Shown here: positions 1-64,000 of the stretch, one piece after another | Numbering within the stretch: position 1 is the stretch's first letter | How the letters are laid out: every line of letters starts with the position of its first letter | NCBI RefSeq assembly: GCF_030013595.1 | Contig: NZ_CP122768.1 | Origin: Escherichia coli | GTDB lineage: Bacteria > Pseudomonadota > Gammaproteobacteria > Enterobacterales > Enterobacteriaceae | Reading direction: 5' to 3' (one strand) | DNA length: 64,000 nucleotides | Position numbers and translations under genes: made by a program | Notes under the pieces: generated by a model | What the model was told of the DNA's origin: nothing | The model's database searches: none | Seen by the model: the letters and a program-made list of their open reading frames with translations, nothing else

Positions 1-748
1 ATAGTTTGCTGATAATGTATACTCTGAATTCGATGTATCACAGATTCATGTTCAGGCATGTCGGAAGCATTGCTTGTCTCCACCGCCAGGGATGCAAAGG
101 CGCTGGCATAACACAGTGCTGATTCCAGTGATTTTCCTTTCGCAAGTCCTGATGCCAGAGCGCCGTTAAAAGCATCCCCGGCTCCTGCCGTATTTTTAAC
201 GACCGCTGGAAACGCTGGCGAATGAATGAATTTTTTGCCATCAAATGCGAGCGAGCCCTTGCTACCGAGCGTGATAACGGTGTTTTTTACCCCTTTATTG
301 TGGATAGCTTCTGCAGCTCGTTTAGCTGATTCAAGATCGTGTACGTCTATGCCGGACAGTAAACCAGCTTCTGTTTCATTGGGGGTGATATAATCAACAT
401 CCTGAATAAGTTCGTTGACGATATCATTATAGGGTGCCGGGTTAATAATGACCGGGATACTGTTTTTTTGCGCCAATGTGATCGCTTGTTGCAGAGCGGT
501 ATAATTTGTTTCGAGCTGCAGAAGTATGACATCAGAATTAATAATCGCTTCTTTCTGAATAGTTATTTCATCGGACGACATTGTCATGTTGGCACCGGGA
601 TAGATCGCAATAACATTATCGCCAGTACCTTCATTAACAAGGATCGTGGCAGTTCCGGTTTGCGTTTCTTTCGTTTGATAAATTATACTTTTATAAATCT
701 TAGACGAATTCATAAAGTTGATCGCATAATCACTAAAGTGATCTGTAC

Positions 749-757
749 CTACTTTTG
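749..757. repeat. IS1 target-site duplication, left copy (ctacttttg)
   Basis: Identical 9-mer immediately flanks both IS1 ends. Confidence 0.85.
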
Positions 758-772
758 GGTAGTGACTCCAAC

Positions 773-1276
773 TTACTGATAGTGTTTTATGTTCAGATAA
801 TGCCCGATGACCTTGTCATGCAGCTCCACCGATTTTGAGAACGACAGCGACTTCCGTCCCAGCCTTGCCAGATGTTGTCTCAGATTCAGATTATGTCGCT
901 CAATGCGCTGAGTGTAACGCTTGCTGATAACGTGCAGCTTTCCCTTCAGGCGTGATTCATACAGCGGCCAGCCATCCGTCATCCATACCACGACCTCAAA
1001 GGCCGACAGCAGGCTCAGAAGACGCTCCAGTGTGGCCAGAGTGCGTTCACCGAAAACGTGCGCCACAACTGTCCTCCGTATCCTGTCATACGCGTAAAAC
1101 AGCCAGCGCTGACGTGATTTAGCACCGACGTAGCCCCACTGTTCGTCCATTTCCGCGCAGACGATGACGTCACTGCCCGGCTGTATGCGCGAGGTTACCG
1201 ACTGCGGCCTGAGTTTTTTAAATGGCGGAAAATCGTGTTGAGGCCAACGCCCATAATGCGGGCGGTTGCCCGGCAT
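773..1276 (-). CDS. insB: IS1 InsB (transposase C-terminal ORF, expressed as InsAB' by frameshift)
   Basis: 167-aa ORF overlapping the insA 3' end in another frame, typical IS1 organisation. Confidence 0.9.
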
Positions 1277-1470
1277 CCGACGCCATTCATGGCCATATCA
1301 ATGATTTTCTGGTGCGTACCGGGTTGAGAAGCGGTGTAAGTGAACTGCAGTTGCCATGTTTTACGGCAGTGAGAGCAGAGATAGCGCTGATGTCCGGCAG
1401 TGCTTTTGCCGTTACGCACCACCCCGTCAGTAGCTGAACAGGAGGGACAGCTGATAGAAACAGAAGCCAC
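1195..1470 (-). CDS. insA: IS1 InsA
   Basis: 91-aa [45 protein letters not shown]... matches IS1 InsA. Confidence 0.9.
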
Positions 1471-1525
1471 TGGAGCACCTCAAAAACACCATCATACACT
1501 AAATCAGTAAGTTGGCAGCATCACC

Positions 1526-1534
1526 CTACTTTTG
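1526..1534. repeat. IS1 target-site duplication, right copy (ctacttttg)
   Basis: Identical 9-mer immediately flanks both IS1 ends. Confidence 0.85.
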
Positions 1535-1736
1535 TTATGAAATAAACATCAGTATCGGCAAAGCTTGCTGCCAGCGCCTGGTTACAACCTTTTCCCCCCG
1601 GTGAAAATATAAAATTACTTGCCAGAAGCGATTCTCCGATAGTGGGAAGCCTCGGCAAATAACTGATGATATCAACATTAAACGAACCAATAACGCATAC
1701 TTGACTTTTCATAGTTGAGTGGCCTTTTTTTATTCC

Positions 1737-1979
1737 CTAGGCTGTATCATAATTTTCAAGCGCATAAGCGATTTCATTTTTCGCAATAGTATCAAGCGAG
1801 TCTAGGACGATAAAAGCACCGCCATGATATCGAGTCAGATAGCCAAGTCTGGCAAGTTCATTAAGATCTGATCGAATAGTTTCTTTCGTTACATTGAGGC
1901 TATTGGACAGATCGGATACTTTTACAGAACCGAATTTACTGAGTCGTTTCAATATTTCATGATGGCGTTCAAATTTCAT
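1737..1979 (-). CDS. Short DeoR-family HTH protein (80 aa), possibly a truncated regulator of the downstream kinase
   Basis: MKFERHHEILKRLSKFGSVKVSDLSNSLNVTKETIRSDLNELARLGYL resembles a DeoR N-terminal HTH domain; stop lies 25 bp upstream of the kinase start. Confidence 0.5.
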   Translation of the reverse strand: MKFERHHEILKRLSKFGSVKVSDLSNSLNVTKETIRSDLNELARLGYLTRYHGGAFIVLDSLDTIAKNEIAYALENYDTA

Positions 1980-2097
1980 GCTTCACCTCACTTCAGTTAC
2001 GTTAATATCTGTCGATGTATATTGATGTGATAATCACCATAAAGTGGCGGGGAAAAGCAAAAAAAATCAAAAATAGCCGGAGAAAAGGTAAGCGTTA

Positions 2098-2580
2098 ATG
2101 GAGAATCATATTGATGCTTATTTATTGGTGAGAACTACGTTCCATGGCAGGAGTTCATCAATACGGTTGGAAGGTTATTCCGGCAGTACGCTCAGGATAT
2201 GGCGCAGATACTCTTCCGGATCAATGTCGTTCAGAAGGCAAGTGCCGATAAGCCCATACAACAGTGCACTGCGCTCGCCGTCGAAGAACATAAAGTTTTT
2301 ATTTCCGAGACAGATGGCACAAAGGGCTTTTTCCGCGGCATTATGTCTGCCTCCGCCTGACCGTCAACACTGTAATAACAGAGTGCGCCCCACTGATTCA
2401 GTACACAGCTGAACCATTCTCCCAGTCTGGATTTTTGGACAGCGTGGCATTTTTCTCCACCATCCACGCATGCAGTGAGTCCAGTAACAGTTTGCTCTTC
2501 CTCTGCCTGACCACAAGATGTTCTGGTTCTGGCATACTGAATTTGGCCACCTGAGCATAGGTAATATGCTCACCTTAGAA
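2098..2580 (-). mobile_element. IS66-family transposase 3' remnant, frame-broken
   Basis: Minus-strand translation in shifting frames gives ...LHAWMVEK..PKIQTG..., ...QWGALCYYSVDGQ...IMPRKKPF... and ...DPEEYLRHILSVLPE..RIDELLPWNV, resembling the conserved C-terminus of IS66 TnpC. Confidence 0.5.
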
Positions 2581-2590
2581 CAACACAGAT

Positions 2591-3288
<698 letters not shown>

Positions 3289-3477
3289 CGCTTACGCGAG
3301 AGCAATAAGTGGCTGGCCACCATTCTCGATACAAAACTCTGCTGAATAGCAGCGATTTTCCCAGCGTGGTGCGTCTTTTGCATTTTACTGGTTCTGAGTT
3401 ATCAATTATCTGTTCACTAATGACTACTCTAAAAAGTTGTATCAATTTAAGTGATATAGGGAGTCCGGAGATTCACC
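3289..3477 (-). mobile_element. IS2-like left-end remnant (terminal repeat plus degenerate orfA 5' region)
   Basis: Minus-strand sequence TGAATCTCCGGACTCCCTATATCACTTAAAT...TTTTTAGAGTAGTCATT..GAACAGATAATTGAT...ATCGCTGCTATTCAGCAGAG resembles the IS2 left end and orfA start (MID..P.K.RRTT..K) as recalled from memory; abuts the truncated receptor gene. Confidence 0.45.
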
Positions 3478-4002
3478 CTTTTTGGTGATGAAGTTAACAA
3501 TACCGCCAATTGCCTGTGAACCGTACAGTACGGAATATGGACCTTTCACTACCTCAACACGCTCCAGCGCAGACTCATCTATCAACAGTCCCACACCATA
3601 ATTATCTCCGGCGCGCTGATAAGTTACCTCCTGACCATCAATGAGAATTAAAACACGGGAGGATGCTTCGCCACGAATGCGGATTTGTTTACGGCCTGCC
3701 AAGGAGTTGTCTGTTATCTCTACTCCGGGGATGTCCTGCAAATTATCGGCTATGGAGGCATTGGTGGAGTTCTGCAATGTTTGTTGGTCAATAACCTGTA
3801 TAGTCGCCGGGCTTTCCCAAAGGTTGCTTGCCGAACGATTCGTGGTCACGACGAGCGTCTCTTCGTTGCTGATTTTTGTTTCTGAAGAAGTTGCGGTTGC
3901 AGTAGAAACTATCCCAGAAATGCATAATGACAGAGTGGAAAGGATATAAATTCGACAAGGTATATTATATAACATTTCATCCCTCATTAATACAAAGCAC
4001 AA
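3442..4002 (-). pseudogene. TonB-dependent outer-membrane receptor, N-terminal plug fragment (yoeA-like), truncated by IS insertion
   Basis: Signal peptide, TonB-box-like ETLVVT, plug-domain motifs (IRIRGEASSRVLILIDGQEV, VEVVKGPYSVLYGSQAIGG); the frame runs into the IS2-like terminal repeat and stops; no barrel domain follows. Confidence 0.6.
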
Positions 4003-4182
4003 ATGATTGCTGTAATGATAATTATTTTCATTTATGTTCTCATATATCTATAATTATTGTCATCTTCATAAATTGTAAATATCAAACATTTTTGACCTTA
4101 ATCATGTTTTTTGATAGATATTTTACGACTGAACATATCCGTCGTTTCCTCTGACTCGTGTCAGTCGGTCTCTGGTTGTATC

Positions 4183-4221
4183 CACGGACCGCACTCTTGA
4201 CATAAGAGTGCGGTCCGTGGA
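4183..4221. repeat. Perfect 17-bp inverted repeat with 5-nt loop (ccacggaccgcactctt gacat aagagtgcggtccgtgg)
   Basis: Read directly from sequence; GC-rich stem in an AT-rich noncoding segment; no adjacent T-run on either strand. Confidence 0.8.
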
Positions 4222-5646
4222 AAACGGAGTTGAAAAAATGGTGTCTGAAAGAAGGTACCATCATTGTGATGACAAATACTTTGGCGTGGATAATGTAATT
4301 AATTGCTGAAATTGACCGTATATGCGGTAAGACTCATATCAGTATCAGGTCCGGTTAATTGCTGATACTAATATAAACTTTTTACAAAAGGATGAATGCA
4401 GAAGGTTACTCTAATGGCCAGAGTGATGACAATGATGGTCAGACGTTGACCTGCAGAAACTGCATTTTAATTGGTCTATAAAGTCTGCAAGAGGAATCAG
4501 GGTCAGATCAGTGAGTCTTATCGCGGCCCGAAGCTATGACTGAAAGAAGGCTGGATACAGAATTGCAACAATTTGGCAATGTCAGAACACAGAAGCTTTG
4601 CAAGCAGGTGAAAGGTTATGTCTAGCAAAAGGAGTATATCAGAATATATCTACTGATGTACAAAACACAACAATAGCTTCATGATATATAAATACGTGAT
4701 GACGAGTGGTACTCCGCATGGTTATTTAACTTCTCAGCACCACTAATGATCCTGAGCAACTTCGTATTTGGGCCATTACCATGGAGTAGAAAGCTGTGTC
4801 TGAGAATGCAGAATTTGAGAAAAGAATTCGCTTTCTTGGAGAGCTTCTGAAAATGGCACGCTAACAACGTTTTGTTAAAAAATGTGAATCACTTGCCGGG
4901 GCTGCATTTTCTATTCGAGGAGAATGTTGACGTAGATATTACAGAAATCTCAGCGCATCAGGATAAACTGCTACCTTAGGTCAACCACCAAAAGAAAATA
5001 CAATACGTCCAGTTTGTATGCCTTTAATAACACATCTTCTAAATGTTGAAGAATTATCCCGCCTGCTGAAGAACGTTGCTCTGAGTGTGATAAACCTTTT
5101 TATTCTTGATGATGTCAGCGAGAAGATGGAATATATCCCCGACTGGGTCGTGGTTACCCGGTTAAACATCTGGTGGCGCTAATAAATCTGGCAAGTCACA
5201 TTCTGTTGAATGCTGTGACAGTGCCTTACCGAGAGAGCGAAATTGTGGTGTTCTAGTGCATAGTCGCCACCATTCCGGATAATTCTATTACGTTGTTTTA
5301 CAAGTTCTTTTACAGCGCAGATCTGTCGCTGACGTTGAATCAATAGCCTGGATTTCAGAACACAATGCCCGTTTGCTGGTTGTTCCGGCAGTAGCATTAA
5401 TTCATTATCTGAATGAAATGTGTCAATCCACAGAAACCGCTGTCAATGACGCATTTTGTCGGACGTTAACACGAGAAAGTCTGGCTATTCCGTAATGCCA
5501 TCTTATTTCGTAATGGATTGAGAATGCTGGATTTTTAATTATATTACGCGCAGTATTAATCGCGTAAATGTTTTGCGGTCAGCAACGGTGGGGGATCCAT
5601 TGTTCTGTTCAATGAATACCATCATACAATTGAATCAGGAGTCGGT

Positions 5647-6192
5647 ATGATGATTTTGGTGACGGGGGGCGCACGGAGCGGGAAGAGTCGCCACGCAGAG
5701 GCGCTTATTGGGGACTCTTCACAGGTTCTGTATATCGCCACCTCGCAAATCCTTGATGACGAGATGGCTGCACGGATAGAACATCATCGGCAAGGCCGTC
5801 CGGCGCACTGGCGCACGGTGGAGCGTTGGCAACATCTTGATGAATTAATTCATGCAGACATTAACCCGCATGAAGCTGTGTTGCTGGAATGCGTTACCAC
5901 AATGGTGACTAATCTGTTGTTTGATTATGGCGGCGATAAAGACCCTGATGAATGGGATTATCAGGCGATGGAACAGGCGATTAATGCTGAGATTCAGTCG
6001 TTGATTGCTGCCTGCCAACGTTGCCCCGCAAAGGTTGTATTAGTGACTAACGAAGTGGGAATGGGGATTGTGCCGGAGAGTCGTCTGGCACGACATTTTC
6101 GTGATATTGCCGGGCGGGTAAATCAGCAGCTGGCCGCTGCGGCAAATGAAGTATGGCTGGTGGTTTCGGGTATTGGAGTAAAAATCAAATGA
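5647..6192 (+). CDS. cobU: Adenosylcobinamide kinase / adenosylcobinamide-phosphate guanylyltransferase
   Basis: 181 aa, P-loop GGARSGKS; cobU-cobS-cobT order with overlapping junction. Confidence 0.93.
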
Positions 6193-6932
6193 GTAAATTA
6201 TTTTGGGCGATGCTCTCATTTATTACGCGTCTGCCTGTACCGCGTCGCTGGTCCCAGGGACTGGATTTCGAGCATTATTCTCGCGGTATTATTACTTTTC
6301 CTTTAATTGGATTATTGCTTGGCGCGATTAGCGGGCTGGTCTTCATGGTGCTGCAGGCATGGTGTGGCGTACCACTGGCGGCACTGTTTAGCGTACTTGT
6401 GCTGGCGCTGATGACCGGGGGATTCCACCTAGACGGCCTCGCCGATACCTGTGATGGCGTATTTTCTGCACGTAGCCGCGATCGCATGTTGGAAATCATG
6501 CGTGATAGCCGTTTAGGCACCCATGGCGGTCTGGCATTGATTTTTGTTGTACTGGCAAAGATTCTGGTATTAAGCGAGTTGGCTCTGCGTGGCGAACCGA
6601 TCCTTGCATCGCTGGCGGCAGCATGTGCGGTCAGCCGCGGGACTGCCGCATTATTGATGTATCGTCATCGTTATGCCCGGGAAGAAGGGCTTGGCAATGT
6701 GTTCATTGGCAAAATTGATGGGCGACAAACCTGCGTCACACTCGGCTTAGCCGCTATTCTTGCTGCCGTATTATTGCCGGGTATGCATGGTGTGACTGCT
6801 ATGGTGGTGACGATGGTGGCGATTTTCATCCTCGGTCAGCTTCTCAAACGTACGCTGGGCGGGCAAACCGGCGATACGCTGGGAGCTGCTATAGAGCTTG
6901 GTGAACTGGTCTTCCTGCTGGCACTGCTATAA
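6189..6932 (+). CDS. cobS: Cobalamin 5'-phosphate synthase
   Basis: 247-aa polytopic membrane protein starting MSKLFWAML; 4-bp overlap with cobU stop. Confidence 0.9.
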
Positions 6933-6943
6933 AGAGACGTGAC

Positions 6944-8023
6944 ATGCAAACACTTGCCGATTTACTGAATACGATCCCTGCTATCGATCCTGCCGCTATG
7001 TCGCGTGCACAACGGCATATTGACGGGTTACTCAAACCTGTTGGTAGCCTGGGAAGGCTGGAGGCGCTTGCCATACAACTGGCGGGAATGCCGGGGTTGA
7101 ATGGCATACCGCATGTGGGCAAAAAAGCGGTACTGGTTATGTGTGCCGATCACGGCGTCTGGGAGGAAGGGGTCGCTATTTCCCCAAAAGAAGTGACAGC
7201 CATTCAGGCTGAAAATATGACCCGCGGAACAACCGGCGTGTGTGTGCTGGCAGCACAAGCGGGCGCTAACGTCCACGTAGTTGATGTTGGTATTGATAGT
7301 GCTGAGCCTATCCCCGGGCTTATCAACATGCGTGTCGCACGAGGTAGCGGCAATATTGCTTCAGCTCCGGCAATGAGTCGCCGTCAGGCTGAAAAGTTGC
7401 TTTTGGACGTCATATGTTATACGCGGGAGCTAGCAAAAAACGGTGTCACGCTGTTTGGTGTAGGTGAACTGGGGATGGCAAACACGACACCGGCAGCGGC
7501 AATAGTCAGCACAATCACTGGCCGGGATCCTGAAGAAGTGGTTGGGATTGGCGCAAACCTGCCGACAGATAAACTGGCTAATAAAATTGATGTTGTGCGC
7601 CGGGCGATTACGTTGAATCAACCAAATCCGCAGGATGGCGTTGATGTTCTGGCAAAAGTGGGGGGATTTGATTTGGTCGGAATGGCTGGCGTGATGTTAG
7701 GCGCTGCTTCCTGCGGTTTACCCGTGTTGCTGGATGGATTTCTTTCTTATGCTGCTGCGCTCGCAGCCTGCCAGATGTCTCCTGCAATCAAACCGTATCT
7801 CATTCCTTCTCACCTGTCGGCAGAAAAAGGGGCGCGTATAGCGCTGTCGCATTTGGGGCTGGAGCCTTATCTCAATATGGAGATGCGTTTAGGTGAGGGG
7901 AGTGGCGCAGCTCTGGCGATGCCCATCATCGAAGCTGCTTGTGCGATATACAACAACATGGGCGAACTTGCTGCCAGTAATATTGTTCTACCGGGGAATA
8001 CGACTTCTGATTTGAACAGTTAA
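6944..8023 (+). CDS. cobT: Nicotinate-nucleotide:dimethylbenzimidazole phosphoribosyltransferase
   Basis: 359 aa; conserved position after cobS. Confidence 0.93.
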
Positions 8024-8087
8024 AAACGAAAAGTCTGATAAAAGCTATACTTAACCGATAGCTTTCGCGACTTAGGAAAGGGACATG

Positions 8088-9020
8088 ATGCGTCGTGTAA
8101 ATATTTTTTGCTCATTTGCTCTACTTTTTGCCAGCCATAATAGCCTGGCGGTAACTTATCCATTACCTCCAGAGGGTAGCCGTTTAGTGGGACAATCGCT
8201 TACTGTAACTATTCCTGATCACAATACCCAGCCGCTGGAGACTTTTGCCGCACAATACGGGCAAGGGTTAAGTAACATGCTGGAAGCGAATCCGGGCGCT
8301 GATGTTTTCTTGCCGAAGTCAGGCTCGCAACTCACCATTCCGCAGCAACTGATTTTGCCCGCCACTGTTCGTAAAGGGATTGTGGTTAACGTCGCTGAGA
8401 TGCGTCTTTATTACTACCCACCAGACAGTAATACTGTGGAGGTTTTTCCTATTGGTATCGGCCAGGCTGGGCGAGAAACCCCGCGTAACTGGGTGACTAC
8501 CGTTGAACGTAAACAAGAAGCACCAACCTGGACGCCAACGCCGAACACCCGGCGCGAATATGCGAAACGAGGGGAGAGTTTGCCCGCATTTGTTCCTGCG
8601 GGGCCCGATAATCCCATGGGGCTGTACGCGATTTATATTGGCAGGCTATATGCCATCCACGGTACCAATGCCAATTTTGGTATTGGGCTCCGGGTAAGTC
8701 AGGGCTGTATTCGTCTGCGCAATGACGATATCAAATATCTGTTTGATAATGTTCCTGTAGGTACTCGTGTGCAACTTATTGATCAGCCAGTGAAATACAC
8801 AACGGAACCGGATGGATCAAAGTGGCTGGAAGTTCATGAGCCGCTGTCGCGCAATCGTGCAGAATATGAGTCTGACCGAAAAGTGCCATTGCCGGTAACC
8901 CCATCTTTGCGGGTGTTTATCAACGGGCAAGAAGTTGATGTAAATCGCGCAAATGCTGCGTTGCAACGTCGATCGGGAATGCCTGTGCAAATTAGTTCTG
9001 GTTCAAGACAGATGTTTTAA
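8088..9020 (+). CDS. ldtA: L,D-transpeptidase (ErfK/YkuD family)
   Basis: 310 aa with signal peptide and a catalytic-type HGT..G..SQGCIRL motif. Confidence 0.9.
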
Positions 9021-9041
9021 GAGCGTTGGTAATTAGAAAGC

Positions 9042-9070
9042 AAAAAGCCTGCTAAAAAGCAGGCTTTTTT
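9042..9070. terminator. Bidirectional intrinsic terminator between ldtA and asnV
   Basis: Hairpin aaaaagcctgct/agcaggcttttt flanked by A-run and T-run. Confidence 0.7.
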
Positions 9071-9075
9071 GAATT

Positions 9076-9151
9076 TGGCTCCTCTGACTGGACTCGAACC
9101 AGTGACATACGGATTAACAGTCCGCCGTTCTACCGACTGAACTACAGAGGA
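9076..9151 (-). tRNA. asnV: tRNA-Asn (GUU)
   Basis: Reverse complement is the 76-nt E. coli tRNA-Asn with CCA end; anticodon loop cuGUUaa. Confidence 0.95.
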
Positions 9152-9405
9152 ATCGTGTGAACGGGGCGCATATTAATGGCAGTGCATGGTGATGTCAAAG
9201 GGTGAAATGCATTTTTTTGTTTGTTTGCTGTCAATTTCAACAAAGTGGTGAGCTTTCAATCTTATTGGTAATGAACCATCGTGGTGCATACCCTCCTTTT
9301 ATGGGGCAGGGGAACGCGACAGCTGATAAAAAGAGCCAATGACGAACCTATCATAATCTCTTATTTGACAGTTGGTTAGCTTGTACATCAACGCCAAAAT
9401 AAAAC

Positions 9406-9421
9406 TGGCAAGCATCTTGCA
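9406..9421 (+). promoter_or_regulatory. Sigma-54 -24/-12 promoter element for nac (TGGCAagcatcTTGCA)
   Basis: Matches TGGCAC-N5-TTGCW about 55 bp upstream of the nac start; nac is a known sigma-54/NtrC-dependent gene. Confidence 0.55.
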
Positions 9422-9476
9422 GTCTGGTTGTAAGTAATGGCGGCACTTGGGCCGATTCTTATAAACCGGAGGCAAC

Positions 9477-10394
9477 ATGAACTTCAGACGCCTGAAATAC
9501 TTCGTAAAAATTGTAGATATTGGTAGCCTGACCCAGGCTGCTGAAGTATTGCATATCGCACAACCAGCGCTCAGTCAGCAGGTTGCCACACTGGAAGGTG
9601 AGTTAAATCAACAACTTTTGATTCGCACAAAACGGGGCGTTACGCCAACTGACGCCGGAAAAATTCTCTATACCCATGCGCGGGCCATTTTACGTCAGTG
9701 TGAGCAGGCCCAACTGGCGGTGCATAACGTTGGTCAGGCATTATCGGGGCAAGTCTCGATTGGCTTTGCGCCAGGAACCGCTGCGTCATCCATCACCATG
9801 CCCTTATTACAGGCGGTTCGCGCTGAATTCCCGGAGGTCGTTATCTATCTTCATGAAAATAGCGGTGCAGTACTTAACGAAAAACTGATAAATCATCAAC
9901 TCGATATGGCGGTGATTTATGAGCATTCCCCTGTGGCTGGTGTATCCAGCCAGGCTTTGCTGAAAGAAGATCTTTTCCTGGTAGGAACTCAAGATTGCCC
10001 GGGGCAAAGCGTTGATGTTAATGCTATTGCGCAAATGAACCTCTTTCTCCCTAGTGATTACAGTGCTATTAGACTTCGTGTTGATGAGGCTTTTTCCCTA
10101 CGGCGACTCACGGCAAAAGTCATTGGTGAAATTGAGTCTATTGCCACGCTTACCGCAGCGATTGCTAGCGGCATGGGCGTTGCAGTATTACCCGAATCGG
10201 CCGCGCGTTCGTTATGTGGCGCAGTAAATGGTTGGATGTCACGCATTACCACTCCTTCCATGAGTCTCTCTTTGTCATTAAATTTACCCGCCAGAGCGAA
10301 CTTATCGCCACAGGCACAGGCAGTGAAAGAGTTGTTAATGTCAGTGATGAGTTCTCCAGTGATGGAAAAAAGGCAGTGGCAATTGGTGAGCTAA
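9477..10394 (+). CDS. nac: Nitrogen assimilation control protein, LysR family
   Basis: 305 aa, N-terminal LysR HTH ([35 protein letters not shown]). Confidence 0.92.
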   Translation: MNFRRLKYFVKIVDIGSLTQAAEVLHIAQPALSQQVATLEGELNQQLLIRTKRGVTPTDAGKILYTHARAILRQCEQAQLAVHNVGQALSGQVSIGFAPGTAASSITMPLLQAVRAEFPEVVIYLHENSGAVLNEKLINHQLDMAVIYEHSPVAGVSSQALLKEDLFLVGTQDCPGQSVDVNAIAQMNLFLPSDYSAIRLRVDEAFSLRRLTAKVIGEIESIATLTAAIASGMGVAVLPESAARSLCGAVNGWMSRITTPSMSLSLSLNLPARANLSPQAQAVKELLMSVMSSPVMEKRQWQLVS

Positions 10395-10495
10395 GCGTTA
10401 TATCGGGATGGAATAAGATGCGGGTTTTTATTATTTGTTATGCCGGGCATTAGACTTTAACAATAACGGGATATCTGAACTGCCCGGAGTTTACC

Positions 10496-11446
10496 GTGAA
10501 TTTCCAACAACTAAAGATAATCCGCGAGGCTGCACGTCAGGATTACAACTTGACAGAGGTTGCGAATATGCTTTTTACCTCACAGTCAGGCGTCAGCCGT
10601 CACATTCGGGAACTGGAGGATGAACTTGGCATCGAAATATTTGTTCGACGAGGTAAGCGACTGCTGGGCATGACTGAACCGGGCAAAGCATTACTGGTCA
10701 TTGCAGAACGCATTCTTAATGAAGCCAGTAATGTTCGTCGGCTTGCAGACCTGTTTACCAACGATACGTCTGGCGTTCTCACTATTGCAACGACGCATAC
10801 TCAGGCACGTTATAGCTTGCCTGAGGTCATTAAAGCTTTTCGCGAACTTTTCCCGGAGGTTCGGCTGGAGCTAATCCAGGGTACACCACAGGAAATTGCG
10901 ACGTTGTTGCAAAATGGCGAAGCTGATATTGGTATCGCCAGCGAGCGTTTGAGTAATGACCCGCAGCTCGTCGCCTTCCCGTGGTTTCGTTGGCACCATA
11001 GTTTGCTTGTTCCACTCGATCATCCCTTGACGCAAATTACACCGTTGACGCTGGAATCAATAGCGAAGTGGCCGTTAATTACTTACCGACAGGGGATTAC
11101 CGGGCGCTCACGTATTGATGACGCATTTGTCCGCAAAGGTTTGCTGGCAGATATTGTATTAAGTGCGCAGGATTCTGATGTCATTAAAACCTATGTTGCT
11201 CTTGGGCTGGGGATTGGATTAGTTGCCGAACAATCCAGCGGCGAACAAGAGGAAGAGAATTTAATCCGTCTGGATACGCGGCATCTTTTCGATGCCAATA
11301 CTGTATGGTTGGGACTGAAGCGAGGGCAACTTCAACGTAACTATGTCTGGCGCTTTCTGGAACTTTGTAATGCAGGACTGTCAGTTGAGGATATCAAGCG
11401 CCAGGTGATGGAGAACAGTGAAGAGGAAATTGATTATCAGATATAG
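10496..11446 (+). CDS. cbl: Sulfonate-utilisation transcriptional activator, LysR family (CysB paralogue)
   Basis: 316 aa LysR HTH protein directly downstream of nac. Confidence 0.9.
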   Translation: MNFQQLKIIREAARQDYNLTEVANMLFTSQSGVSRHIRELEDELGIEIFVRRGKRLLGMTEPGKALLVIAERILNEASNVRRLADLFTNDTSGVLTIATTHTQARYSLPEVIKAFRELFPEVRLELIQGTPQEIATLLQNGEADIGIASERLSNDPQLVAFPWFRWHHSLLVPLDHPLTQITPLTLESIAKWPLITYRQGITGRSRIDDAFVRKGLLADIVLSAQDSDVIKTYVALGLGIGLVAEQSSGEQEEENLIRLDTRHLFDANTVWLGLKRGQLQRNYVWRFLELCNAGLSVEDIKRQVMENSEEEIDYQI

Positions 11447-11476
11447 CAAAAAGCCCGCTATAAAAGCGGGCTTTTC
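11447..11476. terminator. Bidirectional intrinsic terminator between cbl and asnU
   Basis: Hairpin aaagcccgct/agcgggcttt followed by a T-run. Confidence 0.6.
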
Positions 11477-11482
11477 AGAAAT

Positions 11483-11558
11483 TGGCTCCTCTGACTGGAC
11501 TCGAACCAGTGACATACGGATTAACAGTCCGCCGTTCTACCGACTGAACTACAGAGGA
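11483..11558 (-). tRNA. asnU: tRNA-Asn (GUU)
   Basis: Identical 76-nt tRNA-Asn sequence. Confidence 0.95.
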
Positions 11559-11718
11559 ATCGCTGTTGAGGCACATCTTAACGGCGAAAAATCTTTTGTC
11601 AAACCCGATTTTTAAATTTCCCAACTGTTTGCCGTTTCTATCAACAGTTTGTTGCATTTGCAGACAATTTGTTGGCGAAAATCTTTGCAGCTTTGCTGAT
11701 TCTCCCTCATTATTTGAA

Positions 11719-13206
11719 ATGTGGTTTCACTTTCTGCAATTAAGGTCGGCTTTGAATATCTCCTCTGCTTTACGCCAGGTTGTTCACGGCACTCGCTGGC
11801 ACGCCAAACGCAAGAGTTACAAAGTGTTGTTCTGGCGCGAGATAACCCCGCTTGCTGTTCCTATCTTCATGGAGAACGCCTGTGTCCTGTTGATGGGTGT
11901 CCTGAGCACTTTTCTGGTCAGCTGGCTGGGAAAAGATGCGATGGCCGGCGTGGGATTGGCGGACAGCTTCAATATGGTCATTATGGCTTTTTTTGCAGCT
12001 ATCGATCTTGGTACCACTGTCGTTGTGGCATTTAGTCTCGGTAAGCGGGATCGACGACGAGCGAGGGTGGCGACGCGGCAGTCATTGGTGATCATGACGT
12101 TGTTTGCCGTGCTGTTGGCAACGCTTATTCATCATTTTGGCGAACAAATTATTGATTTCGTTGCGGGTGATGCCACGACAGAAGTTAAAGCACTGGCGTT
12201 GACTTATCTGGAGCTGACGGTACTTAGTTATCCAGCAGCTGCCATCACTTTGATTGGTAGCGGGGCACTTCGTGGTGCAGGGAATACGAAAATACCGCTA
12301 CTGATTAACGGTAGCCTGAATATTCTTAATATTATTATTAGCGGCATATTGATTTACGGCCTTTTCTCTTGGCCGGGACTGGGATTTGTCGGGGCTGGGT
12401 TGGGTTTAACCATTTCTCGTTATATTGGCGCAGTGGCAATTTTGTGGGTGCTGGCGATTGGTTTTAATCCTGCGCTAAGGATTTCGTTAAAGAGCTATTT
12501 TAAACCGCTGAATTTTAGCATTATCTGGGAAGTCATGGGGATTGGTATTCCAGCGAGTGTCGAATCAGTGTTATTTACCAGTGGTCGGTTATTAACCCAA
12601 ATGTTCGTTGCCGGGATGGGGACCAGTGTTATTGCCGGAAATTTTATCGCGTTTTCAATTGCGGCTCTTATCAACTTACCCGGAAGTGCGCTCGGTTCTG
12701 CTTCTACGATCATTACAGGCCGAAGGTTGGGGGTAGGGCAGATAGCGCAAGCAGAGATTCAGTTGCGGCATGTGTTCTGGCTGTCCACTCTTGGATTAAC
12801 GGCTATCGCCTGGCTAACGGCTCCCTTTGCCGGGGTTATGGCATCGTTTTACACCCAGGATCCACAGGTTAAACATGTCGTTGTGATTCTGATTTGGCTA
12901 AATGCTTTATTTATGCCTATTTGGTCTGCCTCATGGGTGCTACCCGCTGGATTTAAGGGGGCTCGCGATGCACGTTACGCCATGTGGGTTTCTATGTTGA
13001 GCATGTGGGGTTGCCGGGTTGTAGTCGGTTATGTGCTGGGAATCATGCTTGGCTGGGGTGTGGTTGGTGTCTGGATGGGAATGTTTGCCGACTGGGCTGT
13101 GCGGGCCGTGCTGTTTTACTGGCGAATGGTTACTGGACGTTGGCTGTGGAAATACCCTCGACCTGAGCCGCAAAAGTGTGAAAAAAAGCCAGTTGTGTCG
13201 GAATAA
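11719..13206 (+). CDS. yeeO: MATE-family multidrug/flavin efflux transporter
   Basis: Polytopic membrane protein; start chosen at MWFHFLQ to give 495 aa; the longer 546-aa ORF begins too close to the asnU terminator. Confidence 0.8.
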   Translation: MWFHFLQLRSALNISSALRQVVHGTRWHAKRKSYKVLFWREITPLAVPIFMENACVLLMGVLSTFLVSWLGKDAMAGVGLADSFNMVIMAFFAAIDLGTTVVVAFSLGKRDRRRARVATRQSLVIMTLFAVLLATLIHHFGEQIIDFVAGDATTEVKALALTYLELTVLSYPAAAITLIGSGALRGAGNTKIPLLINGSLNILNIIISGILIYGLFSWPGLGFVGAGLGLTISRYIGAVAILWVLAIGFNPALRISLKSYFKPLNFSIIWEVMGIGIPASVESVLFTSGRLLTQMFVAGMGTSVIAGNFIAFSIAALINLPGSALGSASTIITGRRLGVGQIAQAEIQLRHVFWLSTLGLTAIAWLTAPFAGVMASFYTQDPQVKHVVVILIWLNALFMPIWSASWVLPAGFKGARDARYAMWVSMLSMWGCRVVVGYVLGIMLGWGVVGVWMGMFADWAVRAVLFYWRMVTGRWLWKYPRPEPQKCEKKPVVSE

Positions 13207-13306
13207 ACGACAAAGTGCAGATTATTTCAGCAAACGATTTCAAATTTAAAAAACAGGCTTTGACATTGTGGATGAGCGTCGCTAATATTCGCCTCGTTCT
13301 CACGAT

Positions 13307-13382
13307 TCCTCTGTAGTTCAGTCGGTAGAACGGCGGACTGTTAATCCGTATGTCACTGGTTCGAGTCCAGTCAGAGGAGCCA
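13307..13382 (+). tRNA. asnW: tRNA-Asn (GUU)
   Basis: Identical 76-nt tRNA-Asn sequence. Confidence 0.95.
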
Positions 13383-13443
13383 AATTTTAGTTTTGAGACA
13401 TCTCTATGAGTCTCAAAACAGTTAAAAAATAAAAATTATTTTT

Positions 13444-13479
13444 ACCCGGTTACCTTGTAAAAAGTGACCGGGTTTTTTG
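13444..13479 (+). terminator. Intrinsic terminator downstream of asnW
   Basis: acccggt...accgggt hairpin followed by TTTTTT. Confidence 0.65.
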
Positions 13480-13836
13480 ATTTCTGTGTTTCGTGCGCTT
13501 AATTGAGTCTCACGCTTCAGTGAGCAAATTGCCCCTCCCCAACAGACATCACGATTCACAAGGTCAAAAACTCTGTTCCATGAAGTACCGTACAAAGATA
13601 AAGAGAAAAATGCCTTATGCGGGATGTTGATGTCACGTCTTTATCGGGAAACTATGCGTAATTACCACTTTGTCTTCTGTAATCAGAAAAAGAAAACCTG
13701 GAATTTTAATAAATATTATTTCTCTGGGAACGGGGATTTTTTATAAGCAATATGACGAGTTGAACATTATATTTTTTATAAGGATTATATGAGATTAAAG
13801 AAATCTGCCATAAAGACAGATTTCTTTAAAATATAA

Positions 13837-14553
13837 TTAGAGATTTGCGACGTTATGATAAACTTTTTGTACATCGTCGTCATCTTCAAGGGCATCAACA
13901 AGCCCTTCAAAGATTTCTAAATCTTCTGGGGAAAGCTCAACTTCAGATTGAGCAATCATTTCTAATTCTGTTGTTGAGAACTCAGTGATTCCAGCAGCTT
14001 TTAGAGCCGCGATTCCTTTATGAAGGTCAGTAGGTTCAGTATAAATAACAATGTTACCTTCTTCTTCGGTCACATCACGAACATCAACTTCAGCTTCAAG
14101 TAAAATTTCAAAAATATGGTCAGGGTCTGTTCCTTTAAATACAATCACACCCGTATTGTCAAACATATAGCTGACAGAACCTGCCGCTCCGATATTGCCG
14201 CCTTTTTTATTGAAAATTGTGCGAACGTTAGCAATCGTACGGTTAACATTGGAAGTCAAGGTCTCAGCGATAATCATTGAGCCATTAGGACCAAAGCCTT
14301 CATAACGGCCCTGCACGAACGTTTCATCTCCGCCGCCTTTGGCTTTATCAATTGCTTTATCAATAACATGCTTTGGAACTTGTGCCTGCTTTGCTCGTTC
14401 AATAACGAATTTTAAAGATGTGTTTAATTCTGGATCGGGTTCACCTTGTTTGGCAGCGGCATAGATTTCTACACCGAATTTTGCATAAATTTTAGACGTC
14501 GCACCGTCTTTAGCCGTTTTTTTAGCAACAATATTGGCCCATTTACGTCCCAC
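13837..14553 (-). CDS. yeeN: YebC/PmpR-family probable transcriptional regulator
   Basis: 238 aa, [12 protein letters not shown]... typical of the family. Confidence 0.9.
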
Positions 14554-14893
14554 TGGAATGATCTCCTCGAAAATTTATTTACATTACTGGTAAATCGTTA
14601 ACATGTGTTAATTCGGCATATTATATCATAACAGGAAAAATCTCGTCTATTAGAAATAAAAATATTCTAAAGCCATAATATTATATTTAATCTCATAAAA
14701 ACTAATGTCGTTGGCGGATTTTTTATAATTGTGTTTTGAAAGCATACTTGCTTTTAATATGTGGAAATCATTAAGGCTAGAATAAAACTCGTATCCGCCC
14801 CAGGAAGCAAACAGCCTGCTTTATTGCAGGCTATTTGCTGGATGACTTACTAAATCCTTCACATCTATTCCTGATAAAAAGGAACAGAACTTA

Positions 14894-16348
14894 TTACCGG
14901 AACGGCGGCTCATTAAATGTTCGTAATTTACGTGAATGCAGTCGGTCGCCTTCTGCGCGCAGCAAATCGATCGCCCGAATGCCAATTTGCAGGTGTTCGG
15001 AAATAGCGCCTTCATAAAAACGGTTAGCCTGACCGGGAAGTTTAATCTCACCATGCAACGGTTTATCTGAAACACACAGTAGTGTCCCGTATGGCACGCG
15101 GAAACGATATCCTTGCGCGGCAATGGTTGCACTTTCCATATCAATTGCTACGGCCCGGCTTAAGTTAAAACGAAGTGCAGAAGCTGAGTAACGTAATTCC
15201 CAGTTCCTGTCATCTGTGGTTACCACAGTGCCAGTACGTAGCCGCTGTTTAACTTCCTCACCGGGCCTGCCGCTGACTAACTTGGTAGCGTCATAAAGCG
15301 CACGTTGCACTTCAGCAATGCTCGGAATAGGAATATCGGGCGGCAGTACCGCATCAAGAACGTGGTCATCGCGTAAATAAGCGTGTGCAAGTACATAATC
15401 TCCAATGGCCTGGCTTTCACGTAAGCCACCACAGTGACCAATCATCAACCAGACATCCGGGCGTAGCACCGCCAGATGATCGCAGATGGTTTTTGCATTT
15501 GACGGTCCCACGCCAATATTCACCAGAGTAATACCCTGACCATCGGCGGTAATTAAATGCCATGCTGGCATCTGGTGTTTTTTCCATGCAAGGTCGGAAA
15601 TGGCTTCCTCTGGCGCTTCGGTTTCGGCGGTGATCCAGTTCCCGCCAGCACAAGAAAGGGCAATGTAGGGACTATCAGGGTCGAGGATCTGGCTGCATCC
15701 CCAACGAACGAATTCATCCACATAACGTGTGTAGTTGGTAAACAAGACGAACGGCTGAAAATGTTCAACTGGCGTACCGGTATAATGGCGCAACCGCGCG
15801 AGGGAAAAATCGACGCGGCGCGCATCAAAATGCGATAGCGGGGAGAATTCCGTTGGATGATAAATGCCGTCTGTAGTTTCATCGCCAATTTGCGCCAGTT
15901 CTGTTGTCGGGAAGTAGCGAGTTAACCCAGCGCTCATTGAGCGATCAAGTGTCAATTCAGAGCCATCGATGACATAAGGATAAGGGATTTCATGCTGCGA
16001 GGGTTGCACCGAGATATGCGCACCATAATCCTGATACAGCAACGTAAGTTGTTCATTGAGATACGAACGAAAGAGAGTAGGGCGAGTAATCGTGGTGGTG
16101 TAGCTGCCTGCGTGGGTAAAACGACCAAATGCGCGCGTTTTGGGGGGATTGGTTGTGCTACCGTCCCAGGTTACGGTCAGTGATGGATAGACAAAAAGAC
16201 CTTGTTTGCGGGCGTTTTCATCAGGTAATTCGCCACTTGTAATATATTTGCCAATGGCGTTGCGTAAAGCGACTACAGATTGCTCATACAGCGCGTCGAG
16301 TTTATCCAGTGCCTGAGCTGGGGTCAGACCGGAGCCCTTATTATTCAT
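14894..16348 (-). CDS. amn: AMP nucleosidase
   Basis: 484 aa from the internal start MNNKGSGLTPAQAL; the longer ORF has an implausible N-terminal extension. Confidence 0.9.
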   Translation of the reverse strand: MNNKGSGLTPAQALDKLDALYEQSVVALRNAIGKYITSGELPDENARKQGLFVYPSLTVTWDGSTTNPPKTRAFGRFTHAGSYTTTITRPTLFRSYLNEQLTLLYQDYGAHISVQPSQHEIPYPYVIDGSELTLDRSMSAGLTRYFPTTELAQIGDETTDGIYHPTEFSPLSHFDARRVDFSLARLRHYTGTPVEHFQPFVLFTNYTRYVDEFVRWGCSQILDPDSPYIALSCAGGNWITAETEAPEEAISDLAWKKHQMPAWHLITADGQGITLVNIGVGPSNAKTICDHLAVLRPDVWLMIGHCGGLRESQAIGDYVLAHAYLRDDHVLDAVLPPDIPIPSIAEVQRALYDATKLVSGRPGEEVKQRLRTGTVVTTDDRNWELRYSASALRFNLSRAVAIDMESATIAAQGYRFRVPYGTLLCVSDKPLHGEIKLPGQANRFYEGAISEHLQIGIRAIDLLRAEGDRLHSRKLRTFNEPPFR

Positions 16349-16449
16349 GTGTGTCTCCTGTTCCATACAATTACCGCACATCCGATAGTATGTCACAGGA
16401 ATGTGAAACAAAAGTGTAAGGCGAAGATCGGATGATCTTCGCCAGGCTA

Positions 16450-17766
16450 TCAAGCGCGTTGATTGTCTTTCATCAACAAAGCGGTCATTGCGGAAATCAG
16501 GCATCCAGCCAGCAAATAAATAGCGACGCTATGCCAGTTCCCGGCAAAGTAAGTGATGAGTGCAGCGGCAATAAAAGGTGTAAATCCACCGCCAACCACA
16601 CTGGCAACCTGATATCCGACTCCAGCGCCACTATAGCGATAACTGGCACCAAACATTTCGGTAAACATCGGTTGTTGCACGCACACCACCATGTCATGCG
16701 CAATGTTTGCCAGCATGATGGAGAAGAAAACTATCCAGAAAATAGATTGTGCTTCAAGCGCCATAAAGAAAGGAAATGCGCTCAACGTTCCGATCAACGC
16801 GCCTGTGATATAAACCCTGCGGCGACCAAAACGATCGGCAAGCCAGGCAAAACAGGGAATTGTCAGGCAGCTTAATCCACCGACCAGCAAACCAATATTA
16901 AGGAAAAGTTCGCGCGGTAACCCCATATTCTGGGTTGAATAATTAAGTGCAAAGGCGGTAACGATGTACATCGTCAGCAACTCGCACAGTCGTAGCGCAA
17001 TAATCTTCAGGAAAGCACCGGGATGTCGTAATAGTGCTTCGATAACCGGGATGCGTTTTTTCGCGGCCGCTTGATTATGTTGCTGTTGTTCAAATTCCGC
17101 GGACTCCTCCATGCCATTACGCACCCACAATGCTCCCAGTACCAGTACGATGCTAAACAGGAAAGGAATGCGCCAGCCCCAGCTTAAAAACTGTTCGTCA
17201 GTCGTCATCATACTGATTAATGAAACCAGTCCAGTTGAAAGCAGTAAACCTACACCGTAGCCAACTTGTACACCGCTACTGTAAAAGGCTTTTTTATTTT
17301 TCGGCGCACTTTCAACGGAAAGTAACGCCGCGCCTCCCCATTCGCCGCCGACGGCAAATCCCTGTATGGCACGCAGTGTCACCAGTAAAATGGGGGCCCA
17401 CCACCCAATGGTCGAGAAGGAAGGAAGAATACCAATCAAGGCTGTCGCGATACCCATCATCCAGACGGTCAGCATTAACATGCGCTTACGTCCCAGTCGG
17501 TCGCCAAAGTGACCGAAAATGACACCGCCGAGCGGACGGAACAGGAATCCGACACCAAAGGTGGCAAATGCGGCGAGCGTTCCCATAGCCGGGCTTACTT
17601 GCGGGAAAAACTCGCGATTAAACACCAGTGCGGCGGTAATGCCATAGAGTAAAAAATCATACCAGTCGACGACGGCACCAGCGAAACTGCCTAACGCAGC
17701 TCGTCGGGCGCGACTTAACGAAAGCGTCCCTTCATCGGGACGAGTGGAGATGAGCGTGGAGTCCAT
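16450..17766 (-). CDS. shiA: Shikimate/dehydroshikimate MFS transporter
   Basis: 438-aa MFS protein with 12 predicted helices. Confidence 0.9.
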   Translation of the reverse strand: MDSTLISTRPDEGTLSLSRARRAALGSFAGAVVDWYDFLLYGITAALVFNREFFPQVSPAMGTLAAFATFGVGFLFRPLGGVIFGHFGDRLGRKRMLMLTVWMMGIATALIGILPSFSTIGWWAPILLVTLRAIQGFAVGGEWGGAALLSVESAPKNKKAFYSSGVQVGYGVGLLLSTGLVSLISMMTTDEQFLSWGWRIPFLFSIVLVLGALWVRNGMEESAEFEQQQHNQAAAKKRIPVIEALLRHPGAFLKIIALRLCELLTMYIVTAFALNYSTQNMGLPRELFLNIGLLVGGLSCLTIPCFAWLADRFGRRRVYITGALIGTLSAFPFFMALEAQSIFWIVFFSIMLANIAHDMVVCVQQPMFTEMFGASYRYSGAGVGYQVASVVGGGFTPFIAAALITYFAGNWHSVAIYLLAGCLISAMTALLMKDNQRA

Positions 17767-18017
17767 AATGATCCTGTTTGTACTGTCTTTTTATAATTAG
17801 TATGGAAAAGGTAACTCACATTGCCGTCGATCTATAAACGAACCTTATGAGACTACCTCGACAGAGCGCATCTGCAAATGATTTTATGGCTGATTAGCGG
17901 CAACATGAAAAATTCGATGGAAGATGAAAGCGCAGGAGTTGCTGGTGTTGTTTAAGGATTAAGCAGAGGATCCACAGATTCGAGATATGAAACATAAAAG
18001 TCCGCATATGCACAAAA

Positions 18018-19133
18018 TTGCGCCCTGATGATTCTGATAGACTACATTGCATTATAACCAGTAGGGAGGCGAGGTTAGTTATGTTTTTAGCATCATTGTT
18101 GAGACGTATTGCATTTAGTTACTACGATTATAAAGCTAATAATTTCAATATTGGAAAAACAGACTTTGTTGTCATACATATTCCCGATCAGATTGGCGAT
18201 GCTATGGCCATCTTTCCAGTTATTCGGGCGATTGAAATGCATAAAATAAAGCATCTTTTAATTGTTACTTCGACTATTAATTTAGAAGTCTTTAATGCGC
18301 TCAAACTTGAACAGACTAAATTAACATTAGTCACAATGACTATGCAGGATCACGCAACATTAAAAGAAATAAAAGATTTAGCAAAGAATATAACACAGCA
18401 ATACGGTACGCCGGATCTTTGTATAGAGGCGATGCGTAAAAAGAACCTGAAAACGATGTTATTTATCAGTCAGTTGAAAGCAAAAACGAATTTTCAGGTT
18501 GTCGGTTTAACCATGAAGTGCTATTCCCCTTTGTGTAAGAACGCGTCCCGGATGGATCAGAATCTCAGGGCTCCCGTACCCATGACATGGGCGTTTATGA
18601 TGCGTGAAGCGGGTTTTCCGGCAGTCAGGCCAATATATGAATTGCCATTAAGCGAGGATGCACTCGATGAGGTGCGCGAGGAAATGCGATCGTTAGGAGC
18701 TTACATTGCGCTCAATTTAGAAGGTAGTGCACAGGAACGTACATTTTCATTATCGATAGCAGAAAATCTAATAGCAAAAATTAAAAATGAAACAGATATG
18801 CCAATAGTGATCGTTCATGGACCAAAAGGGGAAGATAAAGCCAGGGTATTAGTGGATTGTTATAATAATGTCTTCCGTTTATCCTTATCACCCTCGATTA
18901 AACGTTCGGCAGCAATCATAAAAGATGCTTATATCGCAATAACTCCTGACACCTCAATATTACATATGGCAAGTGCCTATAATACCCCCGTTGTTGCAAT
19001 TTATGCTGATTACAAAACGCGATGGCCCGCAATGGCCGATGTTTCGGAGTCAGTCGTCGTTGGGCAAAAAATTGACAATATAAGTCTGGATGAATTCGCA
19101 AAGGCATTAAAAAGTGTTTTGGCGAGAATATGA
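18018..19133 (+). CDS. yeeL: Putative GT9-family (heptosyltransferase-like) glycosyltransferase, apparently intact
   Basis: Single uninterrupted 371-aa ORF (true start may lie at a downstream Met); C-terminal ITPDTSILHMASAYNTPVVAIYAD resembles the GT9 signature; AT-rich relative to neighbours. Confidence 0.65.
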   Translation: MRPDDSDRLHCIITSREARLVMFLASLLRRIAFSYYDYKANNFNIGKTDFVVIHIPDQIGDAMAIFPVIRAIEMHKIKHLLIVTSTINLEVFNALKLEQTKLTLVTMTMQDHATLKEIKDLAKNITQQYGTPDLCIEAMRKKNLKTMLFISQLKAKTNFQVVGLTMKCYSPLCKNASRMDQNLRAPVPMTWAFMMREAGFPAVRPIYELPLSEDALDEVREEMRSLGAYIALNLEGSAQERTFSLSIAENLIAKIKNETDMPIVIVHGPKGEDKARVLVDCYNNVFRLSLSPSIKRSAAIIKDAYIAITPDTSILHMASAYNTPVVAIYADYKTRWPAMADVSESVVVGQKIDNISLDEFAKALKSVLARI

Positions 19134-19394
19134 GGCAGTATTTATGCATATTAATGCCGATCTGTTATGAACGGTGGTGTCATCAATACTCTGTGGCTGG
19201 TCAATCATTACAGAAAGCCAGCCTTTGGATCAAAGCTGTACTCACCGGATACAACCATAGTCACACCGAACGCGAATCTGGCGGTATCGCATTTTTATTT
19301 ATTCATTTTCTGTGAGAGAAGGGCAAGTTCTGTAGAGAGAATGTAAAAAAGAGCGCCCCGAATGGAGCACTCTTTAAGGAATTATAGCGGAAAA

Positions 19395-27376
<7,982 letters not shown>

Positions 27377-27689
27377 GCTTACCTTCCCTGAACGAGCTAA
27401 CATAAATGCGCCCTTTCTAGCACAGCGAAAAAAAGTAAATCCTGATAGCAATATGATTGAAAATTAATAACTTTTCGTTAGGCAGTTTTGGGTGTGAGTT
27501 GCAAGAGGGGAGACTACTGAATTACTCAAGTTTTATAATCGAGGGGAAAATGGTGATGGCGTCCATAGCAAAACGCCCTCAACCATTAAGGTCGAGGGCG
27601 CTTAAGATGTCAAAAACCCGCTATCCGTTAAAAAGCAATGCTCAACTAAGGTCAGTGACATTGCGCTAAAAAAGCGAATTTTTAGAATT

Positions 27690-27765
27690 TGGCTCCTCTG
27701 ACTGGACTCGAACCAGTGACATACGGATTAACAGTCCGCCGTTCTACCGACTGAACTACAGAGGA
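27690..27765 (-). tRNA. asnT: tRNA-Asn (GUU)
   Basis: Identical 76-nt tRNA-Asn sequence, with the same 5' leader as asnV. Confidence 0.95.
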
Positions 27766-27865
27766 ATCGTGTGAACGGGGCGCATATTACTTAGCGGTAC
27801 CTTGCCTGTCAACACTAAATTTCATAAGTCATTTCAATTGGTTAATTAATCTGCAAAGTTGTTAA

Positions 27866-28663
27866 TTAATGAACATTCGTCGCCGAAAACGAGTCTGTAT
27901 CATTAGCGTGATGCAGTCTCTGCAAAGGATCTTGTTGATAAAATTGGCAGAAACGTTGCCACAATGAAGGGAAACGAGGAGCAAAAAGTTCTGGGGCGCT
28001 AAAGAAATATTCAGAAAGTACGGCAAAACATTCAGCAGGATCACTGGCAGCATAAGCATCAATGCTCGCCGCATTCTCGCCAACCAATTCGATTTCTTCC
28101 TGAATGTTGTTCATTGCAGCATGAAGATCGTGTTCCCAGCCAGCAACCTCACGCAACGGAATAAAGGGAACTCCGCTGGCGCGATCGCCGTTACGGGTGT
28201 CCAGCTTATGAGCGACTTCATGAATAATCAGGTTAAAACCAGATGCATCAAAAGAATCTTGTATATCCAACCAGTTCAAAACGATAGGCCCTTGCTGCCA
28301 GCTCTGACCTGACTGAACAATACGTTGGTTATGCACCAGACCGATATCGTCTTCCCATTCATCATCGACCACAAATGGCGCAGGATAAATTAAGACTTCA
28401 TGAAAACCATCCAGCCATTCCAGTCCTAACTCCAGAACGGGCAGGCAAAATAGAAGTGCTATCCGGCAGCTTCTTAATGAATCCAGTTCAAAGCCCTGTA
28501 AAGGAACAAGCCGCTTTTGCTGTAAAAAACGTTCGGCAAGAGTGACTAATTTGCTTTGTTCCTGTTCCGTCAGACACGTTAAAAGGGGGATCGATAGTGC
28601 TTCCTGCCAGGGAAGGGCAGTTTGATGTGCTGATTCTTGTACTTTCCAGGGCCACTTAATCAT
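27866..28663 (-). CDS. mtfA: Mlc titration factor A (zinc-dependent peptidase family)
   Basis: 265 aa from MIKWPWK; HEVAH zinc-binding motif. Confidence 0.9.
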
Positions 28664-28756
28664 CGTTTTGCTCGCAAACTCGTCACTTGAACAAAATTGC
28701 ACGGACAGGGACTGTTAAAATGCCAAATTTCCTGGCATCATGGCAACCATCTGAAC

Positions 28757-28846
28757 GGAGAGATGCCGGAGCGGCTGAACGGACCGGTCTCGAAAACCGG
28801 AGTAGGGGCAACTCTACCGGGGGTTCAAATCCCCCTCTCTCCGCCA
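28757..28846 (+). tRNA. serU: tRNA-Ser (CGA)
   Basis: 90-nt sequence GGAGAGATGCCGGAGCGGCTGAACGGACCGGTCTCGAAAACCGG...CTCTCCGCCA with long variable arm; anticodon CGA is wild type, not the supD form. Confidence 0.93.
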
Positions 28847-29392
28847 CTTTATCAATGACTTATCTCCCGACTTCCCGCCTTGCTTTTCCTAAACAGAACA
28901 ATCGTAGAATATTCTTGAAGGGTTAGATCGTCACTGTTTTCTGTTCGATACTGTGACATTCAGCACTTGATTCGCTATGGATCTGACAGGAAGGTTTCGA
29001 GCGAAAATCTGCAGTTATTCAGTCGTTTTCTTATCGGTCACCATTATTCTTTTAGACATTGATCCTACGAAGCTGCCGCAAAGTTGGTGGTGGGAACTGA
29101 AGTTGCGTAGAGAAGGGGTCAATAATTGAGCAAAAAAAGGAACGCGGCCGTCAGATTAAAGCCGCGGGACAAAGTCCATAATTTCCAAGAGTTGTTGAAT
29201 TTCCCAGCTTTTTTGAAAGCCTTTGTATCATACTAACAAGTAAAAAAGGTTTAAATACCAAAATTAACCTATATTTCTGGTTAGCTTTACCATGACAGAT
29301 GACTTGCTCCTGGAGACATTGGCGCAGCCAGTCTGTATTGGTGAGTTGTGTATTTATTGTTCGCCGTTTTCTCAGTTTTTTTCTACAGACAT

Positions 29393-29427
29393 AATAAAAA
29401 AGACACGTCTCAAGCATGAGCGTGTCT
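29393..29427 (-). terminator. Intrinsic terminator downstream of zinT
   Basis: gacacg...cgtgtc hairpin followed on the minus strand by TTTTTTATT. Confidence 0.6.
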
Positions 29428-29515
29428 GAGTTTGTCTTATTTATTTGTCTTGGTAAATTATTGTCGTTACTACCAGGCACTATTCTGTTAAATAATTGAA
29501 GTCAGCGCAAAAAAA

Positions 29516-30166
29516 TCAATGAGACATCATTTCCTCGACTACTTCTTCGCTACTCAACTGATAGGGATAATACGTTGGCCAGTTTTCCATTTCATTTAAT
29601 AAAGATTGCTGTGAATCATTACCCATAAAAATGTGAAAATGAGATGATTTTCGTGGTGCAATTATATGATCGCTAAATTGAATATATTTAGGGGCTTTGC
29701 TTTCAGGATCTTTACATTCGAATAAGTAACGAACGCCTTTCTTGCCTGATTTATAGGTGAGTATTTTGTATCCATCGTAATCATATTTACAGGATGTTGT
29801 TTCATTATTTCTATGGAATTCAACAATGCCGTCCTCAATGCCAATCATCTCGATATCTGTCACATAACCTTTGCGATAATAATCTTTAATTTCAGCAAAT
29901 GTTTTGGTTTTATCTGCATCCGCTTTCTTCTGAAAGACGGGGTCAAGTTTGCCACTTTGCAGTAAAGGATAAACGGATTGCCAGACTCCATCCCAGTCAC
30001 TTAGCGTTCGGTTTTGTACATTGGCATCATCAAAAACACCATTAGCAGCTTTTTGTTCGACCTCTGTTAAGGGTTTGCCGTGTGAGTGATGACCATGCGA
30101 AAAGGCTGGAGCGCTAACAATAAAGACACCTAAAGCAACAGCCAGTTTATGAAGACGAATCGCCAA
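29516..30166 (-). CDS. zinT: Periplasmic zinc/cadmium-binding protein
   Basis: 216 aa, signal peptide plus His-rich HGHHSHG motif. Confidence 0.92.
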
Positions 30167-30201
30167 AACAGTTTCCTCCAGAGTTAATGTATATGATGTG
30201 T

Positions 30202-30220
30202 AATGTTATATTGTAACATA
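30202..30220. promoter_or_regulatory. Putative Zur box (aatgttatattgtaacata)
   Basis: AT-rich palindrome resembling the Zur operator consensus, 36-54 bp upstream of the zinT start. Confidence 0.5.
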
Positions 30221-30422
30221 TAACAAAATGCAACAACTCTTAGGAGACAAGAGAATAGTTCTCTCAGGTGTGCTTAGCTATCTTATTGAAATAAAATAAA
30301 TTATGTCGATGATTTGAGGTTGATGACAAACGAAACATAACTTGATGCGATCTGTGTGGGCCGGATAGGGCGCTCGCGCCGCATCCGGCAGGGATAACGC
30401 GTACTTTGTCGGCAATATGAAG

Positions 30423-31058
30423 TTATAGAGATAATTTGTTGTGAACCTGCTTGCGTAACCGGTTGAAAAAGGAAAGCAACTTCTTATACCGTAAGGCTAA
30501 AAGCAGTACCGCCAGCCCAGCGTAGATGAGCGGCTGCGGTGAAATAATCTTCACTGACCACCAATAATGTATTGGGGCCAGGATCGCGACAAGATAGACG
30601 AAGTTATGCAACTGTTGCCAGTGTTTACCGAGTTTTCGCTGCATCGCCTGGGTTGAAGTGAACGCTAACGCAAGTAAAATTACCCAGCTGATAATACCTA
30701 ACGTTAAATAAGGCCGGGTAATTAACTCCTTACCTAATAACGCCAGATTATTCACGCCCAGCTCCAGCAATGCGTAACTGGTTAAATGCAGTGTCGCCCA
30801 GGCAAAGCACCATAAGCCTAACAGGCGGCGAGTGCGTATCAATAACGGCTGTTTTGCGTAGCGTGCCAGAGGTGTGATTAACAAGGTCGCCAGCAAAAAT
30901 TTCAGTGCAGTGCGACCAGTAAAATGCTGAATATCTTTCACCGGATCGGCACCCAGTCCACCGTGATTGATCGCCCAGACCAGCCAGAGAAACGGCAACA
31001 ATCCGGCAAGATGCAGGCTAACTTTCAGCCATGTCACCTGTTTTGCTGTCAGACGCAT
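30423..31058 (-). CDS. msrQ: Haem-binding membrane subunit of the periplasmic methionine sulfoxide reductase system
   Basis: 211-aa polytopic membrane protein immediately downstream of msrP. Confidence 0.9.
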
Positions 31059-32069
<1,011 letters not shown>

Positions 32070-32171
32070 TCACACTTTTTTGTCGTTAGCCAGCAAGAGC
32101 CGTTTACTGTTAATCTGTCAGGGAGCCACCTCCCTAACAGTAGCAGAGATCTGCTTTTATATATTTATGCA

Positions 32172-32585
32172 TTAACTGCCACGATAGGTTGAATACCCAT
32201 ATTGGCTAAGTAATAAAGGCACATGATAATGCTCGTTCACTTTATTGATATGAAATTCAACGGGGATCTCAGGGAAGAAACTTTCAAGATTTTGTTTCTT
32301 GAAATAGTCCCCGGTTTTAAATACGACACGGTAATCGCCCGTAGTTGCAGTTTGCTCGGGCCACAGTGCCTTAATTCGTCCATCCTTATCTGTTTTGGCG
32401 GTATTAAGTTGTAACCAGCCGTTATCCGCTTTCTTTTCAAGAGTGACTGTCACGTCGGCAGCGGGTTTTCCTGTTTGCTGGTTCAAAATGTGCACGCTAA
32501 GAATGTTTTGTTGTGCAGCATAGACCAAAGAAGGTAATGAAAATGCAGCCGTTACTACGGAGAGTACTAAATAACGCTTTAACAT
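32172..32585 (-). CDS. hiuH: 5-hydroxyisourate hydrolase (transthyretin-like periplasmic protein)
   Basis: 137 aa with signal peptide; C-terminal YRGS motif. Confidence 0.88.
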
Positions 32586-32717
32586 GTTTATATCCTTGTC
32601 ATGTGAATGAGTTTTGAGGATAGCGAAAAAGCGTCCAGGGTAACCTTACAGAAGCATTACAATTTTGTAATGAACCAGGCTGTTTCTATAACATATGATT
32701 TATGGCATATTATTTTC

Positions 32718-33389
32718 ATGAAGATTTTACTTATTGAAGATAATCAAAGGACCCAGGAATGGGTAACGCAGGGGCTTTCCGAAGCGGGTTATGTCATTGA
32801 TGCCGTTTCTGATGGCAGAGATGGGCTTTATCTTGCGCTGAAGGATGATTATGCATTGATCATTCTGGATATTATGCTTCCGGGTATGGATGGCTGGCAG
32901 ATCTTACAAACGTTAAGAACAGCAAAGCAAACCCCTGTTATTTGCCTTACTGCAAGGGATTCTGTCGATGACAGAGTCAGAGGGCTGGAGAGTGGAGCAA
33001 ATGATTATCTGGTAAAACCTTTTTCATTTTCTGAGTTGCTGGCAAGGGTTCGGGCACAATTAAGGCAACATCACGCTTTGAATTCAACATTAGAAATCAG
33101 TGGCTTAAGAATGGACTCTGTTAGTCAAAGTGTGAGCAGGGACAATATCAGTATTACACTGACGCGCAAGGAGTTTCAGCTACTTTGGCTACTGGCCTCC
33201 AGAGCTGGCGAAATTATACCCAGAACGGTTATTGCGAGTGAAATTTGGGGAATCAACTTTGATAGTGATACCAATACGGTGGATGTCGCCATTCGCAGGC
33301 TCCGCGCAAAAGTTGATGATCCTTTTCCTGAAAAGCTAATCGCCACAATCCGGGGGATGGGCTATTCATTCGTAGCGGTAAAAAAATAA
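32718..33389 (+). CDS. hprR: OmpR-family response regulator of the HprSR two-component system
   Basis: 223 aa from MKILLIEDNQ; receiver plus winged-helix domain. Confidence 0.88.
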   Translation: MKILLIEDNQRTQEWVTQGLSEAGYVIDAVSDGRDGLYLALKDDYALIILDIMLPGMDGWQILQTLRTAKQTPVICLTARDSVDDRVRGLESGANDYLVKPFSFSELLARVRAQLRQHHALNSTLEISGLRMDSVSQSVSRDNISITLTRKEFQLLWLLASRAGEIIPRTVIASEIWGINFDSDTNTVDVAIRRLRAKVDDPFPEKLIATIRGMGYSFVAVKK

Positions 33390-34747
33390 TGAAAAGATTA
33401 TCTATAACCGTCCGTTTAACCTTGCTTTTTATATTGCTGCTGTCTGTTGCTGGCGCTGGAATTGTATGGACTCTCTATAATGGCCTGGCAAGTGAGTTGA
33501 AATGGCGCGATGATACAACACTCATTAACCGGACAGCGCAGATCAAGCAGTTGTTAATTGATGGGGTAAATCCAGATACGTTACCTGTGTACTTTAACCG
33601 GATGATGGATGTTAGTCAGGATATCTTGATCATTCATGGTGATGGCATCAATAAAATTGTTAACCGGACAAATGTCAGTGATGGCATGTTAAATAACATA
33701 CCTGCTAGTGAGACAATCAGCGCAGCTGGCATTTACAGAAGCATTATTAATGACACAGAGATAGATGCTTTACGAATTAATATTGATGAAGTTTCGCCAT
33801 CATTAACGGTTACTGTGGCTAAATTGGCTTCAGCCAGACATAACATGCTTGAACAGTATAAAATCAATAGCATTATAATTTGCATTGTCGCCATTATACT
33901 GTGCTCAGTATTAAGTCCGTTGTTAATCAGAACGGGGTTACGAGAGATCAAAAAGTTGAGTGGTGTAACGGAAGCGCTGAATTATAACGATAGCCGAGAG
34001 CCTGTTGAAGTTAGCGCATTACCGAGAGAACTAAAACCTCTTGGGCAGGCGTTGAATAAAATGCACCAAGCCTTAGTCAAAGATTTTGAACGCCTTAGTC
34101 AATTTGCTGACGATCTCGCTCATGAACTTAGAACGCCAATTAATGCATTACTGGGTCAGAATCAGGTTACGCTCAGTCAAACCAGAAGTATCGCTGAATA
34201 TCAAAAAACAATTGCCGGAAACATTGAAGAGCTGGAAAATATTTCGCGGTTAACAGAGAACATACTGTTTCTTGCCAGGGCAGATAAAAACAATGTTTTG
34301 GTGAAACTGGATTCGCTTTCTCTCAATAAGGAAGTCGAAAATTTGTTGGACTATCTTGAATACCTTTCAGACGAGAAAGAGATTTGCTTTAAGGTCGAGT
34401 GCAATCAGCAAATTTTTGCGGATAAAATTTTACTGCAACGAATGTTATCGAATCTTATTGTTAACGCTATTCGATATTCACCAGAAAAATCGCGCATTCT
34501 TATAACCAGTTTTCTTGATACCAACGGTTCTCTTAATATTGATATCGCCAGTCCTGGAACGAAAATTCATGAGCCTGAAAAACTCTTCCGTAGATTTTGG
34601 CGGGGAGATAATTCGCGTCATTCCGTAGGTCAGGGACTTGGTCTTTCTTTAGTCAAAGCGATTGCCGAATTGCATGGGGGAAGTGCTACGTATCACTATC
34701 TCAATAAGCATAATGTGTTCCGGATTACGTTACCGCAAAGAAATTAA
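33389..34747 (+). CDS. hprS: Sensor histidine kinase HprS
   Basis: 452 aa, two TM segments, H-box LAHELRTP and ATPase domain; start overlaps the hprR stop. Confidence 0.9.
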   Translation: MKRLSITVRLTLLFILLLSVAGAGIVWTLYNGLASELKWRDDTTLINRTAQIKQLLIDGVNPDTLPVYFNRMMDVSQDILIIHGDGINKIVNRTNVSDGMLNNIPASETISAAGIYRSIINDTEIDALRINIDEVSPSLTVTVAKLASARHNMLEQYKINSIIICIVAIILCSVLSPLLIRTGLREIKKLSGVTEALNYNDSREPVEVSALPRELKPLGQALNKMHQALVKDFERLSQFADDLAHELRTPINALLGQNQVTLSQTRSIAEYQKTIAGNIEELENISRLTENILFLARADKNNVLVKLDSLSLNKEVENLLDYLEYLSDEKEICFKVECNQQIFADKILLQRMLSNLIVNAIRYSPEKSRILITSFLDTNGSLNIDIASPGTKIHEPEKLFRRFWRGDNSRHSVGQGLGLSLVKAIAELHGGSATYHYLNKHNVFRITLPQRN

Positions 34748-34853
34748 CATAGGGCTTCAGTACGCCATAAATTAACCGTGAAAAACGCAGCCACGTCGTG
34801 AGTACTAACGCGGCTGCGATTGATTATGCGCTTACATTCAAACGTAACAGGGA

Positions 34854-35705
34854 TTAACCCGCGTAAGCTGCCAGCATTTCCTGCGCCGCCAGTTTACCCA
34901 ACGCATTCGCTGCGAAAGGACTGTCGCCGGTGAGAACTTTACGGTCCTTATGTACTCGCCCGGTGATGTCGTCATTAATGATGTTCATGCCCATTTTCTT
35001 CAGCTCTTCGCCAAAGTACCAGGTGAGATGACCCGGCATATAGCCTATCTCTGGTGTTTGTTTGTCTGCGGCGTCTGGGAATGCGCAAATGGAATAACCA
35101 TTCAGTGGGTTATCGCCGTGGCGAAGTGCCAGAAAAGCCGCCGGGCCGTGGCAAAGGGAGATAACAAAACGGTCATTTTTGATTGCCCACTGTAAAGCGG
35201 CAGCTACGTCCTGGCTTTCAGGTAAACCAATAAGTGCGCCATGACCACCAGGAACAAAGATTGCTGCATATTCGCTGTCAGCGTTGAGGCTGGCGACAAC
35301 ATCCGCGAGTTTCTTCGGATTGCGGAACAAAGATTTATGCTGCTCAAAGAATGGCATTACTTTTTCATCTTTGTGCGGCATAGCCCAGTATTCAAACTTG
35401 GTCATCAGACCGGAAATGGTCGCCACTTCGAATTCGAAACCTGCAGCGTGGAGATGATACAACGGCAGCAATGTTTCAATCGGATGGTTACCGGTCGAGA
35501 ACAGTTTTCCGTTATCGGTCGGCAAATAACGTTCGTCCGCGGCGATCACCAGAATTTTATGTTTACCGCGATACGGTTTTGGATAGTCCACGCCATCAAG
35601 ATCAGAGACAGGACTGGTATATTGGCTAAGCGAATATTCTGAAGGGAAGAATGCATTATCTTCAGCAATATCGACCTGCGGATTTTTACTTGTTTGAACA
35701 GTCAT
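34854..35705 (-). CDS. hchA: Hsp31 glyoxalase III / chaperone (DJ-1/PfpI family)
   Basis: 283 aa; conserved family sequence. Confidence 0.92.
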   Translation of the reverse strand: MTVQTSKNPQVDIAEDNAFFPSEYSLSQYTSPVSDLDGVDYPKPYRGKHKILVIAADERYLPTDNGKLFSTGNHPIETLLPLYHLHAAGFEFEVATISGLMTKFEYWAMPHKDEKVMPFFEQHKSLFRNPKKLADVVASLNADSEYAAIFVPGGHGALIGLPESQDVAAALQWAIKNDRFVISLCHGPAAFLALRHGDNPLNGYSICAFPDAADKQTPEIGYMPGHLTWYFGEELKKMGMNIINDDITGRVHKDRKVLTGDSPFAANALGKLAAQEMLAAYAG

Positions 35706-36213
35706 AGTGTATTCCTTATTGTTGCTTAGTTAGGGTAGTCACTATATTTGCGACTGAGCTGGTCGCTATTTTTAACCAGGCTGGAAAATTGAGTCAATAT
35801 ATCGAAAGCGGTAGTCGTGGGTGTAAGTATGTAATGATGATGCTGCACTGGTGTTGAATATTATTCACGCCAAATTTTCCTTATTGAGCTACGTCGTCGC
35901 AAGTGGCCTCAATGATTTTAGACCATTATCAGAGGTACGGGGCGGCGGGGAGAGATTTAGTGCTGTGGAATATCGTGGTGCTGATGAATATTTATATCCC
36001 GGATTGGCAGAGAAAAAGCTTTTTTCATGCACTATTTTTGCAAATATTTCTATATGGGGGGCGGTTTTGTTGCAGATTAATTCATAAAGAAATGCATTTG
36101 GGTGTTGGCTGGAAGAGACGCTGGTAGATTTTATTGAGCCAGGAGGGGCGGGGTAATGTGCTGTATCGATATGCTTTGGCAAATGCGTGTGCCGCAGATG
36201 GAGATGAAATGCC

Positions 36214-36254
36214 AATAAAAAAGCCTGAGTTCGATGAGGGACGAACTCAGGCTA
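36214..36254 (-). terminator. Intrinsic terminator downstream of yedS
   Basis: 12-bp stem agcctgagttcg/cgaactcaggct followed on the minus strand by TTTTTTATT. Confidence 0.7.
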
Positions 36255-36295
36255 TTGTTAAGTTTTACAGTAACACGCCGCGGCGCGTTGGCTGA

Positions 36296-37483
36296 TTAGA
36301 ACTGGTAGACTAAGCCCACAGCTACGATATCATCGGTAGCGATGCCGTTTTCTTTGTAGAAGTCGTCGTCGTTGTCCAGCAGGTTGATTTTGTAATCAAC
36401 GTAGGTGGACATGTTTTTGTTGAAGTAGTAGGTCATACCAATATCAACATATTTAACCAGATCTTTGTTGGTGTAATGATGATTGCCCTGGCTGTCGAAG
36501 TTATCACTATTTACACCGCCTAAATCCTTACCTTTAGATTGCAGGTAAGCGATGGACGGGCGCAGACCGAAGTCGAACTGATACTGAGCAACCACTTCAA
36601 AGTTTTGGGTTTTGTTAGCGATCGCATCAGCATCACCGTAACCAGTCATGTTACGGGTTTCAGCATACATAGCTGCTAAGTAAACGTTATTAGCGTCGTA
36701 TTTAGCACCAACGGTCCATGCTTCTGCTGTTTCACCGCCAGCAGTTGCATCGAAGCGATCTCCATAACGAGTGTTATGAGTACCTTTGTGAACCTGATTG
36801 TCGGTACGGTCAGAGTTAGAGTAAGCAGCGCCCAGACTTAAACCAAAGTCAAAGTCATAGGAAGTGGACATACCGAAGCCGTCGCCGTTCTCTTTAGCTA
36901 ACTTACGGCCATTACCGTTACCAGAACCTTCCTGACCGAATAATCCATCATCTTCATTATTACCCTGATATTGCAGAGCAAAGTTCAGGCCATCGACCTG
37001 GCCAAAGAAGCCATTGTTACGGTAGGTTGCAACACCATTAGCACGACCGTTCATGAAGTTGTCGGCACCAGCATAGGTATCGCCACCAAATTCTGGCAGC
37101 ATATCGGTCCATGCTTCGATGTCATATACGACACCGTAGTTACGACCATAGTCGAAAGTACCATTCTGACCAAAGCCTAAACCTGCAAATGCCAGACGCG
37201 TTGCGGTATTACCTTTGTCGCTTTCAGGACCGTTTGCGCCAATGTTAAATTCCCACTGACCATAACCAGTGAATTGGTCAGCGATCTGAGTTTCACCTTT
37301 GAAACCGATACGGGCATATGACATGTCGCCATCGCTGCCAGCATCATCAGAGAAGTAGTGCAGGCCCGCTACTTTTCCGTACAAATCCAGTTTATTACCA
37401 TCTTTATTATAGACTTCAGCCGCATTTGCTGCGCCAGCAACTAATAACGCCGGGACCAGCATTGCCAGAACTTTTCTTTTCAT
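36296..37483 (-). CDS. yedS: OmpC/OmpF-family general porin, apparently intact
   Basis: About 395 aa from [21 protein letters not shown] with porin motifs through to the C-terminal ...GLVYQF. Confidence 0.85.
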
Positions 37484-37794
37484 TATGTATTCCCTTGTGA
37501 TTATAATCTTCATGAATATATCAATAAGTGCTGTTATCCAAAAAAAAGCACATTTGGATACTATTCTATGAAGTTCATTTTATTTTAAAGATTACATGTA
37601 ACAAATGTATTTAAAAGATTTCAAAATGTTTCCAATCTGTTTAATATAATTCAGAATTATGAATTCTGAATATAAATATTCACGAATATTATGAATGCAT
37701 ATCAATATGTTATGAGTTGAGCGGAAACATAGGGAGTATCAATGATTGTTGTGCTAAACGGCTGGTGTGATCTCGCGCACATTAATGAAGGCAT

Positions 37795-37819
37795 AAAAAA
37801 AGCCGGCATCATGCCGGCC
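37795..37819 (-). terminator. Orphan intrinsic terminator (minus strand) in the yedR-yedS intergenic region
   Basis: Perfect palindrome gccggcat c atgccggc followed on the minus strand by TTTTTTT; no minus-strand CDS ends just upstream. Confidence 0.6.
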
Positions 37820-38030
37820 CAAAAAATATAAACAAGACGATAAAAGGCTAATAACGGAAGCATCATGACACAGAATAATAAAAAGGGATAATTGTAATCA
37901 GTGCTAATATATTGATTGAATGAATTAATAAAGCCGATATCAAAGATAAATAAAATCGCTCAAAACGATTTTTCCTGTATTCACTGCCATTGCGCAAAAA
38001 TTATCTATTTGTTCAAAAAATGATTGAGTC

Positions 38031-38414
38031 TTGACTGGCTCATCCAATGTGGAAAAATGTGACTTTTATCACATAATAGTACTAAGTCTGAATTTTCCGG
38101 GTTATCTCAAAATGGAATACGGTTCGACAAAGATGGAAGAGAGACTCACTCGCAGCCCTGGTGGCAAATTGGCTTTGTGGGCTTTCTATACATGGTGTGG
38201 CTATTTTGTCTGGGCAATGGCGCGTTACATCTGGGTGATGAGCCGGATCCCCGATGCCCCCGTGTCGGGATTTGAAAGCGATTTAGGCTCTACCGCGGGA
38301 AAGTGGTTAGGGGCACTGGTTGGCTTTTTATTTATGGCTCTGGTCGGGGCATTGTTAGGCAGCATTGCCTGGTACACCCGACCTCGTCCCGCACGTAGCA
38401 GACGCTATGAATAA
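38031..38414 (+). CDS. yedR: Small inner-membrane protein
   Basis: About 120-127 aa with two hydrophobic segments; start uncertain. Confidence 0.75.
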
Positions 38415-38452
38415 AAACTGCTAAGGTTGCGACCCTTGGCAACGGAGCGCGT

Positions 38453-39148
38453 ATGGACGTACAACACTGGCAGGTACAGTTCGAAAACTGGTTGAAAAAC
38501 CATCATCAGCACCAGGACGCGGCCCATGACGTGTGTCATTTTCGCCGCGTCTGGGCTACGGCACAGAAGCTGGCGGCAGATGACGATGTCGATATGCTGG
38601 TGATTTTAACCGCCTGTTATTTTCACGATATTGTGAGCCTGGCGAAAGATCATCCGCAACGGCAGCGTTCTTCAATCCTGGCGGCAGAAGAGACGCGTCG
38701 CCTGCTCCGTGAAGAGTTCGTGCAATTTCCGGCGGAGAAAATTGAGGCCGTTTGTCATGCCATTGCCGCGCACAGTTTCAGCGCGCAAATCGCCCCCTTA
38801 ACAACGGAAGCTAAAATCGTCCAGGATGCGGATCGGCTGGAAGCCCTGGGGGCGATTGGCCTGGCGCGCGTGTTTGCCGTTTCAGGGGCATTGGGCGTGG
38901 CGCTGTTTGATGGCGAAGATCCGTTCGCACAGCATCGCCCGCTGGATGATAAACGCTACGCGCTGGATCATTTCCAGACTAAGTTGCTGAAGCTACCGCA
39001 AACCATGCAAACCGCAAGAGGCAAGCAGCTGGCGCAGCACAACGCGCAATTTTTAGTCGAGTTTATGGCGAAGCTCAGTGCCGAACTGGCGGGGGAGAAT
39101 GAAGGTGTCGATCACAAGGTGATAGATGCGTTTTCACCCGCGGGCTGA
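38453..39148 (+). CDS. yedJ: HD-domain phosphohydrolase
   Basis: 231 aa with HD motif (CYFHDI). Confidence 0.88.
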
Positions 39149-39214
39149 GCGCGTGGCCCTAAATGGCTGTAATTATGTTAACCTGTCGGCCATCTCAGAT
39201 GGCCGGTTAAATCT

Positions 39215-40633
39215 ATGCAGGAAAATATATCAGTAACCGATTTATACAGCACCGGGAATGCCGCACAGGCAATGCTGGAGAAACTGCTGCAAATTTATGA
39301 TGTTAAAACGCTGGTGGCGCAGCTTAATGGTGTGGGTGAGAATCACTGGAGCGCGGCAATTTTAAAACGTGCGCTGGCGAATGACTCGGCATGGCATCGT
39401 TTAAGTGAGAAAGAGTTCGCCCATCTGCAAACGTTGTTACCCAAACCACCGGCACATCATCCGCATTATGCGTTTCGCTTTATCGATCTATTTGCCGGAA
39501 TTGGCGGCATCCGTCGCGGTTTTGAATCGATTGGCGGACAGTGCGTGTTTACCAGCGAATGGAACAAACATGCGGTACGCACTTATAAAGCCAATCATTA
39601 TTGCGACCCGGCGACGCATCATTTTAATGAAGATATCCGCGACATCACCCTCAGCCATAAAGACGGCGTGAGTGATGAGGCGGCGGCGGAACATATTCGT
39701 CAACACATTCCTGAACACGATGTATTACTGGCGGGTTTTCCTTGTCAGCCATTTTCGCTGGCTGGCGTATCGAAAAAGAACTCGCTCGGGCGGGCGCATG
39801 GTTTTGCCTGCGATACCCAGGGCACGCTGTTCTTTGATGTGGTGCGCATTATCGACGCGCGTCGTCCGGCGATGTTTGTGCTCGAAAACGTCAAAAACCT
39901 GAAAAGTCACGATAAAGGAAAAACGTTCCGCATCATCATGCAGACGCTGGAGGAACTGGGCTATGACGTGGCTGATGCAGAAGATAACGGGCCGGACGAT
40001 CCGAAAATCATCGATGGTAAACATTTCCTGCCGCAGCACCGTGAACGCATCGTGCTGGTGGGGTTTCGTCGCGATCTGAATCTGAAAGCCGATTTTACCC
40101 TGCGTGATATCAGCGAATGTTTCCCTGCGCAGCGAGTGACGCTGGCCCAGCTGCTGGACCCGATGGTCGAGGCGAAATATATCCTGACGCCGGTGTTGTG
40201 GAAGTACCTCTATCGTTATGCGAAAAAACATCAGGCACGCGGTAACGGCTTCGGTTATGGAATGGTTTATCCGAACAATCCGCAAAGCGTCACGCGTACG
40301 CTGTCTGCGCGTTATTACAAAGATGGCGCGGAAATTTTAATCGATCGCGGTTGGGATATGGCCACGGGTGAGAAAGACTTTGACGATCCGCTGAATCATC
40401 AACATCGTCCACGTCGGTTAACGCCTCGGGAATGCGCGCGCTTAATGGGTTTTGAAGCGCCGGGAGAAGCGAAATTCCGCATTCCGGTTTCGGACACTCA
40501 GGCCTATCGCCAGTTCGGTAACTCGGTGGTCGTACCGGTCTTTGCCGCGGTGGCAAAACTGCTTGAGCCAAAAATCAAACAGGCGGTGGCGTTGCGTCAG
40601 CAAGAGGCACAACATGGCCGACGTTCACGATAA
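39215..40633 (+). CDS. dcm: DNA cytosine-5 methyltransferase (CCWGG)
   Basis: 472 aa with motif I FAGIGG and PCQ catalytic motif. Confidence 0.93.
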
Positions 40634-41084
40634 GGCCACACGCAGCAAAAATATGCGCGCAATTGCCACGCGTGATACGGCGATTGAGAAGCGTCTCGCC
40701 AGTTTGTTAACCGGGCAGGGACTGGCGTTTCGCGTTCAGGACGCCAGTCTGCCCGGACGCCCGGATTTTGTCGTTGATGAATATCGCTGCGTGATATTTA
40801 CCCACGGCTGCTTCTGGCATCATCATCACTGCTATCTGTTTAAAGTGCCTGCGACTCGAACCGAGTTCTGGCTGGAGAAGATAGGTAAAAATGTTGAGCG
40901 GGATCGCCGTGATATCAGTCGCTTGCAGGAGCTTGACTGGCGTGTACTGATTGTCTGGGAGTGTGCGTTACGTGGGCGCGAGAAGCTGACGGATGAAGCG
41001 CTTACCGAGCGTCTGGAAGAGTGGATCTGCGGCGAAGGTGCCAGCGCGCAGATCGACACGCAGGGGATTCATTTACTCGCTTGA
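40614..41084 (+). CDS. vsr: Very-short-patch repair endonuclease
   Basis: 156 aa from [17 protein letters not shown]; overlaps the dcm 3' end in a different frame. Confidence 0.92.
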
Positions 41085-41993
41085 TGCGTCCTGAATAACT
41101 GGCGCAACTACGGGTTTGGCCGGGAAGAGATATTTTCCCAACGTGACCAGTACCACTGCGAAGACAATTACGCCGAGCGCCAGCCATTCAATCTTCGACA
41201 GCGTCTCTCCGCCCAGTCCCGTACCCAGCAAGACCGCGACCACCGGGTTAACGTAGGCGTAGCTGGTGGCGAGAGCCGGACTGACGTTGCGGATTAAATA
41301 CATATAAGCGTTAATGGCGATAATCGAACCAAACAGCGCCAGATAGCCGACCGCAAGGAAGCCTGAAAGGGAAGGGAGCGCCGTCAGTTTTTCACCCGCA
41401 ATTATCGACGCGATCATTAACACCACGCCTGCCGCCAGCATCTCAATCGCACCCGCCATCATCCCTACAGGTAAGGTAATGCGCGAGCCATAAACCGAGC
41501 CAAACGCCCAGCTAATCGAGCCGATTAAAATCAGAATCGCGCCCCACGGATTGCCGCTTAAATTTCCACCGCTATTGAGCATGATGATTCCGGCAAGCCC
41601 AATGGCGATACCCACCCATTCCAGTTTGCGCGTTTTAATGCCAAACAGGCGGCTGAAGCACAGGGTAAAGAGGGGCACGGTTGCAACCACTACGGCGGCG
41701 ATGCCGGAAGGAACATTTTGATGTTCGGCAACCGTCACCATGCCATTACCGACAGCCAGCAATAACAGGCCAATCAGCGCGGCATTGAGCAACGGACGTA
41801 GCGGGGGGAGTTTGTGTCCGCGCAGTAGCAAAAATGCCAGCAATAAAATACCGGCTGCCAGGAATCGAACGCCCGCCATCATTAACGGAGGCCAGCTTTC
41901 CACGCCAATCCGAATGACAAAATAGGTTGAGCCCCAAATGATATACAACGCAAACAGCGCGCCAAAAAGCGGTAACAACTGGCGGAAACGCAT
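41073..41993 (-). CDS. yedA: EamA/DMT-family transporter
   Basis: 306 aa, ten predicted helices. Confidence 0.88.
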   Translation of the reverse strand: MRFRQLLPLFGALFALYIIWGSTYFVIRIGVESWPPLMMAGVRFLAAGILLLAFLLLRGHKLPPLRPLLNAALIGLLLLAVGNGMVTVAEHQNVPSGIAAVVVATVPLFTLCFSRLFGIKTRKLEWVGIAIGLAGIIMLNSGGNLSGNPWGAILILIGSISWAFGSVYGSRITLPVGMMAGAIEMLAAGVVLMIASIIAGEKLTALPSLSGFLAVGYLALFGSIIAINAYMYLIRNVSPALATSYAYVNPVVAVLLGTGLGGETLSKIEWLALGVIVFAVVLVTLGKYLFPAKPVVAPVIQDASSE

Positions 41994-42165
41994 AATCCCT
42001 CACGGTGGAAATAAAAAGGTGGGTCATAGTAAACGTGAAAATCATTCTGCTGGCGAGAGATATAATTGCACTTGATTGTTAAAAAAATGTTGACCTGTGA
42101 AGCAAGTATCAGAGCTGCCGTTTTTGCTTCATACTTACACCCTTCAACAATAAAAATGAGAGGGA

Positions 42166-43083
42166 ATGCTTTTGGCCGGGAGTAGTTTACTGACGTTGCT
42201 CGATGATATCGCCACACTGCTGGACGATATTTCCGTGATGGGCAAACTGGCGGCGAAGAAAACCGCCGGTGTATTAGGGGATGACTTATCGCTCAATGCG
42301 CAACAAGTTTCAGGCGTGCGGGCCAACCGGGAACTTCCCGTGGTCTGGGGCGTGGCGAAAGGATCGCTGATCAATAAAGTGATTCTGGTGCCGCTGGCGC
42401 TGATCATCAGTGCGTTTATCCCGTGGGCGATTACGCCACTGTTGATGATTGGCGGCGCGTTTCTCTGCTTTGAAGGGGTAGAGAAAGTGCTGCATATGCT
42501 GGAGGCGCGTAAACATAAAGAAGATCCGGCGCAGAGTCAGCAACGTCTGGAGAAGCTGGCGGCGCAGGATCCGCTGAAGTTTGAAAAGGACAAAATAAAA
42601 GGGGCGATTCGTACCGATTTTATATTGTCTGCGGAAATTGTCGCCATCACGCTGGGGATTGTGGCCGAAGCGCCGTTGCTTAATCAGGTGCTGGTGCTTT
42701 CAGGCATCGCGCTGGTAGTGACCGTGGGCGTCTACGGTCTGGTAGGGGTTATCGTTAAGATTGATGACCTGGGGTATTGGCTGGCGGAAAAATCCAGCGC
42801 ACTGATGCAGGCATTAGGTAAAGGGTTATTGATCATTGCGCCCTGGCTGATGAAAGCGTTATCGATTGTCGGCACGCTGGCGATGTTCCTCGTCGGCGGT
42901 GGGATTGTGGTACATGGAATTGCGCCGCTGCATCACGCCATTGAACATTTCGCCGGGCAGCAAAGTGCAGTGGTGGCGATGATATTACCGACTGTTTTAA
43001 ATCTGATTCTTGGTTTTATCATCGGCGGCATCGTGGTGCTGGGAGTGAAAGCAGTAGCGAAAATGCGTGGTCAGGCACATTAA
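42166..43083 (+). CDS. yedI: DUF808-family inner-membrane protein
   Basis: 305 aa; conserved position. Confidence 0.85.
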
Positions 43084-43161
43084 TACTCGCACTGGCTATT
43101 ATGCAAAATTCGCCATCTTCAACTAAGGTGAACAAGTTTCACTCGAAAAAAGGAGGCGAGT

Positions 43162-43404
43162 ATGAGCTTTATGGTTAGTGAGGAAGTTACGGTTAAAGAG
43201 GGCGGCCCGCGGATGATTGTCACTGGATACTCCAGCGGTATGGTTGAGTGTCGTTGGTATGACGGTTACGGGGTCAAGCGGGAAGCTTTTCATGAAACCG
43301 AGCTTGTTCCGGGGAGGGGAGTCGTCCTGCGGAAGAAGTTTGAAAGGGTATCATTAACACCAGGCCGGATCACATCCGGCCTGGTGTACCAATGCCTGCA
43401 ATGA
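43162..43404 (+). CDS. yodC: Small conserved protein (YodC family); true start may be internal
   Basis: 80-aa ORF MSFMVSEEVTVKEGGPRMIVTGY... Confidence 0.7.
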   Translation: MSFMVSEEVTVKEGGPRMIVTGYSSGMVECRWYDGYGVKREAFHETELVPGRGVVLRKKFERVSLTPGRITSGLVYQCLQ

Positions 43405-43513
43405 ATGATAGTCGCGTCTTATCATGCCACCATTATAAAATTATCGCTGTTTTGCGGTACGTTATCGCCGGGTTATGCCAGAATCATAAAAAAGCAGGTT
43501 GGGTGTCGTCAGG

Positions 43514-46038
<2,525 letters not shown>

Positions 46039-46217
46039 TTACCAGGATGATTCTCAAAACAGCACAAATTATCAAAGATGATTTTTTCGGGAGCGATCCC
46101 GTTGACGCCAGAGCCACCAAGGGGTGACGCGCGTCACATTTCTATTCATAAGTAGCGTTAATCATTCATATCACGAATATTTTCTTGTCAGCGAAAAAAA
46201 TTGCGGATAAGGTGATG

Positions 46218-46305
46218 AACACATCAGATTTCCTGGTGTAACGAATTTTTTAAGTGCTTCTTGCTTAAGCAAGTTTCATCCCGACCCCCTCAGGGTCGGG
46301 ATTTT
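46218..46305 (+). ncRNA. dsrA: DsrA small regulatory RNA
   Basis: AACACATCAGATTTCCTGGTGTAACGAATTTTTTAAGTGCTTCTTGCTTAAGCAAGTTTCATCCCGACCCCCTCAGGGTCGGGATTT matches DsrA, including the terminal stem-loop and T-run. Confidence 0.92.
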
Positions 46306-46317
46306 TTTATTGTGCAT

Positions 46318-46545
46318 TCAACGATTCACTTCAGAGACGCTGAAGTCATGAATATCCAGTTCGAAGGCATCCGCCAATTCACGCCATGTATGATATTCAC
46401 GTCCATCGACGCTAACGTGTTCAGAATCGTTCTGGCTGCGATGAACTTCGCTTTCGCTAATTTCATTGATCGCCGCCAGCAGGGCATCGACATCGACGCT
46501 GACCTCACGTTTTGCGGTATCGCTGTACTCTTTTGCGGTTTTCAT
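46318..46545 (-). CDS. yodD: Stress-induced small protein
   Basis: 75 aa from MKTAKEYSDTAKREV. Confidence 0.85.
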   Translation of the reverse strand: MKTAKEYSDTAKREVSVDVDALLAAINEISESEVHRSQNDSEHVSVDGREYHTWRELADAFELDIHDFSVSEVNR

Positions 46546-46617
46546 CATCTTTCCTCGCAACCGTTACTCTGTTGTTGCCGCCAGTCGTTAAGTCCGCCTG
46601 GCATCTCTTAAGTATAG

Positions 46618-46896
<279 letters not shown>

Positions 46897-46939
46897 TTTA
46901 ATTCAGCCTGACTGGTGGGAAACCACCAGTCAGAATGTG

Positions 46940-47563
46940 TTAGCGCATGTTGACAAAAATACCATTAGTCACATTATCCGTCAGTCGGACGACATGGTAG
47001 ATAACCTGTTTATTATGCGTTTTGATCTTACGTTTAATATTACCTTTATGCGATGAAACGGTCTTGGCTTTGATATTCATTTGGTCGGAGATTTGAATGG
47101 TTCCCTGACCTGCCATCCACATTCGCAACATACTCGATTCGGTTCGGCTCAATGATAACGTCGGCATATTTAAAAACGAGGTTATCGTTGTCTCTTTTTT
47201 CAGAATATCGCCAAGGATATCGTCGAGAGATTCCGGTTTAATCGATTTAGAACTGATCAATAAATTTTTTCTGACCAATAGATATTCATCAAAATGAACA
47301 TTGGCTATTGCCATAAAAACGATAAATAACGTATTGGGATGTTGATTAATGATGAGCTTGATACGCTGACTGTTAGAAGCATCGTGGATGAAACAGTCCT
47401 CATTAATAAACACCACTGAAGGGCGCTGTGAATCACAAGCTATGGCAAGGTCATCAACGGTTTCAATGTCGTTGATTTCTCTTTTTTTAACCCCTCTACT
47501 CAACAGATACCCGGTTAAACCTAGTCGGGTGTAACTACATAAATCCATAATAATCGTTGACAT
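46940..47563 (-). CDS. rcsA: Capsule synthesis co-activator RcsA (LuxR-type HTH)
   Basis: 207 aa, [24 protein letters not shown]... with C-terminal LuxR HTH. Confidence 0.92.
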
Positions 47564-47852
47564 GGCATACCCTCACTCAATGCGTAACGATAATTCCCCT
47601 TACCTGAATATTTCATCATGACTAAACGGAACAACATGGGTCACCTAATGCGCCACTCTCGCGATTTTTCAGGCGGACTTACTATCCCGTAAAGTGTTGT
47701 ATAATTTGCCTGGAATTGTCTTAAAGTAAAGTAAATGTTGCGATATGTGAGTGAGCTTAAAACAAATATTTCGCCGCAGGAGTATCCTGGAAGATGTTCG
47801 TAGGTATTATTTTTCGGATAATCCTTAGGATAACATGATAAACGTTACGGAA

Positions 47853-48638
47853 TTATATTAATGGCAATTCACTAATAATATCAGCCAGCAAATTAAAAAT
47901 TTCACTGAATAAATGTTCGCAAAAAGGCGCAATTAACGGCATTAATGCCGCCATTAAAGAGATGCCGACAGTCAGAGTTAATGGAAATCCAATAACAAAA
48001 ATGGATAATTGCGGGGCCATACGATTAAGTAAACCTAATGCCAGATTCAGTGTCAGCAGCAGAGTAATGAGCGGTAACGCCAGCATCAGCCCGTTAAGGA
48101 AAATCAAACTCCCTGCTTTGGTGAGTGCCAGAAACGCATTGCTGTTCAACGGTTCGCCACCAATCGGCAGGGTGTGAAAGGTATCGACCAGCAGTGAAAT
48201 CAACCATAAATGACCGTTAAATGTCAGGAACAGCAGTAACGCCAGCATATCCATGATACGCGCTAAAACGGGCATATTAAGATGGCTGGCCGGATCGACA
48301 AATGTCGCAAATGACAGCCCCATTTGCAGACCGATAATTTCGCCAGCGGTTCGCACAGCGGCAAAGGCAAATTGCATGGTAAAACCAAGCGCAATGCCGA
48401 TCAGGATCTGCTGCACGGCCAGCCACAGAGCAAAGAACGAAAAAACAGGAACATCGTTGGCAGGTAATGATGGGGCAATGGCGAACGTGATCATCATTGC
48501 CAGACCCAGTTTTACCCGTTTCGGTACGCTACGTTCGCTCAGAATTGGCGCGGTAGAAATGAGCGCCAGCACGCGCAGTAACGGCCAGAAGTACAGACTT
48601 AGCCAGGATAGCCATTGATCGCTTGTCACCTGCAACAT
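47853..48638 (-). CDS. fliR: Flagellar export apparatus protein FliR
   Basis: 261-aa membrane protein at the end of the fliLMNOPQR operon. Confidence 0.92.
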
Positions 48639-48646
48639 TGTACGGG

Positions 48647-48916
48647 CTACCCGATGATATACGGCAGGTTAGTGAACAAGGTGCGGACGTAATCCAGCAA
48701 CAGATTGAGCATCCACGGTCCGGCAATAATAATGGCGATAAATACGGCGATGATTTTCGGAATAAACGACAGCGTCATTTCGTTAATCTGCGTGGCGGCC
48801 TGCAAAATACTGATGATAAGGCCCGTGACCAACGCTACCAACAATAGCGGGGCAGCCAGTGCCAGCGCGACTTTCATCGCTTCAGTCCCCATCATCATGA
48901 CCGATTCAGGTGTCAT
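48647..48916 (-). CDS. fliQ: Flagellar export apparatus protein FliQ
   Basis: 89-aa membrane protein. Confidence 0.92.
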
Positions 48917-48925
48917 TTTGCCTCT

Positions 48926-49663
48926 CTAGCTGTAAAAGCTCTGCGCCAGCGAACCGACCAGCAATTGCCAGCCATCCACCAGTACAAACAGCATCAGTTT
49001 AAAGGGCAGAGCAATGGTGGCTGGGGGAACCATCATCATCCCCAATGCCATCAACACGCTGGCAATCACCAGGTCGATAATCAAAAAAGGAATGAAAATC
49101 GTGAAGCCTATCTGAAATGCGGTTTTCAACTCGCTGGTCACGTAGGCCGGGAGCAAAATGCGCATCGGCACGGCTTCAGGTCCCTGCAACGGGCCAGTAT
49201 TTGCCAGTCTGGCAAACAACCCTAAATCCGCCTCACGGGTCTGACGCAGCATAAACTCACGCAGCGGCTGCGCCCCTTTTTCCAGCGCCTCCTGCATTGA
49301 TATTTTCTCTTCGCTGAATGGCTGGTACGCATCGACATAAATTTTATCGATCACCGGCGACATAATAAAAAAGGTCAAAAACAGCGCCAGCCCCAGCAAT
49401 ACCTAGTTAGGTGGTGCGGAGGGCGTTCCCAGCGCGTTACGCAATAAACCAAAAACAATGATGATGCGAGTGAAACTGGTCATCATCAGTAAAATTGCCG
49501 GAATAAACGTCAACGAGGTGATGAACACCAGCGTCTGCACCGGGAGCGACCAGCTTTGTCCACCGCCAGGCAGCGGCTGGCTGGTGATACCCGGCAGTTG
49601 CGCGAAGGCGAGGGGCGTAACCAGCCAGAGAAGGACAGGTGCGACAGACAACAAACGACGCAT
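48926..49663 (-). pseudogene. fliP: Flagellar export apparatus protein FliP with in-frame amber codon at 49403..49405 (codon 87)
   Basis: Reading frame is ...[23 protein letters not shown]...; the conserved sequence continues unbroken in the same frame after the stop, giving an 86-aa fragment plus a 157-aa downstream ORF. Confidence 0.85.
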
Positions 49664-50028
49664 CAGGATCTCCCGCTACGCTTAAGCAAGTTTTTCATGA
49701 CCGACTGAAAATCGGTCTGCGGTATCTCTTCCGTTGGTGCTGAAGGGGGAAGTTTATGCAGCAGATTGATTTGCCCAGCGGTAACGCCGAGCACCAGCCG
49801 TGCATCTTCTACATCGACCACCACGACCCGTTCACGCGCGCCCAGCGAAGCACTGGCGCTAATTTTCAGACCGTTAACGCCAGTGCGTTTCGGGGCAAAT
49901 CCCAGCCGTTTTACCAACCAGGCAGCAGCGAGGATCAGGGCAATAATGGCGATGAGTGCGCCGCTCACCTGCAGCAGTGGCGCAGCAGAAACCGGCGCGG
50001 AAGATTGCACAGTAGCGTGGTTATTCAT
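49663..50028 (-). CDS. fliO: Flagellar export apparatus protein FliO
   Basis: 121 aa from MNNHATVQ. Confidence 0.88.
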
Positions 50029-50030
50029 CA

Positions 50031-50444
50031 CTAACGGCTCAGGCGACGCATCCGCTCAGACGGAGTAATGATATCGGTGATCCGCACGCCATATTTATCA
50101 GCGACTACGACAACTTCGCCCTGAGCAATTAAATAACCGTTGATCAGAATATCCAGCGGTTCGCCCGCCAGACCGTCCAGCGCCACGACGGACCCTTGCG
50201 TCAGACGCAACAGCTCTTTGATGGTCATCCGCGTACGGCCCAGCTCGACGGTCAGCTTGACCGGAATATCCATAATCAGGTCGATATCCTGCAACGTTCC
50301 GCTGACATCACCACCGCCAAATTGCTGGAACACCGCGTCGGCAGCGCTTTTGCTGCTGGTTGATTTTTGTTCGCTCAACGCTTCAGCCCACAGATCGTCC
50401 ATTGCGCCGTTGTTGTCATCGGCCGGATTATTCATGTCACTCAT
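50031..50444 (-). CDS. fliN: Flagellar motor switch protein FliN
   Basis: 137 aa. Confidence 0.92.
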   Translation of the reverse strand: MSDMNNPADDNNGAMDDLWAEALSEQKSTSSKSAADAVFQQFGGGDVSGTLQDIDLIMDIPVKLTVELGRTRMTIKELLRLTQGSVVALDGLAGEPLDILINGYLIAQGEVVVVADKYGVRITDIITPSERMRRLSR

Positions 50445-51445
50445 TTGGGCTGTTCCTCGTTCAGAGAATTTAAAATCGGGTTAATCAAATGTTCTATCCG
50501 TAACGCATACTGGCCGTTGAGAGTGCCGTACTGACTGGTCAGCACCGGGACGCCGTCAACATGGGCGATGATGCGATCGGGTTTTTCTATCGGCAGGACG
50601 TCGCCGGGTTTCAGTTTTAAAATCTGCGACAGGCGTAGCGAGATATCGGCAAAGTTGGCGACCAGCTCCAGCTGCGAATGCTGCACCTGGCGCACCAGGT
50701 TATCGCGCCAGTTCTGATCTTCATTACGCGAGTTTTCCAGCGGCGGGTTAACCAACAATTCCCGTAGCGGCTCGATCATGCTGAATGGCAGGCAGATATT
50801 AAATTCGCCTGTCAGGTTGCCAATCTCCACATGGAACGGCGTGTTAACCACGATGTCGTTCGGCGAGGTGGTGATATTGGTAAATTTCACCTGCATTTCC
50901 GAACGCACGTACTCAACTTCCAGCGGATTAATCGCCTTCCAGGCGTCGCTATAGCCTTCAAGCGCCAGCTTTAACATGCGGTTGATGACGCGCTGTTCGG
51001 TATGGGTAAACTCGCGACCTTCCACTTTGGTCGGGAAGCGTCCATCGCCGCCAAACAGGTTATCCACGGCGATAAACACCAGACTCGGTGAGAACACCAC
51101 CAGCCCTGTGCCGCGCAGCGGTTTCAGATGGATAAGGTTCAGGTTGGTCGGCACCGGCAGGTTGCGGGCAAATTCATGGTACGGCTGAATGCGGATGGCC
51201 CCGACGGTAATGTCCGGGCTACGGCGCAGCAGGTTGAACAGCCCCATACGAAAATGGCGGGCAAAGCGCTCATTAATGATTTCCAGCGCCTGCAAACGTT
51301 CGCGCACAACCCGTCGTTGGGTATTCGGATCGTACGGACGAATGTCACTTTCGCCGCTAACACTGGCTGTCGGTTCGTCTTTGACTTCGCTGTCACCATT
51401 CAACAGCGCATCAATTTCAGCTTGAGAAAGAATACTATCGCCCAT
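50441..51445 (-). CDS. fliM: Flagellar motor switch protein FliM
   Basis: 334 aa from MGDSILSQAEIDALL. Confidence 0.92.
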   Translation of the reverse strand: MGDSILSQAEIDALLNGDSEVKDEPTASVSGESDIRPYDPNTQRRVVRERLQALEIINERFARHFRMGLFNLLRRSPDITVGAIRIQPYHEFARNLPVPTNLNLIHLKPLRGTGLVVFSPSLVFIAVDNLFGGDGRFPTKVEGREFTHTEQRVINRMLKLALEGYSDAWKAINPLEVEYVRSEMQVKFTNITTSPNDIVVNTPFHVEIGNLTGEFNICLPFSMIEPLRELLVNPPLENSRNEDQNWRDNLVRQVQHSQLELVANFADISLRLSQILKLKPGDVLPIEKPDRIIAHVDGVPVLTSQYGTLNGQYALRIEHLINPILNSLNEEQPK

Positions 51446-51449
51446 GTCG

Positions 51450-51914
51450 TTATCGCAGAATAAAAGCGGTATACAGCACGTCGGTGACATCCTGTTTCGG
51501 TTGCCCGGCAACAAGCGGGGTGGAAAGTGTGGTTTTAATCTCGGCAATCAGTTTTTTCTTGCCTTCTTCTGTCGCCAGTACGGCAGCATCCTGACGCGAA
51601 AACAGTAACAGCAAACGGCTACGGACTTCCGGCAAATACTCACTCAGCCGCGAGCGGGTAGCTTCATCTTTCAGGCGCAGGGTTATGCCGATATAAAGCA
51701 CGCGATCCGCATCGCCCAAATTGACCGTAAAGGTATCCAGCGCATAGAAGACCGGTGAGGGCACGACGCGTTGCTGCGCTTTGTCTTCAGCGGCAACCTG
51801 ATGCGAATGCCAGTAGCTGTAACCTGCGCTGGCACAGGCCGCGAGGGTAATGAATACCAGAATCGGGATCCAAAGCGATCGCTTGCTTTTCTTGCTTATC
51901 GCGTAATCAGTCAT
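51450..51914 (-). CDS. fliL: Flagellar basal-body-associated protein FliL
   Basis: 154 aa with a single TM segment. Confidence 0.9.
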
Positions 51915-52018
51915 GTGTTGCGGTCTTCCTGTGTCGCTACTGCTTATCGGCTAATTATCCTGCGTCTTGAGCGCAACAAAGCGGGGAAAAGACGCGGATT
52001 ACGGTGCTACCTCTGACG

Positions 52019-53146
52019 TTAGGCGAAAATATCAACGCCGCTGTTGCCTGTTACACGCCCTTGTAAAGAGACGGGAACCGGAAGCGTATCGTCGTCTTCC
52101 CCCGCCAGAGGTTCATGGTTTTCTGTGCGTTGGCTTTGCTGTTGTTGGGAAGCAGCCTGCTGCTGACCACTAAAGCTTTCGCCACTGATGTTGCTTTGCC
52201 CTAACTGAATGCCACTTTCGGCCAGCTGCGTACGCAGTACCGGAAGCGCTGCTTCCAGGGCGGCGCGTACGTGTTGATGCGGTGAAACCATCTGGATTTG
52301 CGCCTGGTTATCATCCACTTTGAGGGAGATTTGCACTTCACCTAAATCCTGTGGGTGCAGACGCAACTCTGCACTTTGTTGCCCCTGGCGGGTGAACAGC
52401 GAAATATGCTGGCTTAATGATTGTTGCCATTCGTGAGAACCCAGCGGTGCACTCAAAACAGGCGCGGCGACGGTAGGCAGTGGCTGTGTCTGGTGTGGAG
52501 TGATTAGCGGGCTGGCGGCAGCAGTCACCGGCGAAGGTGTGCTGATGACTTCCGCTTTACTCTGGGCTTCTGCTACCAGCGGTGTTAATGGCTGAGCTGG
52601 TGTGCTGGGGGCGTCATCAGGCTGTGCTGTTGTGAGTTGCGCAGAAGTCAGTTTTGTGAAGAGCGTTGGTTTCTCTGTCGGTAACACGGTTGACGGCACA
52701 TCAGTCACTTTGGGCGTATTGTCAAAACCCGGCAACATCGCAAAAAGAGCGCTCAGGCTTGCGGTGACGTCTTCATTAAGATCATCCGCTTTTTCGTCTT
52801 TTGTCGTATTGTTGTCAGCCGCCGCAGCCAACGTTATCGTCTGAGCGGTGGTTAACGGTGTTGATGTGGATTGTTCGTCGTTGATGACAGGCGGTGTTTC
52901 ATCCACAGGGATCAGTAAATCCGCTTGTTGCGCGTCTGAAAGAATATCGCTGACCAGCGGCTCGCCTTTTGTCGTGGGCTTATCTGTTGCCACCAGCAAC
53001 TGGGGAGTCGCTTTGTCGGTTGTTGCCTCGCCTGTTAATGCTTCGCTCAACAACGCGAGAAAATCTTGTGCAGCATCGCTGGCTTTGCCGCCAGGCAATG
53101 TGGCGTTATCAACGTCAGCGGTAATCAAGGGCGCTATGCGAATCAT
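52019..53146 (-). CDS. fliK: Flagellar hook-length control protein FliK
   Basis: 375 aa, Pro/Thr/Gln-rich. Confidence 0.9.
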
Positions 53147-53586
53147 TCAGGTTTCCTCATGGCGGCGCGCTGGGCGAACTCATCCATCTTTTTCTGATCG
53201 AGGCGGTTTTCTGCAAGCAGTGCCGCCGTGGATTGCCGTTCCTGCAGTGTCTGCCAGGCCTGCAAACGTTGTTTCTTTTCTCGCCAGCTGTTCAGGGCAA
53301 TGTCAACTTTCTGCGTCCACTGATTAAGTTGCTGGCGATGCTGAGTAATGGCTTTTTCCAGCGTCTGGATAAACTGCTGATAGTTGATCCAGCGGTTGCT
53401 GGTCATCCCGGCACTCATATCGCTATTGAGGTTATTGCGATATTCATTCTGATAATCGATCAGCATTTTGAGCTGTTCTTCCGCCTGCTGACATCCGCGA
53501 CGCATTTCACCCAGCAGGCGCGCGGCATCCTCTACCTCTTTTTCTGCCAGATCTTTCAGGGTCGCCAGCGCGCCATGTTCTGCCAT
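53143..53586 (-). CDS. fliJ: Flagellar export chaperone FliJ
   Basis: 147 aa coiled-coil protein. Confidence 0.9.
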
Positions 53587-53604
53587 CTGCCGTTATCTCC
53601 TGGG

Positions 53605-54977
53605 TTATGACACTGTCGGGAAAATACGCTCCAGCCCCTGGAGAGACGCTTCCCAGTCCGCGCGTTCAAAAATGCCTTGTTGCAAATAGCCCTCCAGCTG
53701 CGGCCACAGGGCGATGGCTTTGTCGAGCATCGGATCGCTGCCTTTGGCATACGCGCCGACGCTAACCAGATCGCGGTTACGCTGAAAACTCGACAACAGC
53801 TGTTTGAAGGTGCGCACTCGCGCGTAATGTTGCTCACTGATCAACGCCGTCATTGCGCGGCTGATCGACGCTTCAATATCGATAGCCGGATAGTGCCCGG
53901 CTTCCGCCAGTCGGCGAGACAGCACAATGTGACCGTCGAGGATGGCCCGCGCGGAGTCGGCAATGGGGTCCTGCTGGTCATCGCCCTCGGTGAGCACGGT
54001 ATAAAACGCGGTAATCGATCCGCCGCCGCTAATGCCATTTCCGGCACGCTCGACCAGTGCCGGTAATTTGGCAAACACCGACGGTGGATAGCCTTTAGTG
54101 GCAGGTGGTTCGCCAATCGCCAGCGCAATCTCACGCTGGGCCATCGCGTAGCGGGTGAGGGAGTCCATAATCAGCAACACATGCTGACCACGATCGCGAA
54201 AATCTTCGGCAATGCGTGTGGCATAGGCGGCACCCTGCATTCGCAGGAGCGGAGAAACATCCGCCGGAGCGGCAATCACCACGGAGCGTGCACGCCCTTC
54301 GGCACCGAGGATATTCTCAATAAAATCTTTTACTTCGCGCCCACGTTCACCAATCAAACCCACGACAATGACATCGGCGCGGGTGTAACGTGCCATCATC
54401 CCCAGCAGCACACTTTTACCAACGCCGGACCCGGCAAACAGCCCCATACGCTGCCCGCGCCCGACGGTAAGCAGGGCATTGATTGGGCGCACGCCGGTGT
54501 CCAGCACATGTTCAATCGGTGTACGTTGCAACGGGTTAAATGGCGGGGTGATCAGCGCACCGGTTTCCGTCGTATCGGGGGAGGGGAGGCCATCGAGCGG
54601 TTTACCGCTGCCATCCAGAACGCGACCTAATAACGCCGGACCGAGCGGCAACTGCTTGCCGCTTTGCAGTCCTTCAGTCGAAATGTTTTTGGCATAAACA
54701 CGCGCGCCGGGCAGGACACCTTCCACTTCCTCCAGCGGCATTAAAAACAGCCGTTGACCGTTAAAGCCAACGACTTCGCTTTCTACTTCGTGAGTTTCGC
54801 TGCCGTTCTGGCGCTCAATCACACAGGTTGCGCCGAGCGGCAATTGTAATCCGGTGGCTTCCAGCACCAGCCCGGTAGCGCGAGTTAATCGCCCGTAGCG
54901 ACGTACCGCAGGCAACTGCGCCATTTTAGCTTCGAAGTTATCCAGCGTGGTTAGCCAGCGAGTCAGGCGCGTGGTCA

Positions 54978-54978
<1 letters not shown>
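53605..54978 (-). CDS. fliI: Flagellum-specific ATPase FliI
   Basis: 457 aa with Walker A GSGVGKS. Confidence 0.93.
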
Positions 54979-58303
<3,325 letters not shown>

Positions 58304-58517
58304 CGCGCACCTCGTGGCTGATTATGGACGGCGTTATTGGCAAAGTGGAACAAGACTCACTCCCGGGTCAGCAAACTCGAAAAATTGACGCTCCCATTAT
58401 TTGTGCTTTCGTTTTTTTCTATCCGCCAATAAACCCGTTTTTTTGTTGCTATTTAGCGCCTTTGTCTTATTGACTTACTGGTAGGCTTTGCTACCAGAAA
58501 TTATCCGGGAGATGAAA
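58304..58517. promoter_or_regulatory. Divergent fliF / fliE promoter region (class 2 flagellar promoters)
   Basis: Intergenic region between divergently transcribed fliF and fliE; assigned by position and known flagellar regulation, motifs not resolved by eye. Confidence 0.5.
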
Positions 58518-58832
58518 ATGTCAGCGATACAGGGGATTGAAGGGGTTATCAGCCAGTTACAGGCTACGGCGATGAGTGCGCGTGCACAGGAATCACTGCC
58601 GCACCCGACCATTAGTTTTGCCGGGCAGCTGCACGCCGCGCTCGATCGCATAAGCGATACACAAACAGCCGCCCGCACGCAGGCAGAAAAATTCACCCTC
58701 GGTGAACCCGGCGTGGCGTTAAACGATGTGATGACCGATATGCAAAAAGCCTCAGTTTCTATGCAAATGGGGATTCAGGTGCGTAATAAGCTGGTGGCGG
58801 CGTATCAGGAAGTGATGAGCATGCAGGTGTAG
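58518..58832 (+). CDS. fliE: Flagellar hook-basal body protein FliE
   Basis: 104 aa from [10 protein letters not shown]. Confidence 0.9.
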
Positions 58833-59236
58833 GTTTTGTAACCTGTTGTTAATTACATCCGATCTCACCGCGTGGGGCATGGATGGGGCAAACTCACTCA
58901 ATTTCTGGTTTAAAATGGAAACCTGATTCTGAAAGTTTTCTGCCATCCACGATCCGTAAACGCGATAAACCCTCTGTTCATCAGAGTGTCTCATTTGACA
59001 CATCACCACGTCGGATGTTGTTACGACCACAGACGCAACAGTAACGTTTGGATAATTTAATCTTTGTTGATGTTTTTATTCATATTCCGGGCAATGGAAA
59101 TAATTAGGCATAATTGTGTCACTGGAATAGAGGTTTCTTGTGGCGCATGTGGAAGGAGCGTCTAAGGACAAGACATATGCGGCTGGTGATGAATAAAGGC
59201 GTAGCACGTCGAATGCAAGAATGTGCTGCGTCTGGC

Positions 59237-59716
59237 TCATGGCAATTCATTATTTTCGCATAGCGTCAATGACAAAAATCGACTGTGTGGATCAAGTTGA
59301 TAATCAGCAAACGGTTCGCAATCAACGAAACCATGCTTCAAATAAAGTTGATGGCAGGCCGTAAATCCAGCCTGTGTACCCGTTTCTAAGCTCAGGCGAT
59401 GAAGGCATCTGTCATGGGCGACCTGCAAAATGTGGCGTAAAATCAGACTGGCGACACCTCGACGTAAATAATTTGGCGCGGTACGCATTGATTTCAGTTC
59501 GCCATGTTTATCATCCAGCAACTTCAGCGCACCAATTCCTGCGAGTTGTTCGCCTTCCCATACTGACCAGAATGTCACTGTCGGGTTACGTAATTTTTGC
59601 ACATCTAAAGCATGACTGCTTTCGGGGGGAGACTGCTGCAGCATGCCGGAAATATGGTAAGCCACTAATGCTTGCACTGCTGGATGGGTGAGATCATCTG
59701 TTTTAATCGTGAACAT
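59237..59716 (-). CDS. yedL: GNAT-family N-acetyltransferase
   Basis: 159 aa. Confidence 0.85.
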   Translation of the reverse strand: MFTIKTDDLTHPAVQALVAYHISGMLQQSPPESSHALDVQKLRNPTVTFWSVWEGEQLAGIGALKLLDDKHGELKSMRTAPNYLRRGVASLILRHILQVAHDRCLHRLSLETGTQAGFTACHQLYLKHGFVDCEPFADYQLDPHSRFLSLTLCENNELP

Positions 59717-59826
59717 GACGATTCCGTATTGGTGTTATTTTTGCAATATGCCAACAGGTACTGAAATCTTTGTCTAATAGAGATTTCTTATGACGCAGTA
59801 TTGTTGATCAATAATCTCCAGGCTTA

Positions 59827-60495
59827 TCAGATAGGTTGAATTAACTCCGCTCCCTGGTTTTTAACATTACCCACCGCGCGCGATACCGGGTGCTAGGTGA
59901 ACTGGTTTGCTGGCACACAGCCACTGGTAGCGATTTCTGAGGCTTCTTTACCGCCAATATCTTGCCGCATCCATTCCCGCGCAGCTTCTGGCGACAGTAC
60001 CAGTGGGCGGCGGTCATGAATATCTACCAGACCCTGGTCTGCTGCTGCAGTGACAATCAAAAATCCTTCGGCTTCGTCACCGCGCTCGAACGGTGTGCTG
60101 CCTATCGCGGCCATAAAAACAGGTTGTCCGTCAGCGCGATAGATAAAATAAGGCTGTTTTTTGTCGCCTTCTTTTTTCCACTCAAACCAGCCGTCGGCAA
60201 AACAGATTGCCCGACCGTGTTGCCAGAGCGGTTTAAACATGCGACTGGTTGCGGCAGTTTCTACGCGGGCGTTAATCAGCGGCGGTTTATCCCACCATCC
60301 GGGAGCATATCCCCAGAAAACCGGATCCAGATGAAGGTGTTCATCACGTTCACTGAGCAGAAGAACTTTGGTTCCCGGCGCGACGTTGTATCTGCCAATG
60401 GGTTCGGGATCGTAGGGAATATCGCGTTCAATATCTTCCGCGAGAAGCGCAAGGTAATCTTCACGCGTTTGGGATTGGGCAAAGCGTCCACACAT
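59827..60495 (-). pseudogene. yedK: SRAP/SOS-response-associated peptidase homologue with premature amber codon at 59893..59895 (after residue 200)
   Basis: N-terminal MCGRF catalytic-Cys motif; after the TAG the same frame stays open for 21 more codons (HPVSRAVGNVKNQGAELIQPI) before TGA, consistent with a truncated conserved C-terminus. Confidence 0.7.
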
Positions 60496-60601
60496 AGCAA
60501 CCTCCTGAGATCATACTGAAAAGAATAGGAGAGGGGGCGGGTAAAATCTATGTGTCAGAGGCAACGATGTTCCCGCTGTGGGCCACAGCGGGAATGAGGG
60601 A

Positions 60602-60835
60602 TTACTTCTGAATTAAATAACGAATGGTCGGCCCGTCTTGCTGAATATCCAGCACCGTATAGCCGTGATTACGCGCATCCAGTGGAATATTATTGATCGA
60701 CTGCGGACAGTCGCTCACCACTTCCAGGATCTCACCTTTTTTTAATTGCGGCATCGCCTCAAGGGTTGCGACTGCCGGATAAGGGCAGGGTTCACCCACC
60801 ATATCAAGGCGGTAATCAGGAACGATATTTTTCAT
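60602..60835 (-). CDS. yedF: TusA-like sulfurtransferase-fold protein
   Basis: 77 aa with CPxP motif (GEPCPYPAVAT). Confidence 0.88.
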   Translation of the reverse strand: MKNIVPDYRLDMVGEPCPYPAVATLEAMPQLKKGEILEVVSDCPQSINNIPLDARNHGYTVLDIQQDGPTIRYLIQK

Positions 60836-62037
60836 GCGATCTCCTTAGCAGTCTGCGGTGCCGCACGGAGGAAGAAGCGTTTTTCCCAGCCGATAATCAA
60901 CATCAGCGCAGCAAACAACAGCAAATATGTCACCAGCAGGCCACCCATCGGACCAAAGGTTTTCAGTAGGTTGATTTTGTCCCAGTCGGTGGCCAGCGCC
61001 GGAGCGAAATCATCCCAGTAGTACGCCAGAATCGTTGAGCCGATCACGTTGCCCAGACCGACCCACCAGTAGTGCACCTGGCCTTCTACCGCGCGGTACA
61101 TCCAGCCGGTTTCGCAGCCGCCTGCCAGCACGATGCCAAAACCAAACAGTAAACCACCAATTACCGCGTTTGGTCCTGCCCACATGATTTTGGGTTCAAC
61201 GCCTAACTGTACGTAACTGAAGATCCCGATGGCACTTACCGCCATACCGATAATGATTGCTTTCGCCATATGGGTACGTCCGGTGATCCACATATCGCGG
61301 AACGCCGAAGTAAAGCAGATTTGCGCACGTTCAATCAGTAAACCAAAGCCGACGCCAAACAGCATTGCCAGCCCCAGTTTGGGCTGGTTCATCGCCGTCA
61401 GCAGCGCCCAGCCCAGCATGCCGAAAAAGACCAGCATCCCGAGACGAAAACGACGCCGCGCCTGATCCGGTTTTTGCGTCAGCGGCGAGGCGGCAGAAAC
61501 TTTCTGCATTTTCACGGGAATACGGAAGATGGGCAGCAGGGTAAAGCGCGCGCCAAACCATGAACCAATGGCAGTGGCGATGGCAAAGAACCAGGCGTGC
61601 AGCGAGAACTGAGGAATGCCGGTAAAGAACGCCGCCAGGTTACAGCCCATTGCCAGACGCGCGCCAAAACCGGCGATAATGCCGCCAATGATGGCCTGCA
61701 TAATGCGGATACGGCTGCGCGGCATGCGTAGTTTGATATTGTTGGCCCACAGCGCTGCGGCAAAGCAGCCGCCAAACATACCGAGGATCATCATCCCGTC
61801 GATGCGGGTTAATGGCGATCCTTCCAGATGGATAATTTTAAAGTAACCCCACTCTTCAGCATGGACGCCAAACAGCTGCAGGAGCTGACCGCCCCAACGG
61901 GTAAATTCACCCGTGACAGCCCAAAAGGTGCCAGTAATGCCAAAATAGTAAGTGGAGAGAATACCCGCCGCGATGACCGCAGGGATGGGTGCCCAGAATT
62001 TAATCAACCAGGCGTGTTTGAATTGCTGCCATGACAT
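60832..62037 (-). CDS. yedE: YeeE/YedE-family membrane transporter (selenium/thiosulfate-related)
   Basis: 401-aa polytopic membrane protein, start overlapping the yedF stop. Confidence 0.88.
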   Translation of the reverse strand: MSWQQFKHAWLIKFWAPIPAVIAAGILSTYYFGITGTFWAVTGEFTRWGGQLLQLFGVHAEEWGYFKIIHLEGSPLTRIDGMMILGMFGGCFAAALWANNIKLRMPRSRIRIMQAIIGGIIAGFGARLAMGCNLAAFFTGIPQFSLHAWFFAIATAIGSWFGARFTLLPIFRIPVKMQKVSAASPLTQKPDQARRRFRLGMLVFFGMLGWALLTAMNQPKLGLAMLFGVGFGLLIERAQICFTSAFRDMWITGRTHMAKAIIIGMAVSAIGIFSYVQLGVEPKIMWAGPNAVIGGLLFGFGIVLAGGCETGWMYRAVEGQVHYWWVGLGNVIGSTILAYYWDDFAPALATDWDKINLLKTFGPMGGLLVTYLLLFAALMLIIGWEKRFFLRAAPQTAKEIA

Positions 62038-62223
62038 GAATGTAGCCTCTGAACTCAGAAGGTTTGAAACAAGAGTCGCGAATCATACATCATGCACATT
62101 TATTTTCGGGGTAATAATTCACAAAAATAATAGTTAGATCAAATTTCTCTCTGAACCTGGAAAGGCTGGCGACATCAGGGCTTTAATGCCACAATCCTCT
62201 TTTCTTCTCATGCAGGACGAATG

Positions 62224-62637
62224 ATGAAAAAACTCGCAATTGCAGGCGCGCTCATGTTGCTGGCGGGCTGTGCCGAAGTCGAAAACTATAACAATGTCGT
62301 GAAAACCCCCGCGCCGGACTGGCTGGCGGGCTACTGGCAGACCAAAGGGCCGCAACGTGCGCTGGTCAGTCCGGAAGCGATAGGCAGCCTGATTGTCACT
62401 AAAGAGGGCGATACCCTCGATTGCCGTCAGTGGCAGCGGGTGATTGCCGTGCCGGGTAAATTGACATTGATGTCTGATGATCTCACTAACGTTACCGTAA
62501 AACGTGAGCTGTACGAGGTTGAGCGTGACGGTAACACCATTGAGTACGATGGTATGACGATGGAGCGTGTGGATCGCCCGACGGCAGAGTGTGCCGCCGC
62601 GCTGGATAAAGCGCCGTTACCGACGCCACTGCCGTAA
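62224..62637 (+). CDS. yedD: Lipoprotein YedD
   Basis: 137 aa with lipobox LLAGC. Confidence 0.85.
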   Translation: MKKLAIAGALMLLAGCAEVENYNNVVKTPAPDWLAGYWQTKGPQRALVSPEAIGSLIVTKEGDTLDCRQWQRVIAVPGKLTLMSDDLTNVTVKRELYEVERDGNTIEYDGMTMERVDRPTAECAAALDKAPLPTPLP

Positions 62638-62670
62638 TGAAATCTCCCCGGCTTGCCGCCGGGGATGAAT

Positions 62671-64000
62671 TTAAATCACCTCTTCGATAACCCACACGCT
62701 GACGCTGCCGCCGTTGCAAAAGAAGGTCGCTTCGCCGTTTTCGTCAGTCACTACGCTCTCTTGCCGGTTCCCCAGAAAATCACGCCAGGTTTTATTGCCG
62801 TAATTCTCTCCCAGATGAATGGTTTTTTCGCCATCATCCCCGTTCGACATGACCACCACGCAGCCGGGATATTCGTCAGTGCCACTGCGGCTAAAGGCAA
62901 TGCAGTTCGGATGGTCGAAAAATAACGTCTGTACACCGTGGGCGAAACGCTGACGGGCGAGAATTAACTCATCAAGCTGTTCGATTATTGGCATATCTAT
63001 CGGATAGGTTTGCCCGTCACCACCGACATCTTCGTAATGCGCACCGTAGAGGTCCGGATAGAACACCGAAGGAACGCCATTTTCCCGCAACAAAATTAGA
63101 GCATACGCCAGCGGTTTAAACCACGGTTCGACCGGCGCTTCGAGGGCTTGCAACGGTTGGGTGTCATGATTGGCAACGAGGGTTACGGCGTGGAAAGGAT
63201 CGGCTTCCACTAATGTACCCGTGAAAATCTGCGTCATGTCGTAGTCGCGCCCCATGCGCGATGCTTCATGGAATTTCATCTGCAGCGGCGCATCAAACAG
63301 CATGGTTTTGCCTTCCACCTGATCAATATACGTTTGCAGTTTATCGACTTCATGCGACCAGTATTCAGCCACAATAAATAGCGGCTTTGGTGCAACTTCC
63401 TGTACGTGTTCGATCCACTCTTTATAAAACCACGCCGGAATATGTTTGACCGCATCAAGACGAAAACCGTCGCATTGCGTTTGTTCCATCACCCAGCGCG
63501 CCCAGTATTTAATCTCTTCCGTCACGGCATGATTGCGGAAATCGATATTCTCGCCCATCAGGTAATCGAAATTACCGAGTTCATCATCAACCTGATCGTT
63601 CCAGCCTTCGCCGGTGTAGTCGTTAACAATTTTAAAAATGCCATCTTCATCAGGGTTTTCGATATGGTCGATACCGCTAAAACATTTAAAATCCCAGATA
63701 AACTGCGAGTATTGCCCGGCACGTGCGGGGAAGGTGTAACGCGTCCAGCCTTCGCACTCAATGATTTCTTCGTCAATTTGCGTACGATCGTCAGCATTTA
63801 CACGCTGCACGCGAATAGCTTCTTTTTCATCCGCGCCCATTTTGTGATTGACTACCACGTCCAGCAGCACCGCAATGTCATTACGTTTCAGAGCGTCAAT
63901 GGCGGCCAGCAGTTGTGTTTTATCGCCATATTTAGTAGGGATGCTGCCTTTCTGATCAAACTCGCCTAAATCAAATAAATCATAGGAGTCGTAGCCGACC
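62671..64000 (-). CDS. amyA: Cytoplasmic alpha-amylase (GH13), 5' end beyond the window
   Basis: More than 399 aa of GH13-like sequence with an open frame continuing upstream to the window edge. Confidence 0.85.

Follow-up and report, generated by a model that had tools for sequence, protein, structure and literature searches.

An IS1 insertion in the Escherichia coli orthologue of Salmonella rikA, in an allele that already carried an amber codon

Close to the start of the 64-kb stretch of Escherichia coli DNA analyzed here (hereafter the window, to which all positions refer), a PfkB-type sugar kinase gene is interrupted by an IS1 element, and what looks like a short DeoR-like ORF lies directly upstream of it. 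The locus therefore raises the question of which gene was hit, in what state the element found it and whether the insertion is what took the kinase out of action. The original prediction, made from the letters of the sequence, held that a clean and probably recent insertion had inactivated an otherwise undamaged kinase with a separate regulator-like neighbour. We are highly confident in a somewhat different account as the best explanation of the whole, namely that IS1 entered an orthologue of Salmonella rikA that carried an older nonsense mutation (Q81*), and that the element was the inactivating hit.

The IS1 element and its empty site

The inserted element is an IS1 family insertion sequence, as seen from its size, its inverted repeats, the insA and insB' frames, the A6C motif and the 9-bp duplication at its borders (Table 1). 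It begins with GGTAGTGACTCC... at 758 and, read on the reverse complement, with GGTGATGCTGCC... at 1525. The domains Zn_ribbon_InsA, HTH_Tnp_IS1 and DDE_Tnp_IS1 all scored far above the Pfam cut-offs, and the AAAAAAC motif falls within the insA/insB overlap, where a frameshift would fuse insA to insB' and so yield the InsAB' transposase. Over all 768 bp the element was 100% identical to IS1 copies annotated in several other E. coli genomes; identity was 98.0% to a copy annotated as IS1X2 and 94.5–95.3% to the IS1A and IS1B copies that were sampled. With its ORFs and ends intact and identical copies present at other sites, the element may be competent for transposition. No other IS1 is present in the 64-kb window; per genome, IS1 is found in a median of 11 places.

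Table 1. Positions of the IS1 element, its target duplication and the parts of the interrupted gene in the window
Feature	Position	Strand	Remarks
IS1, complete, 768 bp, IS1X2-like isoform	758..1525	-	Same transcription direction as rikA
IS1 right inverted repeat (IRR), GGTAGTGACTCCAACTTACTGAT	758..780		Matches IRL at 18/23 positions
IS1 left inverted repeat (IRL), GGTGATGCTGCCAACTTACTGAT on the - strand	1503..1525		Abuts the rikA 5' part
insA, 91 aa, Zn-ribbon and HTH domains	1195..1470	-	PF03811 3e-21, PF12759 1.7e-30
A6C (AAAAAAC) -1 frameshift motif	1213..1219	-	Element position 307 from IRL
insB frame, 167-aa ORF, DDE transposase domain DDE_Tnp_IS1	773..1276	-	PF03400 1.4e-74
Target-site duplication CTACTTTTG, left copy, native rikA sequence	749..757		Identical to 1526-1534
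Target-site duplication CTACTTTTG, right copy	1526..1534		Identical to 749-757
HTH_DeoR N-terminal extension, 80-aa ORF here	1737..1979	-	PF08220 1.4e-16, 60.4 bits vs cut-off 21
Amber TAG (Q81*) between the HTH and kinase parts of the ancestral 404-aa ORF	1737..1739	-	In-frame
Codon 51, TAT (Tyr); Cys in 83/95 full-length homologues	1827..1829	-	Travels with the amber allele
Kinase 5' fragment, Met90-equivalent ATG at 1712-1710, 63 codons ending ...FITKVG	1521..1712	-	TGA from IRL (1523-1521)
Kinase 3' fragment, codons 64-311 together with 749-757, GAGD and catalytic Asp (D343)	1..748	-	Window edge cuts the last 4 codons

The 768-bp length and the perfect 9-bp duplication named in the original prediction were both confirmed, and a chance match of such a specified 9-bp pair would be expected about once in 4^9 cases (3.8e-6). 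To reconstruct the gene, window positions 758–1534 (IS1 and one repeat copy) were removed in silico. This excision restored a single open minus-strand frame, 311 codons long and open past the start of the window; the exact rejoining of the frame thus stood as predicted, although the peptide across the junction reads ...FITKVGTDHFS..., with one G fewer than in the version given earlier (KVG|GTD). The window does not contain the whole kinase ORF, since comparison with a complete copy places its last four codons and its stop codon before base 1. An uninterrupted allele, which had been proposed as something to look for in related genomes, does exist: the excised 1323 bp were 100% identical over their full length to IS1-free sites in many E. 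coli genomes, and these empty sites contain a single copy of the 9-bp CTACTTTTG. Because the excised sequence is identical to the empty sites, the event was a simple transposition of one intact IS1 into the E. coli rikA orthologue, and the flanks have not been altered since. The GC content was 41.5% in rikA, 38.9% within ∼50 bp to either side of the target and 48.6% for the window; AT-rich DNA suits IS1 as a target.

A single 404-codon frame split by an amber codon

The reading of the gene as a PfkB kinase was borne out by homology searches with the reconstructed ORF, in which PF00294 matched residues 3–293 with E=1.8e-65 and 221.7 bits (gathering cut-off 25.8). The best NCBIfam matches were ribokinase models, both of which stayed below their curated cut-offs (TIGR02152, 286.6 vs 299.65; NF008353, 256.3 vs 341), and the best relative of solved structure was E. 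coli ribokinase (1GQT, E=1.2e-52). The kinase is thus ribokinase-like and is not filed as RbsK, whose curated equivalog cut-offs it misses. Its closest homologues are single proteins of ∼404 aa, with 99% identity in E. coli and 80–82% in Salmonella, and such relatives with 62–66% identity are found in Klebsiella, Citrobacter, Budvicia, Pectobacterium and Providencia. N101, D103, K130 and G340–D343 (GAGD), numbered along the 404-aa ORF, are invariant in all 95 full-length homologues and N133 is conserved in 94 of them; the reconstructed protein has every one of these residues. Throughout the 315-codon kinase frame, every invariant residue is kept and no lesion besides IS1 is present. Full-length identity, the HTH extension, Met90 and the gene neighbourhood all match Salmonella rikA (STM3547), so that, judged by sequence, the kinase gene is its E. 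coli orthologue. By analogy, the E. coli protein may be an ATP-dependent ribose kinase, an activity measured only for the Salmonella enzyme.

The 80-aa DeoR-like ORF, which the original prediction had treated as a gene of its own, turned out to be an N-terminal extension of the same frame, one in-frame TAG away from the kinase. The HTH ORF (1979–1737) is in frame with the kinase ATG at 1712, and only this TAG and eight sense codons lie between them; in the intact E. coli allele, codon 81 is Gln (CAG) and codon 51 is Cys. The ancestral ORF is accordingly that of a 404-aa HTH_DeoR–PfkB protein, with the 80-aa ORF as its amber-cut front. A full-length DeoR neighbour, which had been suggested as a check, was sought among the relatives and none was found; throughout the Enterobacterales the HTH is fused to the kinase. 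Similarly, no C-terminal DeoR effector-binding/oligomerisation domain was found in the 404-aa ORF or its homologues, which contain only PfkB-type kinase domains besides the HTH. The 404-aa ORF is not a canonical DeoR repressor.

To count the alleles, we used 41-mers centred on the variable base and required every 28-nt seed word to include that base. Among the 5426 complete genomes, 1991 have the rikA locus; the TAG allele was found in 226 and the CAG allele in 1748 of the 5426. One IS1-free locus (L001), an empty site 100% identical to the excised sequence, has the TAG together with C51Y. The amber codon came first and IS1 second, because the 226 TAG genomes lack the IS1 junction and the empty site of L001 already carries the TAG. 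The earlier statement that no later decay had occurred is therefore true of the time since the insertion, but the gene by then already bore an older nonsense mutation.

Two features at the front of the long frame were also observed. The ATG of the HTH ORF is preceded by a strong Shine–Dalgarno sequence (GTGAGGT), which is kept in E. coli, Salmonella and Klebsiella. The region upstream of the rikA M1 start (window 1980–2060) also has a T-rich tract and, at 2027–2037, a palindrome, GTGATTATCAC, which is partly conserved in Salmonella and could serve as an operator for the long, HTH-bearing form.

Which lesion inactivated the kinase

In Salmonella, STM3547 has been characterized as RikA, a ribose kinase (McCormick, Jabbar and Escalante-Semerena, Mol Microbiol 2026, PMC13432705). 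Chromosomal rikA by itself sustains growth of Salmonella on ribose, and RikA requires the catalytic Asp343 (PMC13432705). Translation from the native ribosome site gives a ∼35-kDa RikA that starts at Met90, and RikA(90–404) showed full complementation, a Salmonella rbsK deoK rikA triple mutant having served as the strain without ribokinase; initiation at Met90 was shown in Salmonella only and from a plasmid (PMC13432705). The same authors noted that ribose may be an off-target substrate, and they also remarked on the conservation of a four-gene cassette, the real substrate of which is still to be found (PMC13432705).

The start codon of the window kinase corresponds to Met90, which is conserved in 79 of the 95 full-length homologues, and the A-rich/GG ribosome site 5' of it is conserved with Salmonella. 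Codon 81 lies upstream of this start. Because Salmonella RikA starts at Met90, downstream of the position of the amber, the amber allele probably still gave a functional kinase and it was probably IS1 that killed it; whether the loss is assigned to IS1 or to the amber would depend on initiation at Met90, as known from the Salmonella data. Before the insertion, a CAG-to-TAG change at codon 81 had detached the N-terminal DeoR-type HTH from the kinase, which would probably still have been made from Met90. IS1 then came to lie after kinase codon 63, counted from the Met90-type start, so that the upstream fragment is a stub that ends in KVG at a TGA supplied by the IS1 end. This 63-aa stub has the residues for sugar binding (N101, D103, K130 and N133), and no start remains for the ATP-binding/catalytic part (GAGD, D343); such a split between the sugar-binding and catalytic parts would yield a kinase null, with IS1 as the actual inactivating step. 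IS1 insertions are strongly polar, and the three downstream cassette genes, which lie outside the window, would for this reason probably be silenced as well. The window strain would be unable to use the rikA cassette.

It is nevertheless worth asking whether IS1 was a neutral second hit in a pseudogene that was already dead, Q81* (with C51Y) having ended the function of the 404-aa protein. We consider this unlikely, given that the functional Salmonella protein starts downstream of codon 81, that both the M90 ATG and the ribosome site in front of it are conserved and that the kinase frame is otherwise free of lesions, with its invariant residues kept. Several observations do speak for it: the amber is older than the insertion, the IS1-free copy of the window allele is listed by the NCBI pipeline (PGAP) as a single pseudogene of 1215 nt on account of an 'internal stop', and the island is full of IS fragments, with the cassette eroded by IS1 in various ways in other genomes. 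A quite different view of the same amber, to which we give little credence, is that it represents the natural un-fusing of a two-product gene (a DeoR-HTH long form and a Met90 kinase) and not decay, and that the repeated IS1 hits could reflect selection to lose the cassette. Were this true, the 226 amber genomes would hold a ready-made separation-of-function allele, and such selection for cassette loss in E. coli, instead of neutral erosion, could lie behind the independent IS1 insertions at and near rikA.

Two further alternatives concern the element itself. IS1 is multicopy, and in a related draft contig (L011) a mosaic IS1 is followed by unrelated DNA, both of which would fit a repeat copy misplaced by the assembler; however, the perfect 9-bp duplication and the exact rejoining of the frame are the signature of a real transposition, and three independent assemblies share this IRL junction, so that an assembly artefact is hardly credible here. 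That IS1 marks a rearrangement (a deletion, an inversion or a composite transposon) and not a simple insertion is extremely improbable as well, since both flanks are contiguous native rikA that rejoins at 100% to the empty sites with one duplication copy, and the window holds a single IS1, even if IS1 copies do replace the downstream genes in other genomes. Our preferred reading is thus still the simple insertion of IS1 into an amber-bearing rikA that probably encoded a working kinase.

Spread of the insertion, the island and known relatives

The 41-mer across the IS1 IRL junction had no match in the 5426 complete genomes, among which the full 2100-bp query returned only IS1 copies at other positions. 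The same junction is present in at least three draft assemblies (L011, L012 and L013), and L011 and L012 also have the unusual core sequence of the window; the insertion therefore marks a small lineage and not a single isolate. The description of the insertion as recent is plausible, but the event is undatable: the junction is in none of the 5426 complete genomes, yet in at least three drafts. The 63-aa stub of the kinase has also been called as a product in draft assemblies, and we considered it as a marker for counting carriers; it was rejected, as only three contigs contain the IS1 junction and the others stop 2–3 nt beyond the target. Several independent short contigs (L014, L015 and L016) end 2–3 nt past the 9-bp target (around window 1525), and the final bases of these contigs agree with an uninterrupted allele, or with an oppositely oriented IS1 inserted 1 nt earlier, and not with the window junction. 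In L011 (GCA_021649405.1, 6188–6882), which shares the IRL junction, the sequence switches at about window 1239 to an IS1 isoform of ∼90% identity, beyond which an autotransporter fragment and sulfite-reductase-like genes replace the rest of rikA. This mosaic is either the result of IS1–IS1 recombination or an assembly chimera.

Other IS1 events have affected the same genes independently. In AVS0756, an IS1 is inserted in rikA 96 bp from the window site, and a clone comprising dog and room isolates has one in the HTH part. Z503 and ETEC1720 have IS1 just after an intact rikA, with the downstream genes replaced, and in ST12468 the GATase-like gene carries the element.

In IS1-free E. coli with the identical allele, the cassette consists of rikA, a GATase1-like gene, a DMT (YdcZ-type) transporter gene and a phosphotriesterase-like (PTE) gene, in this order; 13 bp lie between the kinase and the next three cassette genes, which are followed by a ggt fragment. 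The same four-gene cassette is found in Salmonella and Klebsiella. In E. coli it resides in an IS-riddled island between tmaR and cobU, and the downstream cassette genes of the window strain lie before base 1. The original prediction had called the kinase and its neighbour an accessory locus that could not be placed in K-12, and rightly so: the cassette is absent from the corresponding K-12 locus, and K-12 homology reaches only as far as window 3285 (yoeA region). The ggt fragment adjoins the phosphotriesterase-like gene at two E. coli loci (L001, 5825–6117; L006, 12093–13835), which mirrors the cassette–ggt order of Salmonella and suggests that the island copy in E. coli was captured from a chromosome with this arrangement.

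The DNA upstream of rikA has its own record of mobile elements. Decayed transposase fragments of the IS66 and IS3 families (window 2098–3290) lie between rikA and a truncated, yoeA-like ORF for a TonB-dependent receptor plug (3442–4002). From 3285 to 5256 the window is collinear with the yoeA/yoeH/yoeG pseudogene region of K-12, without IS2F and IS5H. The BLAST pieces against K-12 overlap here by 5 bp (3670–3674) and 4 bp (5253–5256), which are the target duplication sizes of the IS2F and IS5H elements, and the window appears to retain the empty sites of these two K-12 insertions.

When compared with AR434, a distantly related strain, the island end (1–5000) showed 2 mismatches in ∼4.2 kb, and the adjacent core (from cobU on, 5000–64000) was 2–4% divergent. 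The window is ∼97% identical to most E. coli, and its core is 99.8–99.9% identical to only two complete genomes, those of the pig isolates HCP5S3_I2 and LCP30S3_I5; HCP5S3_I2, the one of the two that was inspected, lacks the island. A recent horizontal transfer of the island into a lineage that has seldom been sequenced is suggested by these comparisons. A Shigella source, considered in view of the IS1 and of the ∼97% identity to most E. coli, was rejected because the 64 kb contain a single IS1 and the core is matched so closely by the two pig E. coli genomes. At window 9076–13382 and 27690–28846 there are four genes for tRNA-Asn (GTT) and one for tRNA-Ser (CGA); asn tRNAs are known sites of island integration. 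Between cobU and dcm, the genome closest in the core is longer than the window by ∼46 kb.

Taken together, the locus is a textbook case of IS1 entering an accessory gene with a newly characterized orthologue, and nothing about it is new in kind. The annotation is corrected from a regulator and a kinase to one amber-split 404-aa ORF, which is of little importance beyond annotation. E. coli thus has three natural kinds of rikA allele, an intact one (1748 genomes), an amber-split one (226 genomes) and an IS1-disrupted one, and these could provide free genetic material for studying the long HTH form and the STM3548–3550 genes.

Compared with known systems, the window element shows no difference of substance from the IS1 family, with which it shares the 768-bp length, imperfect inverted repeats of ∼23 bp that begin with GGT, insA, insB', the A6C motif, the 9-bp duplication and an AT-rich target. 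The N-terminal HTH_DeoR domain (PF08220) is common to the 404-aa ORF and the DeoR-family repressors (such as DeoR, GlpR and AgaR); unlike these, the ORF lacks a C-terminal sensor domain and has a PfkB kinase in its place. Like E. coli RbsK (PDB 1GQT/1RKD), the kinase belongs to the PfkB fold family and has the GGKGxNQ and GAGD motifs, whereas it scores below the RbsK equivalog cut-offs, has a different operon context and carries the N-terminal HTH extension that is missing from RbsK. The closest counterpart is Salmonella enterica RikA (STM3547), with 80% identity over the 404-aa ORF, the same HTH_DeoR and PfkB layout, Met90, the catalytic Asp343 and, in the genes that follow, homologues of STM3548, STM3549 and STM3550. 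The two differ in that the E. coli cassette is on an accessory island beside cobU, while that of Salmonella is chromosomal and next to ggt, and in that the window allele carries Q81*, C51Y and IS1.

What the first reader, a model, noticed from the sequence alone, without database searches (positions are those of the whole stretch)
18018..19133. Apparently intact, AT-rich GT9-like glycosyltransferase (yeeL) convergent with the yeeJ adhesin gene
A single uninterrupted 371-codon ORF carries a C-terminal motif (ITPDTSILHMASAYNTPVVAIYAD) resembling the GT9/heptosyltransferase donor-binding signature. As far as I recall the K-12 counterpart is annotated as a disrupted pseudogene. Its AT content is well above that of neighbouring genes, suggesting horizontal origin. 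Heptosyltransferase-like enzymes are known to glycosylate autotransporter adhesins (AIDA-I/Aah, TibA/TibC), so a functional YeeL might modify YeeJ or another surface protein. This is a hypothesis only, and yeeJ itself looks frameshifted here.
Basis: inference. Interest (0 to 1): 0.45.

Follow-up and report, generated by a model that had tools for sequence, protein, structure and literature searches.

The report
Intact orphan GT9 glycosyltransferase gene yeeL
This is the ordinary, intact form of the E. coli gene yeeL, an uncharacterised sugar-transferring enzyme related to the enzymes that build the lipopolysaccharide core, and nothing found here links it to the neighbouring YeeJ adhesin.

Summary
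The ORF is real, but the gene most likely starts at ATG 18081, giving 350 aa rather than 371 codons. It is intact here, whereas K-12 carries a single nonsense codon (K235*). It is AT-rich: 38.8% GC against 48.6% for the window.

The link to yeeJ is positional only:
- yeeL DNA is in 97% of 5,426 complete E. coli genomes; yeeJ is intact in about 35-40% (literature).
- A 19-genome sample showed no association between intact yeeL and intact yeeJ.
- Relatives in another Escherichia lineage, E. albertii, Pseudocitrobacter, Erwinia and Rosenbergiella have no adjacent inverse autotransporter.
- YeeJ works in K-12 hosts.

More distant relatives sit in surface-polysaccharide clusters beside Wzy_C proteins, and one is fused to Wzy_C.

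The best reading is an accessory cytoplasmic enzyme that decorates a lipid-linked envelope glycan. The acceptor and donor are inferred, not shown. The gene is already annotated, so interest is low.

The parts
18081..19133 (+). yeeL coding sequence (350 aa plus stop), intact; a GT9-family GT-B glycosyltransferase
18018..18080 (+). In-frame upstream extension of the mechanical ORF (TTG start); probably not translated
   Evidence: No homologue has this extension in alignment A1; a Shine-Dalgarno-like GGGAGG..GAGG lies inside it at 18064-18074
18084..18119 (+). N-terminal basic, weakly amphipathic helix (residues 2-13) ahead of the first Rossmann strand; conserved with the following D-Y motif across the subfamily. 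Inferred membrane-interface element.
   Evidence: DSSP helix 2-13 at modest pLDDT (57-63 over residues 1-20); muH 0.38-0.50, pI 9.8 for residues 1-27, no TM segment; present down to 19-25% identity relatives
18183..18203 (+). P35-D-Q-I-G-D40-A41: the G-D motif after beta-1; D40 is the candidate catalytic base (by its position in the motif, the counterpart of WaaC Asp13)
   Evidence: D36, Q37, G39 and D40 are invariant in A1; G39 and D40 are invariant in the extended alignment A2. Equivalence to WaaC D13 is inferred from motif position and general knowledge of GT9.
18714..18746 (+). N212-L-E-G-S-...-R220-T-F222: first strand and loop of the C-lobe; by position, the counterpart of the WaaC phosphate-binding T187/T188/K192 region
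   Evidence: N212, G215, S216, R220, T221 and F222 are invariant in A1; N212 is invariant in A2; the correspondence itself is inferred
18939..19010 (+). ITPDTSILHMASAYNTPVVAIYAD: the GT9 donor-binding signature (D290, T291, H295)
   Evidence: HMM alignment to WaaC 219-280 puts D290/T291/H295 on D261/T262/H266; P289, T291 and H295 are invariant and D290 is at least 90% conserved in A2
19348..19375 (.). GC-rich 12-bp hairpin between the convergent genes; on the - strand it is followed by a T-run (the yeeJ terminator), and it possibly also stops yeeL transcription
   Evidence: Terminator scan
19395..27376 (-). yeeJ, the long (UMN026-type) allele, disrupted. Neighbour only; not part of a shared system.
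   Evidence: 7982 nt against 7077 nt in K-12. A C5->C4 frameshift at 26304-26307 gives a stop at codon 361 (26296-26294), and 2305 further codons are open in the next frame. Annotated as a pseudogene in the twin strain.
16450..17766 (-). shiA, divergently transcribed upstream neighbour (314-nt intergenic region)
   Evidence: Synteny with yeeL is kept in Pseudocitrobacter but not in E. albertii, Erwinia or Rosenbergiella. The upstream MFS genes in Erwinia and Rosenbergiella show no detectable similarity (E<1e-3) to ShiA or to each other.

Best explanation
yeeL encodes a soluble or peripheral cytoplasmic GT-B enzyme of CAZy family GT9. It belongs to a small, divergent subfamily marked by a roughly 28-residue N-terminal helix plus D-Y extension and a basic N-lobe.

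Proposed mechanism:
- The acidic C-lobe binds a nucleotide sugar through the EGS..R220 and D290-T291-x3-H295 motifs. The sugar is most likely ADP-L-glycero-beta-D-manno-heptose, which E. coli already makes.
- The basic N-lobe and the N-terminal helix dock the enzyme on an anionic, lipid-linked glycan at the inner face of the cytoplasmic membrane. The acceptor is most likely LPS core oligosaccharide, or otherwise an undecaprenyl-PP-linked oligosaccharide.
- Asp40 deprotonates the acceptor hydroxyl for an inverting transfer.

The modification is accessory. The gene is kept under purifying selection in most E. coli but has been lost repeatedly, including in K-12. It acts independently of the adjacent yeeJ adhesin gene, which is one of several alternative inserts in the tRNA-Asn hot spot next to yeeL.

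Shown here: the fold, family membership, motif conservation, selection pattern, distribution and lack of linkage to yeeJ. Inferred: the donor sugar, the acceptor and membrane docking.
For: Family and fold:
- Pfam GT9 scores above its gathering cut-off.
- The AF2 model is confident (pLDDT 86.5, pTM 0.85).

Catalytic equipment:
- G39-D40, D290, T291 and H295 are invariant or nearly invariant from E. coli down to 19-25% identity relatives.
- D290/T291/H295 align on WaaC D261/T262/H266.
- The N-lobe has pI 9.3 and the C-lobe pI 5.2, with no TM segment.

Selection:
- dN/dS is 0.13-0.28 among E. coli alleles.
- 52-66% identical orthologues occur in E. albertii, Pseudocitrobacter, Erwinia and Rosenbergiella, with 95 invariant columns.

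Link to lipid-linked glycans:
- The next-closest relatives (Carnimonas P0108, plus P0109 and P0257) lie among GT2, GT4 and WecG-type transferases, a WbaP-type initiating transferase and Wzy_C (O-antigen ligase/polymerase family) genes.
- P0115 sits next to a WaaI-like GT8.
- P0136 is a Wzy_C::YeeL-like fusion.

Independence from yeeJ:
- yeeL DNA is in 5287 of 5426 genomes, while a complete yeeJ 5' region is in 2884.
- The 19-genome table shows no positive association.
- Relatives in an Escherichia sp., Pseudocitrobacter, E. albertii, Erwinia and Rosenbergiella have no autotransporter neighbour.

Activity without YeeJ:
- Tn5 insertions in yeeL were enriched (logFC 7.46) in a hyper-motility TraDIS screen of ST131 EC958 (PMC5425062).
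- In that strain yeeL is intact and yeeJ is a degraded remnant.
Against: - No biochemical data exist for any member, so donor and acceptor are inferred.
- All heptosyltransferase I/II/III, RfaQ and RfaF equivalog models score far below their cut-offs (37 bits against 185, and similar). Sequence similarity to solved GT9 enzymes is marginal (E 0.11).
- In Enterobacterales the gene is stand-alone, away from the waa and rfb clusters, with no conserved neighbour. The polysaccharide-cluster argument rests on relatives of only about 30% identity, and one of those (L010) is also stand-alone.
- Neighbours in those clusters match no curated equivalog. Wzy_C proteins also include protein O-oligosaccharyltransferases.
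- Relaxed constraint: omega is 5-10 times that of flanking genes, and at least three independent nonsense alleles occur among 19 genomes.
- The TraDIS hit was not validated with a defined mutant.
Confidence: 0.55

Rival explanations
1. YeeL is an adhesin glycosyltransferase that heptosylates the YeeJ passenger, or another surface adhesin, in the cytoplasm, as Aah does for AIDA-I and TibC for TibA.
For: It belongs to the same broad family (GT9) as BAHTs. The genes are adjacent and convergent in E. coli. Six of 19 sampled genomes have both genes intact.
Against: - The BAHT modules defined in PMC4358343 are missing: no N-terminal beta-barrel and no beta-hairpin thumb, and no 4-Cys iron finger. 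The Cys residues are at 114, 147, 152 and 260, and C260 varies.
- Known BAHT substrates are type Va beta-helix autotransporters; YeeJ is a type Ve protein built of Big domains.
- There is no co-inheritance. Eight of 14 intact-yeeL genomes lack a functional yeeJ, and three of five yeeL pseudogene genomes keep an intact yeeJ.
- Intact yeeJ is commonest in phylogroup A (25 of 38), the K-12 lineage in which yeeL is broken.
- No autotransporter lies next to yeeL in five other genera or species.
- YeeJ is surface-exposed and promotes biofilm in K-12 hosts.
- yeeJ is itself frameshifted in this window.
Confidence: 0.05
2. YeeL glycosylates some other protein substrate, for example a cytoplasmic, flagellar or envelope protein, rather than a lipid-linked glycan.
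For: GT9 includes protein-modifying enzymes (BAHTs). The only phenotype on record is altered motility. Wzy_C neighbours or fusion partners of distant relatives could be O-oligosaccharyltransferases. The gene is stand-alone, outside the LPS clusters.
Against: The structure is closest to lipid-glycan-acting WaaF and WaaC, with a canonical Rossmann N-lobe, unlike TibC's atypical N-lobe. The basic N-lobe and N-terminal helix suit an anionic membrane-bound acceptor. In Wzy_C-dependent protein glycosylation the cytoplasmic glycosyltransferases still act on Und-PP-linked glycans.
Confidence: 0.12
3. yeeL is a functionless relic in slow decay. The intact reading frame in this window reflects only that no disabling mutation has yet hit this lineage.
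For: Disruption recurs. The K235* allele is in 769 of 5426 genomes. Other nonsense codons occur at 153 and 60, and an IS3 insertion within the gene in another (H29; not examined further). Omega is 5-10 times that of neighbours. K-12 grows normally without it. No strong promoter was found upstream.
Against: Omega of 0.13-0.28 is well below 1. Ninety-five columns are invariant across four genera at 52-66% identity, including all catalytic motifs. About three quarters of sampled genomes keep it intact. There is a transposon-insertion phenotype in EC958.
Confidence: 0.12

Closest known systems
LPS core heptosyltransferases WaaC (HepI) and WaaF (HepII), CAZy GT9 (PDB 2GT1/2H1H/6DFE, 1PSW)
   Different: Identity is only 12-15%. 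Equivalog HMM scores are far below cut-off. There is an extra N-terminal helix plus D-Y extension of about 28 residues. R220 stands in place of WaaC K192 (inferred). The family has its own invariant motifs (EAMRKKN, C147..C152, SRMDQ). The gene is not in the waa cluster, is dispensable and is often a pseudogene.
Veillonella parvula GT9 protein, PDB 3TOV (function unknown)
   Different: 14% identity. It is itself uncharacterised, so it gives no functional transfer.
Bacterial autotransporter heptosyltransferases (BAHT: TibC, Aah), PDB 4RAP
   Same: GT9-related catalytic core, ADP-heptose-type donor motif and an Asp base.
Unclassified YeeL-like GT9 genes in surface-polysaccharide clusters (e.g. 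Carnimonas bestiolae WP_435631030.1)
   Same: 29-34% identity over the full length, with the same N-terminal extension and the same invariant residues.
   Different: These genes are embedded among GT2, GT4 and WecG transferases, a WbaP-type transferase and Wzy_C genes, or fused to Wzy_C. The enterobacterial genes are solitary.

Membership tests
CAZy GT9 / Pfam PF01075 (Glyco_transf_9) | Profile match above the curated gathering score | tested here: met
   30.1 bits against a cut-off of 22, E=4e-7, residues 232-321; precomputed PF01075 on nearly all homologues
CAZy GT9 / Pfam PF01075 (Glyco_transf_9) | GT-B fold (two Rossmann-like lobes) closest to solved GT9 enzymes | tested here: met
CAZy GT9 / Pfam PF01075 (Glyco_transf_9) | Catalytic Asp in the G-D motif after beta-1 (WaaC Asp13) | tested here: met
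   G39-D40 are invariant in A1 and A2, immediately after strand 29-33. Equivalence to D13 rests on motif position, not on a superposition I could inspect.
CAZy GT9 / Pfam PF01075 (Glyco_transf_9) | C-lobe D-T-x3-H donor motif (WaaC D261/T262/H266) | tested here: met
   HMM alignment; conservation
CAZy GT9 / Pfam PF01075 (Glyco_transf_9) | Uses ADP-heptose as donor | not testable with these tools
   Needs an enzyme assay
LPS heptosyltransferase I/II/III (WaaC/WaaF/WaaQ equivalogs) | NCBIfam equivalog score above cut-off | tested here: not met
   TIGR02193 37.4 against 185.3; TIGR02195 19.6 against 134.6; TIGR02201 16.7 against 170.2; RfaQ 15.7 against 467; RfaF 12.1 against 569
LPS heptosyltransferase I/II/III (WaaC/WaaF/WaaQ equivalogs) | Encoded in the waa (rfa) core-biosynthesis cluster | tested here: not met
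   Lies between shiA and yeeJ/mtfA; solitary in other genera
Bacterial autotransporter heptosyltransferases (BAHT; TibC/Aah) | N-terminal flattened beta-barrel domain (TibC residues 1-97) | tested here: not met
   Feature defined in PMC4358343. YeeL has helix 2-13 and then the first Rossmann strand at 29-33, and the whole protein is 350 aa.
Bacterial autotransporter heptosyltransferases (BAHT; TibC/Aah) | Iron-finger: four conserved Cys in a C-lobe insertion (TibC C339/342/358/370) | tested here: not met
   Cys only at 114, 147, 152 and 260, with none after 260. C260 is not conserved.
Bacterial autotransporter heptosyltransferases (BAHT; TibC/Aah) | Beta-hairpin thumb inserted in the C-lobe | tested here: not met
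   The DSSP string of the model shows plain alternating strand/helix in 209-349, with no hairpin insertion
Bacterial autotransporter heptosyltransferases (BAHT; TibC/Aah) | Genetic pairing with a substrate autotransporter | tested here: not met
   No autotransporter beside yeeL in five other taxa; no association with yeeJ intactness in 19 E. coli genomes
Bacterial autotransporter heptosyltransferases (BAHT; TibC/Aah) | Dodecameric ring assembly | not testable with these tools
   Only a monomer was modelled

The most novel reading that the evidence does not exclude
YeeL and its relatives form a distinct, uncharacterised GT9 subfamily. It comprises about 33 clusters at 50% identity with E<=1e-30, out of 1.84 billion representatives, and has its own N-terminal helix/D-Y module and N-lobe motifs. 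In this reading the enzyme adds a conditional, non-stoichiometric sugar to the LPS core or another envelope glycolipid in most E. coli. That modification would alter surface behaviour such as motility, and it would have been missed because K-12 carries a nonsense allele.
Probability: 0.3. Interest if true: 0.45.

Novelty: already known. Interest (0 to 1): 0.2.

Why it matters
As it stands, little changes. yeeL is a catalogued gene (b4497), RefSeq already names it a GT9 family protein, and its pseudogene state in K-12 is on record. The useful result is negative: adjacency to yeeJ should not be read as a glycosyltransferase-adhesin pair. The residual value is that nearly all natural E. coli carry an intact, conserved and completely uncharacterised envelope-type glycosyltransferase that the K-12 model strain lacks. 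One unvalidated transposon phenotype (hyper-motility in ST131) gives a cheap entry point for defining its substrate.

Tried and rejected
- A conserved MFS-transporter partner. MFS genes lie upstream in Erwinia and Rosenbergiella, and shiA lies upstream in E. coli. The three MFS proteins share no detectable similarity, so the adjacency is coincidental.
- Sequence-only comparison with solved structures. Both the single sequence and the profile gave only marginal WaaC/WaaF hits (E 0.11-1.9) and no TibC hit. Structure comparison was needed.
- tblastn of YeeL against 72,556 plasmids, to pick up Aah/TibC-like relatives. The listed hits were mislabelled chromosomes and generic GT9 genes, with none annotated as Aah or TibC.
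- Promoter scan of the shiA-yeeL intergenic region. Matches were no more frequent than in shuffled sequence and none lay upstream of the ATG, so it was uninformative.
- NCBIfam naming of neighbours in the distant polysaccharide clusters. No equivalog-level assignment emerged, only a WaaI-like GT8 at 119 bits. I therefore call them surface-polysaccharide clusters rather than LPS-core clusters.
- Literature. 'yeeL' alone is swamped by author names. Targeted searches found no functional study, only its use as an integration site, the phi80 lysogeny site, the Rhs hot-spot table and the TraDIS table.
- Elevated divergence of this allele as a sign of recent transfer. This was rejected because flanking housekeeping genes show similar dS (0.08-0.115 against 0.14 for yeeL) to K-12. 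The whole region belongs to a divergent lineage, and only dN is raised in yeeL.

Full report
**Observation**

The window has an uninterrupted ORF at 18018..19133 on the + strand.
- The mechanical ORF starts at a TTG. All 23 aligned homologues begin at the Met encoded at 18081.
- That ATG has a GGGAGG/GAGG ribosome-binding site 6-17 nt upstream.
- RefSeq annotates exactly this 1053-nt CDS in strain HCP5S3_I2, whose protein is identical.

The gene is therefore 18081..19133 and encodes 350 aa.

The flanking context is ldtA-nac-cbl-yeeO-yeeN-amn-shiA | yeeL > < yeeJ-tRNA-Asn-mtfA. The locus is the E. coli yeeL locus.

K-12 MG1655 carries a single nonsense codon, AAA->TAA at codon 235. It also has substitutions at otherwise invariant family positions: A117G, R157S and L143I.

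The gene is AT-rich, with GC 38.8% and GC3 35.9%. shiA, amn and yeeJ have GC 49.7-51.6%.

yeeJ here is the long UMN026-type allele. It is broken by a C5->C4 frameshift at 26304-26307.

**What the protein is**

Sequence profiles:
- Pfam GT9 matches above threshold, but only over the C-lobe.
- The curated heptosyltransferase I/II/III, RfaQ and RfaF models all score far below their cut-offs.

Structure:
- A 24-sequence family alignment gave a confident AlphaFold model (pLDDT 86.5, pTM 0.85). It has two Rossmann-like lobes.

Motifs:
- The profile alignment places D290/T291/H295 on WaaC D261/T262/H266.
- G39-D40, directly after the first strand, is invariant even in relatives of 19-25% identity. 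This is the expected position of the GT9 catalytic base (established knowledge for WaaC Asp13).

Other features:
- The N-lobe is basic (pI 9.3) and the C-lobe acidic (pI 5.2).
- There is no TM segment.
- The protein begins with a short basic, weakly amphipathic helix and a conserved D-Y motif that canonical WaaC and WaaF lack.

**Is it a BAHT?**

[quoted passage not shown] YeeL has none of the three sequence- or structure-testable modules. Filing it as an Aah/TibC-type enzyme is not justified.

**Is it linked to yeeJ?**

Prevalence differs sharply:
- yeeL DNA is present in 5287 of 5426 complete E. coli genomes.
- Only 2884 genomes have a complete yeeJ 5' region.
- Published surveys find intact yeeJ in 35-40% of strains, mostly phylogroup A (PMC5595812 and PMC6714894).

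I read the annotation at this locus in 19 genomes spread evenly down the similarity ranking:

| yeeL | yeeJ | genomes |
|---|---|---|
| intact | intact | 6 |
| intact | broken or remnant | 8 |
| pseudogene | intact | 3 |
| broken | broken | 2 |

There is no positive association (odds ratio about 0.5). The sample is small and not phylogenetically independent.

Outside E. coli the gene never has an autotransporter neighbour:
- Pseudocitrobacter: shiA-yeeL-mtfA.
- A 73%-identical Escherichia lineage: hchA-yeeL-mtfA-shiA.
- E. albertii: tonB-yeeL-yciA.
- Erwinia and Rosenbergiella: other contexts.

The yeeL-mtfA interval beside tRNA-Asn is an insertion hot spot. In different strains it holds yeeJ, an Rhs element, the HPI island plus a yeeJ remnant, IS elements or phi80.

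YeeJ is surface-exposed and promotes biofilm in K-12 hosts that lack YeeL. The adjacency is therefore positional, not functional.

**Selection and population state**

Intact yeeL is the norm:
- The K-12 nonsense haplotype occurs in 769 of 5426 genomes.
- Two other independent nonsense alleles appeared in my sample.

dN/dS among alleles is 0.13-0.28, which indicates purifying selection. That is 5-10 times the value for the flanking housekeeping genes at similar dS. The pattern fits an accessory, dispensable function.

Low GC relative to the flanks is seen in Escherichia and Pseudocitrobacter but not in Erwinia or Rosenbergiella. Together with the different locus in E. albertii, this supports an old horizontal acquisition. 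It does not indicate a recent one.

**Clues to function**

An exhaustive profile search found a small family: 33 cluster representatives at E<=1e-30.

The nearest full-length relatives outside Enterobacterales sit in surface-polysaccharide loci:
- Carnimonas bestiolae and two metagenomic contigs place the gene among GT2, GT4 and WecG-type transferases, a WbaP-type initiating transferase and Wzy_C (O-antigen ligase/polymerase family) proteins.
- One sits beside a WaaI-like GT8.
- One is a Wzy_C::YeeL-like fusion protein.
- One is solitary.

This points to lipid-linked glycans as the ancestral acceptors.

The only phenotype in the literature comes from a TraDIS screen in ST131 EC958. Insertions in yeeL were enriched (logFC 7.46) among hyper-motile cells (PMC5425062). 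I confirmed that EC958 has an intact yeeL and only a degraded yeeJ remnant. Any activity there is therefore YeeJ-independent. The hit was not validated with a defined mutant.

**Verdict**

This is a real, intact gene of a known kind that is already annotated.

The most likely mechanism is an inverting GT9 transfer to a lipid-linked envelope glycan at the cytoplasmic membrane, catalysed via Asp40. The sugar is probably heptose from ADP-heptose, and the acceptor is most plausibly LPS core. The fold, motifs, distribution and independence from yeeJ are shown. The donor, acceptor and membrane docking are inferred.

The adhesin-glycosylation hypothesis is not supported (about 5%). Interest is low. 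The main residual point is that K-12's nonsense allele has left a near-universal E. coli glycosyltransferase unstudied.

Noticed in passing
window 26304-26307 (yeeJ, - strand; gene 19395-27376): yeeJ is the long UMN026-type allele (7982 nt against 7077 nt in K-12). It is inactivated by loss of one C in a C5 homopolymer run, giving a stop at 26296-26294. The remaining 2305 codons are open in the next frame. A homopolymer slip could be a sequencing error or a reversible switch.
   Followed up: partly
yeeL-mtfA interval (window ~19134-28700) and loci L024, L027, L029, L035: This interval beside tRNA-Asn is a variable hot spot. It holds yeeJ here, HPI (fyuA) plus a yeeJ remnant in EC958, IS3 or IS1 insertions in other strains, an Rhs element in strain Crooks (PMC3032704) and a secondary phi80 attachment site (PMC6016239).
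   Followed up: partly
L034/L035 (E. coli ST131 EC958, NZ_HG941718.1 2214863-2215915): A published TraDIS screen lists yeeL (EC958_2299) among 30 genes whose disruption gives hyper-motility (logFC 7.46). The strain has an intact yeeL and no functional yeeJ. The paper did not follow up on yeeL.
   Followed up: partly
L002, L022, L023 (codon 235 TAA); L024 (codon 153 TAG); L029 (codon 60 TAA): There are at least three independent nonsense alleles of yeeL among 19 genomes. The K-12 haplotype (exact 35-mer) is in 769 of 5426 complete genomes.
   Followed up: yes
window 13837-14553 (yeeN, - strand): yeeN is also strongly AT-rich (GC 40.4%, GC3 29%), yet its protein is identical to K-12's (dN 0, dS 0.08). 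Low GC in this neighbourhood therefore does not by itself mark an accessory gene.
   Followed up: no
window 9477-19133 versus K-12 (L002): The whole region is unusually divergent from K-12 (dS 0.08-0.14 in every gene). Only 12 of 5426 genomes are at least 99% identical over yeeL. The window comes from a rare lineage, closest to pig isolates HCP5S3_I2 and LCP30S3_I5.
   Followed up: partly
L007 5750-6811 and 8001-9059 (Carnimonas bestiolae): Two GT9 genes sit one gene apart in one polysaccharide cluster. The second also matches heptosyltransferase models only over its C-lobe, as YeeL does, which suggests a paralogous pair.
   Followed up: no
L009 1955-4288 (protein P0136, metagenomic contig): A 777-aa protein fuses a Wzy_C (O-antigen ligase family) membrane domain to a YeeL-like GT9 domain.
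   Followed up: partly
L032 10001-11059 (E. albertii CP117647.1): The E. albertii homologue (66% identity) lies between tonB and yciA rather than at the shiA locus. This indicates independent insertion or relocation of this single gene.
   Followed up: partly

What the first reader, a model, noticed from the sequence alone, without database searches (positions are those of the whole stretch)
37795..37900. Orphan minus-strand intrinsic terminator upstream of yedS: candidate small RNA
The perfect palindrome gccggcat-c-atgccggc followed on the minus strand by seven T residues has the form of a strong Rho-independent terminator. The nearest minus-strand CDS upstream (yedA) is more than 3 kb away, and yedR beside it is on the other strand. 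A short transcript starting between about 37830 and 38000 and ending here would lie just upstream of the porin gene yedS. I recall that the K-12 sRNA RseX maps between yedR and yedS, but I cannot confirm its sequence from memory, so the identity is open.
Basis: partly seen in the sequence, partly recalled or inferred. Interest (0 to 1): 0.35.

Follow-up and report, generated by a model that had tools for sequence, protein, structure and literature searches.

The report
Known small RNA gene rseX
The flagged terminator is the 3' end of rseX, a well-described Hfq-dependent small regulatory RNA of E. coli that lowers synthesis of outer-membrane proteins, so the finding is correct but ordinary.

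Summary
A perfect 8+8 palindrome (37802-37818) is followed on the minus strand by seven T (37795-37801). Only one other terminator of this strength occurs in the 64 kb window (DsrA's), and none occurred in 40 simulated sequences.

The element is the 3' end of rseX, window 37795..37884 (-). Rfam RF01401 matches full length at 97.7 bits (gathering score 50). The 90 nt are identical to K-12 rseX (b4603) apart from 7 rather than 8 tail U. Gene order is as in K-12: yedS(-), rseX(-), drpB/yedR(+), yedJ, dcm, vsr, yedA.

A TACAAT -10 lies 6 nt upstream of the K-12 5' end; the -35 is weak. The locus sits in a 27-33% GC island, which fits the published H-NS silencing.

The allele keeps complementarity to the Shine-Dalgarno regions of ompA and ompC. 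It also keeps the invariant terminator hairpin, whose loop was reported in 2024 to mediate fepA repression.

About 90% of complete E. coli genomes and other Escherichia species carry rseX.

Verdict: already known. Interest is low.

The parts
37795..37884 (-). rseX gene: a 90-nt Hfq-dependent small RNA (91 nt in K-12)
   Evidence: Rfam RF01401 matches at 97.7 bits, model positions 1-94 of 94, E=3e-12. The sequence is identical to K-12 b4603 except 7 versus 8 terminal U.
37795..37820 (-). Rho-independent terminator: stem GGGCCGGCA / UGCCGGCUU, loop UGA, seven-U tail. It is also the Hfq-binding 3' module and the 'terminator loop' element reported to drive fepA repression.
   Evidence: The stem-loop is invariant in 11 Escherichia alleles. 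Functional role of the loop: PMC11979758.
37835..37855 (-). Target-pairing (seed) region, RseX nt 30-50: GUUAUUAGCCUUUUAUCGUCU
   Evidence: The local accessibility-corrected duplex scan pairs nt 37-50 with ompA -21..-7 and nt 30-44 with ompC -15..+1, covering both Shine-Dalgarno sequences. This is the best conserved part of the RNA: 98.7% pairwise identity in alleles not selected by pattern.
37847..37871 (-). Weak 5' hairpin of the Rfam consensus (nt 14-38; 7 pairs, 3 of them G-U)
   Evidence: Taken from the Rfam structure line. There is no covariation, and three alleles break a pair. The MFE fold differs, so this hairpin is not established.
37891..37896 (-). Candidate -10 hexamer TACAAT of the rseX promoter, 6 nt upstream of the K-12 5' end
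   Evidence: Sequence inspection gives 5 of 6 matches. The -12..-1 block is 94-98% conserved while the DNA further upstream is 75%. PMC8313858 reports a sigma-70 promoter supported by 5' RACE in Douchin 2006. The consensus scanner did not call it because the -35 is weak.
37915..37920 (-). Best but weak -35 candidate, TTCAAT (3 of 6, 18-nt spacer). It lies within the region where an H-NS motif was reported in K-12 (-42..-32).
   Evidence: H-NS motif position from PMC8313858. This assignment is an inference.

Best explanation
Window 37795-37884 (minus strand) is the rseX gene. It is transcribed from its own weak sigma-70 promoter (-10 TACAAT at 37891-37896). Transcription ends at the flagged Rho-independent terminator, giving a roughly 90-nt RNA. 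Shown here: identity with K-12 rseX, the terminator, synteny, conservation, and retained complementarity to the targets. Taken from published K-12 experiments and transferable because the RNA sequence is identical: the RNA binds Hfq. Its single-stranded U-rich body (nt 30-50) pairs with the Shine-Dalgarno regions of ompA and ompC mRNAs, blocking translation and lowering the mRNAs. This relieves envelope stress enough to bypass the need for the protease RseP. The 5' region also represses fimB and ihfB. The 3' part (nt 52 to the end), through the exposed loop of the terminator hairpin, represses fepA in an Hfq- and RNase E-dependent way, apparently without direct pairing. Transcription is normally silenced by H-NS (backed up by StpA). 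This fits the 27-33% GC island that holds rseX and the yedS upstream region. The native inducing condition is still unknown.
For: Identity: Rfam RF01401 gives 97.7 bits against a gathering score of 50, full length. The sequence is base-for-base identical to NC_000913.3 b4603 over 90 nt, with one U fewer in the tail. Gene order hprRS-hchA-yedS-rseX-drpB-yedJ-dcm-vsr-yedA matches K-12.
Terminator: it is one of only two loci of this strength in 64 kb, with 0 in 40 simulations.
Conservation: rseX is present in 4878 of 5426 complete E. coli genomes. It is also in E. whittamii and two unnamed Escherichia species, each with a full-length Rfam match. Pairwise identity is 99% for nt 34-55 and 96% for nt 56 to the end, against 75% for the DNA from -60 to -13. 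The terminator is invariant.
Pairing: RseX nt 37-50 pairs with the ompA SD at a total of -12.7 kcal/mol, matched by 2 of 60 shuffled controls. RseX nt 30-44 forms 14 contiguous pairs with ompC -15..-2.
Composition: GC is 0.27-0.33 across 37350-38100, against 0.45-0.58 in the flanks.
Literature: PMC8313858 covers H-NS silencing, a ~91-nt band in delta-hns, and ompA, fimB and ihfB repression, and cites Douchin 2006 for Hfq dependence, 5' RACE and ompA/ompC. PMC11979758 covers fepA and the terminator loop. PMC7648144 describes the locus layout and the 91-nt RNA.
Against: No expression data exist for this strain, and in wild-type K-12 the RNA is undetectable under laboratory conditions.
The -35 is poor (3 of 6), and the consensus scan did not call a minus-strand promoter here.
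The ompC pairing is not better than shuffled controls once opening energies are included (17 of 60).
No covariation supports the 5' hairpin, and the whole RNA is not unusually stable (z = -1.33).
The targets ompA, ompC, fimB, ihfB and fepA lie outside the window, so their sequences in this strain were not checked. K-12 leaders were used instead.
Confidence: 0.97

Rival explanations
1. The gene is rseX by descent but is a silent relic. It is never expressed at useful levels from the chromosome, and the effects seen on overexpression are artefacts of multicopy dosage.
For: No transcript is seen in wild-type K-12 in any growth phase (PMC8313858) and none in Salmonella (PMC1804206). All regulatory phenotypes come from plasmid expression. 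The -35 is weak. The gene has been lost in about 10% of E. coli genomes and in several lineages by secondary loss (PMC3318445).
Against: The seed and terminator are far better conserved than the adjacent upstream DNA across Escherichia species. This points to purifying selection on the RNA. The transcript appears when H-NS is removed and was detected in late-growth RNA-seq (PMC12266141). A TraDIS study reported a requirement in S. Typhimurium (PMC3632133).
Confidence: 0.12
2. The hairpin is not the end of an independent RNA. It would instead be a terminator or insulator for read-through from upstream genes, or a protein-binding palindrome in the yedS regulatory region.
For: It lies about 310 bp upstream of the likely yedS start, inside an AT-rich regulatory spacer that contains other repeats.
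Against: No minus-strand gene lies within 3.2 kb upstream, and drpB diverges from it. The 64 nt upstream of the hairpin match the rseX covariance model and K-12 rseX exactly. The published 5' RACE and the ~91-nt Northern band define a discrete transcript.
Confidence: 0.01
3. The region encodes a small protein: the minus-strand ORF 37866..37702 (54 aa) begins inside rseX.
For: the ORF listing reports an ATG-initiated 54-aa ORF here.
Against: The ORF runs through the terminator, so a terminated transcript would lack its stop codon. No Shine-Dalgarno sequence precedes its AUG. Alleles differ by single-base length changes in the U runs inside the ORF, which would shift the frame.
Confidence: 0.01

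Closest known systems
RseX of E. coli K-12 (b4603; Rfam RF01401)
   Same: The RNA sequence is the same over 90 nt. The terminator, seed region and position between yedS and drpB, on the yedS strand, are also the same.
   Different: The tail has seven U rather than eight. Position -3 is A in K-12 and C here, and position -34 is T in K-12 and C here. The neighbouring porin gene yedS is intact here but a pseudogene in K-12.
MicF, MicC, MicA, RybB and OmrA/B: other Hfq-dependent sRNAs that repress outer-membrane protein mRNAs
   Same: All are trans-acting, Hfq-dependent, and pair at or near the ribosome-binding site of omp mRNAs. From my own knowledge, micF lies next to ompC and micC next to ompN, and rseX likewise sits beside a porin gene.
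   Different: There is no sequence similarity; Rfam assigns this locus only to rseX. RseX is not in the sigma-E or OmpR regulons and is H-NS-silenced instead (PMC8313858; PMC1804206).
SdsR and ArrS 3' ends (terminator-loop-dependent repression of fepA)
   Same: [quoted passage not shown]
   Different: The genes and sequences are unrelated. RseX responded differently to the compensatory stem mutant of the fepA 5' UTR.

Membership tests
RseX (Rfam RF01401) | Score at or above the curated gathering threshold of the covariance model, over its full length | tested here: met
   97.7 bits against 50, model positions 1-94 of 94, not truncated.
RseX (Rfam RF01401) | Sequence identity with the experimentally defined K-12 gene b4603 | tested here: met
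   All 90 aligned nt are identical. The only difference is 7 versus 8 U at the 3' end.
RseX (Rfam RF01401) | Syntenic position between yedS and drpB (yedR), on the same strand as yedS | tested here: met
   Annotated neighbours in strain HCP5S3_I2 and K-12. NCBIfam identifies the flanking ORFs as an OmpC-subfamily porin and DrpB.
RseX (Rfam RF01401) | Own promoter and a primary 5' end about 90 nt upstream of the terminator | tested here: inconclusive
   A -10 TACAAT lies at the right distance and is conserved. The -35 is only 3 of 6, and the consensus scan makes no call. The 5' end itself cannot be tested with these tools; published 5' RACE is cited in PMC8313858.
RseX (Rfam RF01401) | Complementarity to the translation initiation regions of ompA and ompC | tested here: met
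   For ompA, 13 pairs cover the SD at a total of -12.7 kcal/mol, matched by 2 of 60 shuffles. For ompC, 14 contiguous pairs cover the SD, but this is not better than shuffles after the accessibility correction (17 of 60). K-12 target leaders were used.
Hfq-dependent trans-acting sRNA | Rho-independent terminator with a U tail of at least 6 and an adjacent U-rich single-stranded stretch (the Hfq-binding module, from established knowledge) | tested here: met
   A 9-pair stem, seven U, and UUUAUAUUUUUU directly upstream of the hairpin.
Hfq-dependent trans-acting sRNA | Physical binding to Hfq and Hfq-dependent regulation | not testable with these tools
   Reported for the identical K-12 RNA (PMC8313858 citing Douchin 2006; PMC11979758).
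Hfq-dependent trans-acting sRNA | Detectable transcript in this organism | not testable with these tools
   No expression data are available for the source strain. In K-12 the transcript is seen only when H-NS is removed or late in growth.

The most novel reading that the evidence does not exclude
In strains such as this one, where the porin gene yedS is intact, rseX and yedS may form a porin-exchange module inside one H-NS-silenced AT-rich island. On de-silencing, YedS would be made while RseX lowers OmpC and OmpA. This would parallel micF beside ompC and micC beside ompN. Three results are compatible with it. yedS is full length here. RseX is complementary to the ompC and ompA ribosome-binding sites but not, above chance, to the yedS leader. 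Both genes lie in the same 27-33% GC stretch. None of this shows co-regulation.
Probability: 0.15. Interest if true: 0.35.

Novelty: already known. Interest (0 to 1): 0.07.

Why it matters
This matters little as a discovery. RseX was predicted in 2002, characterised in 2006, and studied again in 2021 and 2024. The practical points are three. First, the first-stage reader recognised an sRNA gene from terminator anatomy alone. Second, standard RefSeq annotation leaves this gene unmarked in nearly all E. coli genomes, so such 'orphan' terminators will keep turning up in scans. Third, this strain carries a K-12-identical RseX beside an intact yedS porin gene. That makes it a better background than K-12 for asking what RseX does natively, which is still an open question.

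Tried and rejected
1. Unrestricted RNA duplex folding of RseX against the whole ompA and ompC leaders gave meaningless full-length duplexes no better than shuffles. I replaced it with a local, accessibility-corrected scan of the translation initiation regions.
2. RseX regulating its neighbour yedS by pairing is rejected. The best duplex totals -4.6 kcal/mol, and 49 of 60 shuffled controls did at least as well.
3. Covariation support for the secondary structure is unobtainable. No pair changes on both sides in 11 alleles.
4. Distribution beyond Escherichia is unresolved. One exact-pattern scan of GTDB species genomes found only Escherichia plus one chance hit in an Aquificota MAG that has no Rfam match. 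The pattern requires exact bases in the seed, so diverged homologues are missed. Salmonella homologues are reported in the literature.
5. The strong-looking + strand promoter match inside rseX (37865-37892) as the drpB promoter is rejected. The drpB promoter was mapped between the old GTG start and ATG-22, window about 38050-38112 (PMC7648144). A 10-of-12 match is also expected by chance in this AT-rich spacer.
6. The primary paper, Douchin et al. 2006 (J Biol Chem 281:12253), is not held in the library. Its results are cited second-hand through PMC8313858.

Full report
**Observation.** The + strand at 37795-37818 reads seven A followed by gccggcat-c-atgccggc. On the minus strand this is GGGCCGGCAUGAUGCCGGC followed by UUUUUUU. 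The consensus scan lists it as a minus-strand terminator with 9 pairs, 6 of them G-C, and a 3-nt loop. It is the only stable element when the RNA is folded (centroid -14.6 kcal/mol).

I then applied a stricter definition: a perfect stem of at least 8 bp, at least 5 G/C, and at least 6 T in the next 7 bases. By that definition the 64 kb window holds two such loci on both strands together. They are this one and the DsrA terminator at 46279-46301. None appeared in 40 first-order Markov simulations of the window. The feature is therefore real and not a chance product.

- drpB (yedR) lies on the + strand.
- The next minus-strand gene upstream is yedA, about 3.2 kb away.
- The porin gene yedS lies downstream on the same strand.

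**Identity.** A scan of the region, and later of the whole window, against all Rfam families gave one match here. It is rseX (RF01401) at 37795-37884 on the minus strand, at 97.7 bits against a gathering score of 50. The match covers model positions 1-94 of 94 and is not truncated.

The K-12 MG1655 record annotates 'small regulatory RNA RseX' (b4603) at 2033649-2033739, between drpB and the yedS pseudogene. Aligned to it, the window is identical at every one of the 90 positions. The sole difference is seven rather than eight U at the 3' end.

The gene order is the same as in K-12: hprR-hprS-hchA-yedS-rseX-drpB-yedJ-dcm-vsr-yedA. RefSeq annotation shows no feature under the match in the other genomes listed. 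That explains why the terminator looks orphan.

**Anatomy.**
- The 5' end equivalent to K-12's is 37884.
- A TACAAT hexamer (5 of 6) sits 6 nt upstream, at 37891-37896.
- The best -35 candidate is weak: TTCAAT, 3 of 6, with an 18-nt spacer. The simple scanner accordingly made no call on this strand.
- The RNA body is U-rich. Apart from the terminator it is not unusually structured (z = -1.33).
- The small 5' hairpin of the Rfam consensus (nt 14-38) has three G-U pairs. It gains no covariation support in 11 alleles, and three alleles break a pair.
- GC content is 27-33% across 37350-38100, against 45-58% in the flanking genes.

**Conservation.** The 90-nt sequence is found in 4878 of 5426 complete E. 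coli genomes, nearly always once and on the chromosome. A pattern scan of one genome per GTDB species found it in E. coli, E. whittamii and two unnamed Escherichia species, each with a full-length Rfam match. It also gave one chance hit in an unrelated MAG that has no Rfam match.

That scan needs exact bases in the seed, so it cannot show absence elsewhere. Salmonella homologues are reported in the literature.

In an alignment of 11 alleles, variation clusters in three places: nt 6-12, the loop of the 5' hairpin, and the lengths of the U runs. Mean pairwise identity by region is as follows.

| Region | Identity |
|---|---|
| nt 34-55 | 99% (98.7% among the seven alleles not chosen by the pattern) |
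| nt 56 to the end | 96% |
| Terminator stem-loop | invariant |
| Upstream DNA, -60 to -13 | 75% |

The single-base length changes in the U runs also rule out the overlapping 54-aa ORF as a coding sequence.

**Mechanism.** The RNA is identical to K-12 RseX, so published K-12 results apply to it directly.
- *Discovery and targets.* RseX was isolated as a multicopy suppressor of RseP essentiality. [quoted passage not shown] 2006, as summarised in PMC8313858; also PMC7648144).
- *Silencing.* The RNA is not detected in wild-type cells. A ~91-nt band and a ~75-nt band appear in an hns deletion, and RNA-seq shows stronger de-repression in hns stpA.
- *Further targets.* It also represses fimB and ihfB, shown by gel shifts, lead probing and reporter assays with mutants.
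- *Terminator loop.* A 2024 study found that RseX represses fepA. The 3' part alone (nt 52 to the end, essentially the flagged terminator) represses 23-fold. Mutating the exposed loop of the terminator hairpin strongly impairs this. The effect needs Hfq and RNase E, and no direct pairing with fepA mRNA could be shown (PMC11979758).

My own test used a local duplex scan with opening-energy penalties against the K-12 leaders.
- RseX nt 37-50 pairs with ompA -21..-7 across the Shine-Dalgarno sequence. The total is -12.7 kcal/mol, and 2 of 60 shuffled controls did as well.
- RseX nt 30-44 forms 14 contiguous pairs with ompC -15..-2. With accessibility included this is not better than shuffles (17 of 60).

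The steps shown here are identity, terminator, conservation and retained complementarity. Hfq binding, repression and H-NS silencing are taken from the literature. Expression in this strain is inferred.

**What was rejected.**
- *Pairing with yedS.* RseX shows no above-chance pairing with the leader of its neighbour yedS.
- *The + strand promoter match.* A site inside rseX (ATGACA-16-GATAAT, 37865-37892) scores 10 of 12 here and 11 of 12 in K-12. A 10-of-12 match is expected by chance in this AT-rich spacer. The drpB promoter was mapped much closer to drpB (PMC7648144).

**Comparison and novelty.** This is a member of the RseX family by every feature that could be tested. It works like the other Hfq-dependent omp-repressing sRNAs (MicF, MicC, MicA, RybB, OmrA/B), and it has the recently described terminator-loop activity shared with SdsR and ArrS.

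It is already known. The only local particulars are the seven-U tail, two promoter-region substitutions (-3 and -34 relative to K-12), and an intact yedS next door.

The most novel reading left open is that rseX and an intact yedS act together as an H-NS-silenced porin-exchange module. I give it about 15%.

Noticed in passing
window 36296-37513 (-), likely start codon at 37483: The OmpC-like porin gene yedS is an uninterrupted ORF here. It has a full-length NCBIfam OmpC-subfamily match of 542 bits, above the cutoff of 484, and an N-terminus [21 protein letters not shown]. It is a pseudogene in K-12 and is annotated 'frameshifted' in strain HCP5S3_I2, which is 99.8% identical over the adjacent 501 bp.
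   Followed up: partly
window 37865-37892 (+): A sigma-70-like site, ATGACA-16-GATAAT (10 of 12; TATAAT and 11 of 12 in K-12), overlaps the first 20 nt of rseX and abuts its -10, pointing towards drpB. Both hexamers are otherwise invariant in the 11 Escherichia alleles (only the window has GATAAT), while the spacer varies. However, a 10-of-12 match is expected by chance in this AT-rich spacer (P about 0.56; 11 of 12, P about 0.07). The mapped drpB promoter lies elsewhere. Promoter competition with rseX is untested.
   Followed up: partly
window 46218-46304 (+): The DsrA small RNA gene (Rfam RF00014, 102.5 bits against a gathering score of 60). Its terminator at 46279-46301 is the only other terminator in the window as strong as the rseX one.
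   Followed up: no
window 37581-37696: The AT-rich yedS upstream region holds several repeats: a perfect 10-bp inverted repeat ATTCAGAATT/AATTCTGAAT (37649-37671), a 16-nt direct repeat (37581-37596 and 37608-37623, 88% identical), and two copies of ATTATGAAT (37656, 37688). These may be regulator-binding sites for yedS. No regulator was identified.
   Followed up: no
window 37765-37794 (-), just downstream of the rseX terminator: The 20 or so bases after the terminator (AUGCCUUCAUUAAUGUGCG) are conserved across Escherichia species. The downstream 30 nt are 88-94% identical, against 75% (all 11 alleles) to 90% (the seven E. coli alleles) for DNA upstream of the promoter. The reason is unknown. 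They may be part of the yedS regulatory region.
   Followed up: no
window 9076-9151 (-), 11483-11558 (-), 13307-13382 (+), 27690-27765 (-), 28757-28846 (+): Four tRNA-Asn (GTT) genes and one tRNA-Ser (CGA) gene. From my own knowledge of the K-12 map, this matches the asnT/W/U/V and serU region, in inverted orientation relative to K-12.
   Followed up: no
locus L010 (Aquificota MAG contig JAADDZ010000019.1) 11480-11501: The 22-nt rseX seed pattern has an exact hit in an unrelated MAG, but there is no Rfam rseX match. I treated it as a chance match.
   Followed up: partly

Follow-up and report, generated by a model that had tools for sequence, protein, structure and literature searches.

An amber codon in the flagellar gene fliP of a natural Escherichia coli clone, probably arisen by 5-methylcytosine deamination at a Dcm site

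Introduction

The flagellar gene fliP is interrupted by a single in-frame stop codon in the Escherichia coli chromosome analyzed here (contig NZ_CP122768.1 of assembly GCF_030013595.1). By what kind of mutation did this stop arise, does it belong to a natural population, and what would it mean for flagellar assembly? These questions were addressed on a stretch of 64,000 nt of that contig (hereafter the window), by comparison with complete E. coli genomes and with public assemblies.

The bases around the stop point to one possible answer. Dcm methylates CCWGG sequences, deamination of the methylated base leads to a T:G mismatch, and Vsr very-short-patch repair restores the original pair (PMC2715241; PMC9520237). 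According to the account given in PMC9520237, Cherry (2018) found C-to-T changes at the inner C of CCWGG to occur at an 8-fold higher rate across thousands of genomes of natural E. coli and Salmonella.

Results

fliP is interrupted by one amber codon

Flagellar region III of E. coli lies on the minus strand of the window, and fliP occupies 49663..48926 on that strand. Around the stop the minus strand reads ...GCA CCA CCT AAC TAG GTA TTG CTG GGG..., where the TAG is codon 87 of fliP. The gene is thereby presented as two open reading frames that share one frame, one of 86 aa with an ATG start (49403..49663) and one of 157 aa that runs from a TTG (48926..49399). The original prediction, which had described fliP as split by a single TAG into ORFs of these two lengths, was confirmed in both frame and coordinates. 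The positions of the features discussed below are compiled in Table 1.

In a profile search with the FliP equivalog model TIGR01103 (197 positions), the N-terminal fragment covered positions 1-40 and the C-terminal fragment positions 43-197. When Gln87 was restored, the protein aligned over residues 1-245 with Salmonella FliP (PDB 6F2D, chain A; E = 5e-138), and in this alignment Q87 sits in the conserved GTPSAPPNQ loop. The gene is found between fliO and fliQ in the fliLMNOPQR operon, and the order fliM-fliN-fliO-fliP-fliQ-fliR is that of annotated references. Both the profile and structure matches (TIGR01103, PF00813) and the operon position are those of a FliP/SctR export-gate subunit; the reading frame is not uninterrupted, and by annotation standards a gene with a TAG at codon 87 is a pseudogene. 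Codons 88-245 have kept the frame, and the amino acids that they specify are identical to those of reference FliP, although they are cut off from translation. A chance pattern of ORFs was considered and ruled out, as the TAG interrupts a genuine conserved gene.

Table 1. Coordinates of fliP, its neighbors and the Dcm-related features in the window
Feature	Position	Strand	Remarks
fliP codons 1-86	49406..49663	-	signal peptide, first transmembrane helix and loop ...GTPSAPPN; sole normally translatable part
Amber codon in place of Gln87 (CAG)	49403..49405	-	mutated base 49405, plus-strand A, ancestral G
Former Dcm site	49402..49406	-	now CTAGG, ancestrally CCAGG; altered at the inner C
fliP codons 88-245 and natural stop	48926..49402	-	TM2, periplasmic domain, TM3 and TM4; TIGR01103 43-197, 247.7 bits
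fliQ	48647..48916	-	intact, identical to reference; downstream of fliP in the same operon
fliR	47853..48638	-	intact, identical to reference; downstream of fliP in the same operon
fliF-G-H-I-J-K-L-M-N-O	49663..58303	-	upstream of fliP, all intact
dcm	39215..40633	+	472 aa, full length; NF007772, 947 bits, residues 1-469; methylates CCWGG
vsr	40614..41084	+	156 aa, intact; TIGR00632, 178.5 bits; identical to reference protein
yedK	59827..60495	-	SOS-response-associated peptidase, SRAP family
yedK amber codon	59893..59895	-	Trp201, TGG to TAG
Second putatively deaminated Dcm site	59893..59897	+	CTAGG, ancestral CCAGG; C-to-T at 59894

The stop is a derived C-to-T transition

Among complete genomes, the closest to the window is NZ_CM149870, from pig isolate HCP5S3_I2, with 99.9% identity over window positions 28785-64000 and 25 SNPs and 2 indels in that interval. 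Plus-strand position 49405 is G in this genome and A in the window, which on the coding strand corresponds to CAG versus TAG, and fliP contains no indel. At codon 87, the closest genome and all other haplotypes examined have CAG, and comparison with the outgroup GMF065 shows that TAG is the derived state. Two further claims of the original prediction thus hold: that the lesion is a one-codon substitution rather than a frameshift, since there is no fliP indel relative to NZ_CM149870, and that the wild-type codon was CAG, changed by a C-to-T transition, for which the alignment to E. coli references and the outgroup provide the polarity. Judged from the sequence, fliP of this genome is a recent pseudogene produced by one C-to-T transition.

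The allele was looked for in complete RefSeq E. coli genomes. None of them matched this fliP at 100%, the best being six genomes at 99.9% (one mismatch in 738 nt), and none of them contained a perfect match to an 81-nt query centered on the TAG.

The transition affects the inner cytosine of a Dcm site

The ancestral codons 86-88 of fliP, AAC-CAG-GTA, contain CCAGG, which is a Dcm site, and the base that mutated is its inner C. This context is missing from the original prediction. Codon 87 is the only codon of fliP where deamination at a Dcm site can yield a stop. The dcm and vsr genes are located in the same window, 9 kb from the fliP stop.

The following chain of events may be proposed. Dcm would methylate the inner C of the CCAGG at codons 86-88, as the motif and the intact dcm gene suggest. 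Spontaneous deamination of this 5-methylcytosine would give thymine and hence a T:G mismatch. If the mismatch were missed by Vsr very-short-patch repair, CTAGG would become fixed, and in the fliP frame CTAGG would be read as TAG (amber) instead of Gln87. It is probable, in our opinion, that the Q87 amber codon is the product of such a 5-methylcytosine deamination, that it was fixed in a natural clone, and that hotspot behavior of the site accounts for the independent appearance of the identical allele in many other lineages of E. coli.

The window carries a second change of the same kind. Two of the 25 SNPs that separate it from the closest genome are C-to-T changes at Dcm inner cytosines, and both created amber codons (fliP Q87 and yedK W201). 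The yedK stop removes 22 residues, and it was found in the same clone and on at least one unrelated background (L082). With Dcm-methylated cytosines accounting for 0.5% of positions, the probability of two or more such matches by chance is P = 0.007 for the whole set, and 5e-4 for the 7 window-derived SNPs in 40000-64000.

The same amber codon has arisen repeatedly

In public assemblies, an in-contig TAG at fliP codon 87 was observed on at least 11 distinct fli haplotypes, every pair of which is at least 20 SNPs apart in 2.2 kb. These are the haplotype of the window clone, L003, L005 and L006 (FliP Val15), L007-L012 (Ile15) and L017 (Asn27). Variable sites flank the stop as near as 10 nt upstream and 14 nt downstream. 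Because the haplotypes are distinct and vary this close to the stop, recombinational spread of one ancestral allele is implausible, and the mutation has arisen repeatedly. The Dcm context of the mutated C would explain why exactly this mutation recurs on at least 11 backgrounds.

For comparison, in-contig stops on distinct nucleotide backgrounds were counted at sites outside Dcm context. In fliP, real stops were obtained on 3 backgrounds for Q124am, 2 for Q132am, 2 for Q160am, 4 for W232 to TAG and 2 for W232 to TGA. The controls were those with the highest contig counts, so that the fliP comparison is conservative. A second Dcm-context codon was available in fliM: at Q253 (CGC-CAG-GTG, equivalent to window ~50687..50689, where the window itself is wild-type CAG) a real TAG was present in all 10 places listed (L087-L096), on at least about 9-10 backgrounds. 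At fliM Q255, which is two codons from Q253 and not a Dcm site, there was 1 real TAG among the 24 contigs read. Hence the six non-Dcm nonsense paths ranged from 1 to 4 backgrounds, versus 11 for fliP Q87 and at least 9-10 for fliM Q253. The mean number of backgrounds per site was 10.5 in Dcm context and 2.3 elsewhere (binomial P = 1e-5; Mann-Whitney P = 0.03), with approximate counts: 24 blocks with the longest contigs were read per query and similar places were collapsed, the fliP Q87 total pools three protein backgrounds, and some controls were looked up on one. On these approximate counts, recurrence above that of non-Dcm sites accompanies the other marks of a Dcm hotspot, namely an ancestral CCWGG mutated at its inner C, a derived C-to-T change and a full-length dcm.

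Raw contig counts (113 and 36 for Q87, versus 0-21 for the controls) were rejected as a measure of recurrence, as they mix an over-sampled clone with partial genes at contig ends. Indeed, L013-16 and L018-21 end at fliP codon 86 but are wild type or undetermined, and contig-end partials occur at every truncation length. The idea that contigs ending at the fliP stop reflect a within-sample C/T polymorphism was likewise discarded, given that the same pattern is seen at control sites.

When 5426 complete genomes were searched with 55-nt probes for each of the 19 transition-to-stop changes of fliP (with five haplotype versions for Q87), no genome was found to carry any of them. This negative result is real, because the same probe design found yedK W201am in 16 of the 5426 genomes. 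The fliP transition-nonsense alleles are individually rare in complete genomes, and a collection of this size is too small for a site-to-site comparison.

A single event would not be assigned to deamination with certainty, because C-to-T is the commonest substitution and non-Dcm nonsense sites in fliP recur on 2-4 backgrounds. An ordinary C-to-T replication error to which methylation is unrelated might have generated the stop, and such stops might come to light, and recur, only because cells frequently pay no price for lacking flagella or even gain from it (by saving energy, by escaping recognition of flagellin, or under laboratory passage). G:C to A:T transitions form the commonest substitution class, and the non-Dcm fliP alleles, each on its 2-4 independent backgrounds, indicate that fliP loss is tolerated and has been sampled repeatedly. 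We nevertheless consider this explanation unlikely. All stops in one gene are equally null, so that selection gives no preference for a site and the differences between sites reflect mutation rate, whereas the Dcm codons (fliP Q87 and fliM Q253) show ~4-5 times more independent events, even relative to fliM Q255. Furthermore, 2 of the 7 window-derived SNPs coincide with the small fraction of positions that are Dcm-methylated cytosines. Deamination at the Dcm site therefore remains our preferred origin of the fliP stop.

The clone is predicted to be non-flagellate

The stop at codon 87 removes about 80% of the conserved FliP domain. Translation would halt once the signal peptide and first transmembrane helix had been made, and no FliP subunit would be produced. 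The FliP5-FliQ4-FliR1 export gate would then fail to form, and flagellar assembly would be blocked at its earliest step despite the intact fli genes. The clone is thus predicted to be non-flagellate and non-motile. The earlier view of FliP as an essential export-gate subunit, and of a non-flagellate state as its consequence, is reasonable as a prediction.

The other flagellar genes give no sign of damage. As previously claimed for the 13 remaining fli genes of the window, fliE, F, G, H, I, J, K, L, M, N, O, Q and R have reference lengths and no internal stops. On a contig of the same clone (L083), fliC (550 aa), fliA, fliD, fliS and fliT were called at full length, and the fliC of the clone is identical to that of the closest genome. 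It is possible that the fliP stop has a polar effect and reduces expression of fliQ and fliR. The intactness of the other flagellar genes in the clone would be explained by a recent origin of the stop and equally by continued function.

Continued function would require that the amber codon be decoded often enough for motility, by a suppressor tRNA, by near-cognate Gln readthrough, or by re-initiation at the TTG 4 nt downstream to give a split FliP. The flagellar genes seen in the clone, fliE-R other than fliP together with those called on L083, are intact, as such a reading would have it. In addition, only 4-5 FliP subunits are needed per basal body, and Gln inserted at UAG yields the wild-type protein; low-level insertion by a near-cognate Gln-tRNA may therefore regenerate wild-type FliP and result in a leaky phenotype. 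Several observations make decoding at a level sufficient for motility improbable. The only suppressor-capable tRNA gene in the window, serU (the supD locus), has the wild-type CGA anticodon. The search for amber-suppressor tRNAs covered the window, in which the four tRNA-Asn genes are irrelevant in this respect and outside of which glnV/glnX, tyrT, leuX and the remaining candidates are located. To our knowledge, amber suppressors are not normally present in wild isolates of E. coli. No convincing ribosome-binding site precedes the downstream TTG or ATG. Finally, with 0-2 SNPs per 14 kb the clone is of very recent origin, and intact neighbors are expected at this age even if the flagellar system is dead. 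A non-flagellate clone is therefore the outcome that we continue to predict.

We also considered whether the in-frame Dcm sites at fliP Q87 and fliM Q253 could serve to switch motility in a crude, semi-reversible manner, with deamination producing non-flagellate CTAGG (amber) variants at a raised rate and Vsr driving the reverse change. The dcm-vsr pair does lie in the same chromosomal neighborhood as the fli genes. Vsr was reported to stimulate CTAGG-to-CCAGG mutation (PMC2715241), and, as its repair favors G, it would be expected to restore CCAGG from the T:G heteroduplexes formed when wild-type DNA recombines in. Such a putative switch seems very doubtful to us; if it were real, E. coli populations would always keep a small flagella-less reserve, for instance for immune evasion.

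The allele marks a young natural clone

The stop is not confined to one assembly. An independent NCBI assembly (L004) has the TAG and, over 6261 nt, a single SNP relative to the window; 20 further similar places were collapsed with it. Over 14.1 kb, identity to the window is 100% for L084 and 99.99% for L083. In general, the near-identical independent assemblies that carry the TAG allele show 0-2 SNPs per 6-14 kb. The exact 86-aa FliP product is present on 113 public contigs, one of them 1.59 Mb long (STE71561.1). The fliP TAG has therefore become fixed in a young natural clone and marks it; more than 20 independent assemblies belong to this clone.

The gene content of the window is that of an ordinary E. 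coli chromosome (cobUST, four asn tRNA genes, yeeJ, serU, zinT, hprRS, dcm-vsr, dgcQ, rcsA, fli, yedK and amyA), and its nearest relatives are E. coli from pig, cow and duck. The original prediction had likened the lesion to those of Shigella/EIEC or of mutagenised laboratory strains, and this part was not upheld, the nearest relatives being livestock E. coli and the allele being fixed in a natural clone. There is little to be said for an early step of Shigella/EIEC-style reductive evolution, or for laboratory mutagenesis, and we give these proposals hardly any credence. Non-motile pathovars do carry inactivated flagellar genes, and beyond the fliP stop the shared 35 kb shows two small lesions relative to the closest genome, the second amber codon (in yedK) and a 1-nt deletion in yodC. 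However, the closest genomes are commensal or livestock E. coli, the allele is common to many field assemblies, no other flagellar gene of the window is damaged, and the fliC, fliA, fliD, fliS and fliT genes of the clone are full length. The multiple flagellar lesions, IS-mediated decay and invasive-pathovar background of the Shigella/EIEC type were not found here. As to mutagenesis, both stops bear the signature of spontaneous 5-methylcytosine deamination and not a mutagen-wide spectrum.

A sequencing or assembly error in a single assembly would account for a one-base difference from the closest complete genome, but it has next to no chance of being the explanation here, because near-identical independent assemblies of the clone, from different projects, share the stop (L004 with its 20 similar places, and the 113 contigs); the stop is not an error, and it marks a natural clone.

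Discussion

Amber hotspots at CCAGG sites of lacI were reportedly described by Coulondre, Miller, Farabaugh and Gilbert in 1978, and work by Lieb on 5-methylcytosine hotspots is cited in PMC2715241. The fliP event resembles these hotspots in that the inner C of CCAGG is changed to T to give CTAGG, in that an in-frame C-CAG-G becomes an amber codon, and in that Vsr repair counteracts the change. It differs from them in its setting: lacI served as a reporter gene in laboratory K-12, whereas the fliP event concerns an essential flagellar gene, in a natural clone and on many wild backgrounds. The 4-5-fold excess at fliP Q87 and fliM Q253, which comes from a handful of sites and an approximate count, has the same direction as, and a size similar to, the 8-fold rate attributed to Cherry (2018) in PMC9520237. 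Such a mechanism is textbook knowledge, and natural populations have already been reported to show it at work; the present observations refine known biology rather than change it.

With respect to function, the clone can be compared with the fliP null and ring-assembly mutants of Salmonella, in which the same protein is affected and loss of FliP assembly abolishes flagellar type III export (PMC5542437; PDB 6F2D). Those mutants are engineered alleles with measured phenotypes, whereas the phenotype of the clone is predicted from sequence.

Non-motile lineages include Shigella, with flhDC lesions, and sorbitol-fermenting O157:NM, with a deletion in flhC. The clone resembles non-motile E. coli and Shigella with flagellar pseudogenes in that one early or regulatory gene is inactivated while the regulon is mostly intact, the loss of motility in the clone being a prediction. 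Unlike in Shigella/EIEC, the gene and the type of mutation are other ones, there is no sign of IS expansion or of multiple lesions, and the relatives are ordinary livestock strains. Our literature searches found no published amber or pseudogene allele of fliP in E. coli.

The locus has some practical bearing. An annotation of this genome should flag fliP as a pseudogene, and typing is predicted to find the clone non-motile (H-negative) even though its fliC is intact. Since this amber codon has come up again and again in unrelated E. coli, the sharing of an identical flagellar pseudogene allele is no evidence of common descent, a point of relevance to typing and outbreak work. The allele would also illustrate, in a natural setting, the influence of Dcm methylation on the spectrum of loss-of-function alleles, and fliP Q87 and fliM Q253 offer a testable pair of sites for methylation-driven mutation in natural populations.

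Additional observations

Other truncations of fliP are common in public E. coli and Shigella assemblies (L042-L044, L062-L065; P0003, P0054, P0080). Stops at W232 were seen on six backgrounds, a 222-aa form on 338 contigs (Shigella flexneri included), and products of 91 aa and 133 aa on 201 and 356 contigs, respectively. IS insertions or contig breaks probably account for part of these.

All the coding changes derived on the branch of the window in 40000..64000 alter a protein, with 0 synonymous changes: Dcm Q395H, FliP Q87*, FliK A342E, YedK W201* and YedE R390L. Five nonsynonymous changes out of five, a small number, are typical of very recent clonal divergence. Dcm Q395H (window 40399, G to T) is derived in the lineage relative to the outgroup, and the same lineage has the two putatively deaminated Dcm sites within 24 kb. 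Another derived SNP (43504) is located 10 nt upstream of the start of dgcQ.

The yodC deletion is in a G run near 43310 (yodC, 43162..43343) and is seen relative to both the closest genome and the outgroup. It puts the last ~10 codons of YodC (60 aa) out of frame, and could be real or a homopolymer sequencing error.

Positions 1..6000 of the window match repeated DNA in almost every E. coli genome, with a median of 18 places in each. The annotation of the corresponding segment of a related genome shows IS1, IS66 and IS4 fragments and pseudogenes beside cobUST. An OmpC-family porin gene (36296..37513, minus strand, 405 aa) is intact in the window; in the closest complete genome it has an 11-bp deletion and is annotated as a frameshifted ompC.

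Follow-up and report, generated by a model that had tools for sequence, protein, structure and literature searches.

The short fliE-yedL interval of an Escherichia coli chromosome is a common form of a variable, phage-scarred spot

Why is the spacer between fliE and yedL so much shorter in the E. coli DNA analyzed here (a stretch of 64,000 nucleotides from contig NZ_CP122768.1, hereafter the window) than in K-12, and what became of the K-12 material? The spacer occupies 404 bp in the window (58833-59236), and its equivalent in K-12 MG1655 occupies 1620 bp. An earlier note on this DNA had put the interval at about 400 bp, which the measurement bears out, and had named an equally short interval in K-12 as the finding that would speak against its account; the alignment with K-12 was run, and the K-12 interval is the longer one. 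The surrounding gene order, fliF (minus strand), fliE (plus), yedL (minus), yedK, yedF, yedE, yedD, and amyA, is that of E. coli flagellar region III. fliE encodes a flagellar hook-basal body protein and lies at 58518-58832 on the plus strand, as placed by a tblastn self-match and by the annotation at the equivalent position of strain HCP5S3_I2 (99.9% identical). yedL, at 59237-59716 on the minus strand, encodes a GNAT N-acetyltransferase (Pfam Acetyltransf_1, E = 1.1e-13) and falls within a segment, 59165-59767, that is present in some strains and absent from others.

Pairwise blastn against the K-12 locus (L002) reduces the difference in length to one block. Window 58300-59101 matches L002 1501-2302 at 97.4%, and window 59093-60600 matches L002 3510-5019 at 96.1%. 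The two matching segments are collinear with the window order and overlap by 9 bp (window 59093-59101), leaving 1207 bases (L002 2303-3509) that only K-12 has. The first 269 bp 3' of fliE are common to K-12 and the window, so the 3' context of fliE is unchanged.

This shared portion carries a recognizable gene remnant. A minus-strand ORF at 58752-59030 is, on the evidence of K-12 annotation, nucleotide identity, and integrase homology, the orthologue of K-12 intG (b1936). In NC_000913.3 intG is a 279-bp pseudogene overlapping the 3' end of fliE and flagged "cryptic prophage PR-G" (b1936 at 2012502-2012780, fliE at 2012700-2013014). The window copy likewise overlaps fliE by 81 bp (58752-58832) on the opposite strand, and it is identical to b1936 at 270 of 279 nucleotides (96.8%) and at 87 of 93 translated positions, the stop codon counted. 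The earlier note had dismissed this 92-codon ORF as spurious and had listed intG, yedM, and yedN together as absent; the ORF is intG, present at 58752-59030, and what is missing is yedN, including the old yedM. Small ORFs that overlap gene ends near variable loci can thus be recognizable pseudogene remnants.

Only ~58851-58997 of the intG ORF is derived from an integrase. This DNA begins 19 bp past the fliE stop codon and corresponds to residues 383-431 of a 434-aa phage integrase, and toward its 3' end the ORF reads on into the antisense strand of fliE. By blastp the ORF is 88% identical over 49 aa to the Int of Escherichia phage IdasGreatGrand (E = 2e-27). By tblastn it matches 171 phage records (among the matches listed, mostly annotated integrase), and in PHROGs it matches phrog_216, integrase (E = 2.4e-5). 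PGAP annotates an "integrase, incomplete" in HCP5S3_I2 at the equivalent of window 58857-58997. The fragment is too short for Pfam, which gave no integrase match for the 92-aa ORF and nothing beyond noise (DM_Arn, E = 0.22). A functional tyrosine integrase is a full-length protein of ~430 aa with arm-binding, core-binding, and complete catalytic domains; the ORF has the homology but only a small part of this extent, and intG is a pseudogene fragment, the last ~50 residues of a phage integrase.

The DNA at the fliE stop codon itself points in the same direction. The 29-mer CATGCAGGTGTAGGTTTTGTAACCTGTTG (58820-58848, plus strand) spans the stop codon and occurs identically beside int in phage IdasGreatGrand (PP925829.1), and the blastn alignment of window to phage (L006) starts within fliE, crosses the stop codon, and runs on into the int remnant. 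Beside its own int gene the phage has a copy of the end of fliE and of the 17 nt that follow it. Over the stretch that takes in the 3' ends of fliE and int, the two sequences agree in 172 of 196 aligned columns (88%), and a separate search gave 87.5% to the same phage over window 58833-58997. Judged by these alignments, the match to CATGCAGGTGTAGGTTTTGTAACCTGTTG is the signature of an attachment core, in which the phage brings a copy of the fliE 3' end and its integration restores the gene, and 58820-58848 marks the left end (attL) of an old prophage. Neither the window nor any other E. coli variant examined yielded a second (attR) copy of the core, even with mismatches allowed, and the window has no xis or other phage genes. 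An intact or excisable prophage would have attL and attR, int, and xis; here there is a single core copy.

The same site is occupied elsewhere in the family. A FliE-anchored scan of one genome per species returned 80 loci, the E. coli species representative not being among them. In 12 other Enterobacteriaceae species, from Citrobacter, Enterobacter, Leclercia, Kosakonia, and Pseudenterobacter, a full-length int lies ~30-40 bp past the fliE stop codon and reads toward fliE (L010, L020, L021, L029, L032, L037, L046, L053, L059, L060, L066, and L074; ~6340-7640 in most). Eleven of these are 84-87% identical to the phage enzyme and one, from Kosakonia, is 67% identical; partial int copies were seen at fliE in 7 more species. 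In Citrobacter amalonaticus (L010), fliE and int are followed by excisionase and phage methyltransferase genes. The arrangement in the 12 species indicates prophages, live or recent, that are attached at the 3' end of fliE.

The 1207-bp block that the window lacks has a GC content of 33.7% and consists of a frameshifted DUF5503/leucine-rich-repeat gene. The current K-12 record treats this gene as a single pseudogene, yedN (b4495), formerly split into yedM and yedN; the old yedM is its first 116 codons and contains the full DUF5503 match (E = 2.7e-81). The two older names therefore stand for one dead gene, and yedN is what decay has left of a secreted-effector gene of the espR4 type. Its O157:H7 counterpart between the same flanks, espR4, is intact, and so is espR3, which lies in a tandem duplicate. 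The duplication there (L005 3803-6973) has as its unit an intG fragment, an espR gene, and part of yedL, and at its joint position 59568, in yedL, is linked to 58849, where the int remnant begins (both in window coordinates). We found no EspR4 homologue anywhere in the 64-kb window by tblastn, and no ORF combining DUF5503 with leucine-rich repeats lies between its intG and yedL. No function is gained by the short form, and the sole loss is that of a gene already dead in K-12.

Both flanks of the effector block are still in place. The left flank (59013-59101) is common to K-12, O157, and others, where by alignment it lies upstream of yedN or espR4; its last ~60 bp (59040-59101) have a GC content of 29% and resemble the missing block. 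The right flank (59102-59236) is common to K-12 and O157, where it runs from the end of yedN or espR4 (and espR3) to the yedL stop codon, and has a GC content of 48%. They meet at 59093-59101, the site of the block in other strains, where the 9-bp overlap of the K-12 flanks reads AATGGAAAT. Imperfect repeats border the block, ATGGATAT to its left and ATGTAATT to its right. A search of 58300-59900 against Rfam at a permissive threshold returned no RNA family, a promoter scan found no promoter-like sites, and terminator-like sites numbered 2, compared with 1.6 expected by chance. No function is expected of the spacer, which is non-functional debris.

How common this arrangement is can be read from 5426 complete E. 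coli genomes. In 2621 of them (~48%) the scar stops at window 58968 and gives way to emrE-ybcL-ybcM with an IS200/TnpB element, and in 2694 it extends as in the window. The window's effector-less junction occurs exactly in 1147 genomes, a subset of the 2694. Most of these (1014 of 1147) combine it with a 603-bp yedL deletion (59165-59767), the IAI1 type (L004), and ~133 genomes (2.5%; obtained by subtracting 1014 from 1147, not by direct tally) have the window layout with the effector absent and yedL present. A count of 475 for this layout, made with a 261-bp query, was discarded as inflated, as pieces of the O157 tandem duplicate had been joined into single matches. Strains without yedL that have the effector were also found; the effector and yedL indels therefore segregate independently of each other, the pattern to be expected where recombination reshuffles old polymorphisms. 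The emrE-ybcL-ybcM filling, which takes up the space between fliE and yedK, was delimited in strain W619 (L003 6670-11253), with breakpoints at window 58968 and 59833; genomes with this filling have no yedL at all. In K-12, emrE, ybcL, and ybcM are located in the DLP12 prophage.

The 404-bp interval is thus one of the common states that this variable, phage-scarred spot takes in E. coli, and it represents ordinary strain-to-strain variation. Reference genomes already carry annotations for all of its elements, and the variation is already known. The earlier suggestion that the K-12 material is the remnant of a strain-specific island is supported in the sense of strain-variable island or prophage debris, of which the window has the shorter state. 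A literature search on yedN/intG/fliE and on espR3/espR4 returned virulence-gene lists and unrelated papers, and nothing on the junction.

How, then, did the short form come about? One option offered at the outset was an empty site, that is, a lineage that the intG/yedM/yedN island never entered, and the small size of the spacer is all that speaks for it. True virgin sites have a different layout. In Citrobacter, Kosakonia, Phytobacter, and Buttiauxella yedF comes within ~50-100 bp of fliE, and in Enterobacter yedD takes its place (L014, L018, L023, L025-L028, L031, L065, L067, L070, L071, and others); where yedF follows, there is no integrase sequence in between. The window, in contrast, retains the attL-like core and the C-terminal integrase remnant (58820-~59012) together with both espR4/yedN flanks. 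A virgin fliE attB is refuted by the integrase remnant at 58851-58997, which reveals a site that was occupied and has decayed, and we regard a history in which the island never arrived as very improbable. Still less credible is an assembly or sequencing artefact, such as one that collapsed the low-GC block: exactly this junction recurs in 1147 complete genomes, which come from many different laboratories, and the nearest genome, HCP5S3_I2 (pig, UK), differs at only 3 of 2301 positions spanning it (99.87% identity).

The direction of the event is a closer matter. The short form could be the older one, in which the intG scar and yedL were adjacent first and the low-GC espR block was inserted later, at 59093-59101, in an ancestor of K-12 and O157. 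Such an insertion would fit the ends of the block, which are sharp and identical in K-12, O157 espR4, O157 espR3, and strain 25-07233, as well as its foreign GC content, the normal GC content of the right flank, and a short junction that is old and widespread (1147/5426). However, the block boundaries show no transposase, inverted repeats, clear target-site duplication, or recombinase site; the low-GC tract reaches ~50-60 bp leftward past the junction, a part that the short form retains; and the O157 duplication shows the gene travelling with these flanks. The low GC content just left of the junction, so like that of the block, makes the retained left flank look like the edge of the same foreign segment. 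On the other side, the microhomology that a deletion would have used is short and imperfect and would look identical after an insertion, and the right flank is unlike the block in GC content. The two short alleles, window-type and IAI1-type, differ by ~4% around the junction, so the junction is old, which fits either direction. Nor does an outgroup polarize the event, since DNA homologous to 58998-59236 was found in none of five non-coli Escherichia genomes (L011, L012, L013, L016, L024); these Escherichia-labelled genomes, which include E. whittamii and E. albertii, diverge from the window by ~9-15% in fliE. Taken together, it is more likely that the effector gene was lost in one old deletion than that it was never inserted in this lineage, and we consider the late insertion possible though rather unlikely. 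Of the two options in the earlier note, "a different deletion" is the better reading, and as a description of the state of a strain-variable island remnant it is essentially correct, deletion being the likelier direction of the event.

The account we favor, to which as a whole we would give a probability of roughly two in three, is a decayed prophage scar at an integration hot spot, present as a common allele, from which the effector block was lost by deletion. A phage of a temperate family whose attachment site overlaps the fliE stop codon integrated here at some time, and the attL core at 58820-58848 and the last ~50 integrase codons, which are K-12 intG or PR-G, are what survives of it. Beyond the scar, other E. 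coli have a low-GC module whose gene encodes an effector of type III secretion (T3SS) and is of the espR type, intact in O157:H7 and decayed as yedN in K-12, and in the window the flanks of that module are joined at 59093-59101 with the 1207-bp block missing. The structural part of this account (a past phage integration, the surviving attL and intG, an espR module elsewhere, and joined flanks in the window) we hold to be nearly certain. The loss of the block was probably a single ancient event of illegitimate recombination across the microhomology ATGGA/ATGTA, and the short allele may since have spread among lineages by homologous recombination; passage by that route would explain why it combines freely with the presence or absence of yedL.

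A broader proposal can be made, although we put it forward tentatively and doubt it more than we believe it. Temperate phages of one family may use the fliE stop codon as a conserved attachment site across Enterobacteriaceae, and the whole E. coli fliE-yedF interval, with yedL, yedK, and the espR genes, may be reshuffled prophage cargo, a small modular exchange locus. If this were so, the effector and the acetyltransferase would segregate as independent cassettes, and the window allele would be effector absent, yedL present. That the 3' end of fliE serves phages as an attachment site in many genera of enterobacteria may be of interest to those who map prophage integration sites. In practice, the fliE-yedL spacer is a multi-allelic prophage scar that could serve as a strain-typing marker, and genome scans should not treat its short form as anything out of the ordinary.

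Some observations concern the neighborhood of the spacer. In the window yedK, which encodes an SOS-response-associated peptidase on the minus strand, carries a nonsense change, W201* (TGG to TAG, window 59893-59895), that removes 22 C-terminal residues relative to K-12 and HCP5S3_I2. The underlying SNP lies at 59894 (T in the window, C in HCP5S3_I2), and either the truncation is genuine and specific to this strain or the base was misread in sequencing. One genome, labelled E. coli SCPM-O-B-8794 (L013), has ~89-92% nucleotide identity to the window in flanking core genes and probably belongs to another Escherichia species. Its fliE-yedF interval (L013 6300-9400) contains a larger int remnant, a 204-aa membrane-protein ORF that we take to be YagU-like, a homologue of yedL (80%), and a 134-aa ORF, presumably DUF1398-like. 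yedK is absent from this interval and was not detected beside fliE in the other sampled Escherichia genomes.

Several known systems can be set beside the locus. With phage IdasGreatGrand and the fliE-adjacent prophages it shares the orientation of int and the int-fliE distance seen for the full-length int genes of the 12 species; phages of the IdasGreatGrand type have a full int, whereas the window keeps only residues 383-431 of 434 and has no excisionase or attR. Compared with K-12 intG (PR-G), the position and the 279-bp ORF are the same, and the difference amounts to 9 nucleotides, nothing material. Relative to K-12 yedN and O157:H7 espR4/espR3, the window retains both flanking sequences without the gene block between them. 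The emrE-ybcL-ybcM form has the same fliE-proximal scar to at least 58968, followed by emrE, ybcL, and ybcM, which the window does not have. The IAI1 form has the same effector-less junction, and from it the window differs by keeping yedL.
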